Source: Truepera sp. (GTDB lineage Bacteria > Deinococcota > Deinococci > Deinococcales > Trueperaceae). Taken from it: a stretch of 49,774 bases of DNA. The notes beneath the pieces are model-generated. The model had not been told where the DNA came from and ran no database searches. It saw nothing but the letters and a program-made list of their open reading frames with translations. Shown here in pieces: positions 1-49,774 of the stretch (positions within the stretch are counted from its first letter, which is position 1; every line of letters begins with the position of its first letter). The stretch spans positions 1 to 49,774 of the forward strand of contig CBDCKW010000003.1 in assembly GCA_965218435.1 (NCBI GenBank). Reading direction: 5' to 3'. The position numbers and the translations under genes are program-made.

Positions 1-114
1 GGAGGTAAGGAGGGTGTAGCGGCCCTCACGCCACAGCTCGTAGGCCCGGGCGGGCGCGCCGTTCTGGGAGATCAGGGAGGCGATAAACAGGTTAGTGTCG
101 AGAACGACCCGCAT
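1..114 (-). CDS. PIN-domain toxin, 5' part; continues across the circular junction into 49757..49464
   Basis: ATG at 114 gives MRVVLDTNLFIASLISQNGAPARAYELWREGRYTLLTS (LDTN PIN motif). It joins in frame to EWQIEELRR...DPDDNFVLATALAGEADYLVTGDKKDL at the window end; 135 aa in total. Confidence 0.9.
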   Translation of the reverse strand, partial: MRVVLDTNLFIASLISQNGAPARAYELWREGRYTLLTS

Positions 115-120
115 CAGCCC

Positions 121-435
121 TTAGCGGGCCTGGGCTAAGGCTTCGTCGACCAGGTCCATGACCTCGGCCTCGCTCATACCTTGGGTACGGCGCTTGAGAC
201 CGGCGACGACCTCATCGAACCGGTCGTCCAGGGCCTCGAGTGTCTCGCCGATGAGCTCTCGGGGTTCCTCACCCGCGACAGGTGCGCGCTTCAGAACCTC
301 ACGGACGAGCTGCTCGGTGACTGCCTCTTCGATAAACTTAGAGAGGTCTCCTTTTTGCATACCCTGCTGACCGAGATACGCCCGCAGCGCCCGGTCGGTC
401 TCTTCGGATAGCACGATGGTTCGGCGAACATTCAT
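121..435 (-). CDS. Ribbon-helix-helix antitoxin (RHH_6-like) paired with the junction PIN toxin
   Basis: MNVRRTIVLSEETDRALRAYLGQQGMQKGDLSKFIEEAV has an RHH pattern and lies directly upstream of the PIN gene. The start was moved to the Met at 435. Confidence 0.8.
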   Translation of the reverse strand: MNVRRTIVLSEETDRALRAYLGQQGMQKGDLSKFIEEAVTEQLVREVLKRAPVAGEEPRELIGETLEALDDRFDEVVAGLKRRTQGMSEAEVMDLVDEALAQAR

Positions 436-436
436 G

Positions 437-464
437 ATATGAAGATATACATATATCATCATAT
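437..464. promoter_or_regulatory. Inverted repeat, candidate TA operator
   Basis: ATATGAAGATATA-ca-TATATCATCATAT (12/13 match) immediately upstream of the antitoxin start. Confidence 0.5.
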
Positions 465-572
465 TTGTCTATATTAGGGACGACTCTAAGGTTCTGCTTC
501 TTCAGTAACTTAAACCCGATAAAATGCATTATCAGGGGTAAGTAGAACCTCGTGATCACTTGCTTACTTCCC

Positions 573-874
573 CTAGACCTTATGCAAAAGCGGATCGGTA
601 GTGTCCGCATACGCCAGCGCCCAGTCACGCCACGCCTTTGTCTCTCACTAAGTGTTCCCAGCTCGGTTTCGTGCGCGATGCGGGCCGCAACATACTGCCG
701 AATGTGTTTGGCTTTTTTCCAAGCCTCGAGTTCTGTTTCTAACCCTTTGCGTTTCGCCGCTTCTACAGTCCTAAGCTGAGCGAGTTCTTGTTGCCGCTGA
801 GCCTCGAGCGCTCTTTGGCGTAACGCTTCTTCTCGTAAGATACTTTCACAACGGTGGCGAGAAGATTCCTTCAA
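573..874 (-). pseudogene. Truncated, frameshifted paralog of the 48503..49423 protein C-terminus
   Basis: LEAWKKAKHIRQYVAA, then after a frameshift KAWRDWALAYADTTDP. This parallels AEAWHRAELVRHYVAA...RWLAWARQHADRIDP in the intact copy. Confidence 0.65.
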
Positions 875-1130
875 ACTATCACCACAAAGTCTTCCACAGC
901 GTACTCTCGCTTAAATTGCTGTATACATCAGCCGCAGTTGTAAGACGAAAATGACCTGCTCCCTGCTGATGCTCGACGAGGTGCGGATGCTTGGACGTAA
1001 TGAGGTCACCTTGTTGAGCCGGGACGCTATGCCAGTGCGAGGTAAACAGTCAGGGTTCCCCAGTCTTGAAGTTTTGCGAGGGCGAGTGCAGTTACCACTA
1101 GCACCGCTGATGAACGAAACTCGAGCCATC

Positions 1131-4100
1131 ATTTCAATTCCTCATAGGAAAGCTAAGAGCCAATCAAACCTATGAGTTTATTTTTGACGAGCGTTTCAAT
1201 TCCTTATAGGAAAGCTAAGAGCATTTTCTTCATCCGGCGTGGCCGTTCCCCAACGTTGCGTTTCAATTCCTCATAGGAAAGCTAAGAGCAACCGGCAGCT
1301 TAGACGCGCCGCCGCCGGGGAGCCCGGTTTCAATTCCTCATAGGAAAGCTAAGAGCAAAGGTGCGGAACTATCTCATCTAACCCTTTGCGAGTTTCAATT
1401 CCTCATAGGAAAGCTAAGAGCTCTATAGCGAAACTCAGGTCAAAATCGGCTGTCAGGGTTTCAATTCCTCATAGGAAAGCTAAGAGCGGTGCAGGCCGAA
1501 CGGGAGAAAAACGCGGCGGTCCGGTTTCAATTCCTCATAGGAAAGCTAAGAGCCATGACCGCATCGGCCTCAGCTTTAGTGAGGTCGGGTTTCAATTCCT
1601 CATAGGAAAGCTAAGAGCTCTACGCTACTGGACAGCGACTCACCCGCGAGGTTGAGTTTCAATTCCTCATAGGAAAGCTAAGAGCCGCATGGTATCTACC
1701 AAGAGCTTGCTGGGGCCAAAGAGTTTCAATTCCTCATAGGAAAGCTAAGAGCGCGTCAAGGCAAGGTACAACCCTACAGCGACGGCGAGTTTCAATTCCT
1801 CATAGGAAAGCTAAGAGCTGCGTATGCTTGCAGTTCCTGCACCGCTTTTGACGAAGTTTCAATTCCTCATAGGAAAGCTAAGAGCTGCTGCCCGAAACGG
1901 TGAAAGCGCCGCAAGGACTGAGTTTCAATTCCTCATAGGAAAGCTAAGAGCTATGCTCACCGTCTGCTCTCGCTAAGCCAGTTCTAGTTTCAATTCCTCA
2001 TAGGAAAGCTAAGAGCGAAATCGCGCTTTCTACAGCAGCCCTCTTCAACAGTCGTTTCAATTCCTCATAGGAAAGCTAAGAGCTCAGCCACTTTGTTGTC
2101 GCGTTGTGAGTTGGGTATGGTTTCAATTCCTCATAGGAAAGCTAAGAGCTCAAGGTTTCTACTGCTACGGAGTATTCGAGTTCCAGTTTCAATTCCTCAT
2201 AGGAAAGCTAAGAGCTCGAGCCCCTTTAGGGAGAAACCTCACACTTTCGCGTTTCAATTCCTCATAGGAAAGCTAAGAGCCTCAACCCTTTTGGTCCCGA
2301 TTGCTATGACTTTAGGGTTTCAATTCCTCATAGGAAAGCTAAGAGCCGTTAGGCGAAAAACGGCGTATCAGGCACATCAACTGTTTCAATTCCTCATAGG
2401 AAAGCTAAGAGCGAAAACCTGGACGAGCAAGAGAAAGCCGAGGCTAAAGTTTCAATTCCTCATAGGAAAGCTAAGAGCTTCCTTGCGCCCTAGAGCCCAC
2501 AAACGGATTGAACTTGTTTCAATTCCTCATAGGAAAGCTAAGAGCTATGGGGTGCGTCTAAATACGCTTGGGAGACGGTCGGGTTTCAATTCCTCATAGG
2601 AAAGCTAAGAGCCCAGAGCCAGCAATTGTGCACGAGTACGCCATTTGCGTAAGTTTCAATTCCTCATAGGAAAGCTAAGAGCGCACTTGAATTGCTACTC
2701 TCAACACTTTTTACGGGTTTCAATTCCTCATAGGAAAGCTAAGAGCTTCAATTCCGAAATATGAGAAGGTTTTGCCGAGACCAGTTTCAATTCCTCATAG
2801 GAAAGCTAAGAGCCGCTTGTATATCAGGCGTCGCACACTCGCTACGTCTAGTTTCAATTCCTCATAGGAAAGCTAAGAGCTTGACATCGAGGATTTTTTC
2901 AGCATCGCCATGTCTCGGTTTCAATTCCTCATAGGAAAGCTAAGAGCCACATCTTTTGCCTTATCCAGATAGACGGAGCAGTGTTTCAATTCCTCATAGG
3001 AAAGCTAAGAGCGACCACGACTCCTCACCCTGCACAAGTGTTACCGAGGTTTCAATTCCTCATAGGAAAGCTAAGAGCCCGCCGAAGCCCGACGCGCCCG
3101 ACTGCTGCGAATTATGTTTCAATTCCTCATAGGAAAGCTAAGAGCCTGAATCATGCTGATGATGAGGTCGGCGTCTGGGCCGTTTCAATTCCTCATAGGA
3201 AAGCTAAGAGCAAAAAGCTCAACTCGCGCTTGAGCGGGCCGTGGGGCGTTTCAATTCCTCATAGGAAAGCTAAGAGCGCCTGCCGCGCCGGGGCGAGCTG
3301 GAAACTACGCGGCGGGTTTCAATTCCTCATAGGAAAGCTAAGAGCTGCAACCCGACCGTCGCCGGGTGAATACCGTTTTTAGTTTCAATTCCTCATAGGA
3401 AAGCTAAGAGCTCTCGGCGGCTAACACGCGGCTGGCTGGTACTTGGTGTTTCAATTCCTCATAGGAAAGCTAAGAGCCAACGCGAATACCGTGCAATTTG
3501 CCTTACCCTTTACGCGTTTCAATTCCTCATAGGAAAGCTAAGAGCTTGAAACGCAGGCGTACGAAGAAGCGAGCCGGAAACGGTTTCAATTCCTCATAGG
3601 AAAGCTAAGAGCGCGAAAAACTCAGACAGATGGCGACGGAAAAACGCGGGTTTCAATTCCTCATAGGAAAGCTAAGAGCATGTCTTCACGCATCTTTGCC
3701 TTAATTGGTTGCCCGTTTCAATTCCTCATAGGAAAGCTAAGAGCTTAGCGACGAATTAGCCGCTGACAACGGCAACATAGCGTTTCAATTCCTCATAGGA
3801 AAGCTAAGAGCTTGAGGTTTTGGCGCTCGAGCAAACCGGGAAGAACCGGTTTCAATTCCTCATAGGAAAGCTAAGAGCTGTGCGCCTCACTCGTGGGCGC
3901 TCCGGTCAATTTATTGTTTCAATTCCTCATAGGAAAGCTAAGAGCGTCGTAAAGGCCGGTAAGCGGCTCACGTCTATGCTGGTTTCAATTCCTCATAGGA
4001 AAGCTAAGAGCGTGTGAGCTGTACAAGCGCGTCCGGTGTTCGCATCTAGTTTCAATTCCTCATAGGAAAGCTAAGAGCCTGCAGCGGGTTTCGCTAGCAA

Positions 4101-4912
4101 CCGGCACGCCGACGTTTCAATTCCTCATAGGAAAGCTAAGAGCCCAAACCATAAATCGGTATATGTTTCACATCACCTACGTTTCAATTCCTCATAGGAA
4201 AGCTAAGAGCATCACTACCGACAACGAATTGACTTGCCCCGCCAGGGTTTCAATTCCTCATAGGAAAGCTAAGAGCGGGCGACGCGCCGGAGTGAAGCTT
4301 TCGGAAGATATGTTTCAATTCCTCATAGGAAAGCTAAGAGCTCGCCTCTAAATGTGGGGGTACGGCTGATTATGTCTCGTTTCAATTCCTCATAGGAAAG
4401 CTAAGAGCACGAACATTAGTGATGTCTACATGGTCGCCATGAGTCGGTTTCAATTCCTCATAGGAAAGCTAAGAGCCGTACTCAGGTTCTCCATCTTTAC
4501 TCGTGCGTTTAGGGTTTCAATTCCTCATAGGAAAGCTAAGAGCCTCTTAGCGAAAGTGAGATTAGCGCAGCCAACGCTGTTTCAATTCCTCATAGGAAAG
4601 CTAAGAGCGTGTGCAAGGGCTACAGCGCGGTCTACCAGCTCGTCGTTTCAATTCCTCATAGGAAAGCTAAGAGCTAATGTAGCACACCTAAGGCCATAAG
4701 GCTAGCCGTAGTTTCAATTCCTCATAGGAAAGCTAAGAGCTAGCGCTTGTTAGCTACCAAACACCAGTAGCAGCTACATAGGAAAGCTAAGAGCCTGAGT
4801 TCACCGAGAGTTTCAATTCCTCATAGGAAAGCTAAGAGCAGCTTGCCCGATGCTGAGAAGTACGCCCATCAAATTACCGAGAGTTTCAATTCCTCATAGG
4901 AAAGCTAAGAGC
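1131..4912 (-). CRISPR. Type I-B CRISPR array: 57 full repeats plus 1 partial, 57 spacers (mostly 34-38 bp)
   Basis: 30-bp repeat GTTTCAATTCCTCATAGGAAAGCTAAGAGC on +, which ends ATTGAAAC on the minus strand. The two mutated repeats (1131, 1193) mark the trailer end, and the leader lies next to cas2. Counted by hand. Confidence 0.99.
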
Positions 4913-5081
4913 CCGTGTCGCTGCGTCAGCGACACAAGTCGAATATACCAGACCAACATCCAAACGGCCATAAAGTTTATGCCTTGAGCTTTTCTAGTGC
5001 GTGTTCAACGATATATCTCTGTTTTTGGTAACTGTGTCGCTCTAGCGAGGTTTTAACATGACTTACGACCGACACGGGATG
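4913..5081 (-). promoter_or_regulatory. CRISPR leader
   Basis: Non-coding, relatively AT-rich stretch between the cas2 stop and the first repeat, at the opposite end from the degenerate repeats. Confidence 0.8.
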
Positions 5082-5345
5082 TTACAAGAACTCTCCTGGT
5101 TCTTTCGTAGCAACGCCTAAACGCTCTTTTTCCAGGTAGGCTGTTGAGCGCAGCGTGTAAAACAGCACCGTGTCATGCGTGTCGTCAATAATCTTGTCTA
5201 CCTCGTATTTGAGGCGCTTGAACTGACCGGGACTGAGCTCCCCCTCGAGCAGCGAGTTTTGTACATGCGTCAGGTACTTGCGGCCCGTCTTTAGCACCTT
5301 GACCACACGCTCAACGCCCACATCGTAAACCATGATGACGTACAC
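5082..5345 (-). CDS. cas2: CRISPR-associated Cas2
   Basis: VIMVYDV...YLTHVQNSLLEGEL signature; 87 aa; follows cas1. Confidence 0.97.
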   Translation of the reverse strand: MYVIMVYDVGVERVVKVLKTGRKYLTHVQNSLLEGELSPGQFKRLKYEVDKIIDDTHDTVLFYTLRSTAYLEKERLGVATKEPGEFL

Positions 5346-5357
5346 GCAGCTCTCCCG

Positions 5358-6350
5358 CTACCACCGCGCCACATAGGGCACGTATGGTTCGTCGCCGAGG
5401 AGGTGCTTCTCGAGCTTGTAACATTCCATCCTGATCAGCCGTTTGTACGACACGTGCCGCTTTAAGCGCGGCATCATCAGGGTGCTTTTAAGGCGTTCGT
5501 CGTAGGCTTTAAGAAAAGTTTGGCGCGCCGCGTCTTTGAGAAAGATGCCGCCCGAATCTTTGGTAAAGCTCGAGGCCGTGAGCATTCCCTTGTTGATGAG
5601 CGTAAAGATCACTCTATCTACGATGATGGGCTTGAAGATTTCGGCGAGGTCTAGGTTGAGGCTGTAGCGCCGGTAGTTGGTGGTATGCAAAAAGCCGATA
5701 CGCGGGTCGAGGTGCGTCCGGTAGATTTCAGACAAGCAGGTCACGTACATCAAACTGTTACCAAACGAGATCAGGGCGTTGACCCGGTTCAGTGGAGGAC
5801 GCTTGGTGCGCTTTTCAAACTTGAAGTCGGTGTTGTTAAGAACCGCGTCCCACGCTTCGTAGTAGGCGCTGCGGGCGTTGCCCTCCAGGGCCATTAGAGT
5901 GTTGATGTCGTGCTGGTGAGGCACCAATGTTTGCGACGTGCGAATAAGCTCTAAAGAGGTGTCGGTGTCGCCCCCACGCCGTTTGTAATACATCAGCACC
6001 CGCTCGAGGTTGCGCATCGCGCCCAGCACGAACGCTTGGGCGATGGCGAGGCGCTGCGGCGATTCGTTGTAGTGCGTCGCTTGCTGCAAGGTTAGGTAGC
6101 CCGAAACGTACTGCTCACGGGGCATATACGAGCCCGCGTAGTAGCCGTAGTAGTTGTAGACGTGTAAGGGGATATTTTGTTGCGTTAAAAAGTTCAGCAC
6201 GCGGGTGTTCAGCTCAACCTCGCCGAAGATGTGCAGTTCGCTGGTCGTCTCGACCGGGACCATTCGCATTCCTTTGTCGCTATCAAAGCGCAGGGTGTTT
6301 TGCTGGCGTTTGAGGTCGCCGCTCGAGAAAATGTAAACTGGGCTTTTCAT
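5358..6350 (-). CDS. cas1: CRISPR-associated Cas1 (type I-B)
   Basis: LMALEGNAR, RPPLNRVNALISFGNSLMY, GFLH and LDLAEIFKP motifs. The start MKSPVYIFSSG overlaps the cas4 stop. Confidence 0.97.
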   Translation of the reverse strand: MKSPVYIFSSGDLKRQQNTLRFDSDKGMRMVPVETTSELHIFGEVELNTRVLNFLTQQNIPLHVYNYYGYYAGSYMPREQYVSGYLTLQQATHYNESPQRLAIAQAFVLGAMRNLERVLMYYKRRGGDTDTSLELIRTSQTLVPHQHDINTLMALEGNARSAYYEAWDAVLNNTDFKFEKRTKRPPLNRVNALISFGNSLMYVTCLSEIYRTHLDPRIGFLHTTNYRRYSLNLDLAEIFKPIIVDRVIFTLINKGMLTASSFTKDSGGIFLKDAARQTFLKAYDERLKSTLMMPRLKRHVSYKRLIRMECYKLEKHLLGDEPYVPYVARW

Positions 6351-6889
6351 ACGGGCTCTACGGGCTCGCCGCTCCAGCAGAATTCGCTGTAGGCACAAGT
6401 TTTACAGTAGTGAAGCCATTCAGCTTTAGGTGGCCTCGGTTCCGCAGTTAAAACGCCGATTGCGTCTATGACCCTGAGTAACCCGCCGCGCATCTCTATC
6501 AAGCCGACCTCTTCACGCTTCCGCTCGTTGGGTACGAGTACCTCGCCGATAGCCTCGACGCCCTCCTGCTCTAAAACCCACAGGTAATAGGCGAGTTGCA
6601 GCTTTGCAGCAGGCAAAAACTTGCTCGACTTCTTAACCTCGCTCAAGATGAGCTGGCCCTTTTCCCGCCGCACCTGGTCTACCCTTACGCCACCCGGCAG
6701 CGTGACCTCTTTTTCACGCCGCTCGTAGTGGGCTTCGGTGTTGAGGCGGCCTTGAGCAAGGAGGTCATCATCTTGATTCGCTTCAATCTGGTGAGCGATA
6801 AGCCAGCATTCGCGGGGGCAGATGGCGTAGTACCAGATGAGGGTGCCGGTGATAGGTGAGTCTAAAGTATTGTTGTCTCGTTCTGCCAT
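6347..6889 (-). CDS. cas4: CRISPR-associated Cas4
   Basis: CPRECW, RecB-like D...EVKKS, QLAYY and a C-terminal CxxCxxxxxC Fe-S cluster. Confidence 0.96.
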   Translation of the reverse strand: MAERDNNTLDSPITGTLIWYYAICPRECWLIAHQIEANQDDDLLAQGRLNTEAHYERREKEVTLPGGVRVDQVRREKGQLILSEVKKSSKFLPAAKLQLAYYLWVLEQEGVEAIGEVLVPNERKREEVGLIEMRGGLLRVIDAIGVLTAEPRPPKAEWLHYCKTCAYSEFCWSGEPVEPV

Positions 6890-9399
6890 TTGAATCCTGT
6901 CTCTAGGTCGTAGTAGCTGGAATAGTCAGCATGAACCTCGGCGTAAGAAAGGTAAAAGTGTTCTTCGAGCTTAGGATTAGGGTGACGGGGCGGTATCTTT
7001 TGTCTGAGACGGTGTTTGCTCGGCGTAACTATATACATACCTAAGTCTCGATAAGCCTCTCTGAATGCGTGCGTGTCGCCACCGCGTTTGTAAAGCTGCT
7101 CGAGCTTACTTAAGGCTTCCCTAGCATCTTTACTAAGTTCAACAATGACAGGAGCTTGCTCAAGCTCTTCGATAAGCCTGTACTGGCTTACCGAGAGTGA
7201 ATCATCAGCAAAGTGAAAGTGAAGCTTATTGATGGCGTGGATAAAATTTAGCGATTCTTGATTACTCTTCTGGACTTCTATTTGTCTAAAGTATTCATCA
7301 ATTTTTTCGTATAGCTCGGGTTCTTCGATTACATCGTCAAGTATGCGGCGTGAGATGTGAGGAAGAATTTTATCGTAAACGAGAACAGCGTCACTTCTTC
7401 CACTTTCACGTGTAAGGTTTACGACGTATACGGCTTTAGATTTGCCCTTCGTCCCGTTACGGTTGCACCGTCCGGCTACCTGCACAATCGAATCGAGTGG
7501 ACCTTGGTCACGAACAACTATATCGAAATCTAAGTCCACACCAGCCTCGACAACCTGTGTTGAAATTACTAGAGGCTTACCCCCTCGACTCATGTACCGT
7601 CTGAGCAGCCGCACGCGTTGCTTTCGCTGCCAAGGTGTAATGTTTGTGGAGAGGTGAACAATAGGACACTTTCCCGAGAAGTGTGTTCTACCTATTTCTT
7701 TGTACGGCGCAAAGTTAACCCCGTCATTTTCCTCTTCGTTCGTAAGCTTCTTGTAAAGCTCAACTGCACTGTGAATTGTGTTTACAACAACCAACACAGA
7801 TGTCTCAGGCGTTTTCTGCTCGAGAACAAAGTCCTTAAGCTGTTCGAGGTCGCAAATGTCTTTTTCAGGTATAAGCTTCGTCCGAGAAAGTCCCTCGAAG
7901 TGCTTTTCTGGCTGATCTAATAATTCTTCTGCCTGCGGTTTTTCAAAAATGTGCGGTCGGGTTGCGGTCATCTGCAAAACGGTGCAGCCAAGGTATTCTG
8001 TAAGTGTTCTTAGAACATGTTCAACCAGTCGCCACTGCTCGTAAGGGATACTCTGAACCTCATCGAGAATAATGATGCTGCCGGCGATATTGTGAAGTTT
8101 CTTCAGCGCACGGTTTCTGTTTGTAATGAGGCTTCGCAGAAGTTGAACAAAGGTCGTAACAATGACCTCGGACTCCCACGACTCCGTAAGTAGCAGGGCG
8201 TCATCGTTGCTACGGTTCTCGTCTTCTTTGAAAGCTAAAGGGGCTAGGTGATGGTGTTTGAGAAGATAATTCGACTTTTTTGCCTTAAAGTCTTCTAGCT
8301 GAGAAAGAACCTTTTCTGTTACGTCATAGTTTTGGTCAATAATGTTGACGAAGGGCAACGCATAAATGATTCTTGGCAATGTGCCATGCTCATTTTGAAC
8401 ACGCTCACGCAGGCGAAAGGCTGAACTGAGCGCGGTAAGTGTTTTTCCTGAACCTGTCGGCGCGGTTAAGCTAAGCACAACAGGGTAAAGCTCCTCAAGG
8501 TTTCTGGTTTCGATAGCCTGAGTTGCTTCTGTGTAAACATCGCGGCGAATGTCGAAAAGCCGCTGCTGCATCTTGGACATCTCATCAGGTCTTTTCAAGG
8601 TTTTGATATGGTCGTCAACGAGGTGTGAAGGTAACAGGAGCCGTTGCAACGTTTTCGCATCTTCACCTTGGCTTGCCGCCGCAGAAATGTGTTTGTCGGC
8701 GTCAATAAGGGCAGAGAAAAGAAGTGTAGATTGCCAGTAAAGAGCAGCGCCCCCGTTTCGGGCGAACTCTTTGTAGCTCGCTCTCAACTCATCGAGAAGT
8801 TGCCACCAGTTGTCTTGCTCTAAAAATGCTTCGGTTTCAGGTACACCCAGCGACTTCATTTCTTGAATAATCTGCGCGTAGTGGCTGCTGTTTTTTAGAT
8901 TTTCAAGTTGCGCTTGTATAGCGCGTAGGTGTTCACCCTTGATGAAGGAGGGTGGTGCTCCACCTATATCTTCGAAGGCGGGCGCGTCCCTCAAATACTT
9001 AGCTCGAGGCAAGACCTCATCCGGTGTGACTAAATGCCCATGATGCCTATGGATAGCCAAGTAGATAAGCAAGGCAGGTTTGGGGTCTTCTAAATACCTC
9101 CGCTTGGCCGCAAATGCCCCAAGGAGGGCCGAGATAAAGGCATGATTCCCGTAAGCTTGTTTTGGAGGTACTTGTTTCTTAGGGGGTAACTTGTTCTGAA
9201 AATAGCTCGTGTACTTTCCAAAATCATGGGTAAGGCCGCATAATTCAGCCCATTCTGAAAGGGCATCTGAATTTGGCAAAGTTGAGGAACTTAAACTGTC
9301 TTTAGCTCTCGTGGCGACGTGACGCAGGTGCTTTTCGAGTTCTTCGGCTGGGATGACCCTGCCATTTTGCTCGTGTTCTGGACGGGCGCGAAACATCAC
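6862..9399 (-). CDS. cas3: Cas3 HD nuclease-helicase
   Basis: HDFGK HD motif, APTGSGKT, ILDEVQ, STQVVEAGVDLD and QVAGRCNR. Confidence 0.97.
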   Translation of the reverse strand: MMFRARPEHEQNGRVIPAEELEKHLRHVATRAKDSLSSSTLPNSDALSEWAELCGLTHDFGKYTSYFQNKLPPKKQVPPKQAYGNHAFISALLGAFAAKRRYLEDPKPALLIYLAIHRHHGHLVTPDEVLPRAKYLRDAPAFEDIGGAPPSFIKGEHLRAIQAQLENLKNSSHYAQIIQEMKSLGVPETEAFLEQDNWWQLLDELRASYKEFARNGGAALYWQSTLLFSALIDADKHISAAASQGEDAKTLQRLLLPSHLVDDHIKTLKRPDEMSKMQQRLFDIRRDVYTEATQAIETRNLEELYPVVLSLTAPTGSGKTLTALSSAFRLRERVQNEHGTLPRIIYALPFVNIIDQNYDVTEKVLSQLEDFKAKKSNYLLKHHHLAPLAFKEDENRSNDDALLLTESWESEVIVTTFVQLLRSLITNRNRALKKLHNIAGSIIILDEVQSIPYEQWRLVEHVLRTLTEYLGCTVLQMTATRPHIFEKPQAEELLDQPEKHFEGLSRTKLIPEKDICDLEQLKDFVLEQKTPETSVLVVVNTIHSAVELYKKLTNEEENDGVNFAPYKEIGRTHFSGKCPIVHLSTNITPWQRKQRVRLLRRYMSRGGKPLVISTQVVEAGVDLDFDIVVRDQGPLDSIVQVAGRCNRNGTKGKSKAVYVVNLTRESGRSDAVLVYDKILPHISRRILDDVIEEPELYEKIDEYFRQIEVQKSNQESLNFIHAINKLHFHFADDSLSVSQYRLIEELEQAPVIVELSKDAREALSKLEQLYKRGGDTHAFREAYRDLGMYIVTPSKHRLRQKIPPRHPNPKLEEHFYLSYAEVHADYSSYYDLETGFKWQNETTIL

Positions 9400-10154
9400 T
9401 CGAGAAACACCCCGATTTCGTCGGTAACGCTGTCCTGAGCTTCATAAGAAACAAAAAACGCAGGCCGGTTCAAGCGGGCAGTAATACCTTTACCTGTTCG
9501 CTCATAGAGCACATCACAAATTGCCGTGAGCTTGCGCTCACGGTCTAAAGCGAGTGGGATACGCTCCTTAATAATTTGCGAACCGAGTATCAGCTCAGGC
9601 GCACCGTCTAAAGCCTGGGTTGGTACGATAGTGGTTAGTAATTCTTTCTTTATGGGTTGCTCAAGGGTCCAGTCCGTAACTGTAGCGACGTGCGCGACGT
9701 GCGCTAGACACTCAGACATACCGAGGTAAGGAGGGTAAATCCAGGTGTCGGTTATGAGCAGTGTGTTCAGTTTTTCAAGCCAATCTCTATCTTCATGCGT
9801 CACGTAGATGCGGTAGCACAACTTTGGGTTATCAATCTCGGGAAAAATCCACTCGACAGGAATTTGCGTGCCACCCGCACTACCGTCAAAGTCTGAAGGC
9901 GATTTAGTCATTAGGTAATTCACCGTCTGCATCACACGCCGCACAGATGTTCGCACTGAAACAGCGATTTTACACTGCTCGAGCCCTAAGTCCTCACTGT
10001 AGCTATCCCGTTCGTAGCCCATCAGTCCTGCAATAAGTCCCGCCAGCGTCGAGCGTGGCGGAAAAGGATAAGACAGCGATGACGAGTTCGTATAGAACTT
10101 GCGAAACATCGCATAAGCCCCCGTAAGGTCAAAAACAATTAGTGGATTTGGCAC
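9396..10154 (-). CDS. cas5: Cas5 (I-B)
   Basis: VFDLTGAYAMFRKFYTNSSSLSYPFPPRSTLAGLIAG and YPPYLGMSEC. Confidence 0.95.
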   Translation of the reverse strand: MPNPLIVFDLTGAYAMFRKFYTNSSSLSYPFPPRSTLAGLIAGLMGYERDSYSEDLGLEQCKIAVSVRTSVRRVMQTVNYLMTKSPSDFDGSAGGTQIPVEWIFPEIDNPKLCYRIYVTHEDRDWLEKLNTLLITDTWIYPPYLGMSECLAHVAHVATVTDWTLEQPIKKELLTTIVPTQALDGAPELILGSQIIKERIPLALDRERKLTAICDVLYERTGKGITARLNRPAFFVSYEAQDSVTDEIGVFLE

Positions 10155-10158
10155 GATA

Positions 10159-11118
10159 CTAAAATTGTTTCAGGCGTTCACCGAGCACATTTTTCAGGTC
10201 GCTCTCAAGGCTGGTTTCTAGTGAAGGATGAAGAAACAGGTAAGCACTTTGAATATCACGTTCGTGTTGCTTGACCCGGTTGACAAGCGCACTAACGTCA
10301 AGCATATAGTCTTTGACATCTCGGATAGTGTCTTGCAACTTGCCCTCTTTAGCAACGGTCACCACATCTTCGCGCATATCTCCGAGCTTGGCGTTCACGT
10401 CTTCGTTGTACTCCACACGCAGGTAAAGCCTTGGCAGTTGACCAATCTTACTGCGTGAGGTTGCCTCTGAGGGAAGTGCTCTAAGCATAGCGTCGTCTAG
10501 CGTTTGAATATCTTCGGCTTGCAACTCTGTATGTTTAGCGCGGTGGCGCGTCACAATGCCGTAAAAACTGATAAGTGAGTAAAGTACGCGCCAATCTTTG
10601 CCAAAAGTGCCGTAGTCGCCTTTGTCGCCTGAGTCTCGTCCAGCGAAGGTGCTCGAGATAGTCGCAGACGAATTGATTTCGACCCGGTGTAGTGAGTAAC
10701 CCCACGAAAACTGAACGGGTCCGGTAAACGTCAAGGACGAGCCAGACATCGGCATCGTCGCTCCAAAGAGCCGTACGTCGAGCAATTCTCCTAACAACCA
10801 GGTTTTGAACTCCTTATCTTTACTGGCATCTTTTTCTTTTACCTCCCTACCGGAGGCATCTTTATAGGCGCTCAGCAGGTTTTTCATTCTGCCCTTGGCA
10901 TCGGTCGTCGAGCCGTCTACATTGCGTCTAACCCAAATATCACTGGTTTCACTATTTAACCAGTAATCCCGCAGGTAACGCTTCAGGCGCACATCCGAAA
11001 CGAGGTTGCGACCCGTCGCGTCGTCCATGCGTGGTTTGTTCTCCTCGTCGGGGTCGCCGTTGGGGTTAGCGAGCTTCGCGTCGTAAAGATACAAGATGTC
11101 GCTGTCAAAGATACTCAT
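10159..11118 (-). CDS. cas7: Cas7 (Csh2-type, I-B)
   Basis: NPNGDPDEENKPRMD, VSDVRLKRYLRDY, DVRLFG and TGPVQF. Confidence 0.96.
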   Translation of the reverse strand: MSIFDSDILYLYDAKLANPNGDPDEENKPRMDDATGRNLVSDVRLKRYLRDYWLNSETSDIWVRRNVDGSTTDAKGRMKNLLSAYKDASGREVKEKDASKDKEFKTWLLGELLDVRLFGATMPMSGSSLTFTGPVQFSWGYSLHRVEINSSATISSTFAGRDSGDKGDYGTFGKDWRVLYSLISFYGIVTRHRAKHTELQAEDIQTLDDAMLRALPSEATSRSKIGQLPRLYLRVEYNEDVNAKLGDMREDVVTVAKEGKLQDTIRDVKDYMLDVSALVNRVKQHERDIQSAYLFLHPSLETSLESDLKNVLGERLKQF

Positions 11119-11120
11119 GT

Positions 11121-13142
11121 TTACTCTCCTTGGAAACTGGAATCGTCTGCGGCTCCGCGTGGTGCGGACGAAGCACCCGTAATAGCTTGAAGGGTTGAAT
11201 GTGAATAACCGCTGAGGATGTAATAGATATTTTCACTCGGTGTAAGCGTCCAAGAGCCTGCGCCTTCACTGAGCAAGACTTGTGCTTGAGCAAAAATCTT
11301 TTCGTTACGAGCATTAAGCAGAGGTTGGCGTTGACCGTCTCGGTACTGCCTTAGTTTGTCAAAAAGGTCTACCGCAAGCTGTTGCACCTTATTTAAGGTC
11401 ATCCCTTGGTAGTTCAATTTGTTCAATATCGTTTTTTTGCCTCCTCTGCCTTCCGAGCCGAGCCGGTACTGTGAATTGGCAATTTCACCGATGAGAACGC
11501 CTAAAAGATAAAGCGCAGTTTGGTTTTGAGAGTAATGGAGTTTTTCTAGATACTCTCTTTGCTTTTTACTGAGACTTAAATCCTCAAGGTAGTTCAGTGA
11601 CATATCTTTCTCCTTTAGCTGACCCTGCACACGCAAAAATGCTAAGAGTAGGTTGCTTTGGGCGACATAACGGATAAGGGGATAGTCTTCTGCATTTTCT
11701 GAGGGTTGCGAAAGGTGGTAAGCAGCGTAAGTACCGAAACGGTAAACCCTAACCAACTCCATAAAATCTTGGATAAGTTGCCGAGCGTCCACCAAGCCAC
11801 CCGTAATGAGTGTGGCGTAGAACTCGAGTACGTTTCTGCTGTGATAATCTGTGCCACTTTTGCGAACGGGAAGTAGATAGTACATACTTTTGAGAGTTAA
11901 GTTCCACTGTTTGCTCTCTCTAAAAAGGACATCGCCGATACGCGTCTTAATCTTGTCACCTGCACGTCTGAGTTCGGCAAGCCTATACTCAGGAACATCT
12001 TGAATCATACGAACAATCTTGAAGCTGGCCTGAGCGCGTTTATAGAAAAGCAAATCGAGAGAATGACTGTATTCGCCAAAATCGTCGTCGGCGACCTCAC
12101 CTAATTCTTCTTGAATCCCTAAGTTGATGTCGGTGCGTTTTCTGATGTCGCGCGTTTCCTCCACGATATTGATGATGGTCGCAGCTGTCATTTCAGCCTG
12201 GTAAAGGTTAGGAAGGATATAGCCGTTCGTTCCTGCTAAATAGAACCCTAATTCGCGCTCTACGAACCTCTCACCGACAAGCAGCGCAATGTAGGCATCT
12301 TTAGAAATCGTTAGGTTGGACTTGAAACCGCTCGAGTTGACCTCGGAAGCGAACCCAAGCTTGTCGGTAATGTAATACTTGAACTTCAAGCGCGTAAGGT
12401 TGGAAGTGACGGGTACAACTTTACCGCTAAGGTGACAACAACCGACCTCGGCCCCCTCAAAAACATCACCTACATAGACGTTCTCAAGGTAAGTGAGGTA
12501 TTCGTCGTTATCTACGAGGAGTTGCCCGTTAACCGCGAGGGTAAAGAGCATTCTGTCATTACCAAGTTGCTCTTTGAAGTGTTCGGTCAAGGCATCTGCG
12601 ACTAGTTTAGATAAACCCTTGACGCTTCCCTCTTCACGAGCATAGTGCTGTAAACTTTCGACGGTCGGGCCTTCGATACCTAGTTTAGGAAGGTTGAGCA
12701 GTCGCCGTGAGCGCCTATGGGTGATAGCACTATCTGTGCTACCAAGACTTTCTTGCTCGCCAACATCAAGGTAAAATTCACTAACGATGGATGTCAGCAC
12801 GTCGTGAAAGCGCGTATCAACCGTAACAGCTGCAAGAAGGTTTGATAAGGTTTGCGATACCAGATATTGCAGTCCATCTGTAGTCAGACGGTCTTGGTCA
12901 CTCGCAGAACTCGCCGCATTGCCAAGCCACAAAAACTGCTCAACGGTGTTAGTTCCTTCTTGGCTAAGCTCTCTTACCTCGATATCCAGTGTTGACCGGT
13001 CGGTATCAAGTTTCAAAACCGCGATACTTGGATTGCCATTTTTGGGTGTAGGCGGCGCTTTCGCCAACGACTCCAAGAAGGCTCGTTGACCGCTCGAGTT
13101 CTCCATAATGGCTTTGCCGAGTTGGTAAATACTTTCAATCAC
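11121..13142 (-). CDS. cas8b: Cas8b large subunit (TM1802/Csh1-like) with a Cas11-like C-terminus
   Basis: Position between cas6 and cas7; FKYYITDKLGF; C-terminal LYLLGVLIG...ILNKLNYQGM...YYILSGY. Confidence 0.88.
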   Translation of the reverse strand: MIESIYQLGKAIMENSSGQRAFLESLAKAPPTPKNGNPSIAVLKLDTDRSTLDIEVRELSQEGTNTVEQFLWLGNAASSASDQDRLTTDGLQYLVSQTLSNLLAAVTVDTRFHDVLTSIVSEFYLDVGEQESLGSTDSAITHRRSRRLLNLPKLGIEGPTVESLQHYAREEGSVKGLSKLVADALTEHFKEQLGNDRMLFTLAVNGQLLVDNDEYLTYLENVYVGDVFEGAEVGCCHLSGKVVPVTSNLTRLKFKYYITDKLGFASEVNSSGFKSNLTISKDAYIALLVGERFVERELGFYLAGTNGYILPNLYQAEMTAATIINIVEETRDIRKRTDINLGIQEELGEVADDDFGEYSHSLDLLFYKRAQASFKIVRMIQDVPEYRLAELRRAGDKIKTRIGDVLFRESKQWNLTLKSMYYLLPVRKSGTDYHSRNVLEFYATLITGGLVDARQLIQDFMELVRVYRFGTYAAYHLSQPSENAEDYPLIRYVAQSNLLLAFLRVQGQLKEKDMSLNYLEDLSLSKKQREYLEKLHYSQNQTALYLLGVLIGEIANSQYRLGSEGRGGKKTILNKLNYQGMTLNKVQQLAVDLFDKLRQYRDGQRQPLLNARNEKIFAQAQVLLSEGAGSWTLTPSENIYYILSGYSHSTLQAITGASSAPRGAADDSSFQGE

Positions 13143-13903
13143 CTCACCACCTCCACCATCCCAAACCCCTGGGCATTCTTGCCCCCCAGCCCCACGTCAT
13201 ACGCCAGCTCAAAATATGCCTGCGGCAGCTTCAGCTCGTAAGTCCCGAGCCAAGCCTGAACGCTGAACCCCTTATAGCTGATGATTTTCTTGTCCCGTTC
13301 TGAAACCCGGAGCGGTTTAATCGAGGCGTGTGCTAACGTTTTAGCTGCGTCGTCTTCCCACTCCAGAGCTTTGGCTTTACGCGCCAGGTTTTGTAGCAGC
13401 ATCCCGCTCCAGTCTTTTTCCGGCGGGCTGTAGTAGTGCGTGAGCTTACCCCCGCCCGGTTTTTGAAAGGTGCTGTAGATCGTGATCGGTGACAGCGCCT
13501 TGACCCGGACGGGTTGGTCAGCTTGAAAGCAAGGGGGCCGGAGGATTTCGACGCCGTGTACTCGCACCTCATGTTGTCCCAGCCGTAACGTCTGGCTTTT
13601 GAGCAAGTGTTCGGCCAAAGACGCCAAAATCTGAGTGTTGTGGCTGGCCAGCTGAAAGGTAACAGGACCGCTAAAAGAGATACGTTTGGTGTTTGCGTTC
13701 AGCTTAAAGCGTCCGGTAAGGCGTGAAAAGGTAAACATCTTAAAGGTGCGCTGGGCGTAACTGTAAGCGGTGCCGTGAAGCCAACCGGCGAGATTGGGCT
13801 CGAGCTGGCTGTAGATAAACCCTTGCAAAATTATGCCATAGTGAACAGGCAAAGAGAGTTCTGCGCGGGACTCGGGGGTCAAGGTGATCTGGATACGCAA
13901 CAA
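13139..13903 (-). CDS. cas6: Cas6 endoribonuclease
   Basis: FKMFTFSRL and the C-terminal Gly-rich loop GLGGKNAQGFG. Confidence 0.96.
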   Translation of the reverse strand: MLRIQITLTPESRAELSLPVHYGIILQGFIYSQLEPNLAGWLHGTAYSYAQRTFKMFTFSRLTGRFKLNANTKRISFSGPVTFQLASHNTQILASLAEHLLKSQTLRLGQHEVRVHGVEILRPPCFQADQPVRVKALSPITIYSTFQKPGGGKLTHYYSPPEKDWSGMLLQNLARKAKALEWEDDAAKTLAHASIKPLRVSERDKKIISYKGFSVQAWLGTYELKLPQAYFELAYDVGLGGKNAQGFGMVEVVR

Positions 13904-14319
13904 GGCTCCTTTGCCTTTGAAACCGAATTAAAAAAGTATACTTTGGCGCAAAACTAAAGCTTGAGGAAAATTACCCTCAGTAGCCAGCGTATACCTGATC
14001 GGGTAAACATACATCGCCTCTGTCGCCTCAGAACTAAAAGAGGGTGCGGTGCAGTAACCTTGGCTTAACCCGAGGGTCAACCAAATAGCAACCGCCGCTG
14101 GTTTCCTCATTGTCTATCGGTCTTGAGCTGCGTGGACACCCCCGCGCAAGCCTGAGCCTTCTCGGGCTCACAGAGCTACACTCCCTCCGGTCGCTCCGGG
14201 CTTGCACTCGTTGGTCGTTAAGAGCTGTGTCATCCAAAAAAAGAAAATACCCAGCGGTGGTCGCTGGGCACCCTGTTACAGCAGGGTCGGCATTTCGTTT
14301 CTCGGGATAGGAGAAAAAG

Positions 14320-14922
14320 ATGCTTAAGCTCAGTGTATCGCAGTTCGTAGGTCATCTTCCAGTAGAGCAACAAGGTTCAGTGCTCCTGAGTCAGGAGGCG
14401 TTTTTAGCTTTCTTACGGTCGGAGTTTCGGTGTAACGACCGGAGTAAGCGGGCTCTTGTTGAGGCCGCAACCGTCTACGCCGAACGTAAAGGGGTGATGG
14501 TGCACTGTCTGGCTGATGAACGCTTTGCAGCCAAGGCAGTGATCTACGCCTACATGAGGTTGGGCGAGGAACTGGTCAGGCGGGGCAAAGTGGACAAGCC
14601 CAAGTCGCACTTCAAGGTCTACCGGCGCAAGCAGGTTAAACCCGTTGAGAAGCCCGCCAACACTCGCTTCCGTACTGTCGAGACTTTCGTCAATGGCCGC
14701 CGAGAACGCATCACGCAATATCCGGCTGACATCACCTGGGCTGAGGCTAAGAGCTTTCAGTTCGATGCACTTTATGAGTTACCGGATGTCACTGTAGAGC
14801 CTGAGTACCAGGAAACGGGTGAAACCGCTCACTTCGACGCCTCGAGCCGTCCTACGGGGTGGGGCTGGCTCAAAGTCGAGGGTGAAGTGGTTAGCCGTAT
14901 CCGTTGTTGGGAAGGGTCGTGA
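14320..14922 (+). CDS. Hypothetical protein, 200 aa
   Basis: AGGAG ribosome-binding site upstream and an intrinsic terminator downstream; no motif recognised. Confidence 0.7.
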   Translation: MLKLSVSQFVGHLPVEQQGSVLLSQEAFLAFLRSEFRCNDRSKRALVEAATVYAERKGVMVHCLADERFAAKAVIYAYMRLGEELVRRGKVDKPKSHFKVYRRKQVKPVEKPANTRFRTVETFVNGRRERITQYPADITWAEAKSFQFDALYELPDVTVEPEYQETGETAHFDASSRPTGWGWLKVEGEVVSRIRCWEGS

Positions 14923-14942
14923 GGGGCTTCGGCCCCTTTTTT
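14922..14942 (+). terminator. Rho-independent terminator
   Basis: AGGGGC-TTCG-GCCCCT followed by a T run. Confidence 0.85.
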
Positions 14943-14953
14943 GCTGGGTTGCC

Positions 14954-15361
14954 CTAGCGGTTCTCGAGTAGAAAAGCTCGAACTGTCCGCACTCGCAAGG
15001 GTAGGTCGCCCCGTTCCATAAGGTGTCCAAAATGAGTAGTGTCGCCCGTCAGGAGGACGTCGGCCTTGTGTGCAAGCGCCGTTTCGTAGACGGGCCAGTC
15101 TTTTGCCGGTAGTTCGACGTTGGTCACTCCGTCATGTGCCTCGGGCACCTCGGCGACCTGCTCGAGCAGCGAGGCGAACCTCGCTAGCGCTTCGGGCCGC
15201 TTACGGGCGAGGTTGCGTTCGGCCTCCAGGCGGCAGTAACGGCTTGTAAGGAGCATTAGCCGCCCCGCCCCGGCAAGCTCCCACAGGAGAGCAAACGACG
15301 CCCCGCCGAGTGCTGCGCTGAAGAGGATGTTGGCGTCTAGAAATACCTTTATAGGCTCCAT
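14954..15361 (-). CDS. PIN-domain toxin
   Basis: VFLDANILFSA, LPAKDWPV and LLTGD. Confidence 0.9.
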   Translation of the reverse strand: MEPIKVFLDANILFSAALGGASFALLWELAGAGRLMLLTSRYCRLEAERNLARKRPEALARFASLLEQVAEVPEAHDGVTNVELPAKDWPVYETALAHKADVLLTGDTTHFGHLMERGDLPLRVRTVRAFLLENR

Positions 15362-15615
15362 GCCGTTCTAGCTTGCTTGAGTTCGTTCTCGGTCATCTCG
15401 GCATTCTCGGCGAACTCTTCGAGCCGGGCCTCGCTGTAGAGTTCGACTGGCGTAATTTCAACCGCTTCTAGGACAATCTCACCATCTTCGACACGGACAT
15501 TGAAGGCGTCGCCTGTGCGGAGCCCCAAAGCTTTACGCACTTCGGCAGGAAGCGTGAGCTGTCCTCGAGAGGAGAGCTGAACCAGAGGGTATTGCGGTGT
15601 GCGCGTCATCCCCAT
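15349..15615 (-). CDS. AbrB/MazE-family antitoxin
   Basis: SSRGQLTLPAEVRKALGLRTGD; overlaps the PIN start. Confidence 0.9.
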   Translation of the reverse strand: MGMTRTPQYPLVQLSSRGQLTLPAEVRKALGLRTGDAFNVRVEDGEIVLEAVEITPVELYSEARLEEFAENAEMTENELKQARTAWSL

Positions 15616-15661
15616 AATCTAGCAGAAATTCGGAAATACAGACGTCATAAAGCAGAGGAGG

Positions 15662-15697
15662 TAGCACGCGCTTATGCACGTGCAGGAGGAGAAGTAG
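15662..15697. repeat. Leading-region hairpin repeat, copy 1
   Basis: TAGCACGCGC-TTAT-GCACGTGC-AGGAGGAGAAGTAG. Confidence 0.85.
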
Positions 15698-15734
15698 CAG
15701 GAGTGATGCTCCTGACTTTTTCTGGAGGTGCGCT

Positions 15735-16595
15735 ATGCACCACGCCGTTTCAACCCTGTCCGCCCCGCCGCCAACCAAACCCAACCCTGCCATTGAGCGC
15801 CTGCATACCGGCGTCACCGAACTGCTCGACTCGCAGAGGTGGCAAGAGGCGCTGAGGTTTAAGACCCGGTTCCACGACTACTCGTTTAACAACGCCCTCT
15901 TGATCTACTTGCAGCGTCCCGACGCGAGCCTAGTTGCGGGCTATAAACGCTGGCAGGAGCTAGGGCGGCAGGTCAGAAAGGGAGAGACGAGCATCGCCAT
16001 CCTCGCGCCCATCGTGCGCCGTACCGAAGGTGAGGCGGAGGGTGAACGGGTGTGGGAGGTCGTGGGTTTCCGCTCGGCTCGCGTCTTCGACGTCTCGCAG
16101 ACCGACGGTAGCCCCCTACCCGAGCTGCCCCGACCGGTGCTACTGGAGGAGGACAGTGAGGCGGTTCGAGCGGCGCTGGCGAGAGCGGAAACCTTTGCCC
16201 TATCCAAAGGTTTCCCGGTGAGCTATCAAGACCTCCGTGGCGGCGCGCTCGGCTCGTTCTCAGTTACGAGGCGAGTGATAAAGGTGCGGACCGACTTGCC
16301 GCCCTTGCAGACCCTAAAAACGCTCGTACACGAACTCGCTCACGGCCTCATGCACGCCGACCCAAAAGCAGGAGAGAAGCGTCACCGGCTCGAGCTCGAG
16401 GCCGAGTCGTGCGCCTTTCTGGTGCTCTACGACCTCGGACTGGACACCTCGCGCTACACCTTCCCCTACCTGGCGAACTGGACCGAGCACCCGGACGAGC
16501 TGCTCGGGGCGGGTGAGAAGGCGGCCAGGGTCGCCGAGGAGGTGCTGCACACACTCAGGCTGCCTCTCGTAACCGACGCCTTCCCTAGTTCATAG
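15735..16595 (+). CDS. ArdC-like protein (ssDNA-binding N-domain plus HExxH metalloprotease-like domain)
   Basis: FHDYSFNNALLIYLQRP...VAGYKRWQELGRQVRKGE, VFDVSQTDG, TLVHELAH and ELEAES. Confidence 0.85.
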   Translation: MHHAVSTLSAPPPTKPNPAIERLHTGVTELLDSQRWQEALRFKTRFHDYSFNNALLIYLQRPDASLVAGYKRWQELGRQVRKGETSIAILAPIVRRTEGEAEGERVWEVVGFRSARVFDVSQTDGSPLPELPRPVLLEEDSEAVRAALARAETFALSKGFPVSYQDLRGGALGSFSVTRRVIKVRTDLPPLQTLKTLVHELAHGLMHADPKAGEKRHRLELEAESCAFLVLYDLGLDTSRYTFPYLANWTEHPDELLGAGEKAARVAEEVLHTLRLPLVTDAFPSS

Positions 16596-16626
16596 CACGC
16601 GCTCGCGCGTGCGGAGGAGAAGGTAG
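16593..16626. repeat. Leading-region hairpin repeat, copy 2
   Basis: TAGCACGCGC-TC-GCGCGTGC-GGAGGAGAAGGTAG; its TAG is the stop codon of the ArdC-like gene. Confidence 0.85.
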
Positions 16627-16708
16627 AGAGGAGGCTGTCGTTGCCACACTATGTTGGTTGACCCGCTCCGTTGAGAGCGGGGCTTTCACTTTCTTGGAGG
16701 AGATACTG

Positions 16709-18409
16709 ATGACCGTCCAGAGCTATCCACAAACCGCAGTTGCCCTGCCGCTCGCTACCTTGCCCCTTAGTGCCCTTACTCAAAGCGGTCTCAACCCCAG
16801 AACACGCTTCGATGAGGCCGCCATCGCCGAGCTCGCCCAGTCCATCCTCGAGCAAGGCGTGTTGCAAAACCTGGTGGTGCGCCCGCACCCTGAACACGAG
16901 GGCGTGTGGCAGGTGGTCGCCGGGGAGCGGCGCTACCACGCTCTTCAGCATCTTTTGGTCGAGGGGAAAATCGACGAGGTGTACCCGGTGCCCGTCGTGG
17001 TGCGAGAGGTGGACGATCACGAACTCCTGCTCCTAGCCACCGCCGAGAACGTCCAACGCCAGGACATGACCCCGTTGGAGGAGGCCGACGCCTTCGCCAA
17101 GCTCATGGCCCTGGGTGACACCGAAGAGGGCATCGCGCTCAGAACGGGGGTGGCCGTATCGACCGTGAAACTGCGGCTCAAGCTCACCTCGGGCTTGTGT
17201 GCAGACGCTCGTAGGGCGCTTTCAGCCGAGCAGCTGACCCTCTCCCAAGCCCAGGCGCTCCTGCTCGCCTCCAAAGGGTTGCAGAAGGAACTCTTGCCCC
17301 GCATCCTCGAGAGTGACTACGGCCCCAAAGACATCAAACGCCTCCTGACGCAAGACAAGGTGCCGGTGGGCCGTAACGTCTTTCCCTTAAAGGCGTATAC
17401 CGACGCCAAGGGCTCGATCACCCGTGACATCTTCCAGAGCGAGCACCCTGGCTGGTTCGACGACCGGGAACTCTTTATCCGCTTGCAGAACGAGGCCGTT
17501 GAGGAGAAGCTGGCAGCTTATCGGGAGCAAGGACTAGCGGTAGAGGTTACCCGCTACTTCATGCCGTATGGGTACACCGAGGGGGAAGGGGTCGTTATCG
17601 TGCTGAACGACTACGACGTCTCGGTGGAGTTCAAGGAAAGGCTTGTTAGACGCTCGGAGCCGAAACCCACATCGACTTCTACAACTCAAACCGGAGGCGA
17701 GACCAAGCCGAAAGAAAATCGGCGTAGGAACGAGTGGGAGGCCACGACGCTCACAAGGGCGCTCCACGTCGAGGCGGCCAAGGATTTTCGTCTCTGCTTG
17801 GTCCTTAACATCATGGCGCTGCTGAGCGTAAAGGGCTTTGACCTAAGACGCGAGGACGTCAGCGCTGAGCGGGGTCGTGCCAACCGCATCGTTTCAGAAG
17901 AGCTGCGACAAGCCTTTGAGAACGACCTCTCGAGACTGATTGATGGGTTTGAAGGTCCAGGGCTGAACCTTGGGCATTTAAGAGGGAACGAGGAACCCTA
18001 CCCACCGACCCTCGACGCCTACGGGGAGGGCATAGCCCACATCTTCGACACCCTTAGAGACATGAGCGACGAGGACCTACAGGCCCTCTTCTCCAAGCTG
18101 ACTGCCCTTGCCATCTCCCACATGAACAGCGACACGCTCTGGAACACCGAGGTCAAAAAGCTGGTGGCGGGGGCGACAAAGCTCAACGTCGCTGAACACT
18201 TCGACGCCTCAAGCCCTGAGTACCTCGCCTTGCACACCAAAGCCGAGCTGGGAGAACTGGCCCGGAACGCCAGGGTTGCGCTCGACGTCACCACGCTGAA
18301 AAAGCAGACTGCCGTCGAATACCTGAGTCAGCACGAGAAGGTCAGGGCGTTCGTACCCGAGAGGCTGAGGTTTGGGGCGGCTGCTGCCGTACCCGAACAA
18401 GGCAAATAG
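16709..18409 (+). CDS. Long ParB/Srx-domain protein of the plasmid leading-region type
   Basis: NPRTRFD, GVLQNLVVRP, VVAGERRY and AENVQRQDMTPLEEA. GGAGG precedes the ATG at 16709. No adjacent parA. Confidence 0.85.
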   Translation: MTVQSYPQTAVALPLATLPLSALTQSGLNPRTRFDEAAIAELAQSILEQGVLQNLVVRPHPEHEGVWQVVAGERRYHALQHLLVEGKIDEVYPVPVVVREVDDHELLLLATAENVQRQDMTPLEEADAFAKLMALGDTEEGIALRTGVAVSTVKLRLKLTSGLCADARRALSAEQLTLSQAQALLLASKGLQKELLPRILESDYGPKDIKRLLTQDKVPVGRNVFPLKAYTDAKGSITRDIFQSEHPGWFDDRELFIRLQNEAVEEKLAAYREQGLAVEVTRYFMPYGYTEGEGVVIVLNDYDVSVEFKERLVRRSEPKPTSTSTTQTGGETKPKENRRRNEWEATTLTRALHVEAAKDFRLCLVLNIMALLSVKGFDLRREDVSAERGRANRIVSEELRQAFENDLSRLIDGFEGPGLNLGHLRGNEEPYPPTLDAYGEGIAHIFDTLRDMSDEDLQALFSKLTALAISHMNSDTLWNTEVKKLVAGATKLNVAEHFDASSPEYLALHTKAELGELARNARVALDVTTLKKQTAVEYLSQHEKVRAFVPERLRFGAAAAVPEQGK

Positions 18410-18433
18410 CACGCGCTAGCGCACGTGCAGGGG
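18407..18433. repeat. Leading-region hairpin repeat, copy 3
   Basis: TAGCACGCGC-TAGC-GCACGTGC-AGGGG; its TAG is the stop codon of the ParB-like gene. Confidence 0.85.
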
Positions 18434-18536
18434 TGGGGGCAAAAAGGAGGTGGCTTCACCCTCGCCCATAGGAGAGGCCCGCGCTGACTTTACCGGAAAG
18501 CGCGGGCCTCGGTTCTCTCCCCACTCAAGGAGATGT

Positions 18537-18719
18537 ATGACCCAGTTTGCCCGTACCGCCATGAGGTGTCAAGGCGCGCCCTTTAGCAAGACGGAGCTTC
18601 GCCTCGACGTCGAGGTGCTTGCCGAGCGCTACGAAGCACTGGCGGCGCTCTCACCGCTCGAGGACGAACCGCCGGAGGAAGACGATACAGAAGAAGTACT
18701 AGACGACCTTCCCTTTTAA
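18537..18719 (+). CDS. Small acidic protein (60 aa) ending in an SSB-like tail, DDLPF
   Basis: AAGGAG precedes the ATG at 18537; C-terminus is EDEPPEEDDTEEVLDDLPF. Confidence 0.65.
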   Translation: MTQFARTAMRCQGAPFSKTELRLDVEVLAERYEALAALSPLEDEPPEEDDTEEVLDDLPF

Positions 18720-18771
18720 GTCTCTCCAGAGGCCGGGTTATCCCCGGTCTCACACCTCGAAAGGAGATGCG

Positions 18772-18954
18772 ATGGTCCAGCTCACCGCACCCCTGAGCAA
18801 ACGGCAGCTCGTGCTGCTCAGGACCCGTGCGTGTCTCGAGCGCCGCCTATGTGCTCCCACAACCTGCGACTACGGCCTCGCCGCCCGGATTAAAGAGATC
18901 GACCACGAACTCACCCGCATCGAGACGGCCAAACGCCGGGAGGACTCTATATGA
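18772..18954 (+). CDS. Hypothetical protein, 60 aa
   Basis: AAGGAG ribosome-binding site; ATGA overlap with the next ORF. Confidence 0.6.
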   Translation: MVQLTAPLSKRQLVLLRTRACLERRLCAPTTCDYGLAARIKEIDHELTRIETAKRREDSI

Positions 18955-19331
18955 CTACTACGCCCTTAACGCTCACCACCCTCACCCAAGAAAAGCACCT
19001 CGCGCCGCAGGTGTTCGACAGGGTGTGTGAACGCTTGCAGGTAGCGCAGGCGCACCACACCGAAGCGGTCAACGCCTTAGCCGAGGCGAAGTGTTCTTTA
19101 GAGTTCAAACGGGCCGAGCTGCTCGCTGGAGGGATTGACGGCAAGAACGCCGACGCTAGAGAGGCCGCCCTACGCCTCAGGCTGTTCGACGAGCACGCCG
19201 AACTTATCGGCCTCGAAGTGGTACTGAACGAAGCTAAGAAGGATTTCGAGCAGGCCCGGCTGACTTGGGACTGCTTGCGCTACAAGCTGCGGCTCCTCGA
19301 AGTGCAGCGGGCGCTAGGGGGGGCGGCTTAA
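18951..19331 (+). CDS. Hypothetical coiled-coil protein, 126 aa
   Basis: GGAGG ribosome-binding site; two long helical segments around GKNADAREA. Confidence 0.7.
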   Translation: MTTTPLTLTTLTQEKHLAPQVFDRVCERLQVAQAHHTEAVNALAEAKCSLEFKRAELLAGGIDGKNADAREAALRLRLFDEHAELIGLEVVLNEAKKDFEQARLTWDCLRYKLRLLEVQRALGGAA

Positions 19332-19367
19332 CCCCTCACCTTTCATTGTGGTATCGTAAGTAATACT

Positions 19368-19796
19368 ATGGAGCAGCGGCAGATCGTGCTCGACACCAAC
19401 GTTTTTGTTGCCGCGCTCCGTTCGCGCCGGGGTGCCTCGTTCAGGCTGCTCTCACTGGTGGGGACAAACTCGGCTTTTAAGACCAACCTTTCGGTGCCGC
19501 TCGTGCTCGAATATGAAGACGTCGCAAAACGCCCCGATATGGTCCCGGCTCTAAGTATGGAGGAGATCGACGCTGTGATCGACTACCTCTGCGCCGTTTC
19601 AAACAAGCAGGAGGTCTTTTTTCTCTGGCGTCCGCACCTCAAAGACCCCAAAGACGACATGGTCCTCGAGCTGGCCGTGGTCGCCGGTGCCGACGTTGTC
19701 ACCTTCAACGTCAGAGACTTTGCGGGAATTCAGACGTTTGGCCTGCGTGCGCTCACGCCGCAGGCATTTCTAGACGAGATTGGAGTGTTGATATGA
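19368..19796 (+). CDS. PIN-domain toxin
   Basis: IVLDTNVFVAALRS, DPKDDMVLELAV and VTFNVRDF. Confidence 0.9.
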   Translation: MEQRQIVLDTNVFVAALRSRRGASFRLLSLVGTNSAFKTNLSVPLVLEYEDVAKRPDMVPALSMEEIDAVIDYLCAVSNKQEVFFLWRPHLKDPKDDMVLELAVVAGADVVTFNVRDFAGIQTFGLRALTPQAFLDEIGVLI

Positions 19797-20029
19797 GCAA
19801 CCTCAGTTTGCGACTACCCGAATCGCTGCACAAGCAGGTCAAGGCGCTCGCCAAACAAGAAGGCGTCTCGATCAATCAGTTTGTCACCACGGCACTGGCT
19901 GAAAAGCTGTCGGCCTTGATGACCCAGGAGTACCTGGAGGCGCGGGCTGAACGCGGTAACCAAGCAGCGTTCGAGCGGGTGCTGGGTAAGGTGCCGGATG
20001 CGGAACCCGAACCGCACGACCGGCTCTAG
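19793..20029 (+). CDS. RHH/HicB-like antitoxin
   Basis: LSLRLPESLHKQVKALAKQEGVSINQF; ATGA overlap with the PIN gene. Confidence 0.85.
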   Translation: MSNLSLRLPESLHKQVKALAKQEGVSINQFVTTALAEKLSALMTQEYLEARAERGNQAAFERVLGKVPDAEPEPHDRL

Positions 20030-20307
20030 CTGCTCTCCTCATAACTCTGGGAATCCGTAAGAGGAAGGCTAAAAAGCGCCCGGTCCAAGTCGCGCTCGAG
20101 GTAGCCGTCAAGCACCTCCAAGAGCTTCTCTTCAGGCCACGCGCCCTGTTCTACTTGCTCCAAAACAGCTGCGCCCACGAGGATTTTTCTGCGAGTGTCA
20201 ACCTTGCGCTCTCGCTCTTTTGTCTGCGCCTTGACACGCTGAATCTTGGCGGTCAGCTCGGCGCGCTGCGCTTCTAACTTCCTCAGCTTCTCCTGGGTGC
20301 TCGCCAC
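20026..20307 (-). CDS. mobC: MobC/MobS-like relaxosome accessory protein
   Basis: ERKVDTRRKILVGA...LDGYLERDLDRALF; divergent from mobA across oriT, as in IncQ plasmids. Confidence 0.85.
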   Translation of the reverse strand: MASTQEKLRKLEAQRAELTAKIQRVKAQTKERERKVDTRRKILVGAAVLEQVEQGAWPEEKLLEVLDGYLERDLDRALFSLPLTDSQSYEESS

Positions 20308-20375
20308 GGTGCACCTCCTTGGCCGCCACTATAGACGAGATTGCCGCCCCGGGCAAAGGGGTAGCTGAAGCTGCC

Positions 20376-20416
20376 TTATGGCGCACATACCGGTTTCTCC
20401 GTCTCTAGAAACGGAG
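20376..20416 (-). other. MOBQ-type oriT; nic predicted between 20382 and 20381 on the minus strand
   Basis: Minus strand reads CCGTTTCT-AGAGACGG-AGAAACCGGTATGTGCG^CCAT, compared with RSF1010 ...AGAAACCGGTAAATGCG^CCCT as recalled. It lies between mobC and mobA. Confidence 0.85.
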
Positions 20417-20463
20417 CGTAGCCAGATCGTCTATGCTGGGGACTAGCAGCGAAGGTTCTGACA

Positions 20464-21259
20464 ATGGCGATCTATCATCTAAGAGCTCAGACAGGAAGCC
20501 GCGCGCGGGCAGTCCGCGAAGGCTAAGGCGGACTACATCCAGCGTGAGGGCAAGTATAAAGACCAGGAGGACAAGCTGGTTTATAAAGAGTCCGGCAACA
20601 TGCCCGGCTGGGCCGACGATGAGCCCTCGGAATACTGGCAGGCCGCGGACACCTACGAGCGGGCGAACGGCCGCCTCTACAAAGAAGTCGAGGTCGCCCT
20701 TCCTAAGGAGCTGGGAGAGGACGAGCGGGTCACACTGGCGCGTGAGTTCGCGGAGAAGCTCACCGAAAAGGAGAACCTGCCCTACACCCTGGCAGTGCAC
20801 GAAGGCAGGGGTGAGAACCCACACGCGCACGTGATGATTTCGGAGCGGATGAACGATGGCGTCGAGAGACCCCCGGAGACCTGGTTCCGGCGGGCGAACC
20901 GGGAGGAACCGGAGGGGGGCGGGGCGCTCAAGACGGAGAGCATGAAGCCGAAGGCGTGGCTTACCGAGACGCGGGAACTGTGGGGGCGCGAGGTCAATGG
21001 AGCCCTCGAGCGCGGGGGTCATGAGGCGCGCGTTGACCACCGCTCGCTCGAGGCGCAGGGGCTCGAGCGCGTCCCGACCCGGCACATCGGCGTGCACGCA
21101 GCGGCGATGGAAGCGCGCGGTATCCGCACCGAGCGGGGCGATATGGCGCTGGAGATTGACCGGCAAAACCGGGAGATCGAGCAGGAAAAGGCATCATTTT
21201 TAGAGGCGCAACAACAAATCGAGAGGGGCGCGCAGCGGGAGCGTGGGCTCGAGTACTGA
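20464..21259 (+). pseudogene. mobA: MobA/MobL (MOBQ) relaxase with a frameshift near 20500-20506
   Basis: MAIYHLRAQTGSRA, frameshift, then GQSAKAKADYIQREGKY...ERANGRL...LAVHEG...NPHAHVMISER...RVDHRSLEAQG. The span is 796 nt, not a multiple of 3. Confidence 0.9.
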
Positions 21260-21831
21260 GCCGAAGGTGAAGTTGCCAGTTCCGTGAAGCCTAGGTGGAA
21301 GCAGCAAGCACCTCCGATAGGCTTCACGAATGGGGGGTTCGAGTAGGTAGTAGGTTCGGCGACAAGCCGTACAAATTCAGCAATTCTTATGAGGTGGCAT
21401 GGCCGTAATTCCAGCGAGTGCGAAGGAGAAGTTGTAGCTGGGCTCCAGCGGCACCGTGGCAGAGTCGAGGCGGTACTCGCTTAGGTCGAAATAATCACCT
21501 AGTACCCTTCGCTTATGCGGTACTCGGGCCGGTTCACTGCATCATGGTTCATCCACCAAGAATTGTCCACGGTTAGCAGGGTAGCACTACCAAAAACTAC
21601 ATCACGTGCAGCAAGGAAGGTTGTTTGGCTGAATACCCCATCCGCTTGCGGCGGGGTTTTTATTTGCTACCGCCCAAACTTCCTTGGTTGCGGTCAACTA
21701 CACCCGCGCCTTAAGTTCAGCCTAGAGAACCGATCTCAGCAACAAGGTTCAAATGAATGCCCTCCTGACTATTATGGTCAAAATGCTATGCGACCCGCAA
21801 TAACCGCCGGTTCTCAACTTTGTCTTTTACA

Positions 21832-23433
21832 TCACGCGGTTGCTTGCGGATTAAGCCACTGACGCCAATTACTCATAAGCGCGTCTTCCTGTAAGAGGTC
21901 GCATTCGAACGCGATGTAGGCGTCCGGTCTCAACATAAAGACAGTTCCTGGTCGTGTTGCCAGCTTACGCTCGAGCTCTCCCTTATAGTCGGTCAGAACG
22001 TTGTTCCCCAGATCATGTTGTCGAGAAAGCCCCGCATCGAGAACGACATACGGTGCCACTTTGTCTTGCTCCGCCAGTTTCAACAAGCGCAGTAACGCCG
22101 CACGTTGTTCGCTGACCTGAGCCGCCAGGGTAAAAATAATCAGGGTAAGCGTGGACGAGCGTAAAAGTTCGTATAAGCGGACAGGCCGAAGCGTGGCGTC
22201 CCTAAGCTCGATGTCTGGAACCCGAGTGCCTGCTGACGAGCCTGCCGTTGACGGCGCTTCGTAACGAATGCCGATCCCTGAAAGCCCATGGCTTAGTCTG
22301 CGCTGCACAAACTGTCGTGGCACAAACAGGCGAAACAAGCTGTCTCGTACCGAGCGCGCTGGCTGGTGAGGAACCAGCAGACCACGTAAGATGAGGTCGC
22401 TCATCCATAGTGCTCTTTTCCCTACCGGGTGACGTTCAGCTTGGAAGGTTTCCAGGAGTGCTTCAGGAGACCACCCTTGGATGACCTGTGCGAGTTTCCA
22501 ACCAAGGTTAAAAGCATCTTGTATCCCGGTGTTCATCCCTTGACCCCCGGCAGGGCTATGCGTGTGGGCCGCGTCACCCGCCAGGAAAGCACGCCCTACA
22601 CGGTAGCTCGGAACCTGCTGAAGACTGGACCCCCAACGCGACAGGCTGCGCGGTTCGCGGAGCGTGACCGGTTTGCCTAAAATGGCTCGAGTCGATTCCT
22701 GCAATTCGCTAAGCTCAAGCTCACGCTGGTCGGTTTCTTGCTGATAGGCGCGGTCGATGGTGATAATGCGCACAGCGCCGTCTTGAAAGGGCAAAATCAA
22801 GGCCAAGCCCCGTGCGTTTGAGTACTGTTCGGTTCCGCCGGTAACGACGTGACCATCCATCATAACATCGCCCAAGAAAGCCTTCCAGACATAACTCGAG
22901 CCTTCGAACGGCAATCCCAGAGTTTCACGGACTAGACTGTTGGCACCATCGGCACCCACCATAAAGCGGGCACTAATTCGATGTTCTTGATCCCCCGACA
23001 CGGTACGAGCCTCAACACGGTCACCACAGTCTTCAAAGCCTGTGAGGGTCACACCACGCTCAACCTGCACACCGAGTTGATTAAGGTGAGCTTCTAAGAT
23101 AGTTTCGGTTTCTACTTGAGGGAGGATCAAGACAAAAGGGAACGCCGAGTCGAGCTGGTGCATACCCGCTCGGAGAGGTCGCCGACTTCCGGCGCTTAAG
23201 GTAAAGCCCGGCGAGGTGTACCCACGCTTGACAAATTTATTAGTCAGCCCGAGTAGATCGAAAAGCTCGAGAGTACGCGCATGAATGCCCAGGGCTTTGC
23301 TCCGGGTCGAGCGTGCCAATCGTTTCTCGATGATGCGACAAGAGATCTGACGCCGCGCAAGTTCGGTGGCAACGATAAGGCCCGTAGGTCCTGCTCCAAC
23401 GATAAGGACATCCGTATCCGGTTTTTCCATCAT
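21832..23433 (-). CDS. FAD-dependent aromatic monooxygenase (PheA/TfdB-like)
   Basis: GAGPTG, GADGANS and LAGDAAHTHSPAGGQGMNTGIQDA. Confidence 0.9.
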   Translation of the reverse strand: MMEKPDTDVLIVGAGPTGLIVATELARRQISCRIIEKRLARSTRSKALGIHARTLELFDLLGLTNKFVKRGYTSPGFTLSAGSRRPLRAGMHQLDSAFPFVLILPQVETETILEAHLNQLGVQVERGVTLTGFEDCGDRVEARTVSGDQEHRISARFMVGADGANSLVRETLGLPFEGSSYVWKAFLGDVMMDGHVVTGGTEQYSNARGLALILPFQDGAVRIITIDRAYQQETDQRELELSELQESTRAILGKPVTLREPRSLSRWGSSLQQVPSYRVGRAFLAGDAAHTHSPAGGQGMNTGIQDAFNLGWKLAQVIQGWSPEALLETFQAERHPVGKRALWMSDLILRGLLVPHQPARSVRDSLFRLFVPRQFVQRRLSHGLSGIGIRYEAPSTAGSSAGTRVPDIELRDATLRPVRLYELLRSSTLTLIIFTLAAQVSEQRAALLRLLKLAEQDKVAPYVVLDAGLSRQHDLGNNVLTDYKGELERKLATRPGTVFMLRPDAYIAFECDLLQEDALMSNWRQWLNPQATA

Positions 23434-23593
23434 GGGTTCTCCACCCTGAGCCGCTGCCCCGACTGCAACCGACCATTGTGACGAAGTGGCAAGTTGGCGC
23501 GAGACAGAAGATCGTGTCCTGCTTCAAGAGATACACAAGGCAAACGTGACCAGATTTCTCAATCTATAGTCATGAGCATCTTTCGTCAGTAAA

Positions 23594-24112
23594 TTATCTT
23601 GCGGTCGTCGTTCTTTGCTGTTGTTCTGTTTGTGCTTTAACTGCCTGCAGGGCTCCACGCATATAGCCGCGCCATAAAAGAAAAACGAAGCTAGCAAGTA
23701 CAGGTCGTAGAAACCACTCCCTAGCCGTAAACGTGTACGTCCACGTTACCCGGGTATATCGTCCTTCAGAACTAAATCGCCACTGCCCACGACCCTCACA
23801 GGCGATGTACTTGAGTACCGACGTAAAATCGCTCGTTCGGTAGGCAAAGTAGCTTGGCACCTGATAATCGGTGAGCGTTTCCCTGGCTGTCGTGTTGTTG
23901 CTAAGATGTACCGTACGTATAGATCCCGGCACATTCCAGGATCCGACGTTATGAGATGTAGACACAACCCGAGGTAACGGACCGTAAGCGAAGAGGATTT
24001 TGTGCAGCACATCCTCCGCTGTGACGAACCTAAAAACATCTTGCAAAGGTGCGGCAACTAATTCGGTTAGGGTTGTAGCAACGTGCGTCATGTGCCTTCC
24101 TGAAAACGTCAT
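23594..24112 (-). CDS. SRPBCC/polyketide cyclase-like protein
   Basis: VAAPLQDVFRFV...GQWRF...TRVTWTYTF pattern; the start may be the Met at 24091. Confidence 0.7.
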   Translation of the reverse strand: MTFSGRHMTHVATTLTELVAAPLQDVFRFVTAEDVLHKILFAYGPLPRVVSTSHNVGSWNVPGSIRTVHLSNNTTARETLTDYQVPSYFAYRTSDFTSVLKYIACEGRGQWRFSSEGRYTRVTWTYTFTAREWFLRPVLASFVFLLWRGYMRGALQAVKAQTEQQQRTTTAR

Positions 24113-24405
24113 GTCAGAGGTATGCCACGTGGTTCACGGGTTGACGCTGAGAATGCAGCCTAGCACAAGACCAAACCGTAATGAGAGATGGATCCCATCC
24201 TTTGGCTCTTCAACACAACTGATACCGCTGGATCTGTTTTTATCCGGACAAGCTTGAGACTGAAGTCGATGGCACGCTATTAGAGAGTTAAATGTAAATA
24301 ACGAGCCGCTCCGCTACGCGTTTAACGAGATGGGATGAGGAGACCCCCTTTCCTAACTGAGTACGCTCAGTTAGAGGCGGCTGTCGCCTAGAAAGGGGTA
24401 TAACC

Positions 24406-25464
24406 ATGAAGCACAAGAAGGTCGTCGGTTTAGATTTAGGGGATAAGTTCTCGTACGCCTGTGTGCTCGACGCCGACACAGGTGAGGTCATCAAAGAGAA
24501 ACGTATCGCTACACGAGCAAGCTGCTTGGAGACGTTCTTTGCAGGTCAGCCTGCCATGCTCATCGCCATTGAAACAGGTACACATTCCCCTTGGATCAGC
24601 CGCTTGCTCGAAAGTTTTGGTCACGAAGTGCTGGTAGCCAACGCCCGCAAGGTGCGCTTGGTCTATGGTGGCGACCGAAAGAGTGACAAGCTTGACGCAC
24701 AAAAGCTAGCGAGGCTGGCCCGCTTTGACCCAGAGCTGCTATCACCAATCCAACACCGTAGCAAGGATGCACAAGCGCATCTAGCGCTGATACGCTCCCG
24801 CGACGCGCTGGTTAGCAGCCGCATCGGGCTCGTCAATCATGTCCGGGGAAGCGTCAAAGCCTTTGGTGCTCGTTTGCCGGTGTGTAGCACCCGCACCTTC
24901 GCCAGAAAAGCGCGCGCCGTCGTCCCGGAAGAGTTGCTGGCGGCGCTCGAACCGGTGTTGGCTATCATCGAGAAGTTAAGCGAGCAGATCCTGGTTATGG
25001 AGAAACGCATCAAGATTTTAGGAAGAGAGGCTTACCCAGAAACCAACGTGCTTCGCCAAGTCACCGGCGTAGGTGCCATCACCTCACTCACCTTTGTCTT
25101 GACGCTTGAGGAACCTGCAAGGTTTAAGAAAAGCCGGGATGTGGGTGCATTCTTGGGGTTGACGCCAGGGCAGAAGCAGTCGGGTGACAGAGACGTAAAG
25201 CTGCGTATCAGCAAACGAGGCGATGAAGGTTTGAGGCGGTTACTTGTTCAATCCGCGCACTACCTGCTCGGACCCTTTGGCTCAGACTGCGACCTCAGAC
25301 GGCACGGTGAGAAAATCGAGGCGGCTGGTGGGAGTTATGCAAAAAAGCGAGCCATTGTCGCCGTTGCCAGGAAGCTGGCTGTGCTCTTGCACAGGCTCTG
25401 GGTCACCCAGGAAATCTACGAACCGCTACGCAACAGCAATAAAACGCTGGCCAAAGCTGCCTGA
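24406..25464 (+). CDS. IS110-family transposase/recombinase
   Basis: DEDD domain VGLDLG...IETG...KSDKLDA; GLTPGQKQSG; AIVAVARKLAV. Confidence 0.97.
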   Translation: MKHKKVVGLDLGDKFSYACVLDADTGEVIKEKRIATRASCLETFFAGQPAMLIAIETGTHSPWISRLLESFGHEVLVANARKVRLVYGGDRKSDKLDAQKLARLARFDPELLSPIQHRSKDAQAHLALIRSRDALVSSRIGLVNHVRGSVKAFGARLPVCSTRTFARKARAVVPEELLAALEPVLAIIEKLSEQILVMEKRIKILGREAYPETNVLRQVTGVGAITSLTFVLTLEEPARFKKSRDVGAFLGLTPGQKQSGDRDVKLRISKRGDEGLRRLLVQSAHYLLGPFGSDCDLRRHGEKIEAAGGSYAKKRAIVAVARKLAVLLHRLWVTQEIYEPLRNSNKTLAKAA

Positions 25465-25520
25465 GAGCGCAAGAACCGACACCGTTAGTTAATACACAAC
25501 ATTTTTTAGAAGTGGTTCAC

Positions 25521-25672
25521 GCCCCGTCGGGTGACTGCGGCTTCGCGCTTGGCTCTCTGAAGCTGAGAATGAGATAGCAGCGCCCACTAACCGGACCCCA
25601 GCCTGCACCTTACCGAGTGCGTATGGAAGCGTGGCGAGATGCCTCTTCACCTTTACAACTTGTTTACGGGGC
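25521..25672 (+). ncRNA. Predicted bridge/seek RNA of the IS1111-type element
   Basis: Nested stems (GCCCCGT/ACGGGGC, GGTGA/TCACC) enclose two stem-loops whose internal loops match the reconstructed target and donor. Boundaries are approximate. Confidence 0.75.
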
Positions 25673-25950
25673 TTGACAACCTGGGGTCTCCTCATGGAAG
25701 CGCGTTGAACGTACAACAAATAGTCATTCGCTAAGGTTTACATTCTCACCCGGCTAGGACATCAAAACATTCAAACATGACTCTTCATGAGCGACACCGG
25801 GAAGTACACACTGTGTCGGTAGACCTCACTACGGTTTATATGCTGCGGCGTACGCCGCTACCTTGGATGACTTTAGGTAGGTTGCGAGCAGAACCCTAGG
25901 ATAAGCGCACAGCAGTCAGAGCCGACGCTAGTTCAAACCGCATCTCTTAG

Positions 25951-25999
25951 TTGACCTTCCGCCATACCGTGTGTAAACTACTTGATATCAAATAATTTA
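25951..25999 (+). promoter_or_regulatory. Sigma70-like promoter with an overlapping palindrome (candidate PadR operator)
   Basis: TTGACC-17 bp-TAAACT; imperfect palindrome TAAACTACTTGAT/ATCAAATAATTTA at 25974-25999. Confidence 0.6.
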
Positions 26000-26009
26000 G
26001 GAGGCTGTA

Positions 26010-26336
26010 GTGGACCGCACGCGAATGAAAGGCAACCTTGAAGTCATCTTGCTGACGGTGATCGCCGACGAAGGCCCCCTCTACGGGCTCGAGATCGTCC
26101 GGGAGGTGCAGAGCCGTACCCAGGGGGCGCTCGTACTCGCCGCCGGAAGCCTCTATCCGCCCCTCCACCGCCTCGAGAAACGAGGTTGGATACGCTCCGA
26201 GACGCGCCGGTCTCCGCACGGGAGCGGCACCGTCACCTATTACACAGTCACCGAGGCTGGGCGCGACGCGCTTGCCGAGCAGCGCGAGCTTACCAAGACG
26301 TTTATCCAAACCCTTCAGGAGTTGTTGCGGTTATGA
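26010..26336 (+). CDS. PadR-family transcriptional regulator
   Basis: LYGLEIV, GSLYPPLHRLEKRGWI and YYTVTEAGR. Confidence 0.92.
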   Translation: MDRTRMKGNLEVILLTVIADEGPLYGLEIVREVQSRTQGALVLAAGSLYPPLHRLEKRGWIRSETRRSPHGSGTVTYYTVTEAGRDALAEQRELTKTFIQTLQELLRL

Positions 26337-26587
26337 ACCGCGACGCGACGCCCGCGGACCGGGAGCTCGTTTACAAACTCTTTGACCTGGTCGAGGGTCT
26401 TCCCAAAGGCCTTCAGGTGAAACTCTTCCACGACCTCCACGGCCAAGTCCATACCACCGCAAAACACTACCGGGTGACGCAGCGCACCGGGTACGAAGAG
26501 GCGCTCCGCCAGGCGACGCGAGCCCACATTCTTGATCCTAGTCAGACCAACCTGAAGCTTTTATGGATTCACCGCCGGGAGAGCTGA
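26333..26587 (+). CDS. Small helical protein (HAAS/permease-prefix-like), possibly the frameshifted N-terminus of the next ORF
   Basis: ATGA overlap with padR; LPKGLQVKLFHDLHGQV...GYEEALRQA...DP pattern. Confidence 0.55.
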   Translation: MNRDATPADRELVYKLFDLVEGLPKGLQVKLFHDLHGQVHTTAKHYRVTQRTGYEEALRQATRAHILDPSQTNLKLLWIHRRES

Positions 26588-27627
26588 TCACGGCGTTGCG
26601 GAGGTCTCCTGGACAGCTCTGGCGACGCCTGACGCGCCTTCCCTCGCCCGAACGCTACACCCCTCGCGCGGCTACACCCGAGAACGCCACCAAAAATAAC
26701 GCTCGCCTGTTGGCGGCCTTGCGCGGACGCTACGGCGAGGCGACCGTGGCGGGGCTTCGCTGGCCGGAATGGGCGTGTCGGCCCGACGACTATCTGGGCT
26801 GCGCCGACTTGGGCGACAAGTTGATGTTCGCCATTGGTGCGCCCGTTTCGGGGACGAGAGGTCCTTTTAACCAGCAGCAATTGCGTCAGCTCGGCAAACT
26901 TTTGCAGGAGCTTGACTATGTGCGCGATGTGACCTACTACGAGGTTGATCCGGTAACCTTGGAAGTGAAGTGCACAGCTTCTCATAGCGTCTACTGGAAC
27001 GACTACGAGGCGCTCTTTTCGCCAATCCTTGACAACTTCGAGCCCCTACCTGAAGAAGGTCTCACGGGACCTTTGGAAGCTCTTTGTGAACGCTGGTTTA
27101 CCTCGCAAGGCGTACATCATGTCATCCGCTTAAAGCTTGACGATATCGACTGGAAGAGCGGTATGCGCGCCATGCTCCCCGCTGCGTTGTGGGAGGATTT
27201 TGACGTCGCCCCGGACCCCGAAAGGCTCAAAATTTATGTACAGAAGGCGTCGGTGACCTTTGTCGGACGCACCTTCGAACTTCCCTACCTCACCAAACGA
27301 CAGCTCACCTGGACGCTTTTCCCGCTCTTGGTCGGATTGCTCATCGGCGGCGTCTCGCTGATCTCCCTCTTGACACCCGAAGCCGCTACACCGGTTGAAC
27401 CGCTAGAACCGCCCCTGCTGCTCGAAGATACCTCTTCCCCGCCGCTCACCTGGTTGATGGGGCTCAAGGTTGCGGGCCTTGTACTGACGATCTTTTCACC
27501 GGTGATCGCCTACAGCGTTATTTTCTGTCTGTTCGTACACGTGCTGGCGCACGTGTTGTATGAGAATACGCCGCTCGGCACCCCCGAAGATCAGCGTTAC
27601 ACGGTCTACGTGAGTGGAGATACTTGA
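26563..27627 (+). CDS. Membrane protein with C-terminal transmembrane segments
   Basis: Hydrophobic stretches LFPLLVGLLIGGVSLISLL and VAGLVLTIFSPVIAYSVIFCLFVHVLA; TGATG coupling to the next gene. Confidence 0.7.
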   Translation: MDSPPGELITALRRSPGQLWRRLTRLPSPERYTPRAATPENATKNNARLLAALRGRYGEATVAGLRWPEWACRPDDYLGCADLGDKLMFAIGAPVSGTRGPFNQQQLRQLGKLLQELDYVRDVTYYEVDPVTLEVKCTASHSVYWNDYEALFSPILDNFEPLPEEGLTGPLEALCERWFTSQGVHHVIRLKLDDIDWKSGMRAMLPAALWEDFDVAPDPERLKIYVQKASVTFVGRTFELPYLTKRQLTWTLFPLLVGLLIGGVSLISLLTPEAATPVEPLEPPLLLEDTSSPPLTWLMGLKVAGLVLTIFSPVIAYSVIFCLFVHVLAHVLYENTPLGTPEDQRYTVYVSGDT

Positions 27628-29486
27628 TGCGCGGTGGCCTCGCCCACCTCGTCTGGCGACGCCGCCTCCCCTGGTTGCTGGGTATGCTCGCGCTTGCCCT
27701 CGGGGGCGGGATTTTTGGGTGGCTTCAGGGGCGCTTCGCGTGGAGAGTTCTAGCGGAGGAAGGCGTTGACCTCCTCCCAGGGCGCTGCCTGGAGCTCCTG
27801 AGCTGCGCCGAGTACTACGGGCGCTACCGCGCGTGGCTGGGCGAGTGGTGGACCTGGCTGGTCGACTCCGGACACGTCGAGCCCCTCCTCTTGGGCTCGG
27901 CCGTCGGCGCGTTTCTGGTAGGGGTCGTTGGTGCCGTCGCCGCGTACCCCAAACTGCGGGATATGCTCTTTGCCGCCCGGCAACTGCGCCTCCGCGCCGA
28001 GGAGGACCCCTGGCGGGTGCGCCACAAGCGCCCGCTGCGTTTGCCTAACGTCTACGGTCGTTTTTGGGCAGCGAGCAGCCAGATCAGGGACATGTTCTTA
28101 GCGCGTCTTCCCCGCCGCCTGGCGGGTCGCCTGTTGTTTCTCGGGACGTGGGGCCGCCAGCTCATCACCATCTACCCCGGTTGGGACGGCAAGCCCGAAC
28201 TCGACCACCTGCTCGTGGTGGCCCCCACCGGGAGCGGCAAGGGGATGCTGATTAAGGCAAACCTGGCGGCCTGGACCGGGAGCGCCATCGTGGCGGAGCT
28301 TAAAGGGGAGTTCTACCGTGACCTCGCCGGATACCTCACGGCCCGCGGAGGGCGCTGCCTGACGTTCAGCGTCACAGGCGTGGGTCACCGTTACGACCCC
28401 TTCGAGGAGTTCGACGACGAGCTTGGCCTCCAGACGGCGGCGAACCTGCTCATCCAGCCCGAAAAAGACGGGCGCAACCAGATTTTCGGCCAGCGCGCCG
28501 CCCTCGCGCTGCACGCCGGGCTCCTCGCCGCCCGCCGCCTCGGGCGCGCTACTCTCCCCTACCTGGCTGAGATCAGCGCTGGGGGAATGCGCGCCTACCT
28601 GGAAACGCTCTCTGCGCTAGACGACCCGGCAATCACAAGAAAGATCAACGCCTTTCTAAGCGAGCCGCCGGGTAGCAGAGACTGGGACGAGGTAGCGCAA
28701 GACCGTTTTATGCAGTCGAGCTGGGGCAACCTCACCACCCGGCTCGAGCCGCTCTGCGCTGCGCCTATCCTGGCCGCCACTAGCGGAAGCGATTTTAGAG
28801 CCGTGGACCTTAGACGACATCCGATCACCCTCTTTTTGAATTTTCCCTTGGAGACCCTCGAGGCTACGCTGCCGCTTTATCAGCTCGTCACCGAGTCGCT
28901 GCTACGCGGGTTGACTCAGGGGGATCAGGCCCGCTCCGAGTACCGCGACCACCCTGTTTTGTGGATATGCGATGAGGCCCACCTACTGGTGCCGCCTAAA
29001 CTACCTGAGCATCTCAACAGTTTGCGTGACTGGGGCGTCGCTGCCTGGGTCGTGTTGCAGAGTCGGGCACAACTCCGCGCCCTCTACGGGGCCGACGGTG
29101 CGGAGGCTATCGAAGCAGGCTGCGCCACGCAGGTCTACTACCGCCCCGCTGACCTAGAAACCCCGAAATACATCAGCGCCCGCGCGGGCATGATGCCGTT
29201 TCCGCAGGAGAGTACCAGCCAGCGCGAAGCGGAGCCCAAAGGGAGCACAAGCCTGAGCCTTACCACCCGGCCACTGATCCGCCCCGAGGCGATTATGGAG
29301 CTGCGTGACGACCGAATCCTCGTGTTCCCACGGGGCCGCCCACCCGTGGCGGCGCACCGGCTCTGGCCGACCGACCTCGGCTACGGCAACGCAGCCTTTG
29401 TGGAGCGCCGGGTAAACGGGGAGGTGCGGCTCACACCAAGGCACCCGGCCCCCGCACTTGTTCGTTTACAGGTGCCGCCAAGCTAA
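27627..29486 (+). CDS. VirD4/TraG-like type IV coupling protein
   Basis: Two N-terminal transmembrane segments, HLLVVAPTGSGKG, ELKGE, ICDEAH and LQSRAQLRALYG. Confidence 0.9.
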   Translation: MRGGLAHLVWRRRLPWLLGMLALALGGGIFGWLQGRFAWRVLAEEGVDLLPGRCLELLSCAEYYGRYRAWLGEWWTWLVDSGHVEPLLLGSAVGAFLVGVVGAVAAYPKLRDMLFAARQLRLRAEEDPWRVRHKRPLRLPNVYGRFWAASSQIRDMFLARLPRRLAGRLLFLGTWGRQLITIYPGWDGKPELDHLLVVAPTGSGKGMLIKANLAAWTGSAIVAELKGEFYRDLAGYLTARGGRCLTFSVTGVGHRYDPFEEFDDELGLQTAANLLIQPEKDGRNQIFGQRAALALHAGLLAARRLGRATLPYLAEISAGGMRAYLETLSALDDPAITRKINAFLSEPPGSRDWDEVAQDRFMQSSWGNLTTRLEPLCAAPILAATSGSDFRAVDLRRHPITLFLNFPLETLEATLPLYQLVTESLLRGLTQGDQARSEYRDHPVLWICDEAHLLVPPKLPEHLNSLRDWGVAAWVVLQSRAQLRALYGADGAEAIEAGCATQVYYRPADLETPKYISARAGMMPFPQESTSQREAEPKGSTSLSLTTRPLIRPEAIMELRDDRILVFPRGRPPVAAHRLWPTDLGYGNAAFVERRVNGEVRLTPRHPAPALVRLQVPPS

Positions 29487-29876
29487 GAGTCTGAGCCCCC
29501 ACAGCACCCTACAGCGGGACCCCGAAGAGGCAAGGCGGGTGAGGCTGCGAGTGCCAAAAGGACTGCGCCTTCAGGGGCTGTCGGAAGGATCGCTAGGGCA
29601 CGGGCGAAAGGAGAAGGTAACCCTTGAGGGCCTACGACGATCACGCCCGGTGGGTGCATCCCAACCGAGGCTCACCTCTCCCCTCTTACGCTCGCCTCAC
29701 GACTGTGCTGCCTACCGTCACCCCGGAATATACAGTAGGTGTCTCCTCCACTAACTTCGGCGGATCAGCATCAACCCAACCTTGCGCTCTTCTAGGGCTA
29801 CTTAAATATCACCAGGGCTGCTATGACGGGCCGCAACATCTCAGCAGAGCGAGGGGGCCGCCATGCTAAATACATA

Positions 29877-29906
29877 TATGGATTTATGTAAGACCATAAA
29901 TCCATA
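29877..29906. repeat. Perfect 12-6-12 inverted repeat in the AT-rich region upstream of rep
   Basis: TATGGATTTATG-taagac-CATAAATCCATA. Confidence 0.85.
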
Positions 29907-30331
29907 ACTTTGTCACCCGTCATCATTGTCGTCTCTCACTCATTAAAGGTCTTATGGGGTTATGGTTAACTTTATCCCTGTACGACTTTAGGACCTCGCT
30001 TAAACACCATGCAGGACGTGCTTTTCCCTACCTGGTGGAGGAAAAGTGTGTTAGGGTAACGGGCAATAGGATTGGAGAAAAGCTGAACACGTAGAGCTAC
30101 GTAGGGCGTAGCGGCACAACAAATGAGGAACTCCCGGTTGTTAGCAGCAACCAGGAGCACCGAGCACGGCAAAGACTGTACTTCTTCCTAAAGTCAGTCT
30201 ACGTGCTCGGAAGGGACCCGTCAACCTCTTTGACACCTTTCTGGAGCAACTATGAAGCCTTATACAACCGAATATCCCTGGTCGGCCTCCCCCGCTGAGC
30301 CCCTTCGTGGGCCGCAGTTCGGGGGTCGGCG

Positions 30332-31414
30332 GTGACCCCGGCGCTGCAAGCGCAGCTCGAGCGCCTCGGCCAGACGCTGGCCTCACGAAACAACCAGCCT
30401 GTTGCCCTGTTCGCGCTTCCGAAAGAGAGTAACCCTGAGACACCGCTAGCAGCGCCTGAGCGCTTTCCTGAGCCCGCCGAGCCGGTTTTGCGCAGAGATA
30501 CTGCGGGTATACCCCTCCAAGAGGCCGTGGAGAGCTTCTCAACGCGTCAGGTCGCCCGGGTGGTGAAGGACCTCAACCCCTTGGCGCTGCGCATCTACGC
30601 CCTGCTTAACTTGCTGGGTTGTACGGTAGCCCACCGCCGCGGCTACCACCGCAAAGCCAGCCAAGTGAGCTACTTCTGCCCCGCCGAGTTGATCTGCGCC
30701 CACCTAAGGATCAGCAGGGGATCGTTCTACCGCTCGCTCAAAGAACTGTTGGCACTAGGGCTGGTCGATGCCCGCGGTCACAAGACGACGATCAACGGCT
30801 GGGCGGTGCGCTGCGACGGCACTCTCTGGTCGGTCAAGCTGTTGCCGCACCGGGGCAGCCGCGCCCGCTTGCGCTTTGATGACCTCAAAGCCCAGTACCG
30901 CGACCTGGAAGCCGATATCGAAGCCGGAAACACTGTCTATGCCCAGACGCGACAGTCAAGTACAGGTAAAACTGATGTAGTGACATTTGAGTCTTTACTT
31001 GTTTGGGCGTTACCCCCCGTACGCGCCCAAAACCCCGTTACCTTGACTGTCGCGTCCGACGAACGCTTGTCCCTGGAGATCCTGCTCGACGTCCCCTTTA
31101 TCCCCAAGCAGGGGAGACGGGAAGGGGTCGACAGGGCGGCTCGAGCCCTCGCCCAGCATCTCACTGACGACACCTCCCTCAACTTTTACCGCTACCTGGT
31201 GTGGCAGCTCCTGAGGCTGCATCAGCAGGGGAGAGACTACCTGTTGGCCGTCTACCAGCTGGTCCAGAGGGCTAACGCCGACCATAGGGAAGGCTTCGCC
31301 AGGAAGCCCGGAGCCCTGTTCGTGTCCCGGCTCAAGGCCTGTGCGCTGTGGAACGAGCTGAGGGAGGTGTCACAGGTGCGGGTAGGAGGATCATTGCCAT
31401 GTCTGAAATCTTGA
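30332..31414 (+). CDS. Putative plasmid replication initiator (Deinococcus/Thermus-plasmid-like, winged HTH)
   Basis: HTH-like ELICAHLRISRGSFYRSLKELLALGLV, DGTLWSVKL and RKPGALFVSRLK. It is the only Rep candidate; the family call is from memory. Confidence 0.65.
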   Translation: MTPALQAQLERLGQTLASRNNQPVALFALPKESNPETPLAAPERFPEPAEPVLRRDTAGIPLQEAVESFSTRQVARVVKDLNPLALRIYALLNLLGCTVAHRRGYHRKASQVSYFCPAELICAHLRISRGSFYRSLKELLALGLVDARGHKTTINGWAVRCDGTLWSVKLLPHRGSRARLRFDDLKAQYRDLEADIEAGNTVYAQTRQSSTGKTDVVTFESLLVWALPPVRAQNPVTLTVASDERLSLEILLDVPFIPKQGRREGVDRAARALAQHLTDDTSLNFYRYLVWQLLRLHQQGRDYLLAVYQLVQRANADHREGFARKPGALFVSRLKACALWNELREVSQVRVGGSLPCLKS

Positions 31415-31713
31415 CGCTTAACGACTACCGGGGCCGCACCGTGCGCTTGACAGTGGAACGGCAGCACATTTTGGAGCATCCCGAGATGGTCGGGCAGCAG
31501 GCGCGCATCGTCCAGACGCTCGCGGCACCCGAGCTGGTGGTTGCCACGTCGCTCGGTACAAGCGTTTACGTCTATTACCGCTTCTACACCTCGACGCCTG
31601 TTACCAACAAGTATCTACATGTAGCCGTTAAACTGACTCAAGCTGACGCGTTCGTGCTCACGGCCTTTTACAGCCGCCGTCAGAAGAGAGGAAAAACCAT
31701 ATGGCCGGATTAA
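31399..31713 (+). CDS. Putative RelE/BECR-fold toxin
   Basis: HILEHPEM...YYRFY...VAVK...FVLTAFY; overlaps a DUF2283-like gene; AGGAGG precedes the ATG at 31399. Confidence 0.65.
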   Translation: MSEILTLNDYRGRTVRLTVERQHILEHPEMVGQQARIVQTLAAPELVVATSLGTSVYVYYRFYTSTPVTNKYLHVAVKLTQADAFVLTAFYSRRQKRGKTIWPD

Positions 31714-31916
31714 AGGTTTGGTACGACCAGGAGGGCGACCTGCTCGACGTGCGCTTTGAGGACGCGCCCGCGGCCCTCGAGGAGGTCGCCGATGACGTGT
31801 TCGAGCGCCGTACCCCCGAAGGCAGGGTCATCGGCTTCATGGTCATGAACTTCAGCAAACACGATCAGGCGACCCTGACCTTACCCTTCAGTGTGGGCGT
31901 CTTACCTGCTGCCTGA
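31701..31916 (+). CDS. DUF2283-like antitoxin
   Basis: LKVWYDQEGDLLDVRF...GRVIGFMVMNFS. Confidence 0.8.
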   Translation: MAGLKVWYDQEGDLLDVRFEDAPAALEEVADDVFERRTPEGRVIGFMVMNFSKHDQATLTLPFSVGVLPAA

Positions 31917-31995
31917 ACCAAGATTCGGTCTTTTCTGGGTATAACTGCCCGTACAGACATGTCATCTCGCCCTTACAAACCACTAAACTGACCGT

Positions 31996-32250
31996 ATGGG
32001 CAGAAAATCACGGCTGAAGCGGCTGCGCCGTACACTCGCCCCCTCGCCTGAACTCGAGCCCTTGTTAAGCGCTTACCTGGCAGCTCGGGCTGAACTCGCG
32101 GAAGGGGCAGACGTTGCGGTGTTCCAGGGGCAGCTCGTCAACGGAGAAACTCTGACCGAGCTGTACTTCAGCGAGGGCGAGAGGCTTGGTCTTTCCCGGA
32201 CCCAGCTGCTCACTTCCCTGATGGTCGAGATGAACCTTGACGAACCGTAA
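31996..32250 (+). CDS. Hypothetical protein, 84 aa
   Basis: Stand-alone ORF with plausible codon usage; no motif recognised. Confidence 0.5.
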   Translation: MGRKSRLKRLRRTLAPSPELEPLLSAYLAARAELAEGADVAVFQGQLVNGETLTELYFSEGERLGLSRTQLLTSLMVEMNLDEP

Positions 32251-32265
32251 GTATCAAAATACCTT

Positions 32266-32313
32266 CAAACGCCTAAACATTTGAACTTCTAAATAGTCAA
32301 ATGTTCAAAAAGC
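32266..32313. repeat. 8-bp-period YAAAnnnn array (6 units), centromere-like
   Basis: caaacgcc taaacatt tgaacttc taaatagt caaatgtt caaaaagc. Confidence 0.7.
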
Positions 32314-32323
32314 TATATCAAGG

Positions 32324-32620
32324 ATGAGCACACGAGCCACCATCACCGGTCACCATCCCGCAGGCGGTGCGGCAGCGGCTGGGCCCAAGCAGGGCGATCA
32401 GGTCGTATTCGTTACCGAGAACGGGATGACGGTGATGAAGCCCGCCAAGGGCGAGGCCAACCCTTTCGAGCGGTACGCAGGCGTGCTCGGCGGTTTTGAC
32501 ACCAAGGACGAGGTGAACGCCTGATTGGGTGAGTTGTGGGACGACGAGTAGGTGCTCACAGCGGTCAACATCAACGTCATCAGCGCGCTGTAGCCCAGAG
32601 AGCCCGCAGCCACACCGCCT
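32324..32620 (+). pseudogene. Decayed AbrB-PIN toxin-antitoxin pair
   Basis: Frameshifted VTIPQAVRQRLGPKQGDQVVF...NPFERYAG with an internal stop, followed by MLTAVNINVISAL*, a degraded PIN start. Confidence 0.7.
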
Positions 32621-32707
32621 ACCCCGAGCTGAAAGATTAGCGTTCTGGAACAGGAGTTTCCCCGTTTCCCGACCTTTCGTCAAGCGCACATGTCAGTGTT
32701 GTTCGTC

Positions 32708-32747
32708 CAAACATTTAAGCACTTAAAAATCTGTACGTTTAGACGTT
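32708..32747. repeat. 8-bp-period array (5 degenerate units) upstream of parA1
   Basis: caaacatt taagcact taaaaatc tgtacgtt tagacgtt. Confidence 0.55.
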
Positions 32748-32793
32748 CAGCCTGATGTAAGGTTATCCTGAGCGTGAGACGTGAGGTGACTCT

Positions 32794-33411
32794 TTGATCA
32801 TCGTCGTGGCAAACCAAAAGGGTGGGGTCGGCAAGACCACCACGACCTTGACCCTAGCGCACCTTTTGCGCCTCGAGGGCGAGGACGTGGCCGTCGTCGA
32901 CCTAGATGCGCCCGGCCCGAACCGCGCTGCCGGGGCGAGCGCCGCCGAGCGCCGAGCTAAAGCCATCGGCATTCCCGCCTACACGATCGACACCCTGCCG
33001 GACGAACTTCCCCGTTATGTCCTCCTCGACTGCCCGCCCGACGCGGCGAATGAAGACCTAAGGACCGCCCTCGGGCTCGCCGACTTCGTCGTCGTCCCCA
33101 CCTCGCCCAGCATCGACGAGCTTGAGGTGGCGATGGCGTTCGCCTCGAGGCTGCTGACCGACCGGCCCTACCGCTTGCTGCTGACCCGCGTGTACCACTC
33201 GGGCTCTGAGGCCGCGACCACCCGCAAGTGGCTGCGCGAGCAGGGCTTCGCGGTCATGGACGCCGAGGTCACGGACTACCGGGCGTACAAGGACGCCGCT
33301 CTCAGAGACACCACCGTGGCGGGGCTCGAGACCTACGCCGCCCGCCGCGCCCGCCGTGACTATCTGGACGCGCTTCACGAGATCAGGAGGACACTCCGTG
33401 GCAGCCAATAA
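32794..33411 (+). CDS. parA: Short ParA ATPase (type Ib, ParF-like)
   Basis: [10 protein letters not shown] and LLDCPP; 205 aa; no N-terminal HTH. Confidence 0.92.
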
Positions 33412-33661
33412 GCTGGCCGAGCGCCTGGCCAAGCGCCAGCGCGTCGCCATCGACAAGGATGATTTGGCGAAGCCGGGTGAGCGGGACGTGCCACCGCCCG
33501 GAACGCACCGAGAAAAACTCGCCCAGGGCTGGAAACGGGTCGCCACCGTGTTGCCTCCCGCCGAACACCAGGCGTTCAAGATCGCCGCGCTCAGGGCCGA
33601 CCGGGAGATGAGCGACGTCATCCGCGACCTCATCGCCGATTGGGTAGAGGCTCAATCATAA
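33398..33661 (+). CDS. RHH centromere-binding protein (ParG-like)
   Basis: GTG start after [40 protein letters not shown]. Confidence 0.8.
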
Positions 33662-33722
33662 AACGCTAAACTTTCAAATGTTTAAACAGATAAAACATCA
33701 AATGCCCAAATGCTTAAAACAT
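33659..33722. repeat. 8-bp-period YAAAnnnn array (8 units) downstream of the parA1 operon
   Basis: taaaacgc taaacttt caaatgtt taaacaga taaaacat caaatgcc caaatgct taaaacat. Confidence 0.8.
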
Positions 33723-33802
33723 GGACGACTTCACCGTTAGCCGTTGCCGCTTGGCCCTTCAGAACGTGCGGGCAGAGGGTGCCCACCCCGGTACACTGAG
33801 GC

Positions 33803-34485
33803 GTGATCCACCCGTGGGACGATCTCTGCACCAGCGGGCATCAGCGAGCGGCACCACGGTGAACTGGAGCCGCGACGCGCTCACTCTGCTCACCCCGCAC
33901 GTCAAGTCGGGGACTCGGCTTCTCGACCTCGGCTGCGGTCAGGGTAGCTTGGCGCTCGAGTTCGCTCGGCAGGGGGCCGTGGTGACAGGGCTCGACGTGT
34001 CGCCCGCGGCGATCCAGGTTGCCACCCGGCTCGCCCGGGAGCGCGGCACCCCGGCTACCTTTGTCGTCGCCGACCTCGCGGAGCCGCTGCCCTTTAAGGA
34101 CGCCTCGTTCGAGGTGGTGAGCACCGTCTTGTCCCTGCATTACTTCCGCCGTGAGGTCACGGCGTGCGTCGTCCGGGAGATCGCCCGCGTGAGCACTCCC
34201 GGGGGCCTGCTGTGCCTCTACGTCAACACGCTCCAAGAGGGGAAGAGGCGCGCCGAGCGGGGCCAAGTCAGCGCGACTGTAGAGCCCGGCGTGGTGACCG
34301 AACGAGACGGCGTGACGCGGCGCTACTTCGGCGAGGACGATCTGCGAGAGTTGCTTGGGAACTGGGCTATCGACCTGCTCGAGCCGATAACTATCAAGAG
34401 CTTAGGGGGAAGAGGCAAGTCGTGCTGGCGTGTGCTGGCGAGACGCCCTGTTGATCCCCACATGCCCTTTGAGGAGATGCGATGA
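33803..34485 (+). CDS. Class I SAM-dependent methyltransferase; start uncertain, possible 1-nt deletion near 33829
   Basis: LLDLGCGQG, GLDVS and PLPFKDASFE. The GTG at 33803 gives MIHPWDDL, which needs one extra base to join the main frame. Confidence 0.8.
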
Positions 34486-36431
34486 TGACCGACCTTACCG
34501 CTGAGCTGATCGCCGATCTGACCCTGCCGCAAGCCCCTCAGCTCTCGCCGGGCGGGCGCTTCGTAACCTACACGCTCGCCGGGATGAGTAAGCGCGGTGA
34601 GTTCGAGACCAGCGCCCTCTGGGTGGCTGCCACGGACGGTTCCGAAGCGCCCCGGCAGTTCACGGCGGGGACCGCGCACAACCACTCTCCCCGCTGGTCG
34701 CCGGACGGCCTCCAGCTGGCGTTTTTGTCCGACCGGGCGAAGCGGGGCACCGACCAGCTCTACCTCATCAGCGCGGCGGGCGGCGAAGCGCGCGCGCTCA
34801 CCGACACCGAGCACGACAAGCCGGTCGAGGCCTTTCTCTGGTCGCCCGGTGGCGGGCAGATCGCCTTCACCAGCGTAGACGAGCCGACCGAGGAGGATAA
34901 GCGGCGGGACGAGGCGCGCGACGACGCCCGGGTTTACGGCGAATGGCTCCCCCACGCCCGCCTGCGGCTCGTGTCCGTGGCCACGGGCGAGGTGACGACG
35001 CTCGCGGCTGGCCCCCGCCACGTCGCGGCGTTTGCGTGGGCTCCGCACGGGACAGGGCTGGCCTATCTCGTGCGGCCTGCACCGGCTTTAGAGCACGCGG
35101 GCCGCGCTGACGTCGTCGAGGTCGTCCCGCTGGCCGGGGGTGAGGCGCGGGTCGTGTGCCGTCTGCCCGCCGGGGGGAGCGTGGCCGAGCTGACCTGGTC
35201 CGGCGACGGCGAGACGCTGCTGCTCATCGCGCCTGTCGGCTTCAAAAACCAGTCCTCCTACGCGGTCCATGCGGTTCCAGCCAGCGGCGGGGAGCCCGCC
35301 CACCTTGCCCTGGGGGAAGACAGCTGCGCCGGGGGGTTGCGGCAGCCACCGGGCGCGAGCAGGGCGGTGGTCGAGGTAGGCCGCGGCCTCTTCACCGAAC
35401 TCCACTGGCTGGACCCGAAGACGGGCGCGCTGGAGCCCCTCTGCACCTCAAGTGAGGACGACCCTTTCGACCTCTCAGGCTGGGATGTCCAACCTTTAGA
35501 GGGAGGCGGCGCGGTGGTCGCCGCGGTGAAGAGTTCGGGCGACAAGCCCTGGGAGGTGTACGCGGGCCGAACCGAGCCTGCCACTGGACCTGTGGCCCTA
35601 CAACAGCTCTCCCACCACCAGACGGCGCTCTCTGGTATGACCTTCGCCTCCCAGACGCCCTTTACCTGGACGGCTGCTGACGGCCTCGCGCTGGACGGCT
35701 GGGTCGTGCGGCCCCCGGACGCCACGGGTGAGCCCTTGCCGACTGTCGTCCTGGTTCACGGCGGTCCCTACGGGCGCTGGGGCGGCGGTTTGAACCTCTC
35801 CTGGGCCGCATGGGCACAGTGGCTGGCGCTCTCCGGGTACGCCGTACTGCTCCCCAACCCCCGGGGCGGCTACGGACGTGGGGAACGCTTCGCGGCCTCT
35901 GTCCGGGGCGCGGTCGGCCGGGAGGACTTCGGCGACGTGATGGCGATGGTCGACGCCGCGGTCGCAGAGGGGATCGCCGACCCCGAGCGGTTAGGCATCG
36001 GCGGCTGGAGCCAGGGGGGCTTCATGTCGGCCTGGGCGGTGACGCAGACGGACCGCTTTAAAGCGGCCGTCATGGGCGCGGGCGTCTCCAACTGGGGCCA
36101 GATGGTGGGGACGAGCGACGTGCCCGACTTCGAGCGGGAGCTAGGCGGCAGCGCACCGTGGGACGGGGCCGGGCCGCACCCGCACGCCGCCATCAGCCCG
36201 ATCTCGTTCGCACGGAACGTGAAAACGCCGGTGCTGATCCTGCACGGGGAGAACGACGAGCGGGTGCCGCTCAGCCAGGCCGTCGGCTTCCACCGCGCCC
36301 TGCGCGAGACCGGGGTGCCCACCGAGCTGGTCGTCTACCCGCGCGAGCCGCACGGCATCCGGGAGCGGGCACACCAGATCGACCTGCTGGGACGGGTGCG
36401 TGCCTGGTTTGAGTGCTGGCTCAACGCTTAG
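34482..36431 (+). CDS. S9 prolyl-oligopeptidase-family peptidase
   Basis: Propeller repeats (WSPDG), VHGGP, GWSQGG, HGENDERV and EPHG. Confidence 0.95.
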   Translation: MMTDLTAELIADLTLPQAPQLSPGGRFVTYTLAGMSKRGEFETSALWVAATDGSEAPRQFTAGTAHNHSPRWSPDGLQLAFLSDRAKRGTDQLYLISAAGGEARALTDTEHDKPVEAFLWSPGGGQIAFTSVDEPTEEDKRRDEARDDARVYGEWLPHARLRLVSVATGEVTTLAAGPRHVAAFAWAPHGTGLAYLVRPAPALEHAGRADVVEVVPLAGGEARVVCRLPAGGSVAELTWSGDGETLLLIAPVGFKNQSSYAVHAVPASGGEPAHLALGEDSCAGGLRQPPGASRAVVEVGRGLFTELHWLDPKTGALEPLCTSSEDDPFDLSGWDVQPLEGGGAVVAAVKSSGDKPWEVYAGRTEPATGPVALQQLSHHQTALSGMTFASQTPFTWTAADGLALDGWVVRPPDATGEPLPTVVLVHGGPYGRWGGGLNLSWAAWAQWLALSGYAVLLPNPRGGYGRGERFAASVRGAVGREDFGDVMAMVDAAVAEGIADPERLGIGGWSQGGFMSAWAVTQTDRFKAAVMGAGVSNWGQMVGTSDVPDFERELGGSAPWDGAGPHPHAAISPISFARNVKTPVLILHGENDERVPLSQAVGFHRALRETGVPTELVVYPREPHGIRERAHQIDLLGRVRAWFECWLNA

Positions 36432-36508
36432 AAACGCCCGTTAAGGCGAACGAACTATTATGGTAAAGTCTTATGGTTAACTTTAGATAAAGTCCTATGG
36501 GAGTCCAT

Positions 36509-37267
36509 ATGATCATCAGCGTGTCGAATCAAAAAGGAGGGGTGGGGAAGACCACGTCGGTTCACGCGCTCGGTACGGCGCTGGCTCAGGGCGGTGCGAA
36601 CGTCCTCTTGGTCGACCTCGACCCCCAGTCGTCTCTGACCATCTCCACCGGGCTCGAGCCGCAGGACGTTCACGTCTCGGTCTATGACGCCTTAGTGCGG
36701 GGGCGTGAGCTGCCCATCGTTGCCCTGTCGGAGCGGGTTGCGCTGGCCCCGTCGAACATCGACCTCTCGGCGGCTGAGATGGAGCTGATCAACGAGCTGG
36801 GCCGGGAGCGGGTCTTGGCCGACAAGCTACGTCCCCTCCAGGAGACCTACGACGCCATTATCATCGACAGCCCACCGTCTCTGGGGCTTTTGACCATCAA
36901 CGCCTTGACCGCGGCGGACGGGGTGCTGATCCCGGTCAACAGCGAGTACCTGGCGATGCGTGGCCTTCAGCTGCTCCTGAGCACCATCACCAAGGTCAAG
37001 ACACGCCTCAACCCGCAGCTGCACGTCTTGGGCATCCTGCCGACGATGTTCGACCACCGCACCCTCCACGCCCGCGAGGTCTTGGCCGGGCTAAAGGAAC
37101 AGTACGGCAAGGAGATCCCCATCTTCGAGCCGGTCCGCCGCTCCGTGCGCTTTGCCGAAGCCCCGATAGTCGGCCAGTCGATTCTCGACTATGCCGAGGA
37201 CTTAGAGGGGGCCGCCGCCTACCGCACGCTCGCCCAGGAGGTTACCCGTGACTCGCAGACGCGCTAG
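36509..37267 (+). CDS. parA: Second ParA/Soj ATPase
   Basis: [15 protein letters not shown] and IIDSPPSLG. Confidence 0.95.
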   Translation: MIISVSNQKGGVGKTTSVHALGTALAQGGANVLLVDLDPQSSLTISTGLEPQDVHVSVYDALVRGRELPIVALSERVALAPSNIDLSAAEMELINELGRERVLADKLRPLQETYDAIIIDSPPSLGLLTINALTAADGVLIPVNSEYLAMRGLQLLLSTITKVKTRLNPQLHVLGILPTMFDHRTLHAREVLAGLKEQYGKEIPIFEPVRRSVRFAEAPIVGQSILDYAEDLEGAAAYRTLAQEVTRDSQTR

Positions 37268-37616
37268 TCTGACCGACCGCGACCGCGCCAAGCGCAAGAC
37301 TGGGCAGGGCGTGGACGCCTTTTTCGAGAGCGAGGCGGCCAAGGAAAAGCCCGCGCCTGCGGACGTCCGCAAGACGGCTACCTTCAACCTCTTCGTTCGC
37401 CATCAGGACTTCCTGGACGAGTTCGTCAAGACCGGCAAACAGAAGTTCCGGCACGAGGATACCGTGGGTGTCGGGGCGATCAACAAGAGCGCTGTGCTTC
37501 AGGAACTGCTGGAAAAACTTCAAGCCGACGAGAAGTTGCAGCAGGAGATTCTGAAGCGCCTCGAAAAGAAAGGCAGGGAAGAGGGAAGCCGCCATGACCC
37601 GCGCAAGACAAGCTGA
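37248..37616 (+). CDS. Putative small ParA partner (centromere-binding protein)
   Basis: Overlaps parA2; GVDAFF linker followed by RKTATFNL...INKSAVLQELL, which is RHH-like. Confidence 0.65.
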   Translation: MTRRRASLTDRDRAKRKTGQGVDAFFESEAAKEKPAPADVRKTATFNLFVRHQDFLDEFVKTGKQKFRHEDTVGVGAINKSAVLQELLEKLQADEKLQQEILKRLEKKGREEGSRHDPRKTS

Positions 37617-37690
37617 GAGATAAAATCTTACGTAAGACTTTTCCTCATCCGTTGACTTGGTGATCTACTTGCTAGTTTGAGGGTGAAACA

Positions 37691-40600
37691 GTGTCTGAAG
37701 ACCAAAATTTTGTACCTGTGATGCTTCAAAGCATAGGTGCCGACGTAATTTCAAACGTAATCACGTCGGCACCTAAGTGGCTACCCAAAAGTTTATTACT
37801 ACGCTCTCGTGCGGAGGAGACGGCCGTAAAGGATGCCTTCCAACGTTCTCTGTATAGGGCTTACCTTGATACAGTAGAAAAGTATTCTGACGCCTCCCGT
37901 TACGGCTTCAATGAAGAGATGTTAGAGAGTGCAGAGCCGGTGCTGCAAACGGTGTTCGATCCCCAGAATTACCGAGACCCTACCAGCCTTTCACAAGAAC
38001 TCATTAAGGTATGGAGCGACAGTCGGAAAGCGCAGTTCCCAACGTATGACCCAGAGCAGGCACGCGATACCCAACAGTTGATGTCTGATGCTGCCCCCGA
38101 CTTTTTAGATTTTCTTTACAAGAGCCTTCAAGAGCGCGAGGTTTTCACCTCCTTTTTTACAAACCAGCATCAGATGTTCACAGAGGAGTACCACCGTAAA
38201 GAGCTTGCCGAACTGAAAAAACTCGATGAGCGGCTAAGGGAGCAGGGTTCAACTCAAGAAGCTGCTGCTCAGCAGTTGTACAAGCTGGTTGTAGACATAT
38301 ACATTGAGATACAGAATTTAAGGTACTTAATCGGTAGACCATTGGACTTAGAGCACTTCACTTTTGATAATGAGTTTGAACGATACTTCCATAACTTCGT
38401 TGAGCGTCCAGAGCTTGAGGGTGACTTAGCCAAACATAGAAACTCCTATGACAGAGGTTATTTTTGCGTTATGGCAGCGGCTGGGTTAGGAAAGTCGGCG
38501 TTTGCGGCCAATCTTGCGGTCAAGCTGAACGCGCCTATTTTCTTCTTCAACGAGGCCGAGGGACGTACCGATCCGGCGACATGTTGGACCCACCTCACCG
38601 CTGATCTCGTTACCCGTTTTGACTTGGACCCTAAAGCCCTACCGCAACGCGCATCAATAGGTGATCCGGCTTTGTTTTCCGAAAGCCTACACCAAGCAGT
38701 GACGAAGAGTGAGGGGCCAGTATGGATCGTTATTGACGCTGTTGATGAAGCTGACGCGCCAGCGCCCGGCCGTAACATCATAAATTTGCCGTCTTCGCTG
38801 CCGAAAGGGGTGTATATAGTCCTCACTTATCGGCCGGGAGTACCCCGACCTGATGTGACGACGACGCCTTTCCAAACACACCTTATTGACCCGCAGGACA
38901 AAGAGCAAGGTAATACAATAACCGCGTACCTGGAAAAAGTTTCTAATTTGCCTGCCATTGAGGAACTTTTGGAAGCTGCAACTCCACCCATCACAAAAAG
39001 CTCGTTCGTTCGAAAACTTAAACAAGCGAGTGAAAACAACTTTATGTACGTACGGTATGTTGTAGACGACCTGAGTGCTCGGACGCCGGACAGCTTTTCG
39101 ACTCTGATACGCAGCACACTCGATGCCTTACCCAACGGACTTATCGGTTATTACAACAGGTTCTGGAGCCATTTCAAAGAAACAGACGATGAGGTGTGGG
39201 AAACGGTAAATCAGCCCCTACTTGGTTTGCTGAGTGCTGCTCGCGAGCCGGTCAGCTCTGATTGGCTCGCAAAACTCAGCGGGTTACAAAAAACGAGGGT
39301 TAATAGAGTATTAGAACGGTGGCAGCGCTTTCTGAGTCCACAGAACAATGGAGACGAAACCCTCTGGCGCGTGATCCATCAATCCTTTAATGACTTCTTA
39401 AAAGAGAAAGACGTTGCGTTTGAGGCTCACGAGAAAATCATTCAACATTATCTGACGTCGTGGGGCAGTCTACCTGATGGTTTGCCAAGTCTTTTGTCAA
39501 CTAACTGGGCGGAGGACTTCAACAGGTATGGGATTACTTACATCGTGTCTCACTTTGCGGAGGTCAGAGATACAGAACGTATATACTCTCTATTAAGCCT
39601 TGAGCAATCAGGACAGCCGTCGGGCGGAATCAGCGTTAGCTCTTACAACGTTTGGTATCGGGCGCACAGCGTAGCTTCTCTACTCGACAAGTTCTTGAAC
39701 GACGTTCAACAAGCTTGGAGGGAGTTCGAGCGTCAATCTGTAAAAGACATAGCGGAAGGAAGACCTGCGGCGACGCTTGGTAGAGAAGCGTTCAGCGCCC
39801 TCCTGACCGTTTCGATACGCACCGCCTTCTCGCGTGTGCCGTCGGCACTTCTGCCGCACCTACTTGAACACAAGATCATCACGTCGCGCGAGGCATTCTT
39901 CCAAGCCCTCAACAACCGGGGCGACGACCAAGGCTCTTATGAACTGTTGAGGCTGGCTCACGTCGCTGACGAGGCGCTACTACAGTTGGTGCTTGGCCGA
40001 ATCGAAGAGGATGTCCAGAAGCACGGCGGTATGCTTGGGCCTCTAGCGCCAAGCATTCCTCTTAGCTTATTCGGTACAGCAACCGCTATAGCTCATAAGA
40101 TCGACGATCCTTTAACTCAGGGAACAGTCTATCTATCTCTTCAGGAACACGCCCCTCAAGATAATAAAACGCAGTTCGTCGCCCTTGCTAAAGAGGTATA
40201 TACCAAAATCGTTACGCCGCAAGCAAAAGTAGACCTTTTAAAACATTTTCAGGACCATTTAGAACCCGAGGAAACCGAGGAGTTGGCCCTACAGGCTTTT
40301 GCACAAGTCCGTGAGGCAGACGCTATGGACAGGATAGGGCCTTTGACCGGCTTGATACCGCTTCTTCCGCGAGGAGAAAAAGAGTTGGCCCTCGAGTTGG
40401 CTTTGGAGTCGGCCAAGACAAACAAGTGCTACGGAGACAAAATAGTCGAAGAGTCAGACGGGATAGATCATATTATCTACAATGGTGATTACATTATTGA
40501 CAACGGTTATTTGTGGCCTTTACGTCAACTCATAGGTGAATTTGTTCAGCATCGCTTGGACCTCATCTTAGACGAGGTGCGGAGTACCCAAAACTCTCTT

Positions 40601-43198
40601 CTGACGTCCGAAATTGTAGAGGCCCTTCCGTACTCGCGAAAGCTTGAGATATTGAAAGAAGTCTCCGAGGTTGACGTAAGCAGCGCGTACCTCACAAGTC
40701 AGTTGGGTTCATCTCCAGAAGCACGCGCTAAAGGCTTTGAGCTTGCTAGTCGGGGACCTGAAGGCGACAAGCTTTCATACCTTTACAACCTATCAGGCAG
40801 GTTGTCGGCAAAAGAAGTTGAACAAGTTGTTACTCTTGTCGAGAGCATCACTAAGCCCAGTGACCAGTGCAAAGCATTAGTCCACCTTCTCAAGCTAGCT
40901 GACGGTGATGGCCGCAAAACAATCTCTTCGGTACTTGACGCCTGCCTGAGCAGGATCAGTGAAGAACACATTGTTTTAAATTTTCTTAGAGAGACTCTTC
41001 CATACCGGGAGAGGATTCCTAAACAAGCCTTCATGGCCGCTTTGCGTGGAGCAGTAACTGCCTATGCAAAGACCTCTGTGTACGAAAAACTCGCTGTAGA
41101 AGCGTTTCATCTTGATGAAACGCTTTCGCCTAAGGAGCTTGAAGATGTTTTCGTCTTTGAGTTCGCCTACGAGGATGCTTTACAGCGCCCGTCGTATCAA
41201 AATCCGCGGTGTCAACTTGCTGAAGCGTTAGCACCACAGTTCACAGAAGATCAGTTTGAGGCGCTTTTGCTTACGGCCTCTGTTAGAGCAGAAAGTCCCT
41301 CCCAGTCCTTCGACATCATCGAACGTCTGGTGAAGGCCAGACGCAAACCGATGCGCGCGAGCCTCCAAAAAGTTGCGATGGACGCGGCGCTGGCAAGTGA
41401 AGCGTACATAAACAGTAATGCCGTCTCTAAACTGGTCGAATCATGGGTGGGTCCACTGGACCCATACGTGCTTAGAAGCGCCTTTGAGGCGTCTAGAGCT
41501 ATTGCTGACCAGGAAGTGACTGCTAAGGCTTTAACGGAGTTCGCTCCGTTTGTCTCCAAAAATTTGCTGGATGAAGTGGTCGCTTTCGTTAGGCAATATG
41601 GTGGCGCTCTCCAGCTTGCCCGCGTTGCTATGTCTTGTGACGGCCAGAAGAAATTGGAACTTGTAGGTGAAGCAATAGAGAAGGGTATTTACAACAAGCA
41701 CAGTTACTACAGCGAAACTGATCCAGACTTTAAAATATTTGAACTGCTACCCCCTCATTTCTCAGAGAATTTGCTTCCGACAGTTCTACGTAAGCTCCAG
41801 ACCTTAAAAGGGGAGTTTTGGGAGAATCTAGCGCTAAGCTTTGTCCGTAGCTTGCCAAAGCCTTTGAGCCAGTCTGTACTCCAGTTAGCAGATACTACAG
41901 AGGACTACGGGATTCGGGCTAGCTTATTTGCAGAAATCTTGCCTAACTTAGAGGAGGCGACACAACTACAGTTGGCTAACAGTTTAATCGCCAGCGAAGA
42001 GCTGATTGCAGACATAAGCGATCAATGTAAGTTCGTGCCCCGACTTCTGGCCGTATGCGAGGAACCGAAGAGACAACGGATTATGGATTTGGTCCTCGAG
42101 ACCGTAAACGCACAAGTGGGTGATGACTCGAGTGGCTACCTTGCCAAGCGCGTTATCGCCAGTCTGCAACCTTTGGTTGAAAACTTGCCTGCGATTGTTC
42201 CAACTTTATGTAGACTCGCCGAAAGCATCAGAGAACCATCCGAGCGGTATAAAACTTTAGTTGAAGTTCTTCAACCTGTAGATATCAAAGGGGCGAAAGA
42301 AGCGCTCTCATATGCACTAGATGAAGAAAACAGCACCTGGGGACCAAGTATTGTACTCCGAGACCTAGCCCCCATTCTTAGAGGGGAACTCGCTGAGTTT
42401 GCTTTGGAGAAAGCTAGATCGTTTTCTGCTGATTCGAGCATTAAAGCTCAAACGCTTATTCAGCTGGCAAAAGTTACAAAGGTCTCTAGTGAAGAAATTG
42501 CTGCTGCTGTTCGGCAAGGACATGAACCATTCCTTTATATTGAAGCCTCGACGGTCCTTAATGATAGCTATAGCGTGCAGCTTATGGCGGAGGGGCTGGA
42601 GTTATTTAAGCGCCGATTAGAGAATGAAAGGGAGCATCAGTTTCAAGACGAGTTTCGGCGGGAATTGACAATCACAATTAATGAGGCGGCACCCCAACTC
42701 AGTGGCGACGCCCTCACTCATCTCGTACATTCAATACCGAATTTAACGCAATTCAACGTGCCAGGAATTGTGAGAGCCATAGCCCCTAAACTCGAACGTG
42801 AGCACCTCACCTATCTTCTACACTGGTCGGATGGGTCCCCAGATATAGTTTATGAACTGGCACCGCACCTCGATCGAGAGAATGTCCTTACTACTCAGGA
42901 CCTGTTGAGAGCAGCTCGAATGGGATTTTTTTACCAAGCTTCAACGGAGCAGAATCGAACTTCAGTAGAACTTATGCTTAGACGTCCTCTTAGTGAAATC
43001 CATCAGCTATGGTCCAAGGTTGTACAAGGGAACTCGGCTCGGGTTGGGTACACCGTGGACTTTCACAGCAGAAGTAGCTTTCTCTCCGTATTAGCAGCTT
43101 TCGCACCAGTCATCAACCTTCTAGGTGGCGAAACCGCTGCAAGCGAAGCTGCAAAAGCAATCTTACAAGTCAGCAGATGGTGGGCACCAATGAAGTAG
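37691..43198 (+). CDS. Large STAND/NACHT-like P-loop ATPase with a long helical-repeat C-terminus
   Basis: FVERPEL, Walker A AAAGLGKS, Walker B IVIDAVDE, NFMYV, LPNGLIGYY and HQSFNDFL, followed by more than 1100 aa of alpha-solenoid-like sequence. Lower GC than the upstream genes. Confidence 0.8.
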   Translation: MSEDQNFVPVMLQSIGADVISNVITSAPKWLPKSLLLRSRAEETAVKDAFQRSLYRAYLDTVEKYSDASRYGFNEEMLESAEPVLQTVFDPQNYRDPTSLSQELIKVWSDSRKAQFPTYDPEQARDTQQLMSDAAPDFLDFLYKSLQEREVFTSFFTNQHQMFTEEYHRKELAELKKLDERLREQGSTQEAAAQQLYKLVVDIYIEIQNLRYLIGRPLDLEHFTFDNEFERYFHNFVERPELEGDLAKHRNSYDRGYFCVMAAAGLGKSAFAANLAVKLNAPIFFFNEAEGRTDPATCWTHLTADLVTRFDLDPKALPQRASIGDPALFSESLHQAVTKSEGPVWIVIDAVDEADAPAPGRNIINLPSSLPKGVYIVLTYRPGVPRPDVTTTPFQTHLIDPQDKEQGNTITAYLEKVSNLPAIEELLEAATPPITKSSFVRKLKQASENNFMYVRYVVDDLSARTPDSFSTLIRSTLDALPNGLIGYYNRFWSHFKETDDEVWETVNQPLLGLLSAAREPVSSDWLAKLSGLQKTRVNRVLERWQRFLSPQNNGDETLWRVIHQSFNDFLKEKDVAFEAHEKIIQHYLTSWGSLPDGLPSLLSTNWAEDFNRYGITYIVSHFAEVRDTERIYSLLSLEQSGQPSGGISVSSYNVWYRAHSVASLLDKFLNDVQQAWREFERQSVKDIAEGRPAATLGREAFSALLTVSIRTAFSRVPSALLPHLLEHKIITSREAFFQALNNRGDDQGSYELLRLAHVADEALLQLVLGRIEEDVQKHGGMLGPLAPSIPLSLFGTATAIAHKIDDPLTQGTVYLSLQEHAPQDNKTQFVALAKEVYTKIVTPQAKVDLLKHFQDHLEPEETEELALQAFAQVREADAMDRIGPLTGLIPLLPRGEKELALELALESAKTNKCYGDKIVEESDGIDHIIYNGDYIIDNGYLWPLRQLIGEFVQHRLDLILDEVRSTQNSLLTSEIVEALPYSRKLEILKEVSEVDVSSAYLTSQLGSSPEARAKGFELASRGPEGDKLSYLYNLSGRLSAKEVEQVVTLVESITKPSDQCKALVHLLKLADGDGRKTISSVLDACLSRISEEHIVLNFLRETLPYRERIPKQAFMAALRGAVTAYAKTSVYEKLAVEAFHLDETLSPKELEDVFVFEFAYEDALQRPSYQNPRCQLAEALAPQFTEDQFEALLLTASVRAESPSQSFDIIERLVKARRKPMRASLQKVAMDAALASEAYINSNAVSKLVESWVGPLDPYVLRSAFEASRAIADQEVTAKALTEFAPFVSKNLLDEVVAFVRQYGGALQLARVAMSCDGQKKLELVGEAIEKGIYNKHSYYSETDPDFKIFELLPPHFSENLLPTVLRKLQTLKGEFWENLALSFVRSLPKPLSQSVLQLADTTEDYGIRASLFAEILPNLEEATQLQLANSLIASEELIADISDQCKFVPRLLAVCEEPKRQRIMDLVLETVNAQVGDDSSGYLAKRVIASLQPLVENLPAIVPTLCRLAESIREPSERYKTLVEVLQPVDIKGAKEALSYALDEENSTWGPSIVLRDLAPILRGELAEFALEKARSFSADSSIKAQTLIQLAKVTKVSSEEIAAAVRQGHEPFLYIEASTVLNDSYSVQLMAEGLELFKRRLENEREHQFQDEFRRELTITINEAAPQLSGDALTHLVHSIPNLTQFNVPGIVRAIAPKLEREHLTYLLHWSDGSPDIVYELAPHLDRENVLTTQDLLRAARMGFFYQASTEQNRTSVELMLRRPLSEIHQLWSKVVQGNSARVGYTVDFHSRSSFLSVLAAFAPVINLLGGETAASEAAKAILQVSRWWAPMK

Positions 43199-43396
43199 CA
43201 GAGAAGCAGTAATTTAGACCCATGGGGTAACTTCGTTTAACGTTTCATAAAGGACGTTATGCAGTCCTCCTGCGGACGGGTTCTTTGTACCTATACCTTT
43301 CTTCTCCTCTTTGTTATTGCCCTTAACAATACGTTATCTTTGTGGGGAGCAAATGGGTCCAAAGAGTACGGTGCCACACCAGCTAGGAGCGTTCTG

Positions 43397-46300
43397 ATGG
43401 CAAAAGCAGGTTACTACGGGAATCCTACCCTTCACGGGGACACCATCATTTTCGTTTGTGAAGACGATCTCTGGACGGTATCAACCTCGGGCGGCGTCGC
43501 CCGGCGTCTCACTGTAAATCCCGGAAGGGTAGCGAGCCCTGCGCTCTCACCTGACGGCGTAACGTTAGCGTTTGCGGGCTTCGACGAGGGTACCAGCGAG
43601 GTTTACGTCATGCTAGCCGAGGGCGGTGAGGCTAAGCGACTCACCTTCTTGGGTGCGACGACCTACGTCGCCGGATGGACGCCGGACAACTGGATCGTTT
43701 TCGCAAGCAACGCTACCCAACCGTTTGGGCGCGATTACCGTCTTTACACTCTGGACCCGGCGGGCGGCGAGCCACAGAAATTGCCTTACGGCCCCGCCAT
43801 GAGCGTCTCCTACGGCCCTCATGGCGGTATCGTGATCGGCCGGAACACGACCGACAGCGCACGCTGGAAGCGCTACCGCGGCGGCACCGCTGGGGAGCTT
43901 TGGGTTGAGCCGGAGGGTGAGGAGTGGCACAGACTCATTACCCTTGATGGCAACCTAGCGCTGCCCCTGTGGCTGGGTGAGCGCATCTACTTCGTGTCCG
44001 ACCACGAGGGTGTCGGCAACCTCTACTCATGTATGCCCCAAGGCGAGGACCTGAGACGTCATACGAAGCACCATGACTTCTACGTGCGGTTTCCTACGAC
44101 CGACGGCAAGCGGATCGTCTACCAAGCCGGTGCCGACCTTTATCTCTTTGACCCTTCAAGCGACCTCAGCGAACGGATTCCTATCACCTTAGGCAGCCCC
44201 AAGGCACAGCAGAAGCGCAGGTTTGTCGATCCGCCCAAGTACTTGAGCGATTTCTTGCTCAACCGCTCGGGCAAGTCACTCGCGCTAACTACCCGCGGGC
44301 AAGCCTTCTCCCTGCGTGCGTGGGAGGGTCCGGTGATCCGCCACGGCGACTCGGAGCTCGCGCGCTTCCGCCTACCTAGCTGGCTCTACGACGAACGGCT
44401 TTTGGTCGTCCGCGACAAAGATAGCGAAGTTACCCTCGAGCTTCACCCGACTGGACCAGACGCCGACCTCGCGCAGCCAGAGCACCTGGCGGGACTCGAC
44501 TTGGGTCGTCCGCTCGAAGTCGTCCCTTCACCGCAGCGTGCCGAGGTCGCGCTTACAAACCACCGCAACGAACTGCTGCTCGTCAATCTGGGCGAACGCA
44601 CCGTCCAGCAGCTCGACAAAAGTGGGCATGGGAGGGTTCAAGGGGTCGCTTGGTCTCCTGACGGGCGCTACCTCGCTTACGGCTTTCAGGCCACGCCTAG
44701 CACTTGTGGCTTGAAGCTGTGTGAGGTGGAGAGCGGCGAGACGTGGAAACTGACCGAGCCGGTGCTCTGGGATCATGCGCCCAGTTTCGACCCCAAAGGC
44801 AACTATCTCTACTTCATCTCCTACCGCACCTTCGACCCGGTTTACGACAACCTCCACCTCGACTTAGGTTTTCCCAAGGGCGGGAAACCGTGCCTGCTTA
44901 CCCTGAGGGCCGATCTACCTTCCCCATTCAGCGCAGCAGGTCAGGCTCAGCGCGATGACCGAGAGTCGGATAAAGAAGTTGACGACGGTAAAGTAGACGA
45001 ACACCCCGAAGCGCAAACTACTCACATCGAGATCGAGGGCATCGCTGACCGGATCGTCGCATTCCCCGTGCCCGAGGGTCGGTATAGCGACGTTCATGGC
45101 GTTAAGGATAAGGTTCTTTACCTGTCACACCCCGTCGAGGGGGCGCTTGAACAGAACTGGCTTGGCGCTGACGAGCCCCTCGCAAAGGCCAAGCTCGAGT
45201 GCTACGACTTTGAAGGTCGTAAGAACGAAACGCTCGTCGAAGGGGTCACGAGCTTCACGTTGTCGCAAGACGGCAGCACCCTCTGCTACCGGGCAGGCAA
45301 CCGCCTGCGAGTACTCAAAACAGGCGATAAACCACCCGGGGACAAAGGTGAAGAACCGGGCCGTGAAAGCGGCTGGATTGACCTTAGCCGCGTAAAGGTA
45401 TCGGTGAACCCGGCGGCTGAGTGGCGACAGATGTTCCGCGACGCCTGGCGGTTACAGCTCGAGCACTTCTGGACCGAAGACATGTCGGGAATCGACTGGA
45501 ACGAGGTTTACAGGCGTTACGAGCCGCTTCTAGCGCGGGTGGCTAGCCGCGGTGAACTCTCCGACCTGGTCTGGGAGATGCAGGGGGAACTCGGAACCTC
45601 GCACGCTTACGAACTGGGCGGCGACTACCGTGAGTCGCCCCAGTACCCACAAGGCTTCCTGGGTGCAGATCTCCACTTCGACCCTGAGTCCGACGCCTAC
45701 GAGGTTACGCACATCGTTAAGGGTGACCTTTGGGACGAGAATGCTAGTTCTCCACTGGCTCGAGCTGGCGTCAACGTCAGAGTAGGCGACAAGATCTTGG
45801 CCGTCAACCGTCAGCGGGTAGGCCGCGACGTGTCGCCACAGTCGCTGCTCGTTCACCAGGCGGGGAGCGAGGTTTTGCTAACGGTCGAGGCTGTTTCAGA
45901 TAACGCTGTCCGCACCGTTGTCATCAAAGCGCTCGAGAGCGAGCAGCCCGCGCGCTACCGTGAGTGGGTCGAGCGCAACCGGCGCTACGTCCACGAGCAG
46001 ACGGACGGGCAGATCGGTTACGTGCATATCCCCGACATGGGGCCGCACGGTTACGCCGAGTTTCACCGGGGGTTTCTCAAGGAGTCCGAGCGCACCGGCC
46101 TGATCGTCGACGTACGGTTCAACGGGGGTGGGCACGTGTCGCCGCTCATCATCGAAAAGCTTGCCCGCAGACGCTTGGGCTACAGCGTCGCCCGCTGGAG
46201 GGAGCCCGCCCCGTTTCCGCAGCTGTCGCTCGCGGGTCCGCTCGTCGCCCTGACAAATGAGCATGCCGGGTCCGACGGGGACATCTTCTGTCACACCTTC

Positions 46301-46630
46301 AAGCTCATGCAGCTGGGTCCCCTTATCGGTAAACGCACTTGGGGCGGGGTCGTCGGCATCACCGTCAACGATCCCCTTGGAGACGGCACCATCACGACGC
46401 AGCCGGAGTTTTCCTTCTGGTTCCAAGATGTGGGCTTCGGTGTGGAGAACTACGGCACCGACCCCACTATCGAGGTGGATAACAGACCCCAGGACTACCA
46501 GCGGGGAGACGATGTGCAGCTCAGACGTGCGGTGGAGGAGGCCTTAACGGGCTTGACAGACCGCGGTTTCAAACCACCTGACTTCAGCAAGCGTCCCCGC
46601 CTCGCTTTGGCGCTCTCGGCTGACGACTAG
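43397..46630 (+). CDS. Tricorn protease homolog (S41; propellers, PDZ, catalytic domain)
   Basis: FVCEDDLW, WKRYRGGTAG, GELGTSHAY, IVDVRFNGGG, AGSDGD and GKRTWGG. AGGAG precedes the ATG at 43397. Confidence 0.95.
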   Translation: MAKAGYYGNPTLHGDTIIFVCEDDLWTVSTSGGVARRLTVNPGRVASPALSPDGVTLAFAGFDEGTSEVYVMLAEGGEAKRLTFLGATTYVAGWTPDNWIVFASNATQPFGRDYRLYTLDPAGGEPQKLPYGPAMSVSYGPHGGIVIGRNTTDSARWKRYRGGTAGELWVEPEGEEWHRLITLDGNLALPLWLGERIYFVSDHEGVGNLYSCMPQGEDLRRHTKHHDFYVRFPTTDGKRIVYQAGADLYLFDPSSDLSERIPITLGSPKAQQKRRFVDPPKYLSDFLLNRSGKSLALTTRGQAFSLRAWEGPVIRHGDSELARFRLPSWLYDERLLVVRDKDSEVTLELHPTGPDADLAQPEHLAGLDLGRPLEVVPSPQRAEVALTNHRNELLLVNLGERTVQQLDKSGHGRVQGVAWSPDGRYLAYGFQATPSTCGLKLCEVESGETWKLTEPVLWDHAPSFDPKGNYLYFISYRTFDPVYDNLHLDLGFPKGGKPCLLTLRADLPSPFSAAGQAQRDDRESDKEVDDGKVDEHPEAQTTHIEIEGIADRIVAFPVPEGRYSDVHGVKDKVLYLSHPVEGALEQNWLGADEPLAKAKLECYDFEGRKNETLVEGVTSFTLSQDGSTLCYRAGNRLRVLKTGDKPPGDKGEEPGRESGWIDLSRVKVSVNPAAEWRQMFRDAWRLQLEHFWTEDMSGIDWNEVYRRYEPLLARVASRGELSDLVWEMQGELGTSHAYELGGDYRESPQYPQGFLGADLHFDPESDAYEVTHIVKGDLWDENASSPLARAGVNVRVGDKILAVNRQRVGRDVSPQSLLVHQAGSEVLLTVEAVSDNAVRTVVIKALESEQPARYREWVERNRRYVHEQTDGQIGYVHIPDMGPHGYAEFHRGFLKESERTGLIVDVRFNGGGHVSPLIIEKLARRRLGYSVARWREPAPFPQLSLAGPLVALTNEHAGSDGDIFCHTFKLMQLGPLIGKRTWGGVVGITVNDPLGDGTITTQPEFSFWFQDVGFGVENYGTDPTIEVDNRPQDYQRGDDVQLRRAVEEALTGLTDRGFKPPDFSKRPRLALALSADD

Positions 46631-46645
46631 CCAGAAACGTCAATT

Positions 46646-47632
46646 TTAGTACGACACTTTAAACGTCGGACTGTCCTCCGGTTTCATATGCCGTCGGTCG
46701 TAAAGCCGCGTCGTCGAGATGTTCGCGTGCCCGAGCCACTCCTGCACCTTGGCAATATCGGCTTGATGTAAAAGGGCGTTCGTCGCCGCCGTTGCCCGCA
46801 TGGCGTGGACACAGATGCCGTCAACCTCCAAGTCGATGCCGAGCTGCTTGGCATAGGGCTTGACGATAGACTTCAACACCGAGTCGGGATGCAGGTGCTT
46901 GTTGAGCTCGGCTGAAACGTTGTTCCGAACGGGGCGAAAGAGTGCGCCGTCGCGGTCTTCAAGATGTCCCGCAGCCTCGAGGTAACTCTGGATCAGCCGT
47001 AACGCTTTAGGGGCAGCGGGGACAAAGCGGATTTTCCCGCCTTTACCTTGAATCCGGAAATGCACCACCCCTTGCCGCTGATGGACGTCTCTCACCCGCA
47101 ACTTAGTCAGCTCTTCGCGGCGGACGCCGTGATAGAGCAGGGTGGCTAAAACTGCCCGATCCCGCTTCCCTTTAAGCGTGTGTTCGTCCGGTGCTTCTAA
47201 GAGCGCCCTCGCCTGAGCGTCACTTAGGGCCGGGGTATGACCTTCGTTCGCCCCTTCGTTGGGCCGCGTTACGCCATTGACCGGGTTATGCAATACGGCA
47301 TTCGCTTCACAAAGGCTGTCGAATAACGACGACAGGGCCGAGAGTTTGCGGCGAATCGTAGCAGGGGAGAGGTGTCTACCTTCTAAGTCAGTCCGCCAGG
47401 CGATGACGTGAGCACGGGTGACGAGCCGGTACTCCTCGACCTGCCGGATGCCGATAAAGAGGCTGAAGTCCTTAACGTCGCGTTCATAAGCTCGCCTTGT
47501 GTTGGCATTGCGGATATTGGCAAACCAGGTGACTTCGGGGGGGAGCTGCGCCAAGCCTTGAAACTCAGTCTGGGTCAGGCGGCGGGGCTCGAGTTCCTTA
47601 TGTACCTTACTTGTGGTGATCTGCTCAGTCAT
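46646..47632 (-). CDS. Tyrosine recombinase (XerC/D-like plasmid resolvase)
   Basis: RDRA...GVRREEL, GKGGK, HAMR and [13 protein letters not shown]. Confidence 0.95.
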
Positions 47633-47700
47633 CTGATCCTCCAATTGCGTCTGCCAGCGTTCAAACTCATTATAAGCGTTTTAGAAGCAACTATCTACTT

Positions 47701-47722
47701 TTATCAAGATGTATCTTGATAA
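47701..47722. promoter_or_regulatory. Perfect inverted repeat between the divergent recombinase and TA genes
   Basis: TTATCAAGAT-gt-ATCTTGATAA. Confidence 0.6.
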
Positions 47723-47750
47723 TGTTTCATCGAGAGATTAAACTAGAATA

Positions 47751-47978
47751 ATGACGACGACCCGCCAGAAGTACGCCAGTCAAGCCGACCCGGAACTACT
47801 CGCGGCCATGCGTGAGGCAGCTAAAGAAGAAGGTCGGCAGTTTCAAGCGGTGATGGAAGACGCGATGCGCGACTATCTAGAGCGGCGGAACAACGCTTCA
47901 CCGAGAGCCCACGTGATGGCGCACCTACGCACCAGTATAGAGAAGAACCGGCGTTTAGGTGAGCTTTTAGCTAAATAG
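47751..47978 (+). CDS. RHH-like antitoxin partner of Doc
   Basis: KYASQADPELLAAMREAAKEEGRQFQAVMEDAM; its stop overlaps the toxin start. Confidence 0.8.
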   Translation: MTTTRQKYASQADPELLAAMREAAKEEGRQFQAVMEDAMRDYLERRNNASPRAHVMAHLRTSIEKNRRLGELLAK

Positions 47979-48358
47979 TGCATGACTTCCCGACGCTGCA
48001 AGAAGCTCTGGCGATTCACGAACTGCTGATCCAGACGTTCGGGGGACCCGCTGGCGTCAGAGATATGGGCGCGCTAGAAGCCGCGCTCATGCGCCCACAA
48101 CTCGGCTACTACGAGGGCTTGCTCGACGAGGCCGCGGCGCTGATGGAGAGCCTAGCCAATAACCACCCCTTTGTCGATGGCAACAAGCGGGCAGCGTTCT
48201 TCGTCACCGATACCTTTTTGCGGCTGAACGGCGCGTATATCGAGACCGACCCTGATGAGGCTTACGCTCACTTTATGGCGCTGTTTGAGCAGGGGGCGTT
48301 TCGTTACCAGGAGTTGAGAGTGTGGCTCGAGGAGGTGACGAAGCGGCTCGGTCCGTAG
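47978..48358 (+). CDS. doc: Doc/Fic-family toxin
   Basis: GVRDMGALEAA and HPFVDGNKR. Confidence 0.92.
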   Translation: MHDFPTLQEALAIHELLIQTFGGPAGVRDMGALEAALMRPQLGYYEGLLDEAAALMESLANNHPFVDGNKRAAFFVTDTFLRLNGAYIETDPDEAYAHFMALFEQGAFRYQELRVWLEEVTKRLGP

Positions 48359-48502
48359 CCTCGTGCCGGGGTCCGAACATTCTGTAAATGCTCTTGACCT
48401 GCCTGGGTTTGGTCACATAGGGCAAAACCGCCCGGATGTCCTCGTAGTTGATGTCTGAATCGACGGTGATACGTGTAAAGAGGGTAGCTTGTGGGACCGG
48501 TC

Positions 48503-49423
48503 CTAAGATAGCGTGTTTGCGACACCTCCCGAGAGCTGTTCTAACGGGGGACTGCTGGAATGCGCTGAGCCCCGGGGGTCAATCCGGTCGGCGTGCTGCC
48601 GTGCCCACGCGAGCCAACGGCCGAGCTCGCTCTCCAGGTCAACGGCACCTTGGCCACTCAGCGCCTCGGTCTCGACGGCGGCCACATAGTGCCGCACGAG
48701 TTCCGCGCGGTGCCACGCCTCGGCGTCCCTTTCGAGCTGTGTTCGCCGCTCCTGCTCCGCTGCCTGCTGCCGCCTGCGTTCGCGCTGGCGCTCCAGTTCC
48801 GCGGCGCGCTCGCGTTCCTGGGCCGCACGTTCAAGGCGGACATCGCGTGCTTTGGCGGCGTACTTCGTTAACCCCGAAGCGATCCTGTCCAGTTGCAGCT
48901 CGAGCGGTTTGTCCGGGGTGTCTTTCCAGGTCCGCCGGACGCAGCTGCTGTCTAGATAGAGCGATTGGAGTTGTAGGGTGAACTGCTCGGTTGGCAGGTA
49001 ATCGACCTGCGGTATGAAGGGTGTCAGCGAGAACGGGTCGCCTTTAGCGCGACGCTTGGCGTACCGCTTCTCTTCTTCGACCTCTTCTTTGGAGAGAACA
49101 TGGGGCGTTTTCTTAAGGCCCTGCCAGAACTCGAACCTCACCCGTTCGCCGAGCAGCTTAAGAGATAACCCACTCTCTCGGCTATGCTCAACACCGCTGT
49201 TGTCACCCAAATGCTCAGCGAGGCGAAACAGAGCGTCGAGAAAGAGCGTCATACGCCTTAGCTGGTCGGGCGTGACCCGGAGGTTCGTCTGATACAGCTG
49301 CTTGTTACCGTAACGGAGAAAGCCGTATTTGTCGGGCCGTGAACCTTCGAGGGTGGCGTAAACACGCTCTGCTTCGAGGTGAAGGTTCCTGAACTGCTTC
49401 TTGACCGTCGGGAGTTTTGCCAT
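48503..49423 (-). CDS. Hypothetical protein with a C-terminal coiled coil (306 aa)
   Basis: Likely start MAKLPTV at 49423; the longer start in the ORF track overlaps the PIN gene. Ends ...WLAWARQHADRIDP... Confidence 0.7.
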   Translation of the reverse strand: MAKLPTVKKQFRNLHLEAERVYATLEGSRPDKYGFLRYGNKQLYQTNLRVTPDQLRRMTLFLDALFRLAEHLGDNSGVEHSRESGLSLKLLGERVRFEFWQGLKKTPHVLSKEEVEEEKRYAKRRAKGDPFSLTPFIPQVDYLPTEQFTLQLQSLYLDSSCVRRTWKDTPDKPLELQLDRIASGLTKYAAKARDVRLERAAQERERAAELERQRERRRQQAAEQERRTQLERDAEAWHRAELVRHYVAAVETEALSGQGAVDLESELGRWLAWARQHADRIDPRGSAHSSSPPLEQLSGGVANTLS

Positions 49424-49463
49424 GCTCCAGATATACAGCTTGTTCAGGTTTTGCGGGTCAGGG

Positions 49464-49757
49464 CTAGAAGAAACCGAGAAACGTACCGACCTTGACCACG
49501 CGAACCCTAGCAACCTTTTCCAGAGGCACCAGGTCTTTTTTGTCGCCGGTGACCAGATAGTCGGCTTCACCCGCGAGGGCGGTGGCGAGGACGAAGTTAT
49601 CGTCCGGGTCGCGGGAGAGGTCGAGCGTCGGCAGCTGCTCCACGACCTCGGCGCGGCGGCGCAGGCCGTTGACCAGCGTTCCCACCTCCGCGGGGACCAG
49701 CAGATGCTGGAATTTGCGGTAGCGGCTGACCCGGCGGAGCTCCTCGATCTGCCACTC
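49464..49757 (-). CDS. PIN-domain toxin, 3' part (joins 114..1)
   Basis: SRDPDDNFVLATALAGEADYLVTGDKKDL, in frame with the 5' part at the window start. Confidence 0.9.
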   Translation of the reverse strand, partial: EWQIEELRRVSRYRKFQHLLVPAEVGTLVNGLRRRAEVVEQLPTLDLSRDPDDNFVLATALAGEADYLVTGDKKDLVPLEKVARVRVVKVGTFLGFF

Positions 49758-49774
49758 GGAGGTAAGGAGGGTGT
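49758..49774 (+). repeat. 17-nt terminal direct repeat identical to 1..17 (circular overlap)
   Basis: GGAGGTAAGGAGGGTGT occurs at both ends. Confidence 0.95.

Follow-up and report, generated by a model that had tools for sequence, protein, structure and literature searches.

The window, that is, the whole stretch of DNA that was analysed, is one entire plasmid contig of 49.8 kb from an environmental bacterium, most likely a member of Deinococcota, and is probably circular. Between positions 14320 and 20381, eight of 11 genes were located on the plus strand, coding for an ArdC-like protein, a ParB-like protein, four conserved orphan proteins and one PIN/RHH toxin-antitoxin (TA) pair; the minus-strand genes were a second TA pair (PIN, AbrB/MazE) and mobC. 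A mobilization module of the RSF1010/IncQ1 type was found at 20026–21259, with IS110 and unrelated cargo just past the relaxase gene. Upstream of the cas operon a CRISPR array with 57 repeat copies starts at about position 1126. The coupling protein was the only one of the VirD4/TraG type matched in the whole genome. No SSB gene was present on the plasmid, the sole SSB of the genome being chromosomal. All features are detailed in Table 1.

Table 1. Location and main characteristics of the plasmid features described in this work.
Feature	Position	Strand	Characteristics
Type I-B cas operon (cas6, cas8b, cas7, cas5, cas3, cas4, cas1; context)	5358–13903	-	Pfam matches
orf200, conserved two-part protein	14320–14922	+	49 homolog clusters, all >60% identical
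Second TA pair: PIN toxin (14954–15361) and AbrB/MazE-type antitoxin (15349–15615)	14954–15615	-	PIN_3 3.1e-9; MazE_antitoxin 4.2e-11
ArdC-like protein, 286 aa: ArdC N-terminal domain and C-terminal HExxH (HELAH) metallopeptidase-like part	15735–16595	+	PF08401, PF06114
ParB-like protein, 566 aa (ATG 16709) or 583 aa (TTG 16658): ParB_N and HTH, long C-terminal part	16709–18409	+	PF02195 1.5e-19; PF17762 5.9e-9
60-aa protein: conserved N-terminal part, acidic linker, C-terminus DDLPF	18537–18719	+	24 homologs; recorded gene call of exactly 60 aa
orf60, small conserved protein	18772–18954	+	Always immediately 5' of orf126
orf126, helical-hairpin protein	18951–19331	+	97 homolog clusters, no Pfam match; AF2 pLDDT 87, two long helices
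PIN-domain toxin, 142 aa	19368–19796	+	PIN_3 1.5e-15; TIGR00305
RHH/HicB-CopG-type antitoxin, 78 aa	19793–20029	+	PF05534 1.7e-10 and other RHH families
MobC-like relaxosome accessory protein, 93 aa; predicted first gene to enter	20026–20307	-	61% identity to pRKZ3 'mobilization protein' by oriT
oriT core	20375–20415	-	Matches RSF1010 nic substrate (as given in PMC4814116), IncQ1 plasmid pRKZ3 and sister plasmid G005 C1
MobA/MobL (MOBQ) relaxase gene, short, without primase domain	20464–21259	+	PF03389 3.7e-33
VirD4/TraG-type coupling protein (context)	27624–29486	+	PF02534 1.4e-41

Origin of transfer and predicted direction of transfer

On the minus strand, the sequence of the oriT core is GAGAAACCGGTATGTGCG/CC, and that of positions 20415–20375 is ...CCGTTTCTAGAGACGGAGAAACCGGTATGTGCG/CCATAAG. 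The RSF1010 MobA substrate is given as CAGTTTCTCGAAGAGAAACCGGTAAGTGCG/CCCTCCC in PMC4814116, which also reports the nick position and the part of the oligonucleotide that stays on the relaxase. The 18 bases 5' of the nick showed one mismatch with that substrate, and the distance from the inverted repeat (here imperfect, GTTTCT at 20393–20398 and AGAAAC at 20407–20412 in plus-strand coordinates) to the nick was 8 nt in both. The strict core AAACCGGT-N1-3-GTGCGC occurred once in the 4.8-Mb genome, and oriT was flanked by divergent mobC and mobA homologs, arranged as in the IncQ1 plasmid pRKZ3. On the basis of this RSF1010-like core and the equal spacing, the nick is predicted on the minus strand between 20382 and 20381, a placement by homology and not a mapped nick. 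Given the IncQ1 arrangement and the near-identical nick core, the relaxase would remain attached to the 5' end at 20381. Transfer would thus involve the minus strand, which is the template of the plus-strand genes, and transcription of these genes points toward oriT.

According to PMC11541004, the nicked strand is the transferred strand (T-strand), the relaxase gene is the last to enter, and leading-region anti-defence, SSB and TA genes sit on the T-strand. The predicted order of entry here would be mobC, RHH/PIN, orf126, orf60, the 60-aa DDLPF protein, ParB-like, ArdC-like, AbrB/PIN, orf200 and cas. The first-pass annotation had proposed the same nic site, transfer toward lower coordinates, the transferred strand as template of the plus-strand genes and the oppositely oriented cas operon as next to enter; the first was borne out by the oriT homology to RSF1010, the second by the nick position and the IncQ1 homology, the strand logic held, and the cas operon is indeed on the minus strand. 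The stretch 14320–20381 is a genuine leading region, of a kind already known, and its sequence places it on the side of an RSF1010/IncQ1-type MOBQ mobilization module that would enter first.

The plus-strand genes had been listed correctly, but the second TA pair and mobC on the minus strand had been overlooked. Terminator-like hairpins delimited 2 to 5 transcription units on the plus strand and 2 on the minus strand (4 to 7 in total). With so few plus-strand units, and with most genes in the rest of the plasmid also on the plus strand, the strand bias by itself is not above chance expectation; of the match claimed with the known leading-region bias, the templating of most genes by the T-strand stands. 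No Frpo-like single-stranded DNA (ssDNA) structure or ssDNA-promoter-like fold was found in two promoter regions on the T-strand (z -1.3, 19 of 200 shuffles as good; z -2.3, 1 of 100).

Relaxase, MobC and mobility of the plasmid

The relaxase domain was 61% identical over 223 aa to that of pRKZ3. The gene was frameshifted in a CG run near 20499–20512: the ATG frame meets a stop after 20 codons, and no start lies ahead of the catalytic Tyr (AKADY) in the frame that encodes it. GAC-TAC is preceded by 67 nt, versus 69 in the intact ortholog (283 aa) of sister plasmid G005 C1, from the same genus, and both proteins share a C-terminal GLEY. In that plasmid a gene spans the contig ends, which is a sign of a circle. 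The frameshift was also present in the contigs of runs X1 and X2 (depth 51 and 242), which had no indel at this place. MobC matched the pRKZ3 protein over 82 aa (E 5e-35), had no Pfam match and was preceded by a sigma-70-like promoter (20356–20328, minus strand). The genome contained no second MobA/MobL relaxase gene, and searches of it for a VirB4-type secretion system were negative (PF03135, no match; PF12846, none above cut-off); its single PF01935 match (25.1 bits, above cut-off) and a weak PF12846 match fell in the same 991-aa chromosomal frame.

With a broken relaxase and no recognisable type IV secretion system (T4SS), transfer of the plasmid today in this strain is doubtful, and the frameshift together with the missing VirB4-type mating apparatus indicates that the module is probably inactive in this strain. 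The earlier designation as a conjugative leading region was right in its geometry but not in its type of element, which is mobilizable. These data, the IS110 and unrelated cargo beyond the relaxase, and a chromosomal copy of the cassette in G005, which is decayed and riddled with IS, are in favour of a decayed relic, a plasmid that no longer transfers and whose leading-region genes are drifting cargo. This seems rather unlikely: the cassette genes are all intact, with ribosome-binding sites and 53–91% protein identity to their sister-plasmid counterparts, as are mobC and the core of oriT, and helper systems could be supplied from plasmids of other cells. In addition, the reading frame is broken within a short CG repeat at which relative X5 has 2 extra bases, i.e., one repeat unit of difference, so that the break may be recent or reversible.

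Genes of the leading side and their homologs

The ArdC-like protein was, among the genes studied here, the only member of a known anti-defence family, with PF08401 at 2.4e-11 (44.3 bits, cut-off 22.6), PF06114 at 22.8 bits (cut-off 22) and a PHROG 'anti-restriction protein' match over residues 38–252 (1.5e-19). Its match to solved ArdC was weak: a 3-sequence profile gave ArdC structures 6I89/6SNA as best PDB matches, at E 0.006 over 59 residues, and a single-sequence search against solved ArdC gave no match. With its ssDNA-binding domain and metalloprotease, it would shield the incoming DNA from restriction. The ParB-like gene has a Shine-Dalgarno sequence ahead of 16709, and its translation holds an AGERRYHA motif; its PRTRC_parB-like match (6.4e-42) was under the family cut-off. 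No ParA gene is adjacent, those of the plasmid being located at 32.8 and 36.5 kb, and no homolog of the ParB-like protein was matched in G005 C1.

One orphan gene had been given as an 89-aa frame, orf89, following a mechanical ORF start at 18450; the real gene codes for 60 aa from 18537 and is present as a single copy in the genome. DDLPF was the exact C-terminus in 20 of 24 homologs, the linker was acidic and contained proline, and only 4 of 79,007 frames of the genome ended in [DE]LPF. The host SSB ends in EEDLPF, the acidic tip of E. coli SSB is DDDIPF according to PMC5872125, and the SSB C-tip of Thermus and Deinococcus is covered by PMC13489159. From these motifs, the end of the 60-aa protein is a look-alike of the SSB C-terminal tip, which is a new lead. 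The protein itself cannot be an SSB, since neither an OB fold nor an SSB family match is present; it would instead represent a tail that is either free or carried by an adaptor. Such a tail would rival the host SSB for SSB partners (RecO, RecJ, etc.) on the incoming single strand or, alternatively, would provide a DNA-binding protein of the plasmid with an SSB-like tail, and could stand functionally in place of ssb and psiB of F-like leading regions. In a literature search, no naturally occurring protein with such a free SSB-like tip came up from a plasmid or phage.

The start of orf126 overlaps the stop of orf60, so that translational coupling is likely; their Shine-Dalgarno sequences are GGGAGG and AAGGAG, respectively. 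The orf126 model gave no specific fold match, and orf60 matched no family. The orf200 gene is its own transcription unit, with a terminator-like hairpin at 14921–14938, and its product was 91% identical to that of G005 C1; a Pfam family was found in none of 18 scanned among the 33 representatives of its profile search, and its model (AF2 pLDDT 56) had no fold match. Homolog clusters of orf200 and orf126 were found on contigs of identical size 9 times, and those of the 60-aa family with either in 9 of 23. All four orphans had Shine-Dalgarno sequences and conserved protein homologs; Pfam, NCBIfam, PHROG and PADLOC searches gave no match and no fold match was informative. Their proposed role as anti-restriction, anti-CRISPR or anti-SOS factors therefore found no support in family searches or fold comparison. 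Within an establishment cassette, orf60/orf126 and orf200 would be conserved companions.

The PIN toxin gene ends with a 4-nt overlap with the start of the RHH antitoxin gene. The order orf126-PIN-RHH recurs in metagenome locus L077, and an antitoxin 70% identical to this one adjoins mobC in G005 C1, where the slot of the second TA pair holds different TA genes, also on the minus strand. TA pairs would occupy variable slots, as cargo for addiction or defence.

An ordinary backbone for stability and partition was also considered, with genes lying by oriT by accident of operon structure and expressed only once double-stranded, and with orphans in maintenance or regulation. Typical maintenance functions include TA pairs and ParB, and the few independent plus-strand units in a mostly plus-strand plasmid, the lack of an ssDNA-promoter-like structure and the orphans without an anti-defence family match are all compatible with it. 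Nevertheless, it is judged unlikely: the sister plasmid retains the ArdC-orphan cassette but not the ParB-like gene, which here has no neighbouring ParA, ArdC is an anti-restriction family, and the SSB-tip copy hints at ssDNA transactions.

In G005 C1 the order ArdC, 60-aa protein, orf60 and orf126, plus orf200, is conserved in the same orientation, adjoining the same oriT. Homologs of orf60 (44–61% identical) were located 5' of orf126 in G005 C1, G005 C8 and contig C5 of the host genome, as well as in 8 metagenome loci. Of eight contexts of close orf60/orf126 homologs, two (the window and G005 C1) had a MOBQ relaxase or oriT within 10 kb, in the flanks examined; none was found in G005 C8, host-genome C5 or L071–L074. 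Close homologs of the orphans, which had been expected near oriT, were thus found there in these two contexts only. Four long metagenome loci with such homologs had no relaxase match. Among 17 loci scanned for distant orf126 homologs, no relaxase family was found and seven had a tyrosine integrase within about 2.5 kb; cargo included RM, MmeI, type ISP, TIR or SLATT, and Prim-Pol/DUF3987. The host genome carries 8 copies of the orf126 family, on plasmids C3, C5 and C8 and in 4 chromosomal islands by integrase and TA genes; 41 of 363 genomes of the order had a match. DUF6876 follows orf126 in L071, L074, L075 and host-genome C5.

This distribution suggests that orf60-orf126, often with DUF6876, could be a general mobile-element module of this phylum that is not special to leading regions, with oriT as one of several contexts. 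It would work at any site of arrival or induction of an element, for instance by regulation or by mediating ssDNA/recombination in the manner of UvsY. Look-alikes of orf126 in a structural atlas were Deinococcota and phage clusters without a name; of the named ones UvsY came closest, at 0.87, and in a separate fold comparison UvsY scored Z 9.7. However, the likeness is unspecific (FliJ, Z 10.5; 235 chains with Z of 8 or more; Foldseek E-values of 0.9 or worse), and the closest orthologs with complete context adjoin oriT in two plasmids. We consider this alternative somewhat improbable, and a general arrival function would fit the leading-region reading too.

Taken as a whole, the leading side of a MOBQ module, with plus-strand genes forming an establishment cassette and the module probably inactive here, is regarded as the best explanation, by a modest balance of probability. 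The term anti-defence island is partly supported, by the ArdC-family gene about 4 kb from the nick, but not by the orphans, which have no anti-defence family match.

Comparison with known systems

As in RSF1010/R1162 (IncQ1, MOBQ1), mobC and mobA are divergent around oriT (relaxase domain and MobC each 61% identical to pRKZ3), the nick core differs in one of 18 bases and has the same 8-nt spacing to the inverted repeat, and mobA would enter last. Unlike in RSF1010, the relaxase is short (about 265–283 aa), frameshifted and without a fused primase domain, and the plasmid that carries the module is 50 kb in size, encodes a VirD4-like coupling protein of its own and has a host outside the Proteobacteria. 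With the leading-region anti-defence islands described by Samuel et al. (2024, PMC11541004), the locus shares the position of its genes among the first after oriT, the predicted templating of most of them by the T-strand, and a mixture of TA genes, small uncharacterized genes and a gene of an anti-restriction family. It differs from the islands described there in that no anti-CRISPR, methyltransferase, SSB or PsiB homologs and no Frpo/ssi-like element were found, the element is mobilizable, and the orphan families lie near oriT in two of eight contexts.

The 60-aa protein resembles the C-tip of bacterial SSB in its acidic, proline-containing linker and DDLPF end (EEDLPF in the host SSB), but has no OB fold. 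In the F plasmid, ssb and psiB, both mentioned in PMC11541004, are leading genes; by analogy, the role proposed here is to take care of the single strand on entry and to dampen the host response to it, although there is no sequence or fold relation and the tail decoy or adaptor would be a different, purely proposed mechanism. The ardC gene of IncW plasmid R388 is located in the leading region. Although very distant in sequence from R388 ArdC (6I89, 6SNA; profile E 0.006 over 59 residues, no single-sequence match), the ArdC-like protein shares with it an ArdC N-terminal domain above the Pfam cut-off, a similar length (286 versus 297 aa), a C-terminal HExxH and the leading-region location.

Gene content and orientation of the leading region

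The host genome, of 4.8 Mb, was assembled in nine contigs, and the window comprised all of contig C3 (49,774 bp). The ends of this contig share a 17-bp overlap and it is thus probably a circular plasmid, as judged from the assembly. Structural and sequence look-alikes, together with weak database matches, place the host in Deinococcota. Sequencing runs containing near-identical DNA are labelled as lichen, rock, air and soil metagenomes, mostly with small word shares. The features of the plasmid are detailed in the table.

Features of the plasmid and coordinates in the window
Feature	Position	Strand	Remarks
CRISPR array	~1126 to ~4900		57 repeats; repeat GTTTCAATTCCTCATAGGAAAGCTAAGAGC
Type I-B cas operon	5358-13903	-	
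orf200	14320-14922	+	orphan
PIN/AbrB pair	14954-15615	-	toxin-antitoxin (TA) pair
ArdC-like gene	15735-16595	+	
ParB-like gene	16709-18409	+	
60-aa protein gene	18537-18719	+	orphan
orf60	18772-18954	+	orphan
orf126	18951-19331	+	orphan
PIN/RHH pair	19368-20029	+	
mobC	20026-20307	-	mobC, oriT and mobA: 20026-21259
mobA	20464-21259	+	
Flavin monooxygenase and IS110	beyond mobA		
Conserved gene	26563-27627		no assigned function
VirD4-like coupling protein gene	27624-29486		sole coupling protein in the host genome
Conserved gene	30332-31414		no assigned function
Two ParA genes and metabolic cargo	beyond the coupling protein		
STAND/NACHT NTPase, then tricorn-like protease	37691-46630		1835 aa and 1123 aa
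Integrase, Fic protein	rest of the plasmid		

The G+C content of the type I-B CRISPR-Cas region (0.45-0.53) was below that of the mobilization module and leading region (0.56-0.64). The large STAND/NACHT NTPase showed a weak match to Avs1b (PADLOC, 5.5e-7) and, together with the tricorn-like protease that follows it, is possibly a defence pair. Of the conserved genes accompanying the coupling protein, one (354 aa) was 33% identical to a gene of the sister plasmid of a same-genus genome (G005), and the other (360 aa), which could be a replication initiator, had 36-40% identity with genes in the vicinity of orf60/orf126 in the metagenome loci L071 and L074.

The region 14320-20381 contained 11 genes, none of them more than 6.1 kb from the predicted nick. 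The first-pass annotation had described its plus-strand genes as templated by the transferred strand; this holds for eight of the 11 genes, but the minus-strand PIN/AbrB pair and mobC had been overlooked and the bias lies within chance. The remaining plasmid genes are mostly on the plus strand as well, and strand bias alone is no evidence. Terminator-like hairpins were found 3' of orf200, parB and orf126, and therefore the plus-strand genes form two to five transcription units, versus two on the minus strand. The plus-strand genes are templated by the minus strand and transcribed toward oriT; PMC11541004 reports this orientation for leading-region genes, with an enrichment across the first 30 ORFs.

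The N-terminal domain of the ArdC-like protein matched PF08401 (ArdcN, the ssDNA-binding domain of ArdC) with 44.3 bits (cut-off 22.6), and the C-terminal part carried a HELAH motif, of the HExxH form expected for the ArdC metalloprotease domain, and matched PF06114 with 22.8 bits (cut-off 22). Residues 38-252 matched a PHROG annotated as anti-restriction protein at 1.5e-19. The best profile matches in the PDB were to ArdC (6I89/6SNA, E 0.006), without alignment to the solved ArdC C-terminal domain, and a single-sequence search against the PDB gave no match. The ParB-like protein, probably starting at ATG 16709, contained a CTP-binding ParB_N domain (PF02195, 1.5e-19), an HTH domain (PF17762, 5.9e-9) and the motif GERRYHA in translation; no ParA gene lies beside it on the plasmid map. 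A palindrome 3' of the parB stop was considered as a parS array and rejected, as it occurs a single time.

The oriT, the mobilization module and transfer capacity

Between the divergent genes mobC and mobA, an inverted repeat is followed, after 8 nt, by the nick core ..GTGCG/C, the minus strand 20415-20375 reading CCGTTTCTAGAGACGGAGAAACCGGTATGTGCG/CCATAAG. The MobA substrate of the IncQ1 plasmid RSF1010 is given in PMC4814116 as CAGTTTCTCGAAGAGAAACCGGTAAGTGCG/CCCTCCC, where the slash marks the nick and the relaxase keeps the part after the slash bound. Both sequences share the 8-nt spacing of the inverted repeat, and of the 18 bases preceding the nick only one is mismatched. Sequence and gene order are also shared by the IncQ1 plasmid pRKZ3; its protein in the MobC position is 61% identical to MobC of the window over 82 aa, and the relaxase domain of its MobA is 61% identical over 223 aa. 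The nick position, minus-strand location and transfer toward lower coordinates proposed in the first-pass annotation are therefore what homology to RSF1010 and pRKZ3 predicts. On this basis, the 5' end at 20381 would carry the relaxase, and entry of the minus strand into the recipient would proceed toward lower coordinates.

The strict oriT core occurred once in the host genome and, among 88 DNA stretches (784 kb), elsewhere only in pRKZ3 and the sister plasmid. A relaxed pattern gave many chance matches; a recurrent one, in the fetched loci L069, L073 and L074, was rejected as an oriT because it lies in coding sequence (in L074 inside a DUF6876 gene) and lacks an inverted repeat.

The mobA gene matched PF03389 at 3.7e-33, and its translation includes AKADY, with the catalytic tyrosine (Y25), and NPHAHVM, with the HxH metal-binding motif; catalytic residues of MobA_R1162 are given in PMC6856555. 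The relaxase is a short form from which the primase domain is absent. The module can be placed as a member-like relative of IncQ1/MOBQ1 that lacks one defining feature, an open relaxase frame. Its DNA (20026-21259) was 66-68% identical over ~700 bp to plasmids of Proteobacteria, with 61% protein identity; these identities, for an IncQ1-type module on a plasmid whose host probably belongs to Deinococcota, suggest an exchange between phyla.

The frame opened by the mobA ATG at 20464 closes after 20 codons; AKADY and the remainder of the domain are encoded in another frame, which contains no start 5' of the tyrosine codon. The distance from the ATG to the GAC-TAC codons is 67 nt in the window versus 69 nt in the ortholog on the sister plasmid, which is intact and encodes 283 aa, and the frameshift falls in CGCGCGCG, a short CG dinucleotide run at ~20499-20512. 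Contigs from two runs of one sample (X1 and X2, depth 51 and 242) matched the window, with no indel at the CG run; in a third run (X3), 20049-20630 lay outside the coverage. A 93%-identical relative (X5) has two extra bases (CG) at this position and its mobA thus reads through, as does that of G005. The frameshift may reflect a recent loss, or else a switch prone to slippage. No second MobA/MobL gene was detected in the host genome.

Among plasmid ORFs of at least 100 aa, no T4SS families other than the coupling protein were found. In the whole host genome, the search for a VirB4-type ATPase gave no match to PF03135 and none over the cut-off to PF12846, and a single match to PF01935 over the cut-off (25.1 bits), in a 991-aa chromosomal frame of unassigned identity. 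The leading region had been called conjugative in the first-pass annotation; with no mating-pair-formation genes found among these ORFs, the plasmid is built for mobilization rather than conjugation. It is probably immobile at present.

The orphan genes

All four orphan genes are preceded by Shine-Dalgarno sequences, and they constitute a concrete small candidate set of 60-200 aa. Conserved protein homologs were grouped in 97 clusters for orf126, 49 for orf200 and 24 for the 60-aa protein, none of them with a recorded Pfam domain or informative name. The orphans had no match in Pfam, NCBIfam or PADLOC at the thresholds applied. In PHROGs, orf200, the 60-aa protein (orf89) and orf60 were likewise unmatched, and orf126 had one weak match (phrog_31827, a family of unknown function, E 0.0033). 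The orphans had been proposed to be undescribed anti-restriction, anti-CRISPR or anti-SOS factors; neither the HMM nor the structure checks yielded a known anti-defence family or an informative fold match.

Among the orphans, the 60-aa protein is the informative one, and its likeness to the SSB tail is the only feature here that may be of a new kind. Members of its family share a conserved N-terminal part (MTQFA...LDVEVLAERYEAL) followed by an acidic linker, and 20 of the 24 terminate in exactly DDLPF; three are one residue off and one reads past. The sole SSB of the host, a 284-aa frame with two OB folds, ends in PPEEDLPF, and the plasmid has no SSB gene. Among 79,007 stop-to-stop frames of at least 35 aa in the genome, only four have [DE]LPF ends: the 60-aa protein, the SSB and two others. 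The 60-aa protein matched neither PF00436 nor any other family in Pfam and NCBIfam, and an OB fold is excluded because 60 aa leave no room for it. The tip of Escherichia coli SSB (DDDIPF) recruits partner proteins, as stated in PMC5872125, and PMC13489159 describes recruitment of RecO by the SSB tip in Thermus and Deinococcus. Our literature search found no report of an SSB-tip mimic among natural plasmid or phage proteins.

We tentatively propose, as a possibility that we consider rather doubtful, that this protein, which amounts to hardly more than the partner-recruiting tip of the host SSB, founds a family of mobile-element SSB-tail decoys or adaptors, with a decoy or docking role in a Deinococcota-specific cassette with orf60/orf126 and orf200. 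As a decoy, judging from its C-terminus, it would titrate RecO, RecJ and other SSB-tip-binding proteins off the incoming strand, a function that could be anti-recombination or anti-damage-signal, replacing PsiB/SSB in a phylum without RecBCD. As an adaptor, it could attach to ArdC, or to some other DNA-binding protein of the plasmid, and provide an SSB-like tail in trans. The likeness to the SSB tail offers a specific hypothesis on how a mobile element may steer the SSB partner network on incoming ssDNA; if true, it would represent a new mechanism class in plasmid establishment, and if false, the locus amounts to the backbone of an ordinary mobilizable plasmid in partial decay.

Matches to the orf126 profile occurred in 41 of the 363 genomes of the order, and at eight places in the host genome. 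For its distant homologs, 20 loci were fetched and 17 of them scanned, covering 113 of the 247 ORFs listed: a tyrosine integrase lay within ~2.5 kb in seven of the 17, in the company of Prim-Pol/DUF3987 genes and of cargo for restriction and other types of defence, and no relaxase family was found in any of the 17. The surroundings of the chromosomal copies of the host were alike. These integrase-linked, relaxase-free contexts indicate, as far as gene neighbourhood can tell, that orf126 is a family of mobile elements in general.

Six distant copies of the orf126 family were located in the host genome (C9:998587, C9:2066452, C9:2632922, C9:2876053, C8:7312 and C8:17783), all of ~115 aa and with REAA ends. 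The four chromosomal ones lie in islands starting with a tyrosine integrase, with a RelE/XRE-type pair in three. A conserved 68-aa gene precedes five of the six copies and a small acidic ORF the other one; the variable cargo comprises a type I restriction subunit, nucleotidyltransferase and terminase-like genes. Contig C8 of the host (21,040 bp) consists of a ~10.47-kb unit repeated head to tail, with 8,258 bp at 100% identity. It is probably a small plasmid that the assembly rendered as a dimer; its genes include a large primase/helicase-like one and one of the orf126 family. Ala-Ala C-termini (GGAA, EGAA, REAA, GEAA) were observed in nearly all of the 25 aligned orf126 members (two end in VA or AT) and, again in nearly all cases, in the six distant paralogs, an 84-aa paralog on the host megaplasmid C5 and a neighbouring acidic ORF. 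Speculatively, this end could be a C-terminal degradation (protease) tag.

The orf126 product was modelled as a two-helix hairpin (pLDDT 87), for which Foldseek against PDB and BFVD retrieved nothing at E 0.001 or better. Structure comparison gave Z ~9-10.5 for many unrelated hairpins, among them FliJ (10.5) and UvsY (9.7); Foldseek E-values were 0.9-1.5. The Atlas look-alikes were unnamed Deinococcota and phage clusters (0.94-0.95), and in a cluster at 0.87, 16% of the members carry UvsY (PF11056). The predicted likeness to a UvsY-type recombination mediator is a lead only. With tblastn, orf126 had one weak match in the PLSDB plasmids and none in phages, and the related-locus search of genome contigs retrieved only one locus, with 26% identity.

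The model of orf200 was poor (pLDDT 56); the wide fold search reached a best Z of 5.2, not a match, and nothing above 0.75 was found in the Atlas. No PLSDB plasmid matched it by tblastn. Its profile had 33 matches in 1.84 billion representatives, and none of the 18 scanned contained a Pfam family.

Conservation of the cassette and comparison with known leading regions

The sister plasmid is a 51,221-bp contig of G005, with an AbiEii gene spanning the contig ends. Its gene order is orf200 (91% identity), minus-strand TA genes, ArdC (70%), the 60-aa protein (59%), orf60 (53%), orf126 (72%), AbiEi/AbiEii, RHH (70%), mobC, oriT, intact mobA and the coupling protein; the ParB gene is absent. The cassette and its orientation beside oriT are therefore conserved there, with two slots occupied by variable TA or abortive-infection cargo. 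Among the homolog clusters, the length of the longest contig was shared between orf200 and orf126 in nine cases, and nine of 23 in the 60-aa family shared it with either of these, which suggests that the three orphan families co-occur.

A further copy of the ArdC-orphan cassette was found in the G005 chromosome (locus L011, C8:3396000-3415900 of that genome), where a transposase insertion splits the 60-aa gene, further insertion sequences surround the copy and housekeeping genes flank it. No relaxase was found beside this copy, which looks like a relic of plasmid integration.

On the host megaplasmid C5, orf60, orf126 and a DUF6876 gene occur without a relaxase. Four long metagenome loci, with orf126 74% identical, kept the orf60-orf126 order, with DUF6876 next in two (L071 and L074). 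No relaxase family was found in the 88 of their 134 listed ORFs that were scanned, tblastn detected no MobA, MobC or ArdC, and two of the four carry a coupling protein. A DUF6876 gene is placed directly 3' of orf126 in L071, L074, L075 and C5 of the host (530.5 kb), the position held in the window by PIN/RHH, and the module appears to be orf60, orf126 and a variable third gene.

A MOBQ relaxase or oriT was present within the flanks in two of the eight contexts of close orf60/orf126 homologs, a small sample, and in none of the distant loci scanned; the enrichment of homologs near oriT expected from the first-pass annotation was not seen. The close contexts other than the window and the sister plasmid speak against a strict link of the cassette to oriT.

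In the proposed mechanism, mobC would be the first gene of the minus strand to enter, and reading the plus-strand genes from this strand would require a promoter formed on ssDNA. Generic ssDNA folding of two upstream regions of the transferred strand (z -1.3 and z -2.3) gave no clear Frpo/ssi-like promoter, and Rfam had no match over 13800-21900 at E up to 0.1. Early expression may therefore just come after synthesis of the complementary strand, which would start in the 14320-20381 region. The ArdC-like protein would then act against restriction, by analogy with the ArdC family. The DDLPF protein would either rival SSB for its partners on the incoming strand or supply a DNA-binding protein of the plasmid with a tail. 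The minus-strand TA pair would be late-expressed addiction or defence cargo, a view consistent with the different minus-strand TA genes in the corresponding slot of the sister plasmid.

Overall, we regard it as moderately probable that the region is the leading side of an IncQ1-type module with an establishment cassette, the geometric part of this reading being much more certain than the functional part. Counter-defence by leading regions is established in plasmids of model bacteria; to our knowledge, almost nothing is known of it in Deinococcota, where conjugation itself is poorly documented. The designation as an anti-defence island stands for the position after oriT. The orientation, with eight of 11 genes on the plus strand but few transcription units, speaks neither for nor against it; no ssDNA promoter was found, and in the small sample of other contexts the families were not enriched near oriT. 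The region fits the known leading-region concept, and an anti-defence island only in some respects. In comparison with the known systems, the locus represents an IncQ1-type module, at 61% protein identity, on a plasmid of the Deinococcota lineage with a clearly oriented first-entering region.

Follow-up and report, generated by a model that had tools for sequence, protein, structure and literature searches.

A 60-residue protein of a putative leading region with an SSB-type C-terminal tip and no OB fold: a possible mimic of the SSB tail

We analysed a 60-residue protein, P0001, which ends in an SSB-type C-terminal tip and has no OB fold. The C-terminal tip of SSB is the hub that brings replication, recombination and repair enzymes to ssDNA, and P0001 appears to be this known docking motif detached from SSB. 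Our preferred reading, to which we give a probability of roughly one half, is that P0001 is an OB-less mimic of the SSB tip that competes for, or bridges to, the pockets in which the tip of SSB docks. The tip is kept in a family of similarly short proteins, it corresponds to the tip of the host clade's own SSB, and the gene lies close to an oriT-like site.

The window, that is the whole stretch of DNA that was analysed, is an entire contig (C3) of 49,774 bp in a 4.8-Mb genome of 9 contigs. P0001 is the product of the + strand ORF 18537-18719, with the start codon ATG at 18537 and the stop codon TAA at 18717-18719. Its sequence is MTQFARTAMRCQGAPFSKTELRLDVEVLAERYEALAALSPLEDEPPEEDDTEEVLDDLPF. 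The C-terminal stretch reads LEDEPPEEDDTEEVLDDLPF and the final residues are EEVLDDLPF. The first-pass annotation had described a 60-aa protein with an SSB-type tip, placed behind a good ribosome-binding site and a hairpin, and the ORF, the AAGGAG and the 12-bp hairpin were all located (Table 1). A longer version of 89 aa, starting from GTG 18450, was rejected because the homologs begin at the M-x-Q-F of the short form (30 of 33 start at or near its M-x-Q/P motif).

Table 1. Position of the P0001 gene, its parts and the neighbouring features in the window.
Feature	Coordinates	Strand	Evidence or remark
ArdC-like protein: ArdC-N ssDNA-binding domain and M78-type metallopeptidase	15735..16595	+	family matches
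ParB-N/HTH protein, 566 aa from ATG 16709	16709..18409	+	additional gene between ArdC and P0001; absent from G005
Upstream module: palindrome TAGCACGCGCTAGCGCACGTGC, G-rich hairpin, 12-bp hairpin (18474-18510), then Shine-Dalgarno	18407..18536	+	folding; conserved in G005
Shine-Dalgarno AAGGAG, 4 nt 5' of the P0001 ATG	18527..18532	+	motif and spacing identical in G005
P0001 CDS, stop included	18537..18719	+	33 distinct homologs; dN/dS 0.23 vs G005 copy
P0001 codons 23-38, conserved amphipathic helix LDVEVLAERYEALAAL	18603..18650	+	invariant columns; AF2 helix 25-38; dN/dS 0.07
P0001 codons 39-55, variable acidic linker	18651..18701	+	in-frame length changes among homologs
P0001 codons 56-60, DDLPF, SSB-type C-terminal tip	18702..18716	+	family conservation; host SSB EEDLPF end
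60-aa gene without family assignment, 52 nt 3' of P0001, own AGGAG	18772..18954	+	syntenic in G005; dN/dS 0.19
126-aa helical-hairpin protein, start overlaps preceding stop (ATGA)	18951..19331	+	97 homologs
93-aa gene, divergent from relaxase gene, presumably MobC-like	20026..20307	-	no family match
MOBQ-type oriT nic-region-like sequence	20377..20395	-	3 mismatches to consensus
MobA/MobL (MOBQ/TraA-like) relaxase gene in two frames	20464..21259	+	frameshift between ~20497 and ~20510

The structure of P0001 was predicted with AlphaFold2 on a 24-sequence alignment. The model contained a single helix, at residues 25-38 (block pLDDT ~81), and no strands, and the rest of the protein was left without secondary structure; the mean pLDDT of the model was 66. 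Most of P0001, the linker included, is predicted to be disordered, and among its last 25 residues 11 are acidic and none is basic. P0001 looks like short motifs joined in a row: MTQFA at the N-terminus, then the amphipathic helix, a leash of acidic residues and finally the tip. We did not detect any SSB/OB or other Pfam match for P0001 at E <= 0.01, nor any Pfam match for the 24 family members even at E <= 1. At the thresholds used no PHROG, NCBIfam or PADLOC family matched it, the PsiB profiles of Pfam, NCBIfam and PHROG gave no match, and the ESM Atlas search returned no usable one. As to particular families, P0001 did not match the SSB model PF00436, its model has no strands and 60 aa are too few for that fold; it likewise had no Pfam or PHROG match to the DNA mimics ArdA (PF07275) and Ocr, and its model consists of one helix and disorder. 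The earlier claim that the protein lacks an OB fold agrees with these results.

Homologs were collected in two ways. A word-indexed search gave 24 family proteins of 60-70 aa, the query counted. A profile was also searched exhaustively against 1.84 billion representatives, with 12 matches at E <= 0.001, of which 10 were short members, 9 of them new. Two long representatives (2432 aa, E = 2e-5; 635 aa, E = 5e-5) were rejected as relatives, being repetitive Ig-like/DUF11 surface proteins. Altogether there were 33 distinct family members of 51-83 aa, and no longer or fused relative was found in these searches. The end DDLPF is present in 25 of the 33, and 30 have an end of the D[DN][LP][PL]F type with terminal Phe and with the stop codon immediately 3' of it. 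The terminal Phe was lost in the remaining three (DDLPSSR, DDLPI and DDLPS). Every member carries 9-13 acidic and 0-2 basic residues among its last 25. The length of the acidic linker shifts in frame across the family, and the tip stays at the stop codon. Nine of the 14 invariant columns of the family alignment (A1) fall within residues 23-38, where they gather in LDVEVLA-R-E-L.

We compared P0001 with its copy in G005, a genome of the same genus. All 60 codons aligned with zero gaps. The dN/dS of the whole gene was 0.23, at a dS of ~1.3, which is near saturation; that of the helix segment was 0.07, and the tip showed 3.0 synonymous and 0 non-synonymous differences. This pattern of substitutions argues for selection on the peptide rather than on the DNA. 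Judged from these comparisons, P0001 should be regarded as a genuine gene, with a tip that purifying selection has kept across a family of short proteins without an OB fold. Conservation of the terminal LPF had been put forward as a check on the first annotation, and the tail passed it. The mimic had also been called minimal, which does not fit the data: the amphipathic helix is the most conserved part of P0001, which implies a second contact and something other than a bare decoy.

We then compared the tip with the SSB of the host. The genome has a single SSB gene, on the chromosome, which encodes two OB folds in one chain of 280 aa; the SSB Pfam model matched the chromosome only, and no ssb was found on the contig that forms the window. 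The solved structures closest to the host SSB are 1se8, 2fxq and 2cwa, which we take to be Deinococcus and Thermus SSBs. The host protein has the C-terminus KLDIDEEFPPEEDLPF (...EEFPPEEDLPF). Across 30 genomes of the same order SSB ends in EDLPF in 29 and in EELPF in one, and the 9-mer FPPEEDLPF is exact in all but two of these relatives. The end of P0001, an acidic C-terminal [ILV]PF tip (DDLPF), matches this clade-specific LPF form of the host tip. In order to see how frequent such ends are, stop-to-stop frames of at least 40 aa were read over the whole 4.8-Mb genome and searched for the ends [DE][DE][LIVM]PF or D[LI]PF. Only 3 of 65,423 frames had one: P0001, the chromosomal SSB and one frame of 42 aa. 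The tail of P0001 is beyond chance.

The layout of the tip is also that of an SSB-Ct-type motif, as it stands at the extreme C-terminus, leaves a free carboxylate on Phe and follows an acidic arm that is predicted to be disordered. As in the bacterial SSB-Ct, which in E. coli is DDDIPF according to PMC5872125, P0001 has Phe as the very last residue, Pro at -1, an aliphatic residue at -2, Asp at -3/-4 and a disordered acidic stretch before them. The likeness is limited to the tail. In contrast to bacterial SSB, P0001 has 60 residues, no OB fold and no known oligomerisation core, and it cannot bind ssDNA in the way SSB does. Even at the level of the tip the match to the host SSB tail is just DLPF and acidity. 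In the SSBs of all 30 relatives FPPEE stands immediately before the tip, a place where P0001 lacks it. Partners that read a longer tail may bind P0001 weakly. A PPEED does occur 12 residues upstream of the tip. The comparison of EDEPPEED with EEFPPEED of the host SSB gave a BLASTP E of 0.18, which is not significant, so that descent of P0001 from the 3' end of an ssb gene is neither shown nor excluded by its sequence.

The partners named in the first-pass annotation were ExoI, RecQ, RecO and PriA, a list centred on E. coli. PMC4846377 describes a crystal structure in which the tip peptide of D. radiodurans SSB, EDDLPF, sits in a pocket of the RecJ C-terminal domain, its terminal Phe buried. 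The same source reports that in D. radiodurans RecJ binds the tip and RecO does not (PMC4846377). RecJ of D. radiodurans is the only partner of the SSB tip with a solved structure in this phylum. The C-terminal domain of the host RecJ could not be aligned to that of D. radiodurans, either with phmmer or with a 14-sequence profile of the domain in the host's family, therefore RecJ is not simply transferable as a target of P0001.

The genes 3' of the 126-aa gene are, in order, a PIN/RHH pair, the divergent 93-aa gene and the relaxase gene. Between the last two lies the oriT-like site, which an inverted repeat precedes on the - strand; the MOBQ consensus used for the match was taken from PMC3832669. 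A second match with three mismatches is present inside an integrase gene and is probably due to chance (0.34 expected). The distance from the end of the P0001 gene to the oriT-like site is 1,658 nt. In conjugation the 5' end keeps the relaxase bound, and strand transfer proceeds 5' to 3'. By this rule the - strand would enter toward lower coordinates, so that the genes from ardC to the 126-aa gene would form the leading region. P0001 is then near the oriT-like site, on the side transferred first and with the transferred strand as template, the direction being that of the general rule. The leading-region setting assumed in the earlier annotation is in keeping with this, as the gene adjoins the ArdC region, ~1.7 kb from the oriT-like site and in an orientation suited to early expression. 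Leading regions are enriched in SSBs and anti-defence genes, oriented so that the T-strand can be transcribed (PMC11541004). Since P0001 is on the oriT-proximal leading side, has the transferred strand as template and has its own copy of the upstream module, it is probably among the first plasmid proteins made on entry.

The contig also encodes a type IV coupling protein, two ParA-type genes, a type I-B cas operon and a PDZ-bearing protease of the Tricorn/S41 type. No full transfer apparatus was seen on it. The element may be decaying, as the relaxase is in two frames and an insertion sequence interrupts a chromosomal copy of the P0001 gene in G005. That copy is the second one in G005; the first is on a plasmid-like contig, where ParB is absent and the genes run ArdC, P0001 homolog, 60 aa, 125 aa. 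In two other plasmids (Alicyclobacillus and Gloeothece) the neighbourhoods of ArdC contained no small protein with the tip, therefore ArdC plus tip is not a general pairing. The model of the 126-aa neighbour had a pLDDT of 88, with helices at residues 19-60, 67-77 and 79-125. We did not obtain a Foldseek match for it at E <= 0.001, and in the lack of a specific structural match its fold gives no clue to function.

The stretch directly upstream of the gene is structured. Folded as ssDNA, the 130-nt module gave z-scores of -3.3 (+ strand) and -4.2 (- strand), and on each strand none of 200 shuffles folded as well. It includes a perfect 12-bp hairpin (18474-18485/18499-18510). The window has exactly three copies of the module, which starts with TAGCACGCGCT: one immediately 5' of each of ardC, parB and P0001. 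The same module is found 5' of the G005 homolog, where the two arms of the long hairpin both carry changes; by visual reading of the two sequences the stem positions that differ still pair. The stop codon of ParB is the first triplet of the module, and there is no OB remnant upstream of P0001. These features were considered in view of a possible Frpo/ssi-type promoter acting on the incoming single strand. We found no sigma-70-like promoter on the + strand, and Rfam gave nothing at E <= 0.1 over 15000-21500.

The P0001 family is rare. It occurs in 2 of 61 genomes of relatives, the window's own counted. The family-wide search, whose tally takes in one unpublished genome (G128) on which no particular claim depends, found the gene in 2 of 128 genomes, together with one weak partial match that contains a stop codon. 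No relative was detected when the family alignment was searched against collections of genome, metagenome and viral contigs. A degenerate DNA pattern for the helix matched four times in metagenomes, always in long GC-rich frames and never in a family member. The tblastn search of PLSDB gave no match for P0001 or for the 126-aa neighbour.

We analysed whether other proteins of this bacterial family carry the tip. Briefly, a DNA pattern for [D/E]-D-L-P-F-stop was run over the 128 genomes, where it matched in 112, mostly at ssb. From about 135 matches listed, 17 were examined, namely those of the Asp-Asp type and the majority of the second matches found in any one genome. One locus (L112) had no LPF-type match, and the 16 frames read comprised 13 non-SSB proteins, two SSB paralogs and one frame of five residues. 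Five genomes encode HD_5-domain proteins ending in DDDLPF, four of 364 aa and one read as 426 aa. The other ends belong to a C-terminal part of DnaE (VDDLPF, L099), a DUF4917/SIR2_2 protein (EEDLPF, L106), two weak Nuc_deoxyrib_tr-like proteins below the Pfam cut-off (EDLPF, L108 and L109) and an ankyrin-repeat protein (HDDLPF, L104). Three more proteins have no Pfam family: one of 193 aa (NDDDLPF, G012:C97) encoded ~0.9 kb downstream of an ArdA gene, one of 143 aa (EFPPEEDLPF, G011:C34) that follows a methylase-Mrr fusion gene, and an acidic one of 57 aa (LEDLPF, G077:C7). None of the 13 is present in the window's own genome. The SSB tip is portable onto non-SSB proteins in this clade.

A conjugating plasmid arrives as ssDNA, which is exactly what the SSB hub serves. 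The interpretation in the first-pass annotation, a mimic that would titrate or recruit SSB partners to protect incoming ssDNA or dampen SOS, is supported in part. According to the preferred reading, P0001 would be an early product, expressed from the strand that enters the recipient. Its free tip would put the terminal Phe and its carboxylate into the pockets of host genome-maintenance proteins that dock the SSB tail, which would place P0001 in competition with the SSB bound along the single strand as it comes in. The second contact would come from the helix, either by self-association, with more tails per particle, or by binding a partner. P0001 may either block the SSB partners or recruit them. 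Two considerations count against a plain decoy. A competitor with a single tail needs a high copy number, and the helix is conserved beyond what a pure decoy requires. The mimic reading is further weakened by the three members without terminal Phe, the signs of decay in the element and the rarity of the family, as it is by the FPPEE missing at the tip and the RecJ domain that could not be aligned. If the mimic were real, a plasmid could, with a protein consisting of the tip only, jam or redirect the hub at very little cost in the first minutes in a new host.

The conservation of the helix, the most conserved segment of P0001, also fits a bridging adaptor, a reading we consider possible although not probable. 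In such an adaptor the helix would bind a plasmid protein (the presumably co-transcribed 60-aa or 126-aa protein, or ArdC) and the tip would recruit the host's SSB partners. In this way a plasmid protein that binds or processes ssDNA and has no tail of its own might gain an SSB tail in trans, and the contig indeed has no ssb. With regard to the 126-aa protein, its homologs and those of P0001 are on shared contigs in 7 cases, as judged by contigs of equal size; however, the same kind of search gave 97 homologs of the former and 24 of the latter, therefore the 126-aa family mostly occurs without P0001. With regard to ArdC, the plasmid-like contig of G005 has the same order, ArdC, P0001, 60 aa, 125-126 aa, and the G005 chromosome has it in broken form. 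Nevertheless, parB separates ardC from P0001 in the window, and no tip-bearing protein is encoded beside ArdC in the two other plasmids.

SSB tails may bind the OB fold of SSB itself in cis. The acidic tail of P0001 could mimic nucleic acid or be a ligand of something other than the SSB-tip pockets, such as the OB fold of SSB, a DNA-binding defence protein or a PDZ protease that reads C-termini. The excess of acidic over basic residues in the last 25, the anti-restriction genes that adjoin P0001 and analogous loci, and the PDZ-bearing protease encoded on the contig all point in this direction. We nevertheless think it unlikely. Generic mimicry does not explain why the last five residues are strictly conserved while the linker drifts, the tip is identical to that of the clade's SSB, and P0001 is predicted to be unfolded, unlike mimics of the ArdA/Ocr type.

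An anti-defence decoy would differ from the general mimic in its target. P0001 would displace tip-ended enzymes of defence type from the site where they dock, or blind sensors of the SSB tail, and so protect the entering plasmid. ArdC is nearby, and leading regions, such as the one in which P0001 appears to lie, concentrate anti-defence genes (PMC11541004). The DUF4917/SIR2_2 and Nuc_deoxyrib_tr-like proteins with the tip in genomes of relatives are candidates for such enzymes, but their role in defence comes from domain names, with the Nuc_deoxyrib_tr matches below the Pfam cut-off, and the window's own genome encodes no enzyme of this kind. We regard this reading as quite improbable. It is extremely improbable that P0001 is a functionless relic, either the 3' end of a decayed ssb or a chance ORF, in spite of the weak resemblance of EDEPPEED to EEFPPEED (E = 0.18) and the signs of decay elsewhere in the element, and an ssb pseudogene was rejected, as the start, the Shine-Dalgarno and the upstream module of P0001 are its own and are conserved, its 33 homologs are equally short with none longer, no OB remnant precedes it and its dN/dS is 0.23 at saturated dS.

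We compared the proposed SSB-tip mimic with systems already described. The tail that is shared by an SSB and a non-SSB protein has a counterpart in phage T7, where gp2.5 (the SSB) and the gp4 helicase-primase share an acidic, Phe-ended tail, and a non-SSB protein thereby uses the SSB docking site. In contrast to P0001, which is a stand-alone mini-protein, gp4 is a replisome component with a large folded body and an unrelated sequence. PsiB/PsiA and ArdA/Ocr resemble P0001 in being small early proteins of leading regions that act on host DNA metabolism or defence, and ArdA/Ocr are also acidic. PsiB/PsiA, ArdA and Ocr are folded proteins, whereas P0001 is predicted to be one helix and disorder and has no sequence or family match to them. 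The SSBs of plasmid leading regions, such as the ssb of F and ColIb-P9, share with P0001 the location, the orientation that lets the T-strand be transcribed, presumably early expression, and an SSB tail presented in the new host (PMC11541004). They are full OB-fold proteins that coat DNA, whereas P0001 is tail only. G005 encodes, on another contig, a full two-OB SSB paralog that ends in FPPEQDLPF, therefore P0001 is not simply the plasmid SSB of that clade. Full-text literature searches, with subscription journals outside their coverage, listed no paper on a natural stand-alone protein with an SSB tip and no OB fold.

If the preferred reading is true, P0001 would represent a new mechanism in the anti-defence biology of leading regions. 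It would also offer a natural template for inhibitors of the SSB hub and a handle on the enzymes that read the tip in this clade, where they are poorly known. We suggest tentatively, as a rather doubtful generalisation, that P0001 is an instance of an undescribed class of leashed SSB-tip mini-proteins of mobile elements, which would be the first made on entry, would reprogram the SSB hub of the host and might, as anti-defence factors that act by motif mimicry, specifically knock tip-docked defence or repair enzymes off the SSB-coated incoming strand. Consistent with such a class, three unrelated OB-less carriers of the tip occur in the same bacterial family, one of them by ArdA and one by the methylase-Mrr gene.

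We observed the SSB-type tip (the acidic C-terminal E/D-DLPF end of the host clade's SSB) on several non-SSB proteins with recognised domains in relatives' genomes. Chromosomally encoded proteins with an HD_5 (HD-GYP-type) domain carry the SSB tip in the form DDDLPF. They were found in five genomes of three genera (loci L098 and L100-L103 of G026, G109, G016, G119 and G031); four are 364 aa long and one was read as 426 aa. Such an end suggests a signalling enzyme that would dock on the SSB hub. Other non-SSB proteins with such an end were the C-terminal part of DnaE (VDDLPF; L099 of G024), a DUF4917/SIR2_2 protein (EEDLPF; L106 of G076), two nucleoside-deoxyribosyltransferase-like proteins identified by weak matches (EDLPF; L108 of G117 and L109 of G127) and an ankyrin-repeat protein (HDDLPF; L104 of G136). 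No Pfam family was found for three further tip-ended proteins, of 193, 143 and 57 aa, which look like independent analogues of P0001, the 60-aa DDLPF-ended protein of the window, on mobile DNA.

Location of the features in the window and in relatives' genomes.
Feature	Location	Strand	Remarks
Type I-B cas operon	5358-13903	-	Cas6, Cas8b/TM1802, Cas7, Cas5, Cas3, Cas4, Cas1
TAGCACGCGCT module, copy 1	15662-15734		directly 5' of ardC
TAGCACGCGCT module, copy 2	16593-16708		directly 5' of parB
TAGCACGCGCT module, copy 3	18407-18536		directly 5' of P0001
126-aa protein	18951-19331		predicted two-helix hairpin, confident (pLDDT 88)
MOBQ-type oriT-like site	20377-20420	-	inverted repeat, then AACCGGTATGTGCGCCATA
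Relaxase gene (part)	20464-20620		two reading frames
Type IV coupling protein	27624-29486
1835-aa protein	37691-43198		weak matches AAA_16/NPHP3_N, Avs1b-like
1123-aa Tricorn/S41 protease	43259-46630		PDZ domain; after 1835-aa protein
ArdC / P0001 / 125-aa block	L007 (G005:C8), about 3,406,600-3,408,000		chromosomal
Second two-OB SSB paralog, 264 aa	L065:7499-8293 (G005:C5)		43% identity to host SSB
57-aa acidic protein	L113:7692-7862 (G077:C7)		DUF7222 gene precedes
143-aa protein	L114:7571-7999 (G011:C34)		end EFPPEEDLPF; methylase-Mrr gene precedes
193-aa protein	L115:1532-2110 (G012:C97)		ArdA gene ~0.9 kb before

The module beginning TAGCACGCGCT occurs exactly three times in the window. 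Its opening sequence, an imperfect palindrome, is followed by a purine-rich stretch, a hairpin and a Shine-Dalgarno sequence, and in two of the three copies the TAG doubles as the stop codon of the preceding gene. As single-stranded DNA the module is strongly structured, and it is kept in G005, a genome of the same genus. Candidate roles for the module are those of a shared operator, of a terminator and of a single-strand promoter serving leading-region cassettes.

In the copy of the ArdC / P0001 / 125-aa block on the G005 chromosome, the P0001 homolog is split by an insertion sequence, and more transposase genes lie inside the block. The 264-aa SSB paralog of G005, encoded on a 130-kb contig, ends in GDEFPPEQDLPF; neither ArdC nor the TAGCACGCGCT module adjoins it.

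The 126-aa neighbour of P0001 has 97 homologs and is far commoner than P0001 itself. Family and fold searches gave no match for it. The start of its gene overlaps the stop of the preceding 60-aa gene.

The oriT-like site is located between the relaxase gene and a divergent 93-aa gene, and its AACCGGTATGTGCGCCATA differs from the published MOBQ consensus by three mismatches. In the relaxase gene the frame MAIYHL...GSR reaches a stop, while the part matching MobA/MobL (...ARGQSAKAKADYIQREGKY...) lies in another frame; the change is located in a CG-rich run near 20497-20510. The split gene may be a pseudogene or reflect a sequencing error. No transfer apparatus was seen on the contig, which carries the type IV coupling protein. 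The cas operon on this plasmid-like contig looks complete; its GC content is about 0.48-0.50, lower than that of the leading region (about 0.60).

Follow-up and report, generated by a model that had tools for sequence, protein, structure and literature searches.

A probable intact IS1111-group insertion sequence with a predicted two-loop guide RNA on a plasmid-like contig of Truepera sp.

Two groups of RNA-guided insertion sequences are closest to the element described here. In the IS1111 group, the available text of Siddiquee et al. places a seekRNA at the 3' side of ISEc11, ISPa11 and ISKpn4/ISPst6, gives the layout as 7-bp left and 3-bp right extensions outside the subterminal repeats, and has the seekRNA match to the top strand 5' of the match to the bottom strand (Siddiquee et al., 2024; PMC11187229). 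For ISEc11, the same portions of that paper report that an 82-nt seekRNA alone supported transposition and that the donor needed the correct target flanks. The second system is the bridge RNA of IS621 in the IS110 group, which, in the parts of the two reports available, has two loops whose guides to target and donor each include the CT/AG core, and acts with a composite RuvC and Ser active site and through a circular intermediate that carries a promoter at its junction (Durrant et al., 2024; PMC11208160; Hiraizumi et al., 2024; PMC11208158).

The window analyzed here, a stretch of 49,774 nucleotides (a plasmid-like 49.8-kb contig), very probably carries a single intact, unnamed insertion sequence of the IS1111 group (IS110 family), with a predicted guide RNA, at bases 24328-25698 of the + strand (1371 bp). 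The insertion is intergenic and is flanked by a PadR regulator gene and an SRPBCC gene. We place similarly high confidence in the joint reading, in which the element and a two-loop guide RNA (a bridge RNA, or a long seekRNA) encoded in the 234 nt that follow the stop codon belong together. As in the group of ISEc11, ISPa11 and ISKpn4, to the extent that the consulted text covers it, there is a DEDD transposase of about 340-350 aa with the motif GL-P----SG, subterminal repeats with 7-bp/3-bp extensions, a long downstream non-coding region, two short target matches in the same order, an outward -35 near the right end and no target duplication beyond the shared dinucleotide. Unlike these elements, the window copy encodes a distant protein, uses a different target motif and is known from sequence alone; its two-loop RNA is compact, and the second loop in this lineage lacks, in the region of the distal stem, the extra hairpin that its relatives carry. 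With IS621, as portrayed in the accessible parts of the two reports, it shares the predicted two-loop RNA with guides to target and donor and equivalents of the active-site residues D11/E60/D102/D105/S241; a circular intermediate with a junction promoter would be a further parallel. It differs from IS621 as described there in the placement of its RNA (right end, downstream of the gene, as opposed to left end) and in its reversed guide order; its subterminal repeats are also long. The features are collected in Table 1.

Table 1. Features of the element and its insertion site (positions in the window; guides and RNA segments are predictions).
Feature	Position	Strand	Remarks
Left half of target, GCGTTTAACG	24318..24327	+	-4 to -1 (AACG, 24324-27), predicted to be read by target guide 2
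Left extension AGATGGG, 7-bp	24328..24334	+	First two bases are the AG core copy
Left subterminal inverted repeat, ATGAGGAGACCCC	24335..24347	+	13/13 against the right repeat
Structured leader	24345..24398	+	9-bp hairpin (24353-61 with 24366-74) inside CCCCUUUC (24345-52)/GAAAGGGG (24391-98) pairing
Transposase/recombinase gene, 352 aa	24406..25464	+	DEDD RuvC-like and Tnp domains; D10, E56, D94, D97, S259-G260
3' non-coding region, 234-nt	25465..25698	+	Predicted bridge/seek RNA source
Target-loop closing stem, 5' arm	25529..25538	+	Pairs with 25577-25585
Target guide 1, CUUCGCGCU	25541..25549	+	Complementary to + strand core plus right flank
Target-loop distal hairpin	25550..25566	+	Length varies between relatives
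Target guide 2, GAAUGAG	25567..25573	+	Same sense as left flank plus core AACG-AG; would pair with - strand
Target-loop closing stem, 3' arm	25577..25585	+	
Donor guide 1, CCCCAGCCU	25596..25604	+	CCCA (25597-600) complementary to left-end TGGG; C25602 to core G
Donor-loop distal stem	25605..25620	+	GCAC 25605-08 with GUGC 25617-20, 8-nt loop
Donor guide 2, AUGGAAG	25623..25629	+	Same sense as right end plus core
Outward TTGACA, -35-like	25673..25678	+	20 nt from right end
Right subterminal inverted repeat, GGGGTCTCCTCAT	25683..25695	+	13/13 against the left repeat
Right extension GGA (3-bp; element end 25698), then second AG core copy 25699-700	25696..25700	+	
Right half of target, CGCGTTGAACG	25701..25711	+	+1 to +4, predicted to be read by target guide 1

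The protein matches the two domains of the family, PF01548 (E = 2.5e-17) and PF02371 (E = 1.6e-19), and scores 221 bits against NF033542, "IS110 family RNA-guided transposase" (cut-off 140). Six residues (D10, E56, D94, D97, S259 and G260) are invariant across 11 homologues, and the motifs SDKLDA and GLTPGQKQSG line up with the regions of IS621 D102/D105 and S241-G242, catalytic residues as they are named in the available text of Hiraizumi et al. (PMC11208158). The second of these motifs (residues 251-260) is the IS1111-group motif GL-P----S(t)G. IS621 itself is matched no more than marginally (E = 5.8e-5, Tnp domain only). Among named plasmid-borne relatives, the best are IS5075/IS4321 and IS1618, with 29-31% identity over about 82% of the length (for IS5075/IS4321, 29% over residues 1-288 in a pairwise comparison only), and the best unnamed plasmid-borne relative reaches 32%. 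The clade is large: of the 8000 candidates scored, at least 7997 proteins fall below E = 1e-30. It extends across several phyla and combines conserved ends with widely varying targets. The preliminary description had classed the element as IS1111-type, and every sequence-level feature that defines the group is indeed present, including a 13-bp pair of subterminal repeats, which lies in the usual range of 11-13 bp, and target guides in the IS1111-type seekRNA order. Its further description as intact agrees with the full-length ORF, the catalytic residues and the perfect repeats.

At the left junction, the sequence reads TTTAACG (24321-27), AG (24328-29) and ATGGG (24330-34), and at the right junction TCATGGA (25692-98), AG (25699-700) and CGCGTTG (25701-07); these and all other strings and coordinates cited earlier were located exactly where they had been placed. 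AG occurs at both junctions with no further repeated bases, likewise in 46 related loci and in three copies from a genome of the same genus (G005). This genome contains four full copies that are 82% identical to the window element. Three of the four, together with one left end in another genome (G002), have different flanks and break points identical to those of the window copy; the element ends are thus confirmed independently, because copies in another genome share them despite different flanks. The same 7 bases stand outside the repeat in the G005 copies and in most relatives, and in the fourth G005 copy the left extension is replaced. The G005 comparison copies carry two frameshifts near the C-terminus and may, to judge from these, be non-autonomous. 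The element has a single copy in its host genome and was absent at the DNA level from the plasmid collection searched.

The non-coding sequence is distributed unevenly, with 234 nt downstream of the gene and 78 nt upstream, and the downstream region is among the shortest of the set (range 230-421, median 282). Its predicted architecture emerges from comparison of 32 of 34 distinct relatives (L151 and L168 were omitted as near-duplicates of L154 and L152). The closing stem of the target loop has 9 pairs, three of them with compensatory changes, and 98% of cells are paired in the relatives. Compensatory changes occur in two closing stems; over the conserved structure as a whole there are 13 pairs, with 98.2% of cells paired and compensatory change at four pairs, and the covariation score of 0.231 was reached in 0 of 500 shuffles (0.075 in shuffles; at most 0.098 when slid). 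Fold stability of the non-coding region was not above that of shuffles (z = 0.31 and z = 0.16), and no Rfam family matched positions 24000-26100 at permissive thresholds.

Within the first loop, the DNA reads CTTCGCGCT at 25541-49 and AATGAG at 25568-73. The preliminary description had counted matches of 7/9 and 5/6 for the two target guides and 7/7 for the right donor guide, and a recount returned the same numbers; target guide 1 would form six contiguous pairs with AG-CGCG, and guide 2 includes a U-G wobble at target position -2. Taken by themselves, the matches of the target guides in the window do not reach significance. Among 5000 dinucleotide shuffles of the non-coding region, a 7/9 match for guide 1 appeared in 36%, a 5/6 match for guide 2 in 72%, and both in the correct order and spacing in 8.5%. 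These weak figures, together with the 9-bp hairpin that the window site can form, would suit an explanation in which the guide matches are coincidental and the protein reads the target by sequence or hairpin shape. We regard this as extremely improbable, since the guide columns vary with the flanks across 48 distinct pairs and between close relatives, and most targets in the family have no hairpin potential. The target guides are convincing because of this covariation in relatives; the matches in the window would be insufficient on their own.

Covariation across copies had been suggested earlier as a check, and it came out in favor of the guide segments named at that time, which fall in alignment columns that track flanks and ends in about 50 related elements. 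Of 76 loci scored for end repeats, 47 passed the end and flank filter, and 29 were dropped for register shifts, short contigs or other repeats; with the three G005 copies, this gave 50 elements and 48 distinct guide/target pairs. Guide 2 agrees with its own left flank in 67, 79, 92, 67 and 100% of these pairs at positions -5 to -1, as against 27-42% for non-cognate flanks, and guide 1 has a mean score of 7.58/9 with cognate and 4.48/9 with non-cognate targets, contrasts that overstate independence since the elements share ancestry. The family signal of guide 2 extends over -5 to -1 and the core, and 12 of the 48 pairs have a U-G wobble at flank position -2. Guide 1 scores 7 in 15 pairs and 8 in another 15, so that the target, described before as imperfect, is imperfect in a way typical of the family, where 7/9 is a modal class. 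Between close relatives, the letters of guide and target differ in step. The window and G005 guides are UUCGCGCU and AAUGCGCU for guide 1 and AAUGAG and GUUGAG for guide 2, and the corresponding targets differ at guide-matching positions (A and T at -3, G and A at +4). The earlier word "reprogrammable" holds to this extent, as natural variation only. The target had also been called hairpin-forming, which is true of the window site, where a 9-bp stem places the core in its loop (z = -3.2 for 30 nt). As a rule for the family it was rejected, with z < -2 at 2 of 50 sites and a mean z of about 0.

For the right donor guide in the second loop, an exact ATGGAAG arose in 0.6% of the 5000 dinucleotide shuffles, and AU(G/A)GAAG matches the right end CAT(G/A)GA-AG in 33 of 34 rows, the exception being a G-T wobble. 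The left donor guide had been noted as imperfect, and it complements the left end only in part; positions beyond those listed in Table 1 are non-complementary in the window and in much of the family. An exact search for the ideal left guide CCCATCT found it in none of the 50 non-coding regions, and we therefore favor a reading with partial pairing. CCC changes to CUC in all three rows that have GAG instead of GGG at the left end, and four of seven variant rows are compensated. A function for one further match found no support in the comparison: GACCCCAG at 25594-601 complements CTGGGGTC at 25681-88, in the right-end repeat region as noted before, but the GGGG that it needs is missing in the rest of the family and the relatives' changes are uncompensated. 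On this comparison, the complementarity is lineage-specific and probably incidental.

The same anatomy could also work with a short seekRNA, in which only loop 1 matters and the donor loop is dispensable, the donor being read via target flanks and contacts of the protein with the repeats. The sufficiency of the 82-nt seekRNA of ISEc11 and the need for correct target flanks on its donor, as given in the available text (PMC11187229), speak for this possibility, as does the partial complementarity of donor guide 1 in the window and in relatives. Against it stand the 33 of 34 rows in which AU(G/A)GAAG tracks the right-end G/A, the three of three in which CCC/CUC tracks GGG/GAG, and the stem between the two donor segments, which is conserved with compensatory change. 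We consider a dispensable donor loop unlikely, and the donor loop is seemingly under selection, because its guide columns follow the ends and the intervening stem shows compensatory change.

A relative with 92% aa identity is represented by a metagenome contig (L014) that assembled into a closed circle, the unit measuring 1376 nt. The contig's first and last 127 nt are identical, and the join reads ...CTCATGGA-AG-ATGGGATGAG, which is the predicted junction. The outward TTGACA had been pointed out before at 25673 and is present there, and TTGAC lies at the equivalent distance from the right end in all 50 elements. Across the window junction, there is one -10 candidate, which is weak (GAAGAT), and a promoter scan on the natural L014 junction called no canonical sigma-70 promoter. 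In the contigs of four sequencing runs compared with 24000-26000, there were no joints for the circle junction or the empty site.

Under the two-loop guide RNA reading, the element would be excised as a circle joining ...CATGGA-AG-ATGGG..., by analogy with ISEc11 and IS621, and the conserved outward TTGACA would serve as the -35 of a junction promoter for a recombinase transcript that runs through to the guide RNA. Loop 1 (about 25529-25585) would present two target guides, CUUCGCGCU to the core and right flank on the + strand and GAAUGAG to the left flank and core on the - strand, and loop 2 (about 25593-25632) two donor guides, CCCCAGCCU for the left end and AUGGAAG for the right end plus core. 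The complex of recombinase and RNA would then recombine the circle with an AA(C/T)G-AG-CGCG target by exchanging strands at the AG/CT core. That the RNA is produced, that the protein binds it and that the window copy is active is what we infer from the sequence.

The host genome has one copy, despite 71 genomic sites that fit the 10-bp pattern AA(C/T)GAGCGCG. The copy could be structurally intact and yet a passenger that does not transpose in this host, with guides that are a historical record. Besides the single copy, the lack of joints in the contigs of the four runs points in this direction, and so may the leader. Its fold (-32.2 kcal/mol, z = -4.3) is one that none of 200 shuffles equaled in stability, and in this modeled structure the segment GAAAGGGG, likely the ribosome-binding site, may be occluded, which would suggest a regulatory role. 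However, the full-length ORF, the complete set of catalytic residues and the 13/13 repeats speak against a silent passenger, and further copies of the motif in related samples are occupied by near-identical variants that bear guides. The IS1111 group is, moreover, usually low in copy number and tightly controlled. On balance, we judge a silent copy quite unlikely and retain the reading of an intact element with a two-loop guide RNA.

The lineage inserts at one fixed position and in one orientation in a repeated, plasmid-enriched motif, typically TTATGCGGT-N4-GAGCGC inside an element of about 55-60 nt. Motif density is about 20-80 times higher on plasmid-like contigs than on the chromosome, and one array has the motif at the borders of 1.4-2.1-kb modules, which hold unrelated accessory genes, with a single orientation throughout. 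Four motif copies have plain tyrosine recombinase genes within about 1 kb; the integron integrase model TIGR02249 gave 19 weak tyrosine-recombinase matches in the host genome and none above the cut-off. Rfam matched none of four motif-bearing loci, and the consensus fold of six motif copies is weak (-3.8 kcal/mol, one compensatory pair). The occupied site was also considered as part of a long repeat and this was rejected, as only one 51-nt, 76%-identical paralogue, on C5, was found; the short motif is the shared feature. In one sequencing run (X3), the same 10 letters as in the left flank stand beside an independent insertion that appears as a loose end, and two further right flanks start with CGCG. 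Insertion into conserved sites of other mobile systems is familiar from IS4321/IS5075 (Tn21-family inverted repeats) and from ISKpn4 and relatives (integron attC), so far as the consulted texts describe them, and the module-bounding motif is comparable; unlike those targets, it is no recognizable attC or transposon end. It can be speculated, doubtful as we hold the idea to be, that an undescribed cassette-type system recombines at the motif and that the IS variants make up a small natural panel of guide RNAs, each tuned to a subset of the cassette sites. If so, the invariant guide GCGCU would read the conserved GAGCGC and the variable guide 2 the variable N4. The real novelty may lie in the target rather than in the element.

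This kind of element was already described in 2024, and the window copy is a new, unnamed member. For the biology of the host genome, it is an ordinary mobile element at an intergenic site. Target and donor guides can be recognized in the sequence of a previously unstudied IS1111-type element, but only with the help of relatives. The large clade offers natural material for working out how IS1111-type bridge RNAs pair, where the rules are less well established than for IS621, for example the reach of guide 2 (5 + 2 nt), the wobbles that are tolerated and a left donor guide that is partly unpaired, and the short 234-nt non-coding region may interest those who seek compact orthologues.

The genome comprises 4.8 Mb in nine contigs, and the window is the entire contig C3 (49,774 bp). 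It holds the genome's one copy of the element; a 329-nt stretch on contig C5 (96327-96655), which aligns with part of the transposase gene at 67% identity, belongs to another family member, either a second, distant IS110-family element or a remnant. Five of the 61 genomes searched (this genome, counted among the five, and 60 relatives) gave matches. G005, of the same genus, carries one broken and four full copies, the latter 82% identical, and in G002 the left end of the element lies at a contig edge. The G002 end and three of the four full G005 copies have the same break points as the copy in the window despite different flanks, the left flank stopping before AGATGGG-ATGAGGAGACCCC and the right flank starting after GGGGTCTCCTCAT-GGA-AG. 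Because these differently flanked copies agree, we place the element at 24328-25698, a length of 1371 bp. Its 13-bp subterminal inverted repeats are perfect, and outside them lie a left extension of 7 bp and a right one of 3 bp, with a shared AG; such extensions with subterminal repeats are the layout of the IS1111 family according to the introduction of PMC11187229. The non-coding region measures 234 nt downstream of the gene versus 78 nt upstream, and passages of PMC11187229 and PMC11208160 describe a long downstream region as the IS1111 arrangement. All four full G005 copies (L004, L008, L010 and L011, on contig C8 of that genome) share two frameshifts past transposase residue 302, L011 has its left extension swapped for other bases, and the fifth copy (L012/L013, on that genome's C5) is broken in two.

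Features of the element, its surroundings and the repeated target motif
Feature	Position	Strand	Remark
SRPBCC/Polyketide_cyc2 gene	23594-24112	minus	one neighbour of the element
Transposase ORF	24406-25464	+	352 aa; between SRPBCC and PadR genes
Stem closing loop 1	25529-38 with 25577-85		RNAalifold
Guide 1, target loop (loop 1)	25541-49		putative
Guide 2, target loop (loop 1)	25567-73		putative
Donor guides (loop 2)	25596-25604, 25623-25629		putative
Stem between donor guides	25605-08 with 25617-20		RNAalifold
PadR regulator gene	26010-26336		other neighbour; a type IV coupling-protein gene comes next
Motif copies, contig C5 (examples)	183585, 185047, 186445, 188518, 570045, 572626, 161020

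A domain search found both PF01548 and PF02371 in the 352-aa product, which scores 221 bits against NCBIfam NF033542, 'IS110 family RNA-guided transposase' (cut-off 140). Its motifs SDKLDA and GLTPGQKQSG align to the IS621 regions with D102/D105 and S241-G242, residues whose roles are covered in part of PMC11208158, and an alignment with ten homologues (60-94% identity) shows D10, E56, D94, D97, S259 and G260 unchanged throughout. On account of these domains, score, motifs and residues the gene is full length and looks catalytically competent, and, the 13-bp repeats being perfect, the element may be called intact, as it had been in the preliminary description. The leader separating the left repeat from the start codon (24345-24398) has a very stable predicted fold (-32.2 kcal/mol, z = -4.3) that pairs the inner left repeat with GAAAGGGG, which resembles a ribosome-binding site; this fold could limit the translation of read-through transcripts.

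The guide strings named earlier, with 7/9 and 5/6 matches to the target and an exact internal ATGGAAG, all sit where they had been reported. Taken alone they are weak: matches as good in the right order and spacing arise in 8.5% of 5000 dinucleotide shuffles of the non-coding region, and ATGGAAG in 0.6%. We therefore turn to the family, in which at least 7997 of the 8000 candidate transposase relatives scored lie below E = 1e-30. Loci were drawn from 80 genome loci (48-64% amino acid identity; Rubrobacteraceae, Acidobacteriota, Gemmatimonadota and others) and 80 metagenome loci; 76 were scorable for end repeats, 47 including the window passed the filter for canonical ends and enough flank, and 29 were dropped because the repeat finder had shifted register, the contig was short or other repeats had been captured. 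With three copies from G005 the final set came to 50. Nearly all 50 elements have AGATGGG-ATGAG... and ...CTCAT(G/A)GA-AG in common, and their flanks vary widely.

Covariation across copies had been proposed as a check, and the guides do track the flanks. Exact cognate runs reach 12 nt for guide 1 and 10 nt for guide 2 at a constant non-coding place. Among 48 distinct guide/target pairs compared in a fixed register, guide 2 agrees with the left flank of its own element at positions -5 to -1 from the AG core in 67, 79, 92, 67 and 100%, versus 27-42% for non-cognate pairs, and guide 1 (9 nt including the core) has a mean score of 7.58 for cognate versus 4.48 for non-cognate pairs, contrasts that overstate independence as the elements are related. 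No guide 2 signal was seen past -5 in these pairs, and 12 of the 48 have a U-G wobble at -2. Cognate guide 1 scores of 5, 6, 7, 8 and 9 occur in 2, 5, 15, 15 and 11 pairs; given this distribution and wobble frequency, the window's 7/9 and its wobble-containing 5/6 are typical rather than defective.

The same relationship is visible among close relatives. When the window and G005 copies are aligned, the RNA region is otherwise well conserved and it is the named guide segments that differ: guide 1 is UUCGCGCU in the window versus AAUGCGCU in G005, and guide 2 AAUGAG versus GUUGAG. At guide-matching places the left flank has A versus T at -3, and the right flank G versus A at +4 (three of four G005 sites and the broken copy). 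The metagenome relative L016 (94% amino acid identity) has guides UUUGCGCU and UAAUGAG with right flank CGCTTT, L014 (92%) has UUUGCGCU and ACUUGAG, and two left flanks among such relatives have the ending GGTTAACG. Contig loose ends in sequencing run X3 reveal further copies with right flanks starting CGCG, and the left flank GCGTTTAACG also in another context. Loose ends in runs X1, X3 and X4, from related samples, at window positions 24327-24329 and 25704-25706 represent the element or close variants with other flanks; one such left flank ends ATGTTG, which matches the second guide of the G005 type exactly. The window's left flank also occurs in organism C, as far as the element boundary, and the contigs of that organism stop short of the right flank.

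A consensus fold of 34 sequences (RNAalifold) frames these guides with conserved stems, in which 98.2% of 442 cells are paired and 4 of 13 pairs have changes on both sides. Their covariation score is 0.231 versus 0.075 in shuffles (0/500 reach 0.231) and at most 0.098 with partners slid. The single-sequence fold of the window region gives both stems, at a stability not above that of shuffles. Few non-coding regions in the set (range 230-421 nt) are as short as the 234 nt of the window element, and an extra hairpin inside loop 2 of relatives is absent from this lineage.

In the donor loop, the internal AU(G/A)GAAG tracks the right-end variant CAT(G/A)GA-AG in 33 of 34 aligned rows, the lone exception being a G-T wobble. 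Ahead of the conserved GCAC stem lies the segment CCCA-n-C, which changes to CUCA in 3/3 rows with left end AGATGAG and UCCA in 1/3 with AGATGGA, and overall the left donor guide is compensated in 4 of 7 variant rows. The imperfection reported for this guide is a family trait: the positions facing the left end's third base and the first base of the core show no conservation, and an ideal CCCATCT occurs in 0/50 non-coding regions. The complementarity of GACCCCAG to the right end, also reported, exists in the window but bears no sign of function; since it depends on a GGGG found only in this lineage's repeat and changes in G005 and L013 are uncompensated, it is treated as probably incidental.

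The predicted circle junction was recovered in a relative, in a single contig. L014 (1-1503) is a circular permutation with identical first and last 127 nt and a unit of 1376 nt, with a single AG linking the right end to the left (...CTCATGGA-AG-ATGGGATGAG), which suggests that excised circles or tandem copies were abundant enough for assembly. For the window copy, no such joint was seen in the contigs of four runs. The outward TTGACA is a putative -35 of a junction promoter. TTGAC is equally distant from the right end in 50/50 elements; a promoter scan of the natural L014 join called no promoter, the only -10 candidate across it being GAAGAT at 17-18 nt.

The target had been described as hairpin-forming, and the rebuilt 30-nt empty site does fold into a hairpin of 9 bp whose tetraloop holds the AG core (-6.8 kcal/mol, z = -3.2). 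Over a 50-nt stretch, however, 8.4% of shuffles fold equally well, which is not significant, and a hairpin as a general target trait of the family is ruled out (mean z near 0; 2/50 below -2). What this lineage's insertion sites share is one motif, typically TTATGCGGT-N4-GAGCGC, entered at a fixed point and embedded in an element of about 55-60 nt. A diverged copy underlies the window element (24313-24331 and 25701-25704). The invariant GCGCU of guide 1 would read the conserved GAGCGC, and the variable part of guide 2 the variable N4. Searched with a loose pattern, the genome yields 21 copies, 13 on C5 (685 kb), 3 on C2, 1 on C7 and 4 on the chromosome, C9 (3.9 Mb); the plasmid-like contigs are some 20-80 times denser in the motif than the chromosome. 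On C5 there is an array, also present in duplicate on C2, where four like-oriented copies delimit modules of 1.4-2.1 kb with unrelated genes (Exo_endo_phos, APH-like kinase, Peptidase_S58, PF00144 hydrolase, BD-FAE esterase). No integron integrase scored above cut-off in this genome, four motif copies have ordinary tyrosine recombinase genes at a distance of about 1 kb or less, and the motif has no Rfam match. The 10-bp pattern AA(C/T)GAGCGCG, which the window's guides would read, fits 71 unoccupied sites in the genome, several within motif copies; the copy number of the element is nevertheless one.

Sequence comparison shows the anatomy and ends, the intact catalytic residues, the covariation of guides with targets and with element ends, the framing stems and the natural circle of a relative; the steps of movement are modelled on ISEc11 and IS621. 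The element would excise to a circle, on which a predicted junction promoter would transcribe through the gene into the guide RNA, possibly processed to a short form; the recombinase would then assemble with this RNA and exchange strands with a site AA(C/T)G-AG-CGCG at the AG/CT core. In every property tested the element appears as a member of the IS110 family and IS1111 group, with the same guide order as seekRNA systems and the same two-loop layout as the bridge RNA. Its protein is only 29-31% identical to those of its closest named plasmid-borne relatives, IS5075/IS4321 and IS1618, and its DNA has no match in the plasmid collection. The element is new and unnamed, of a kind already known, and in itself of low to moderate interest; the part most deserving a further look is its target motif.
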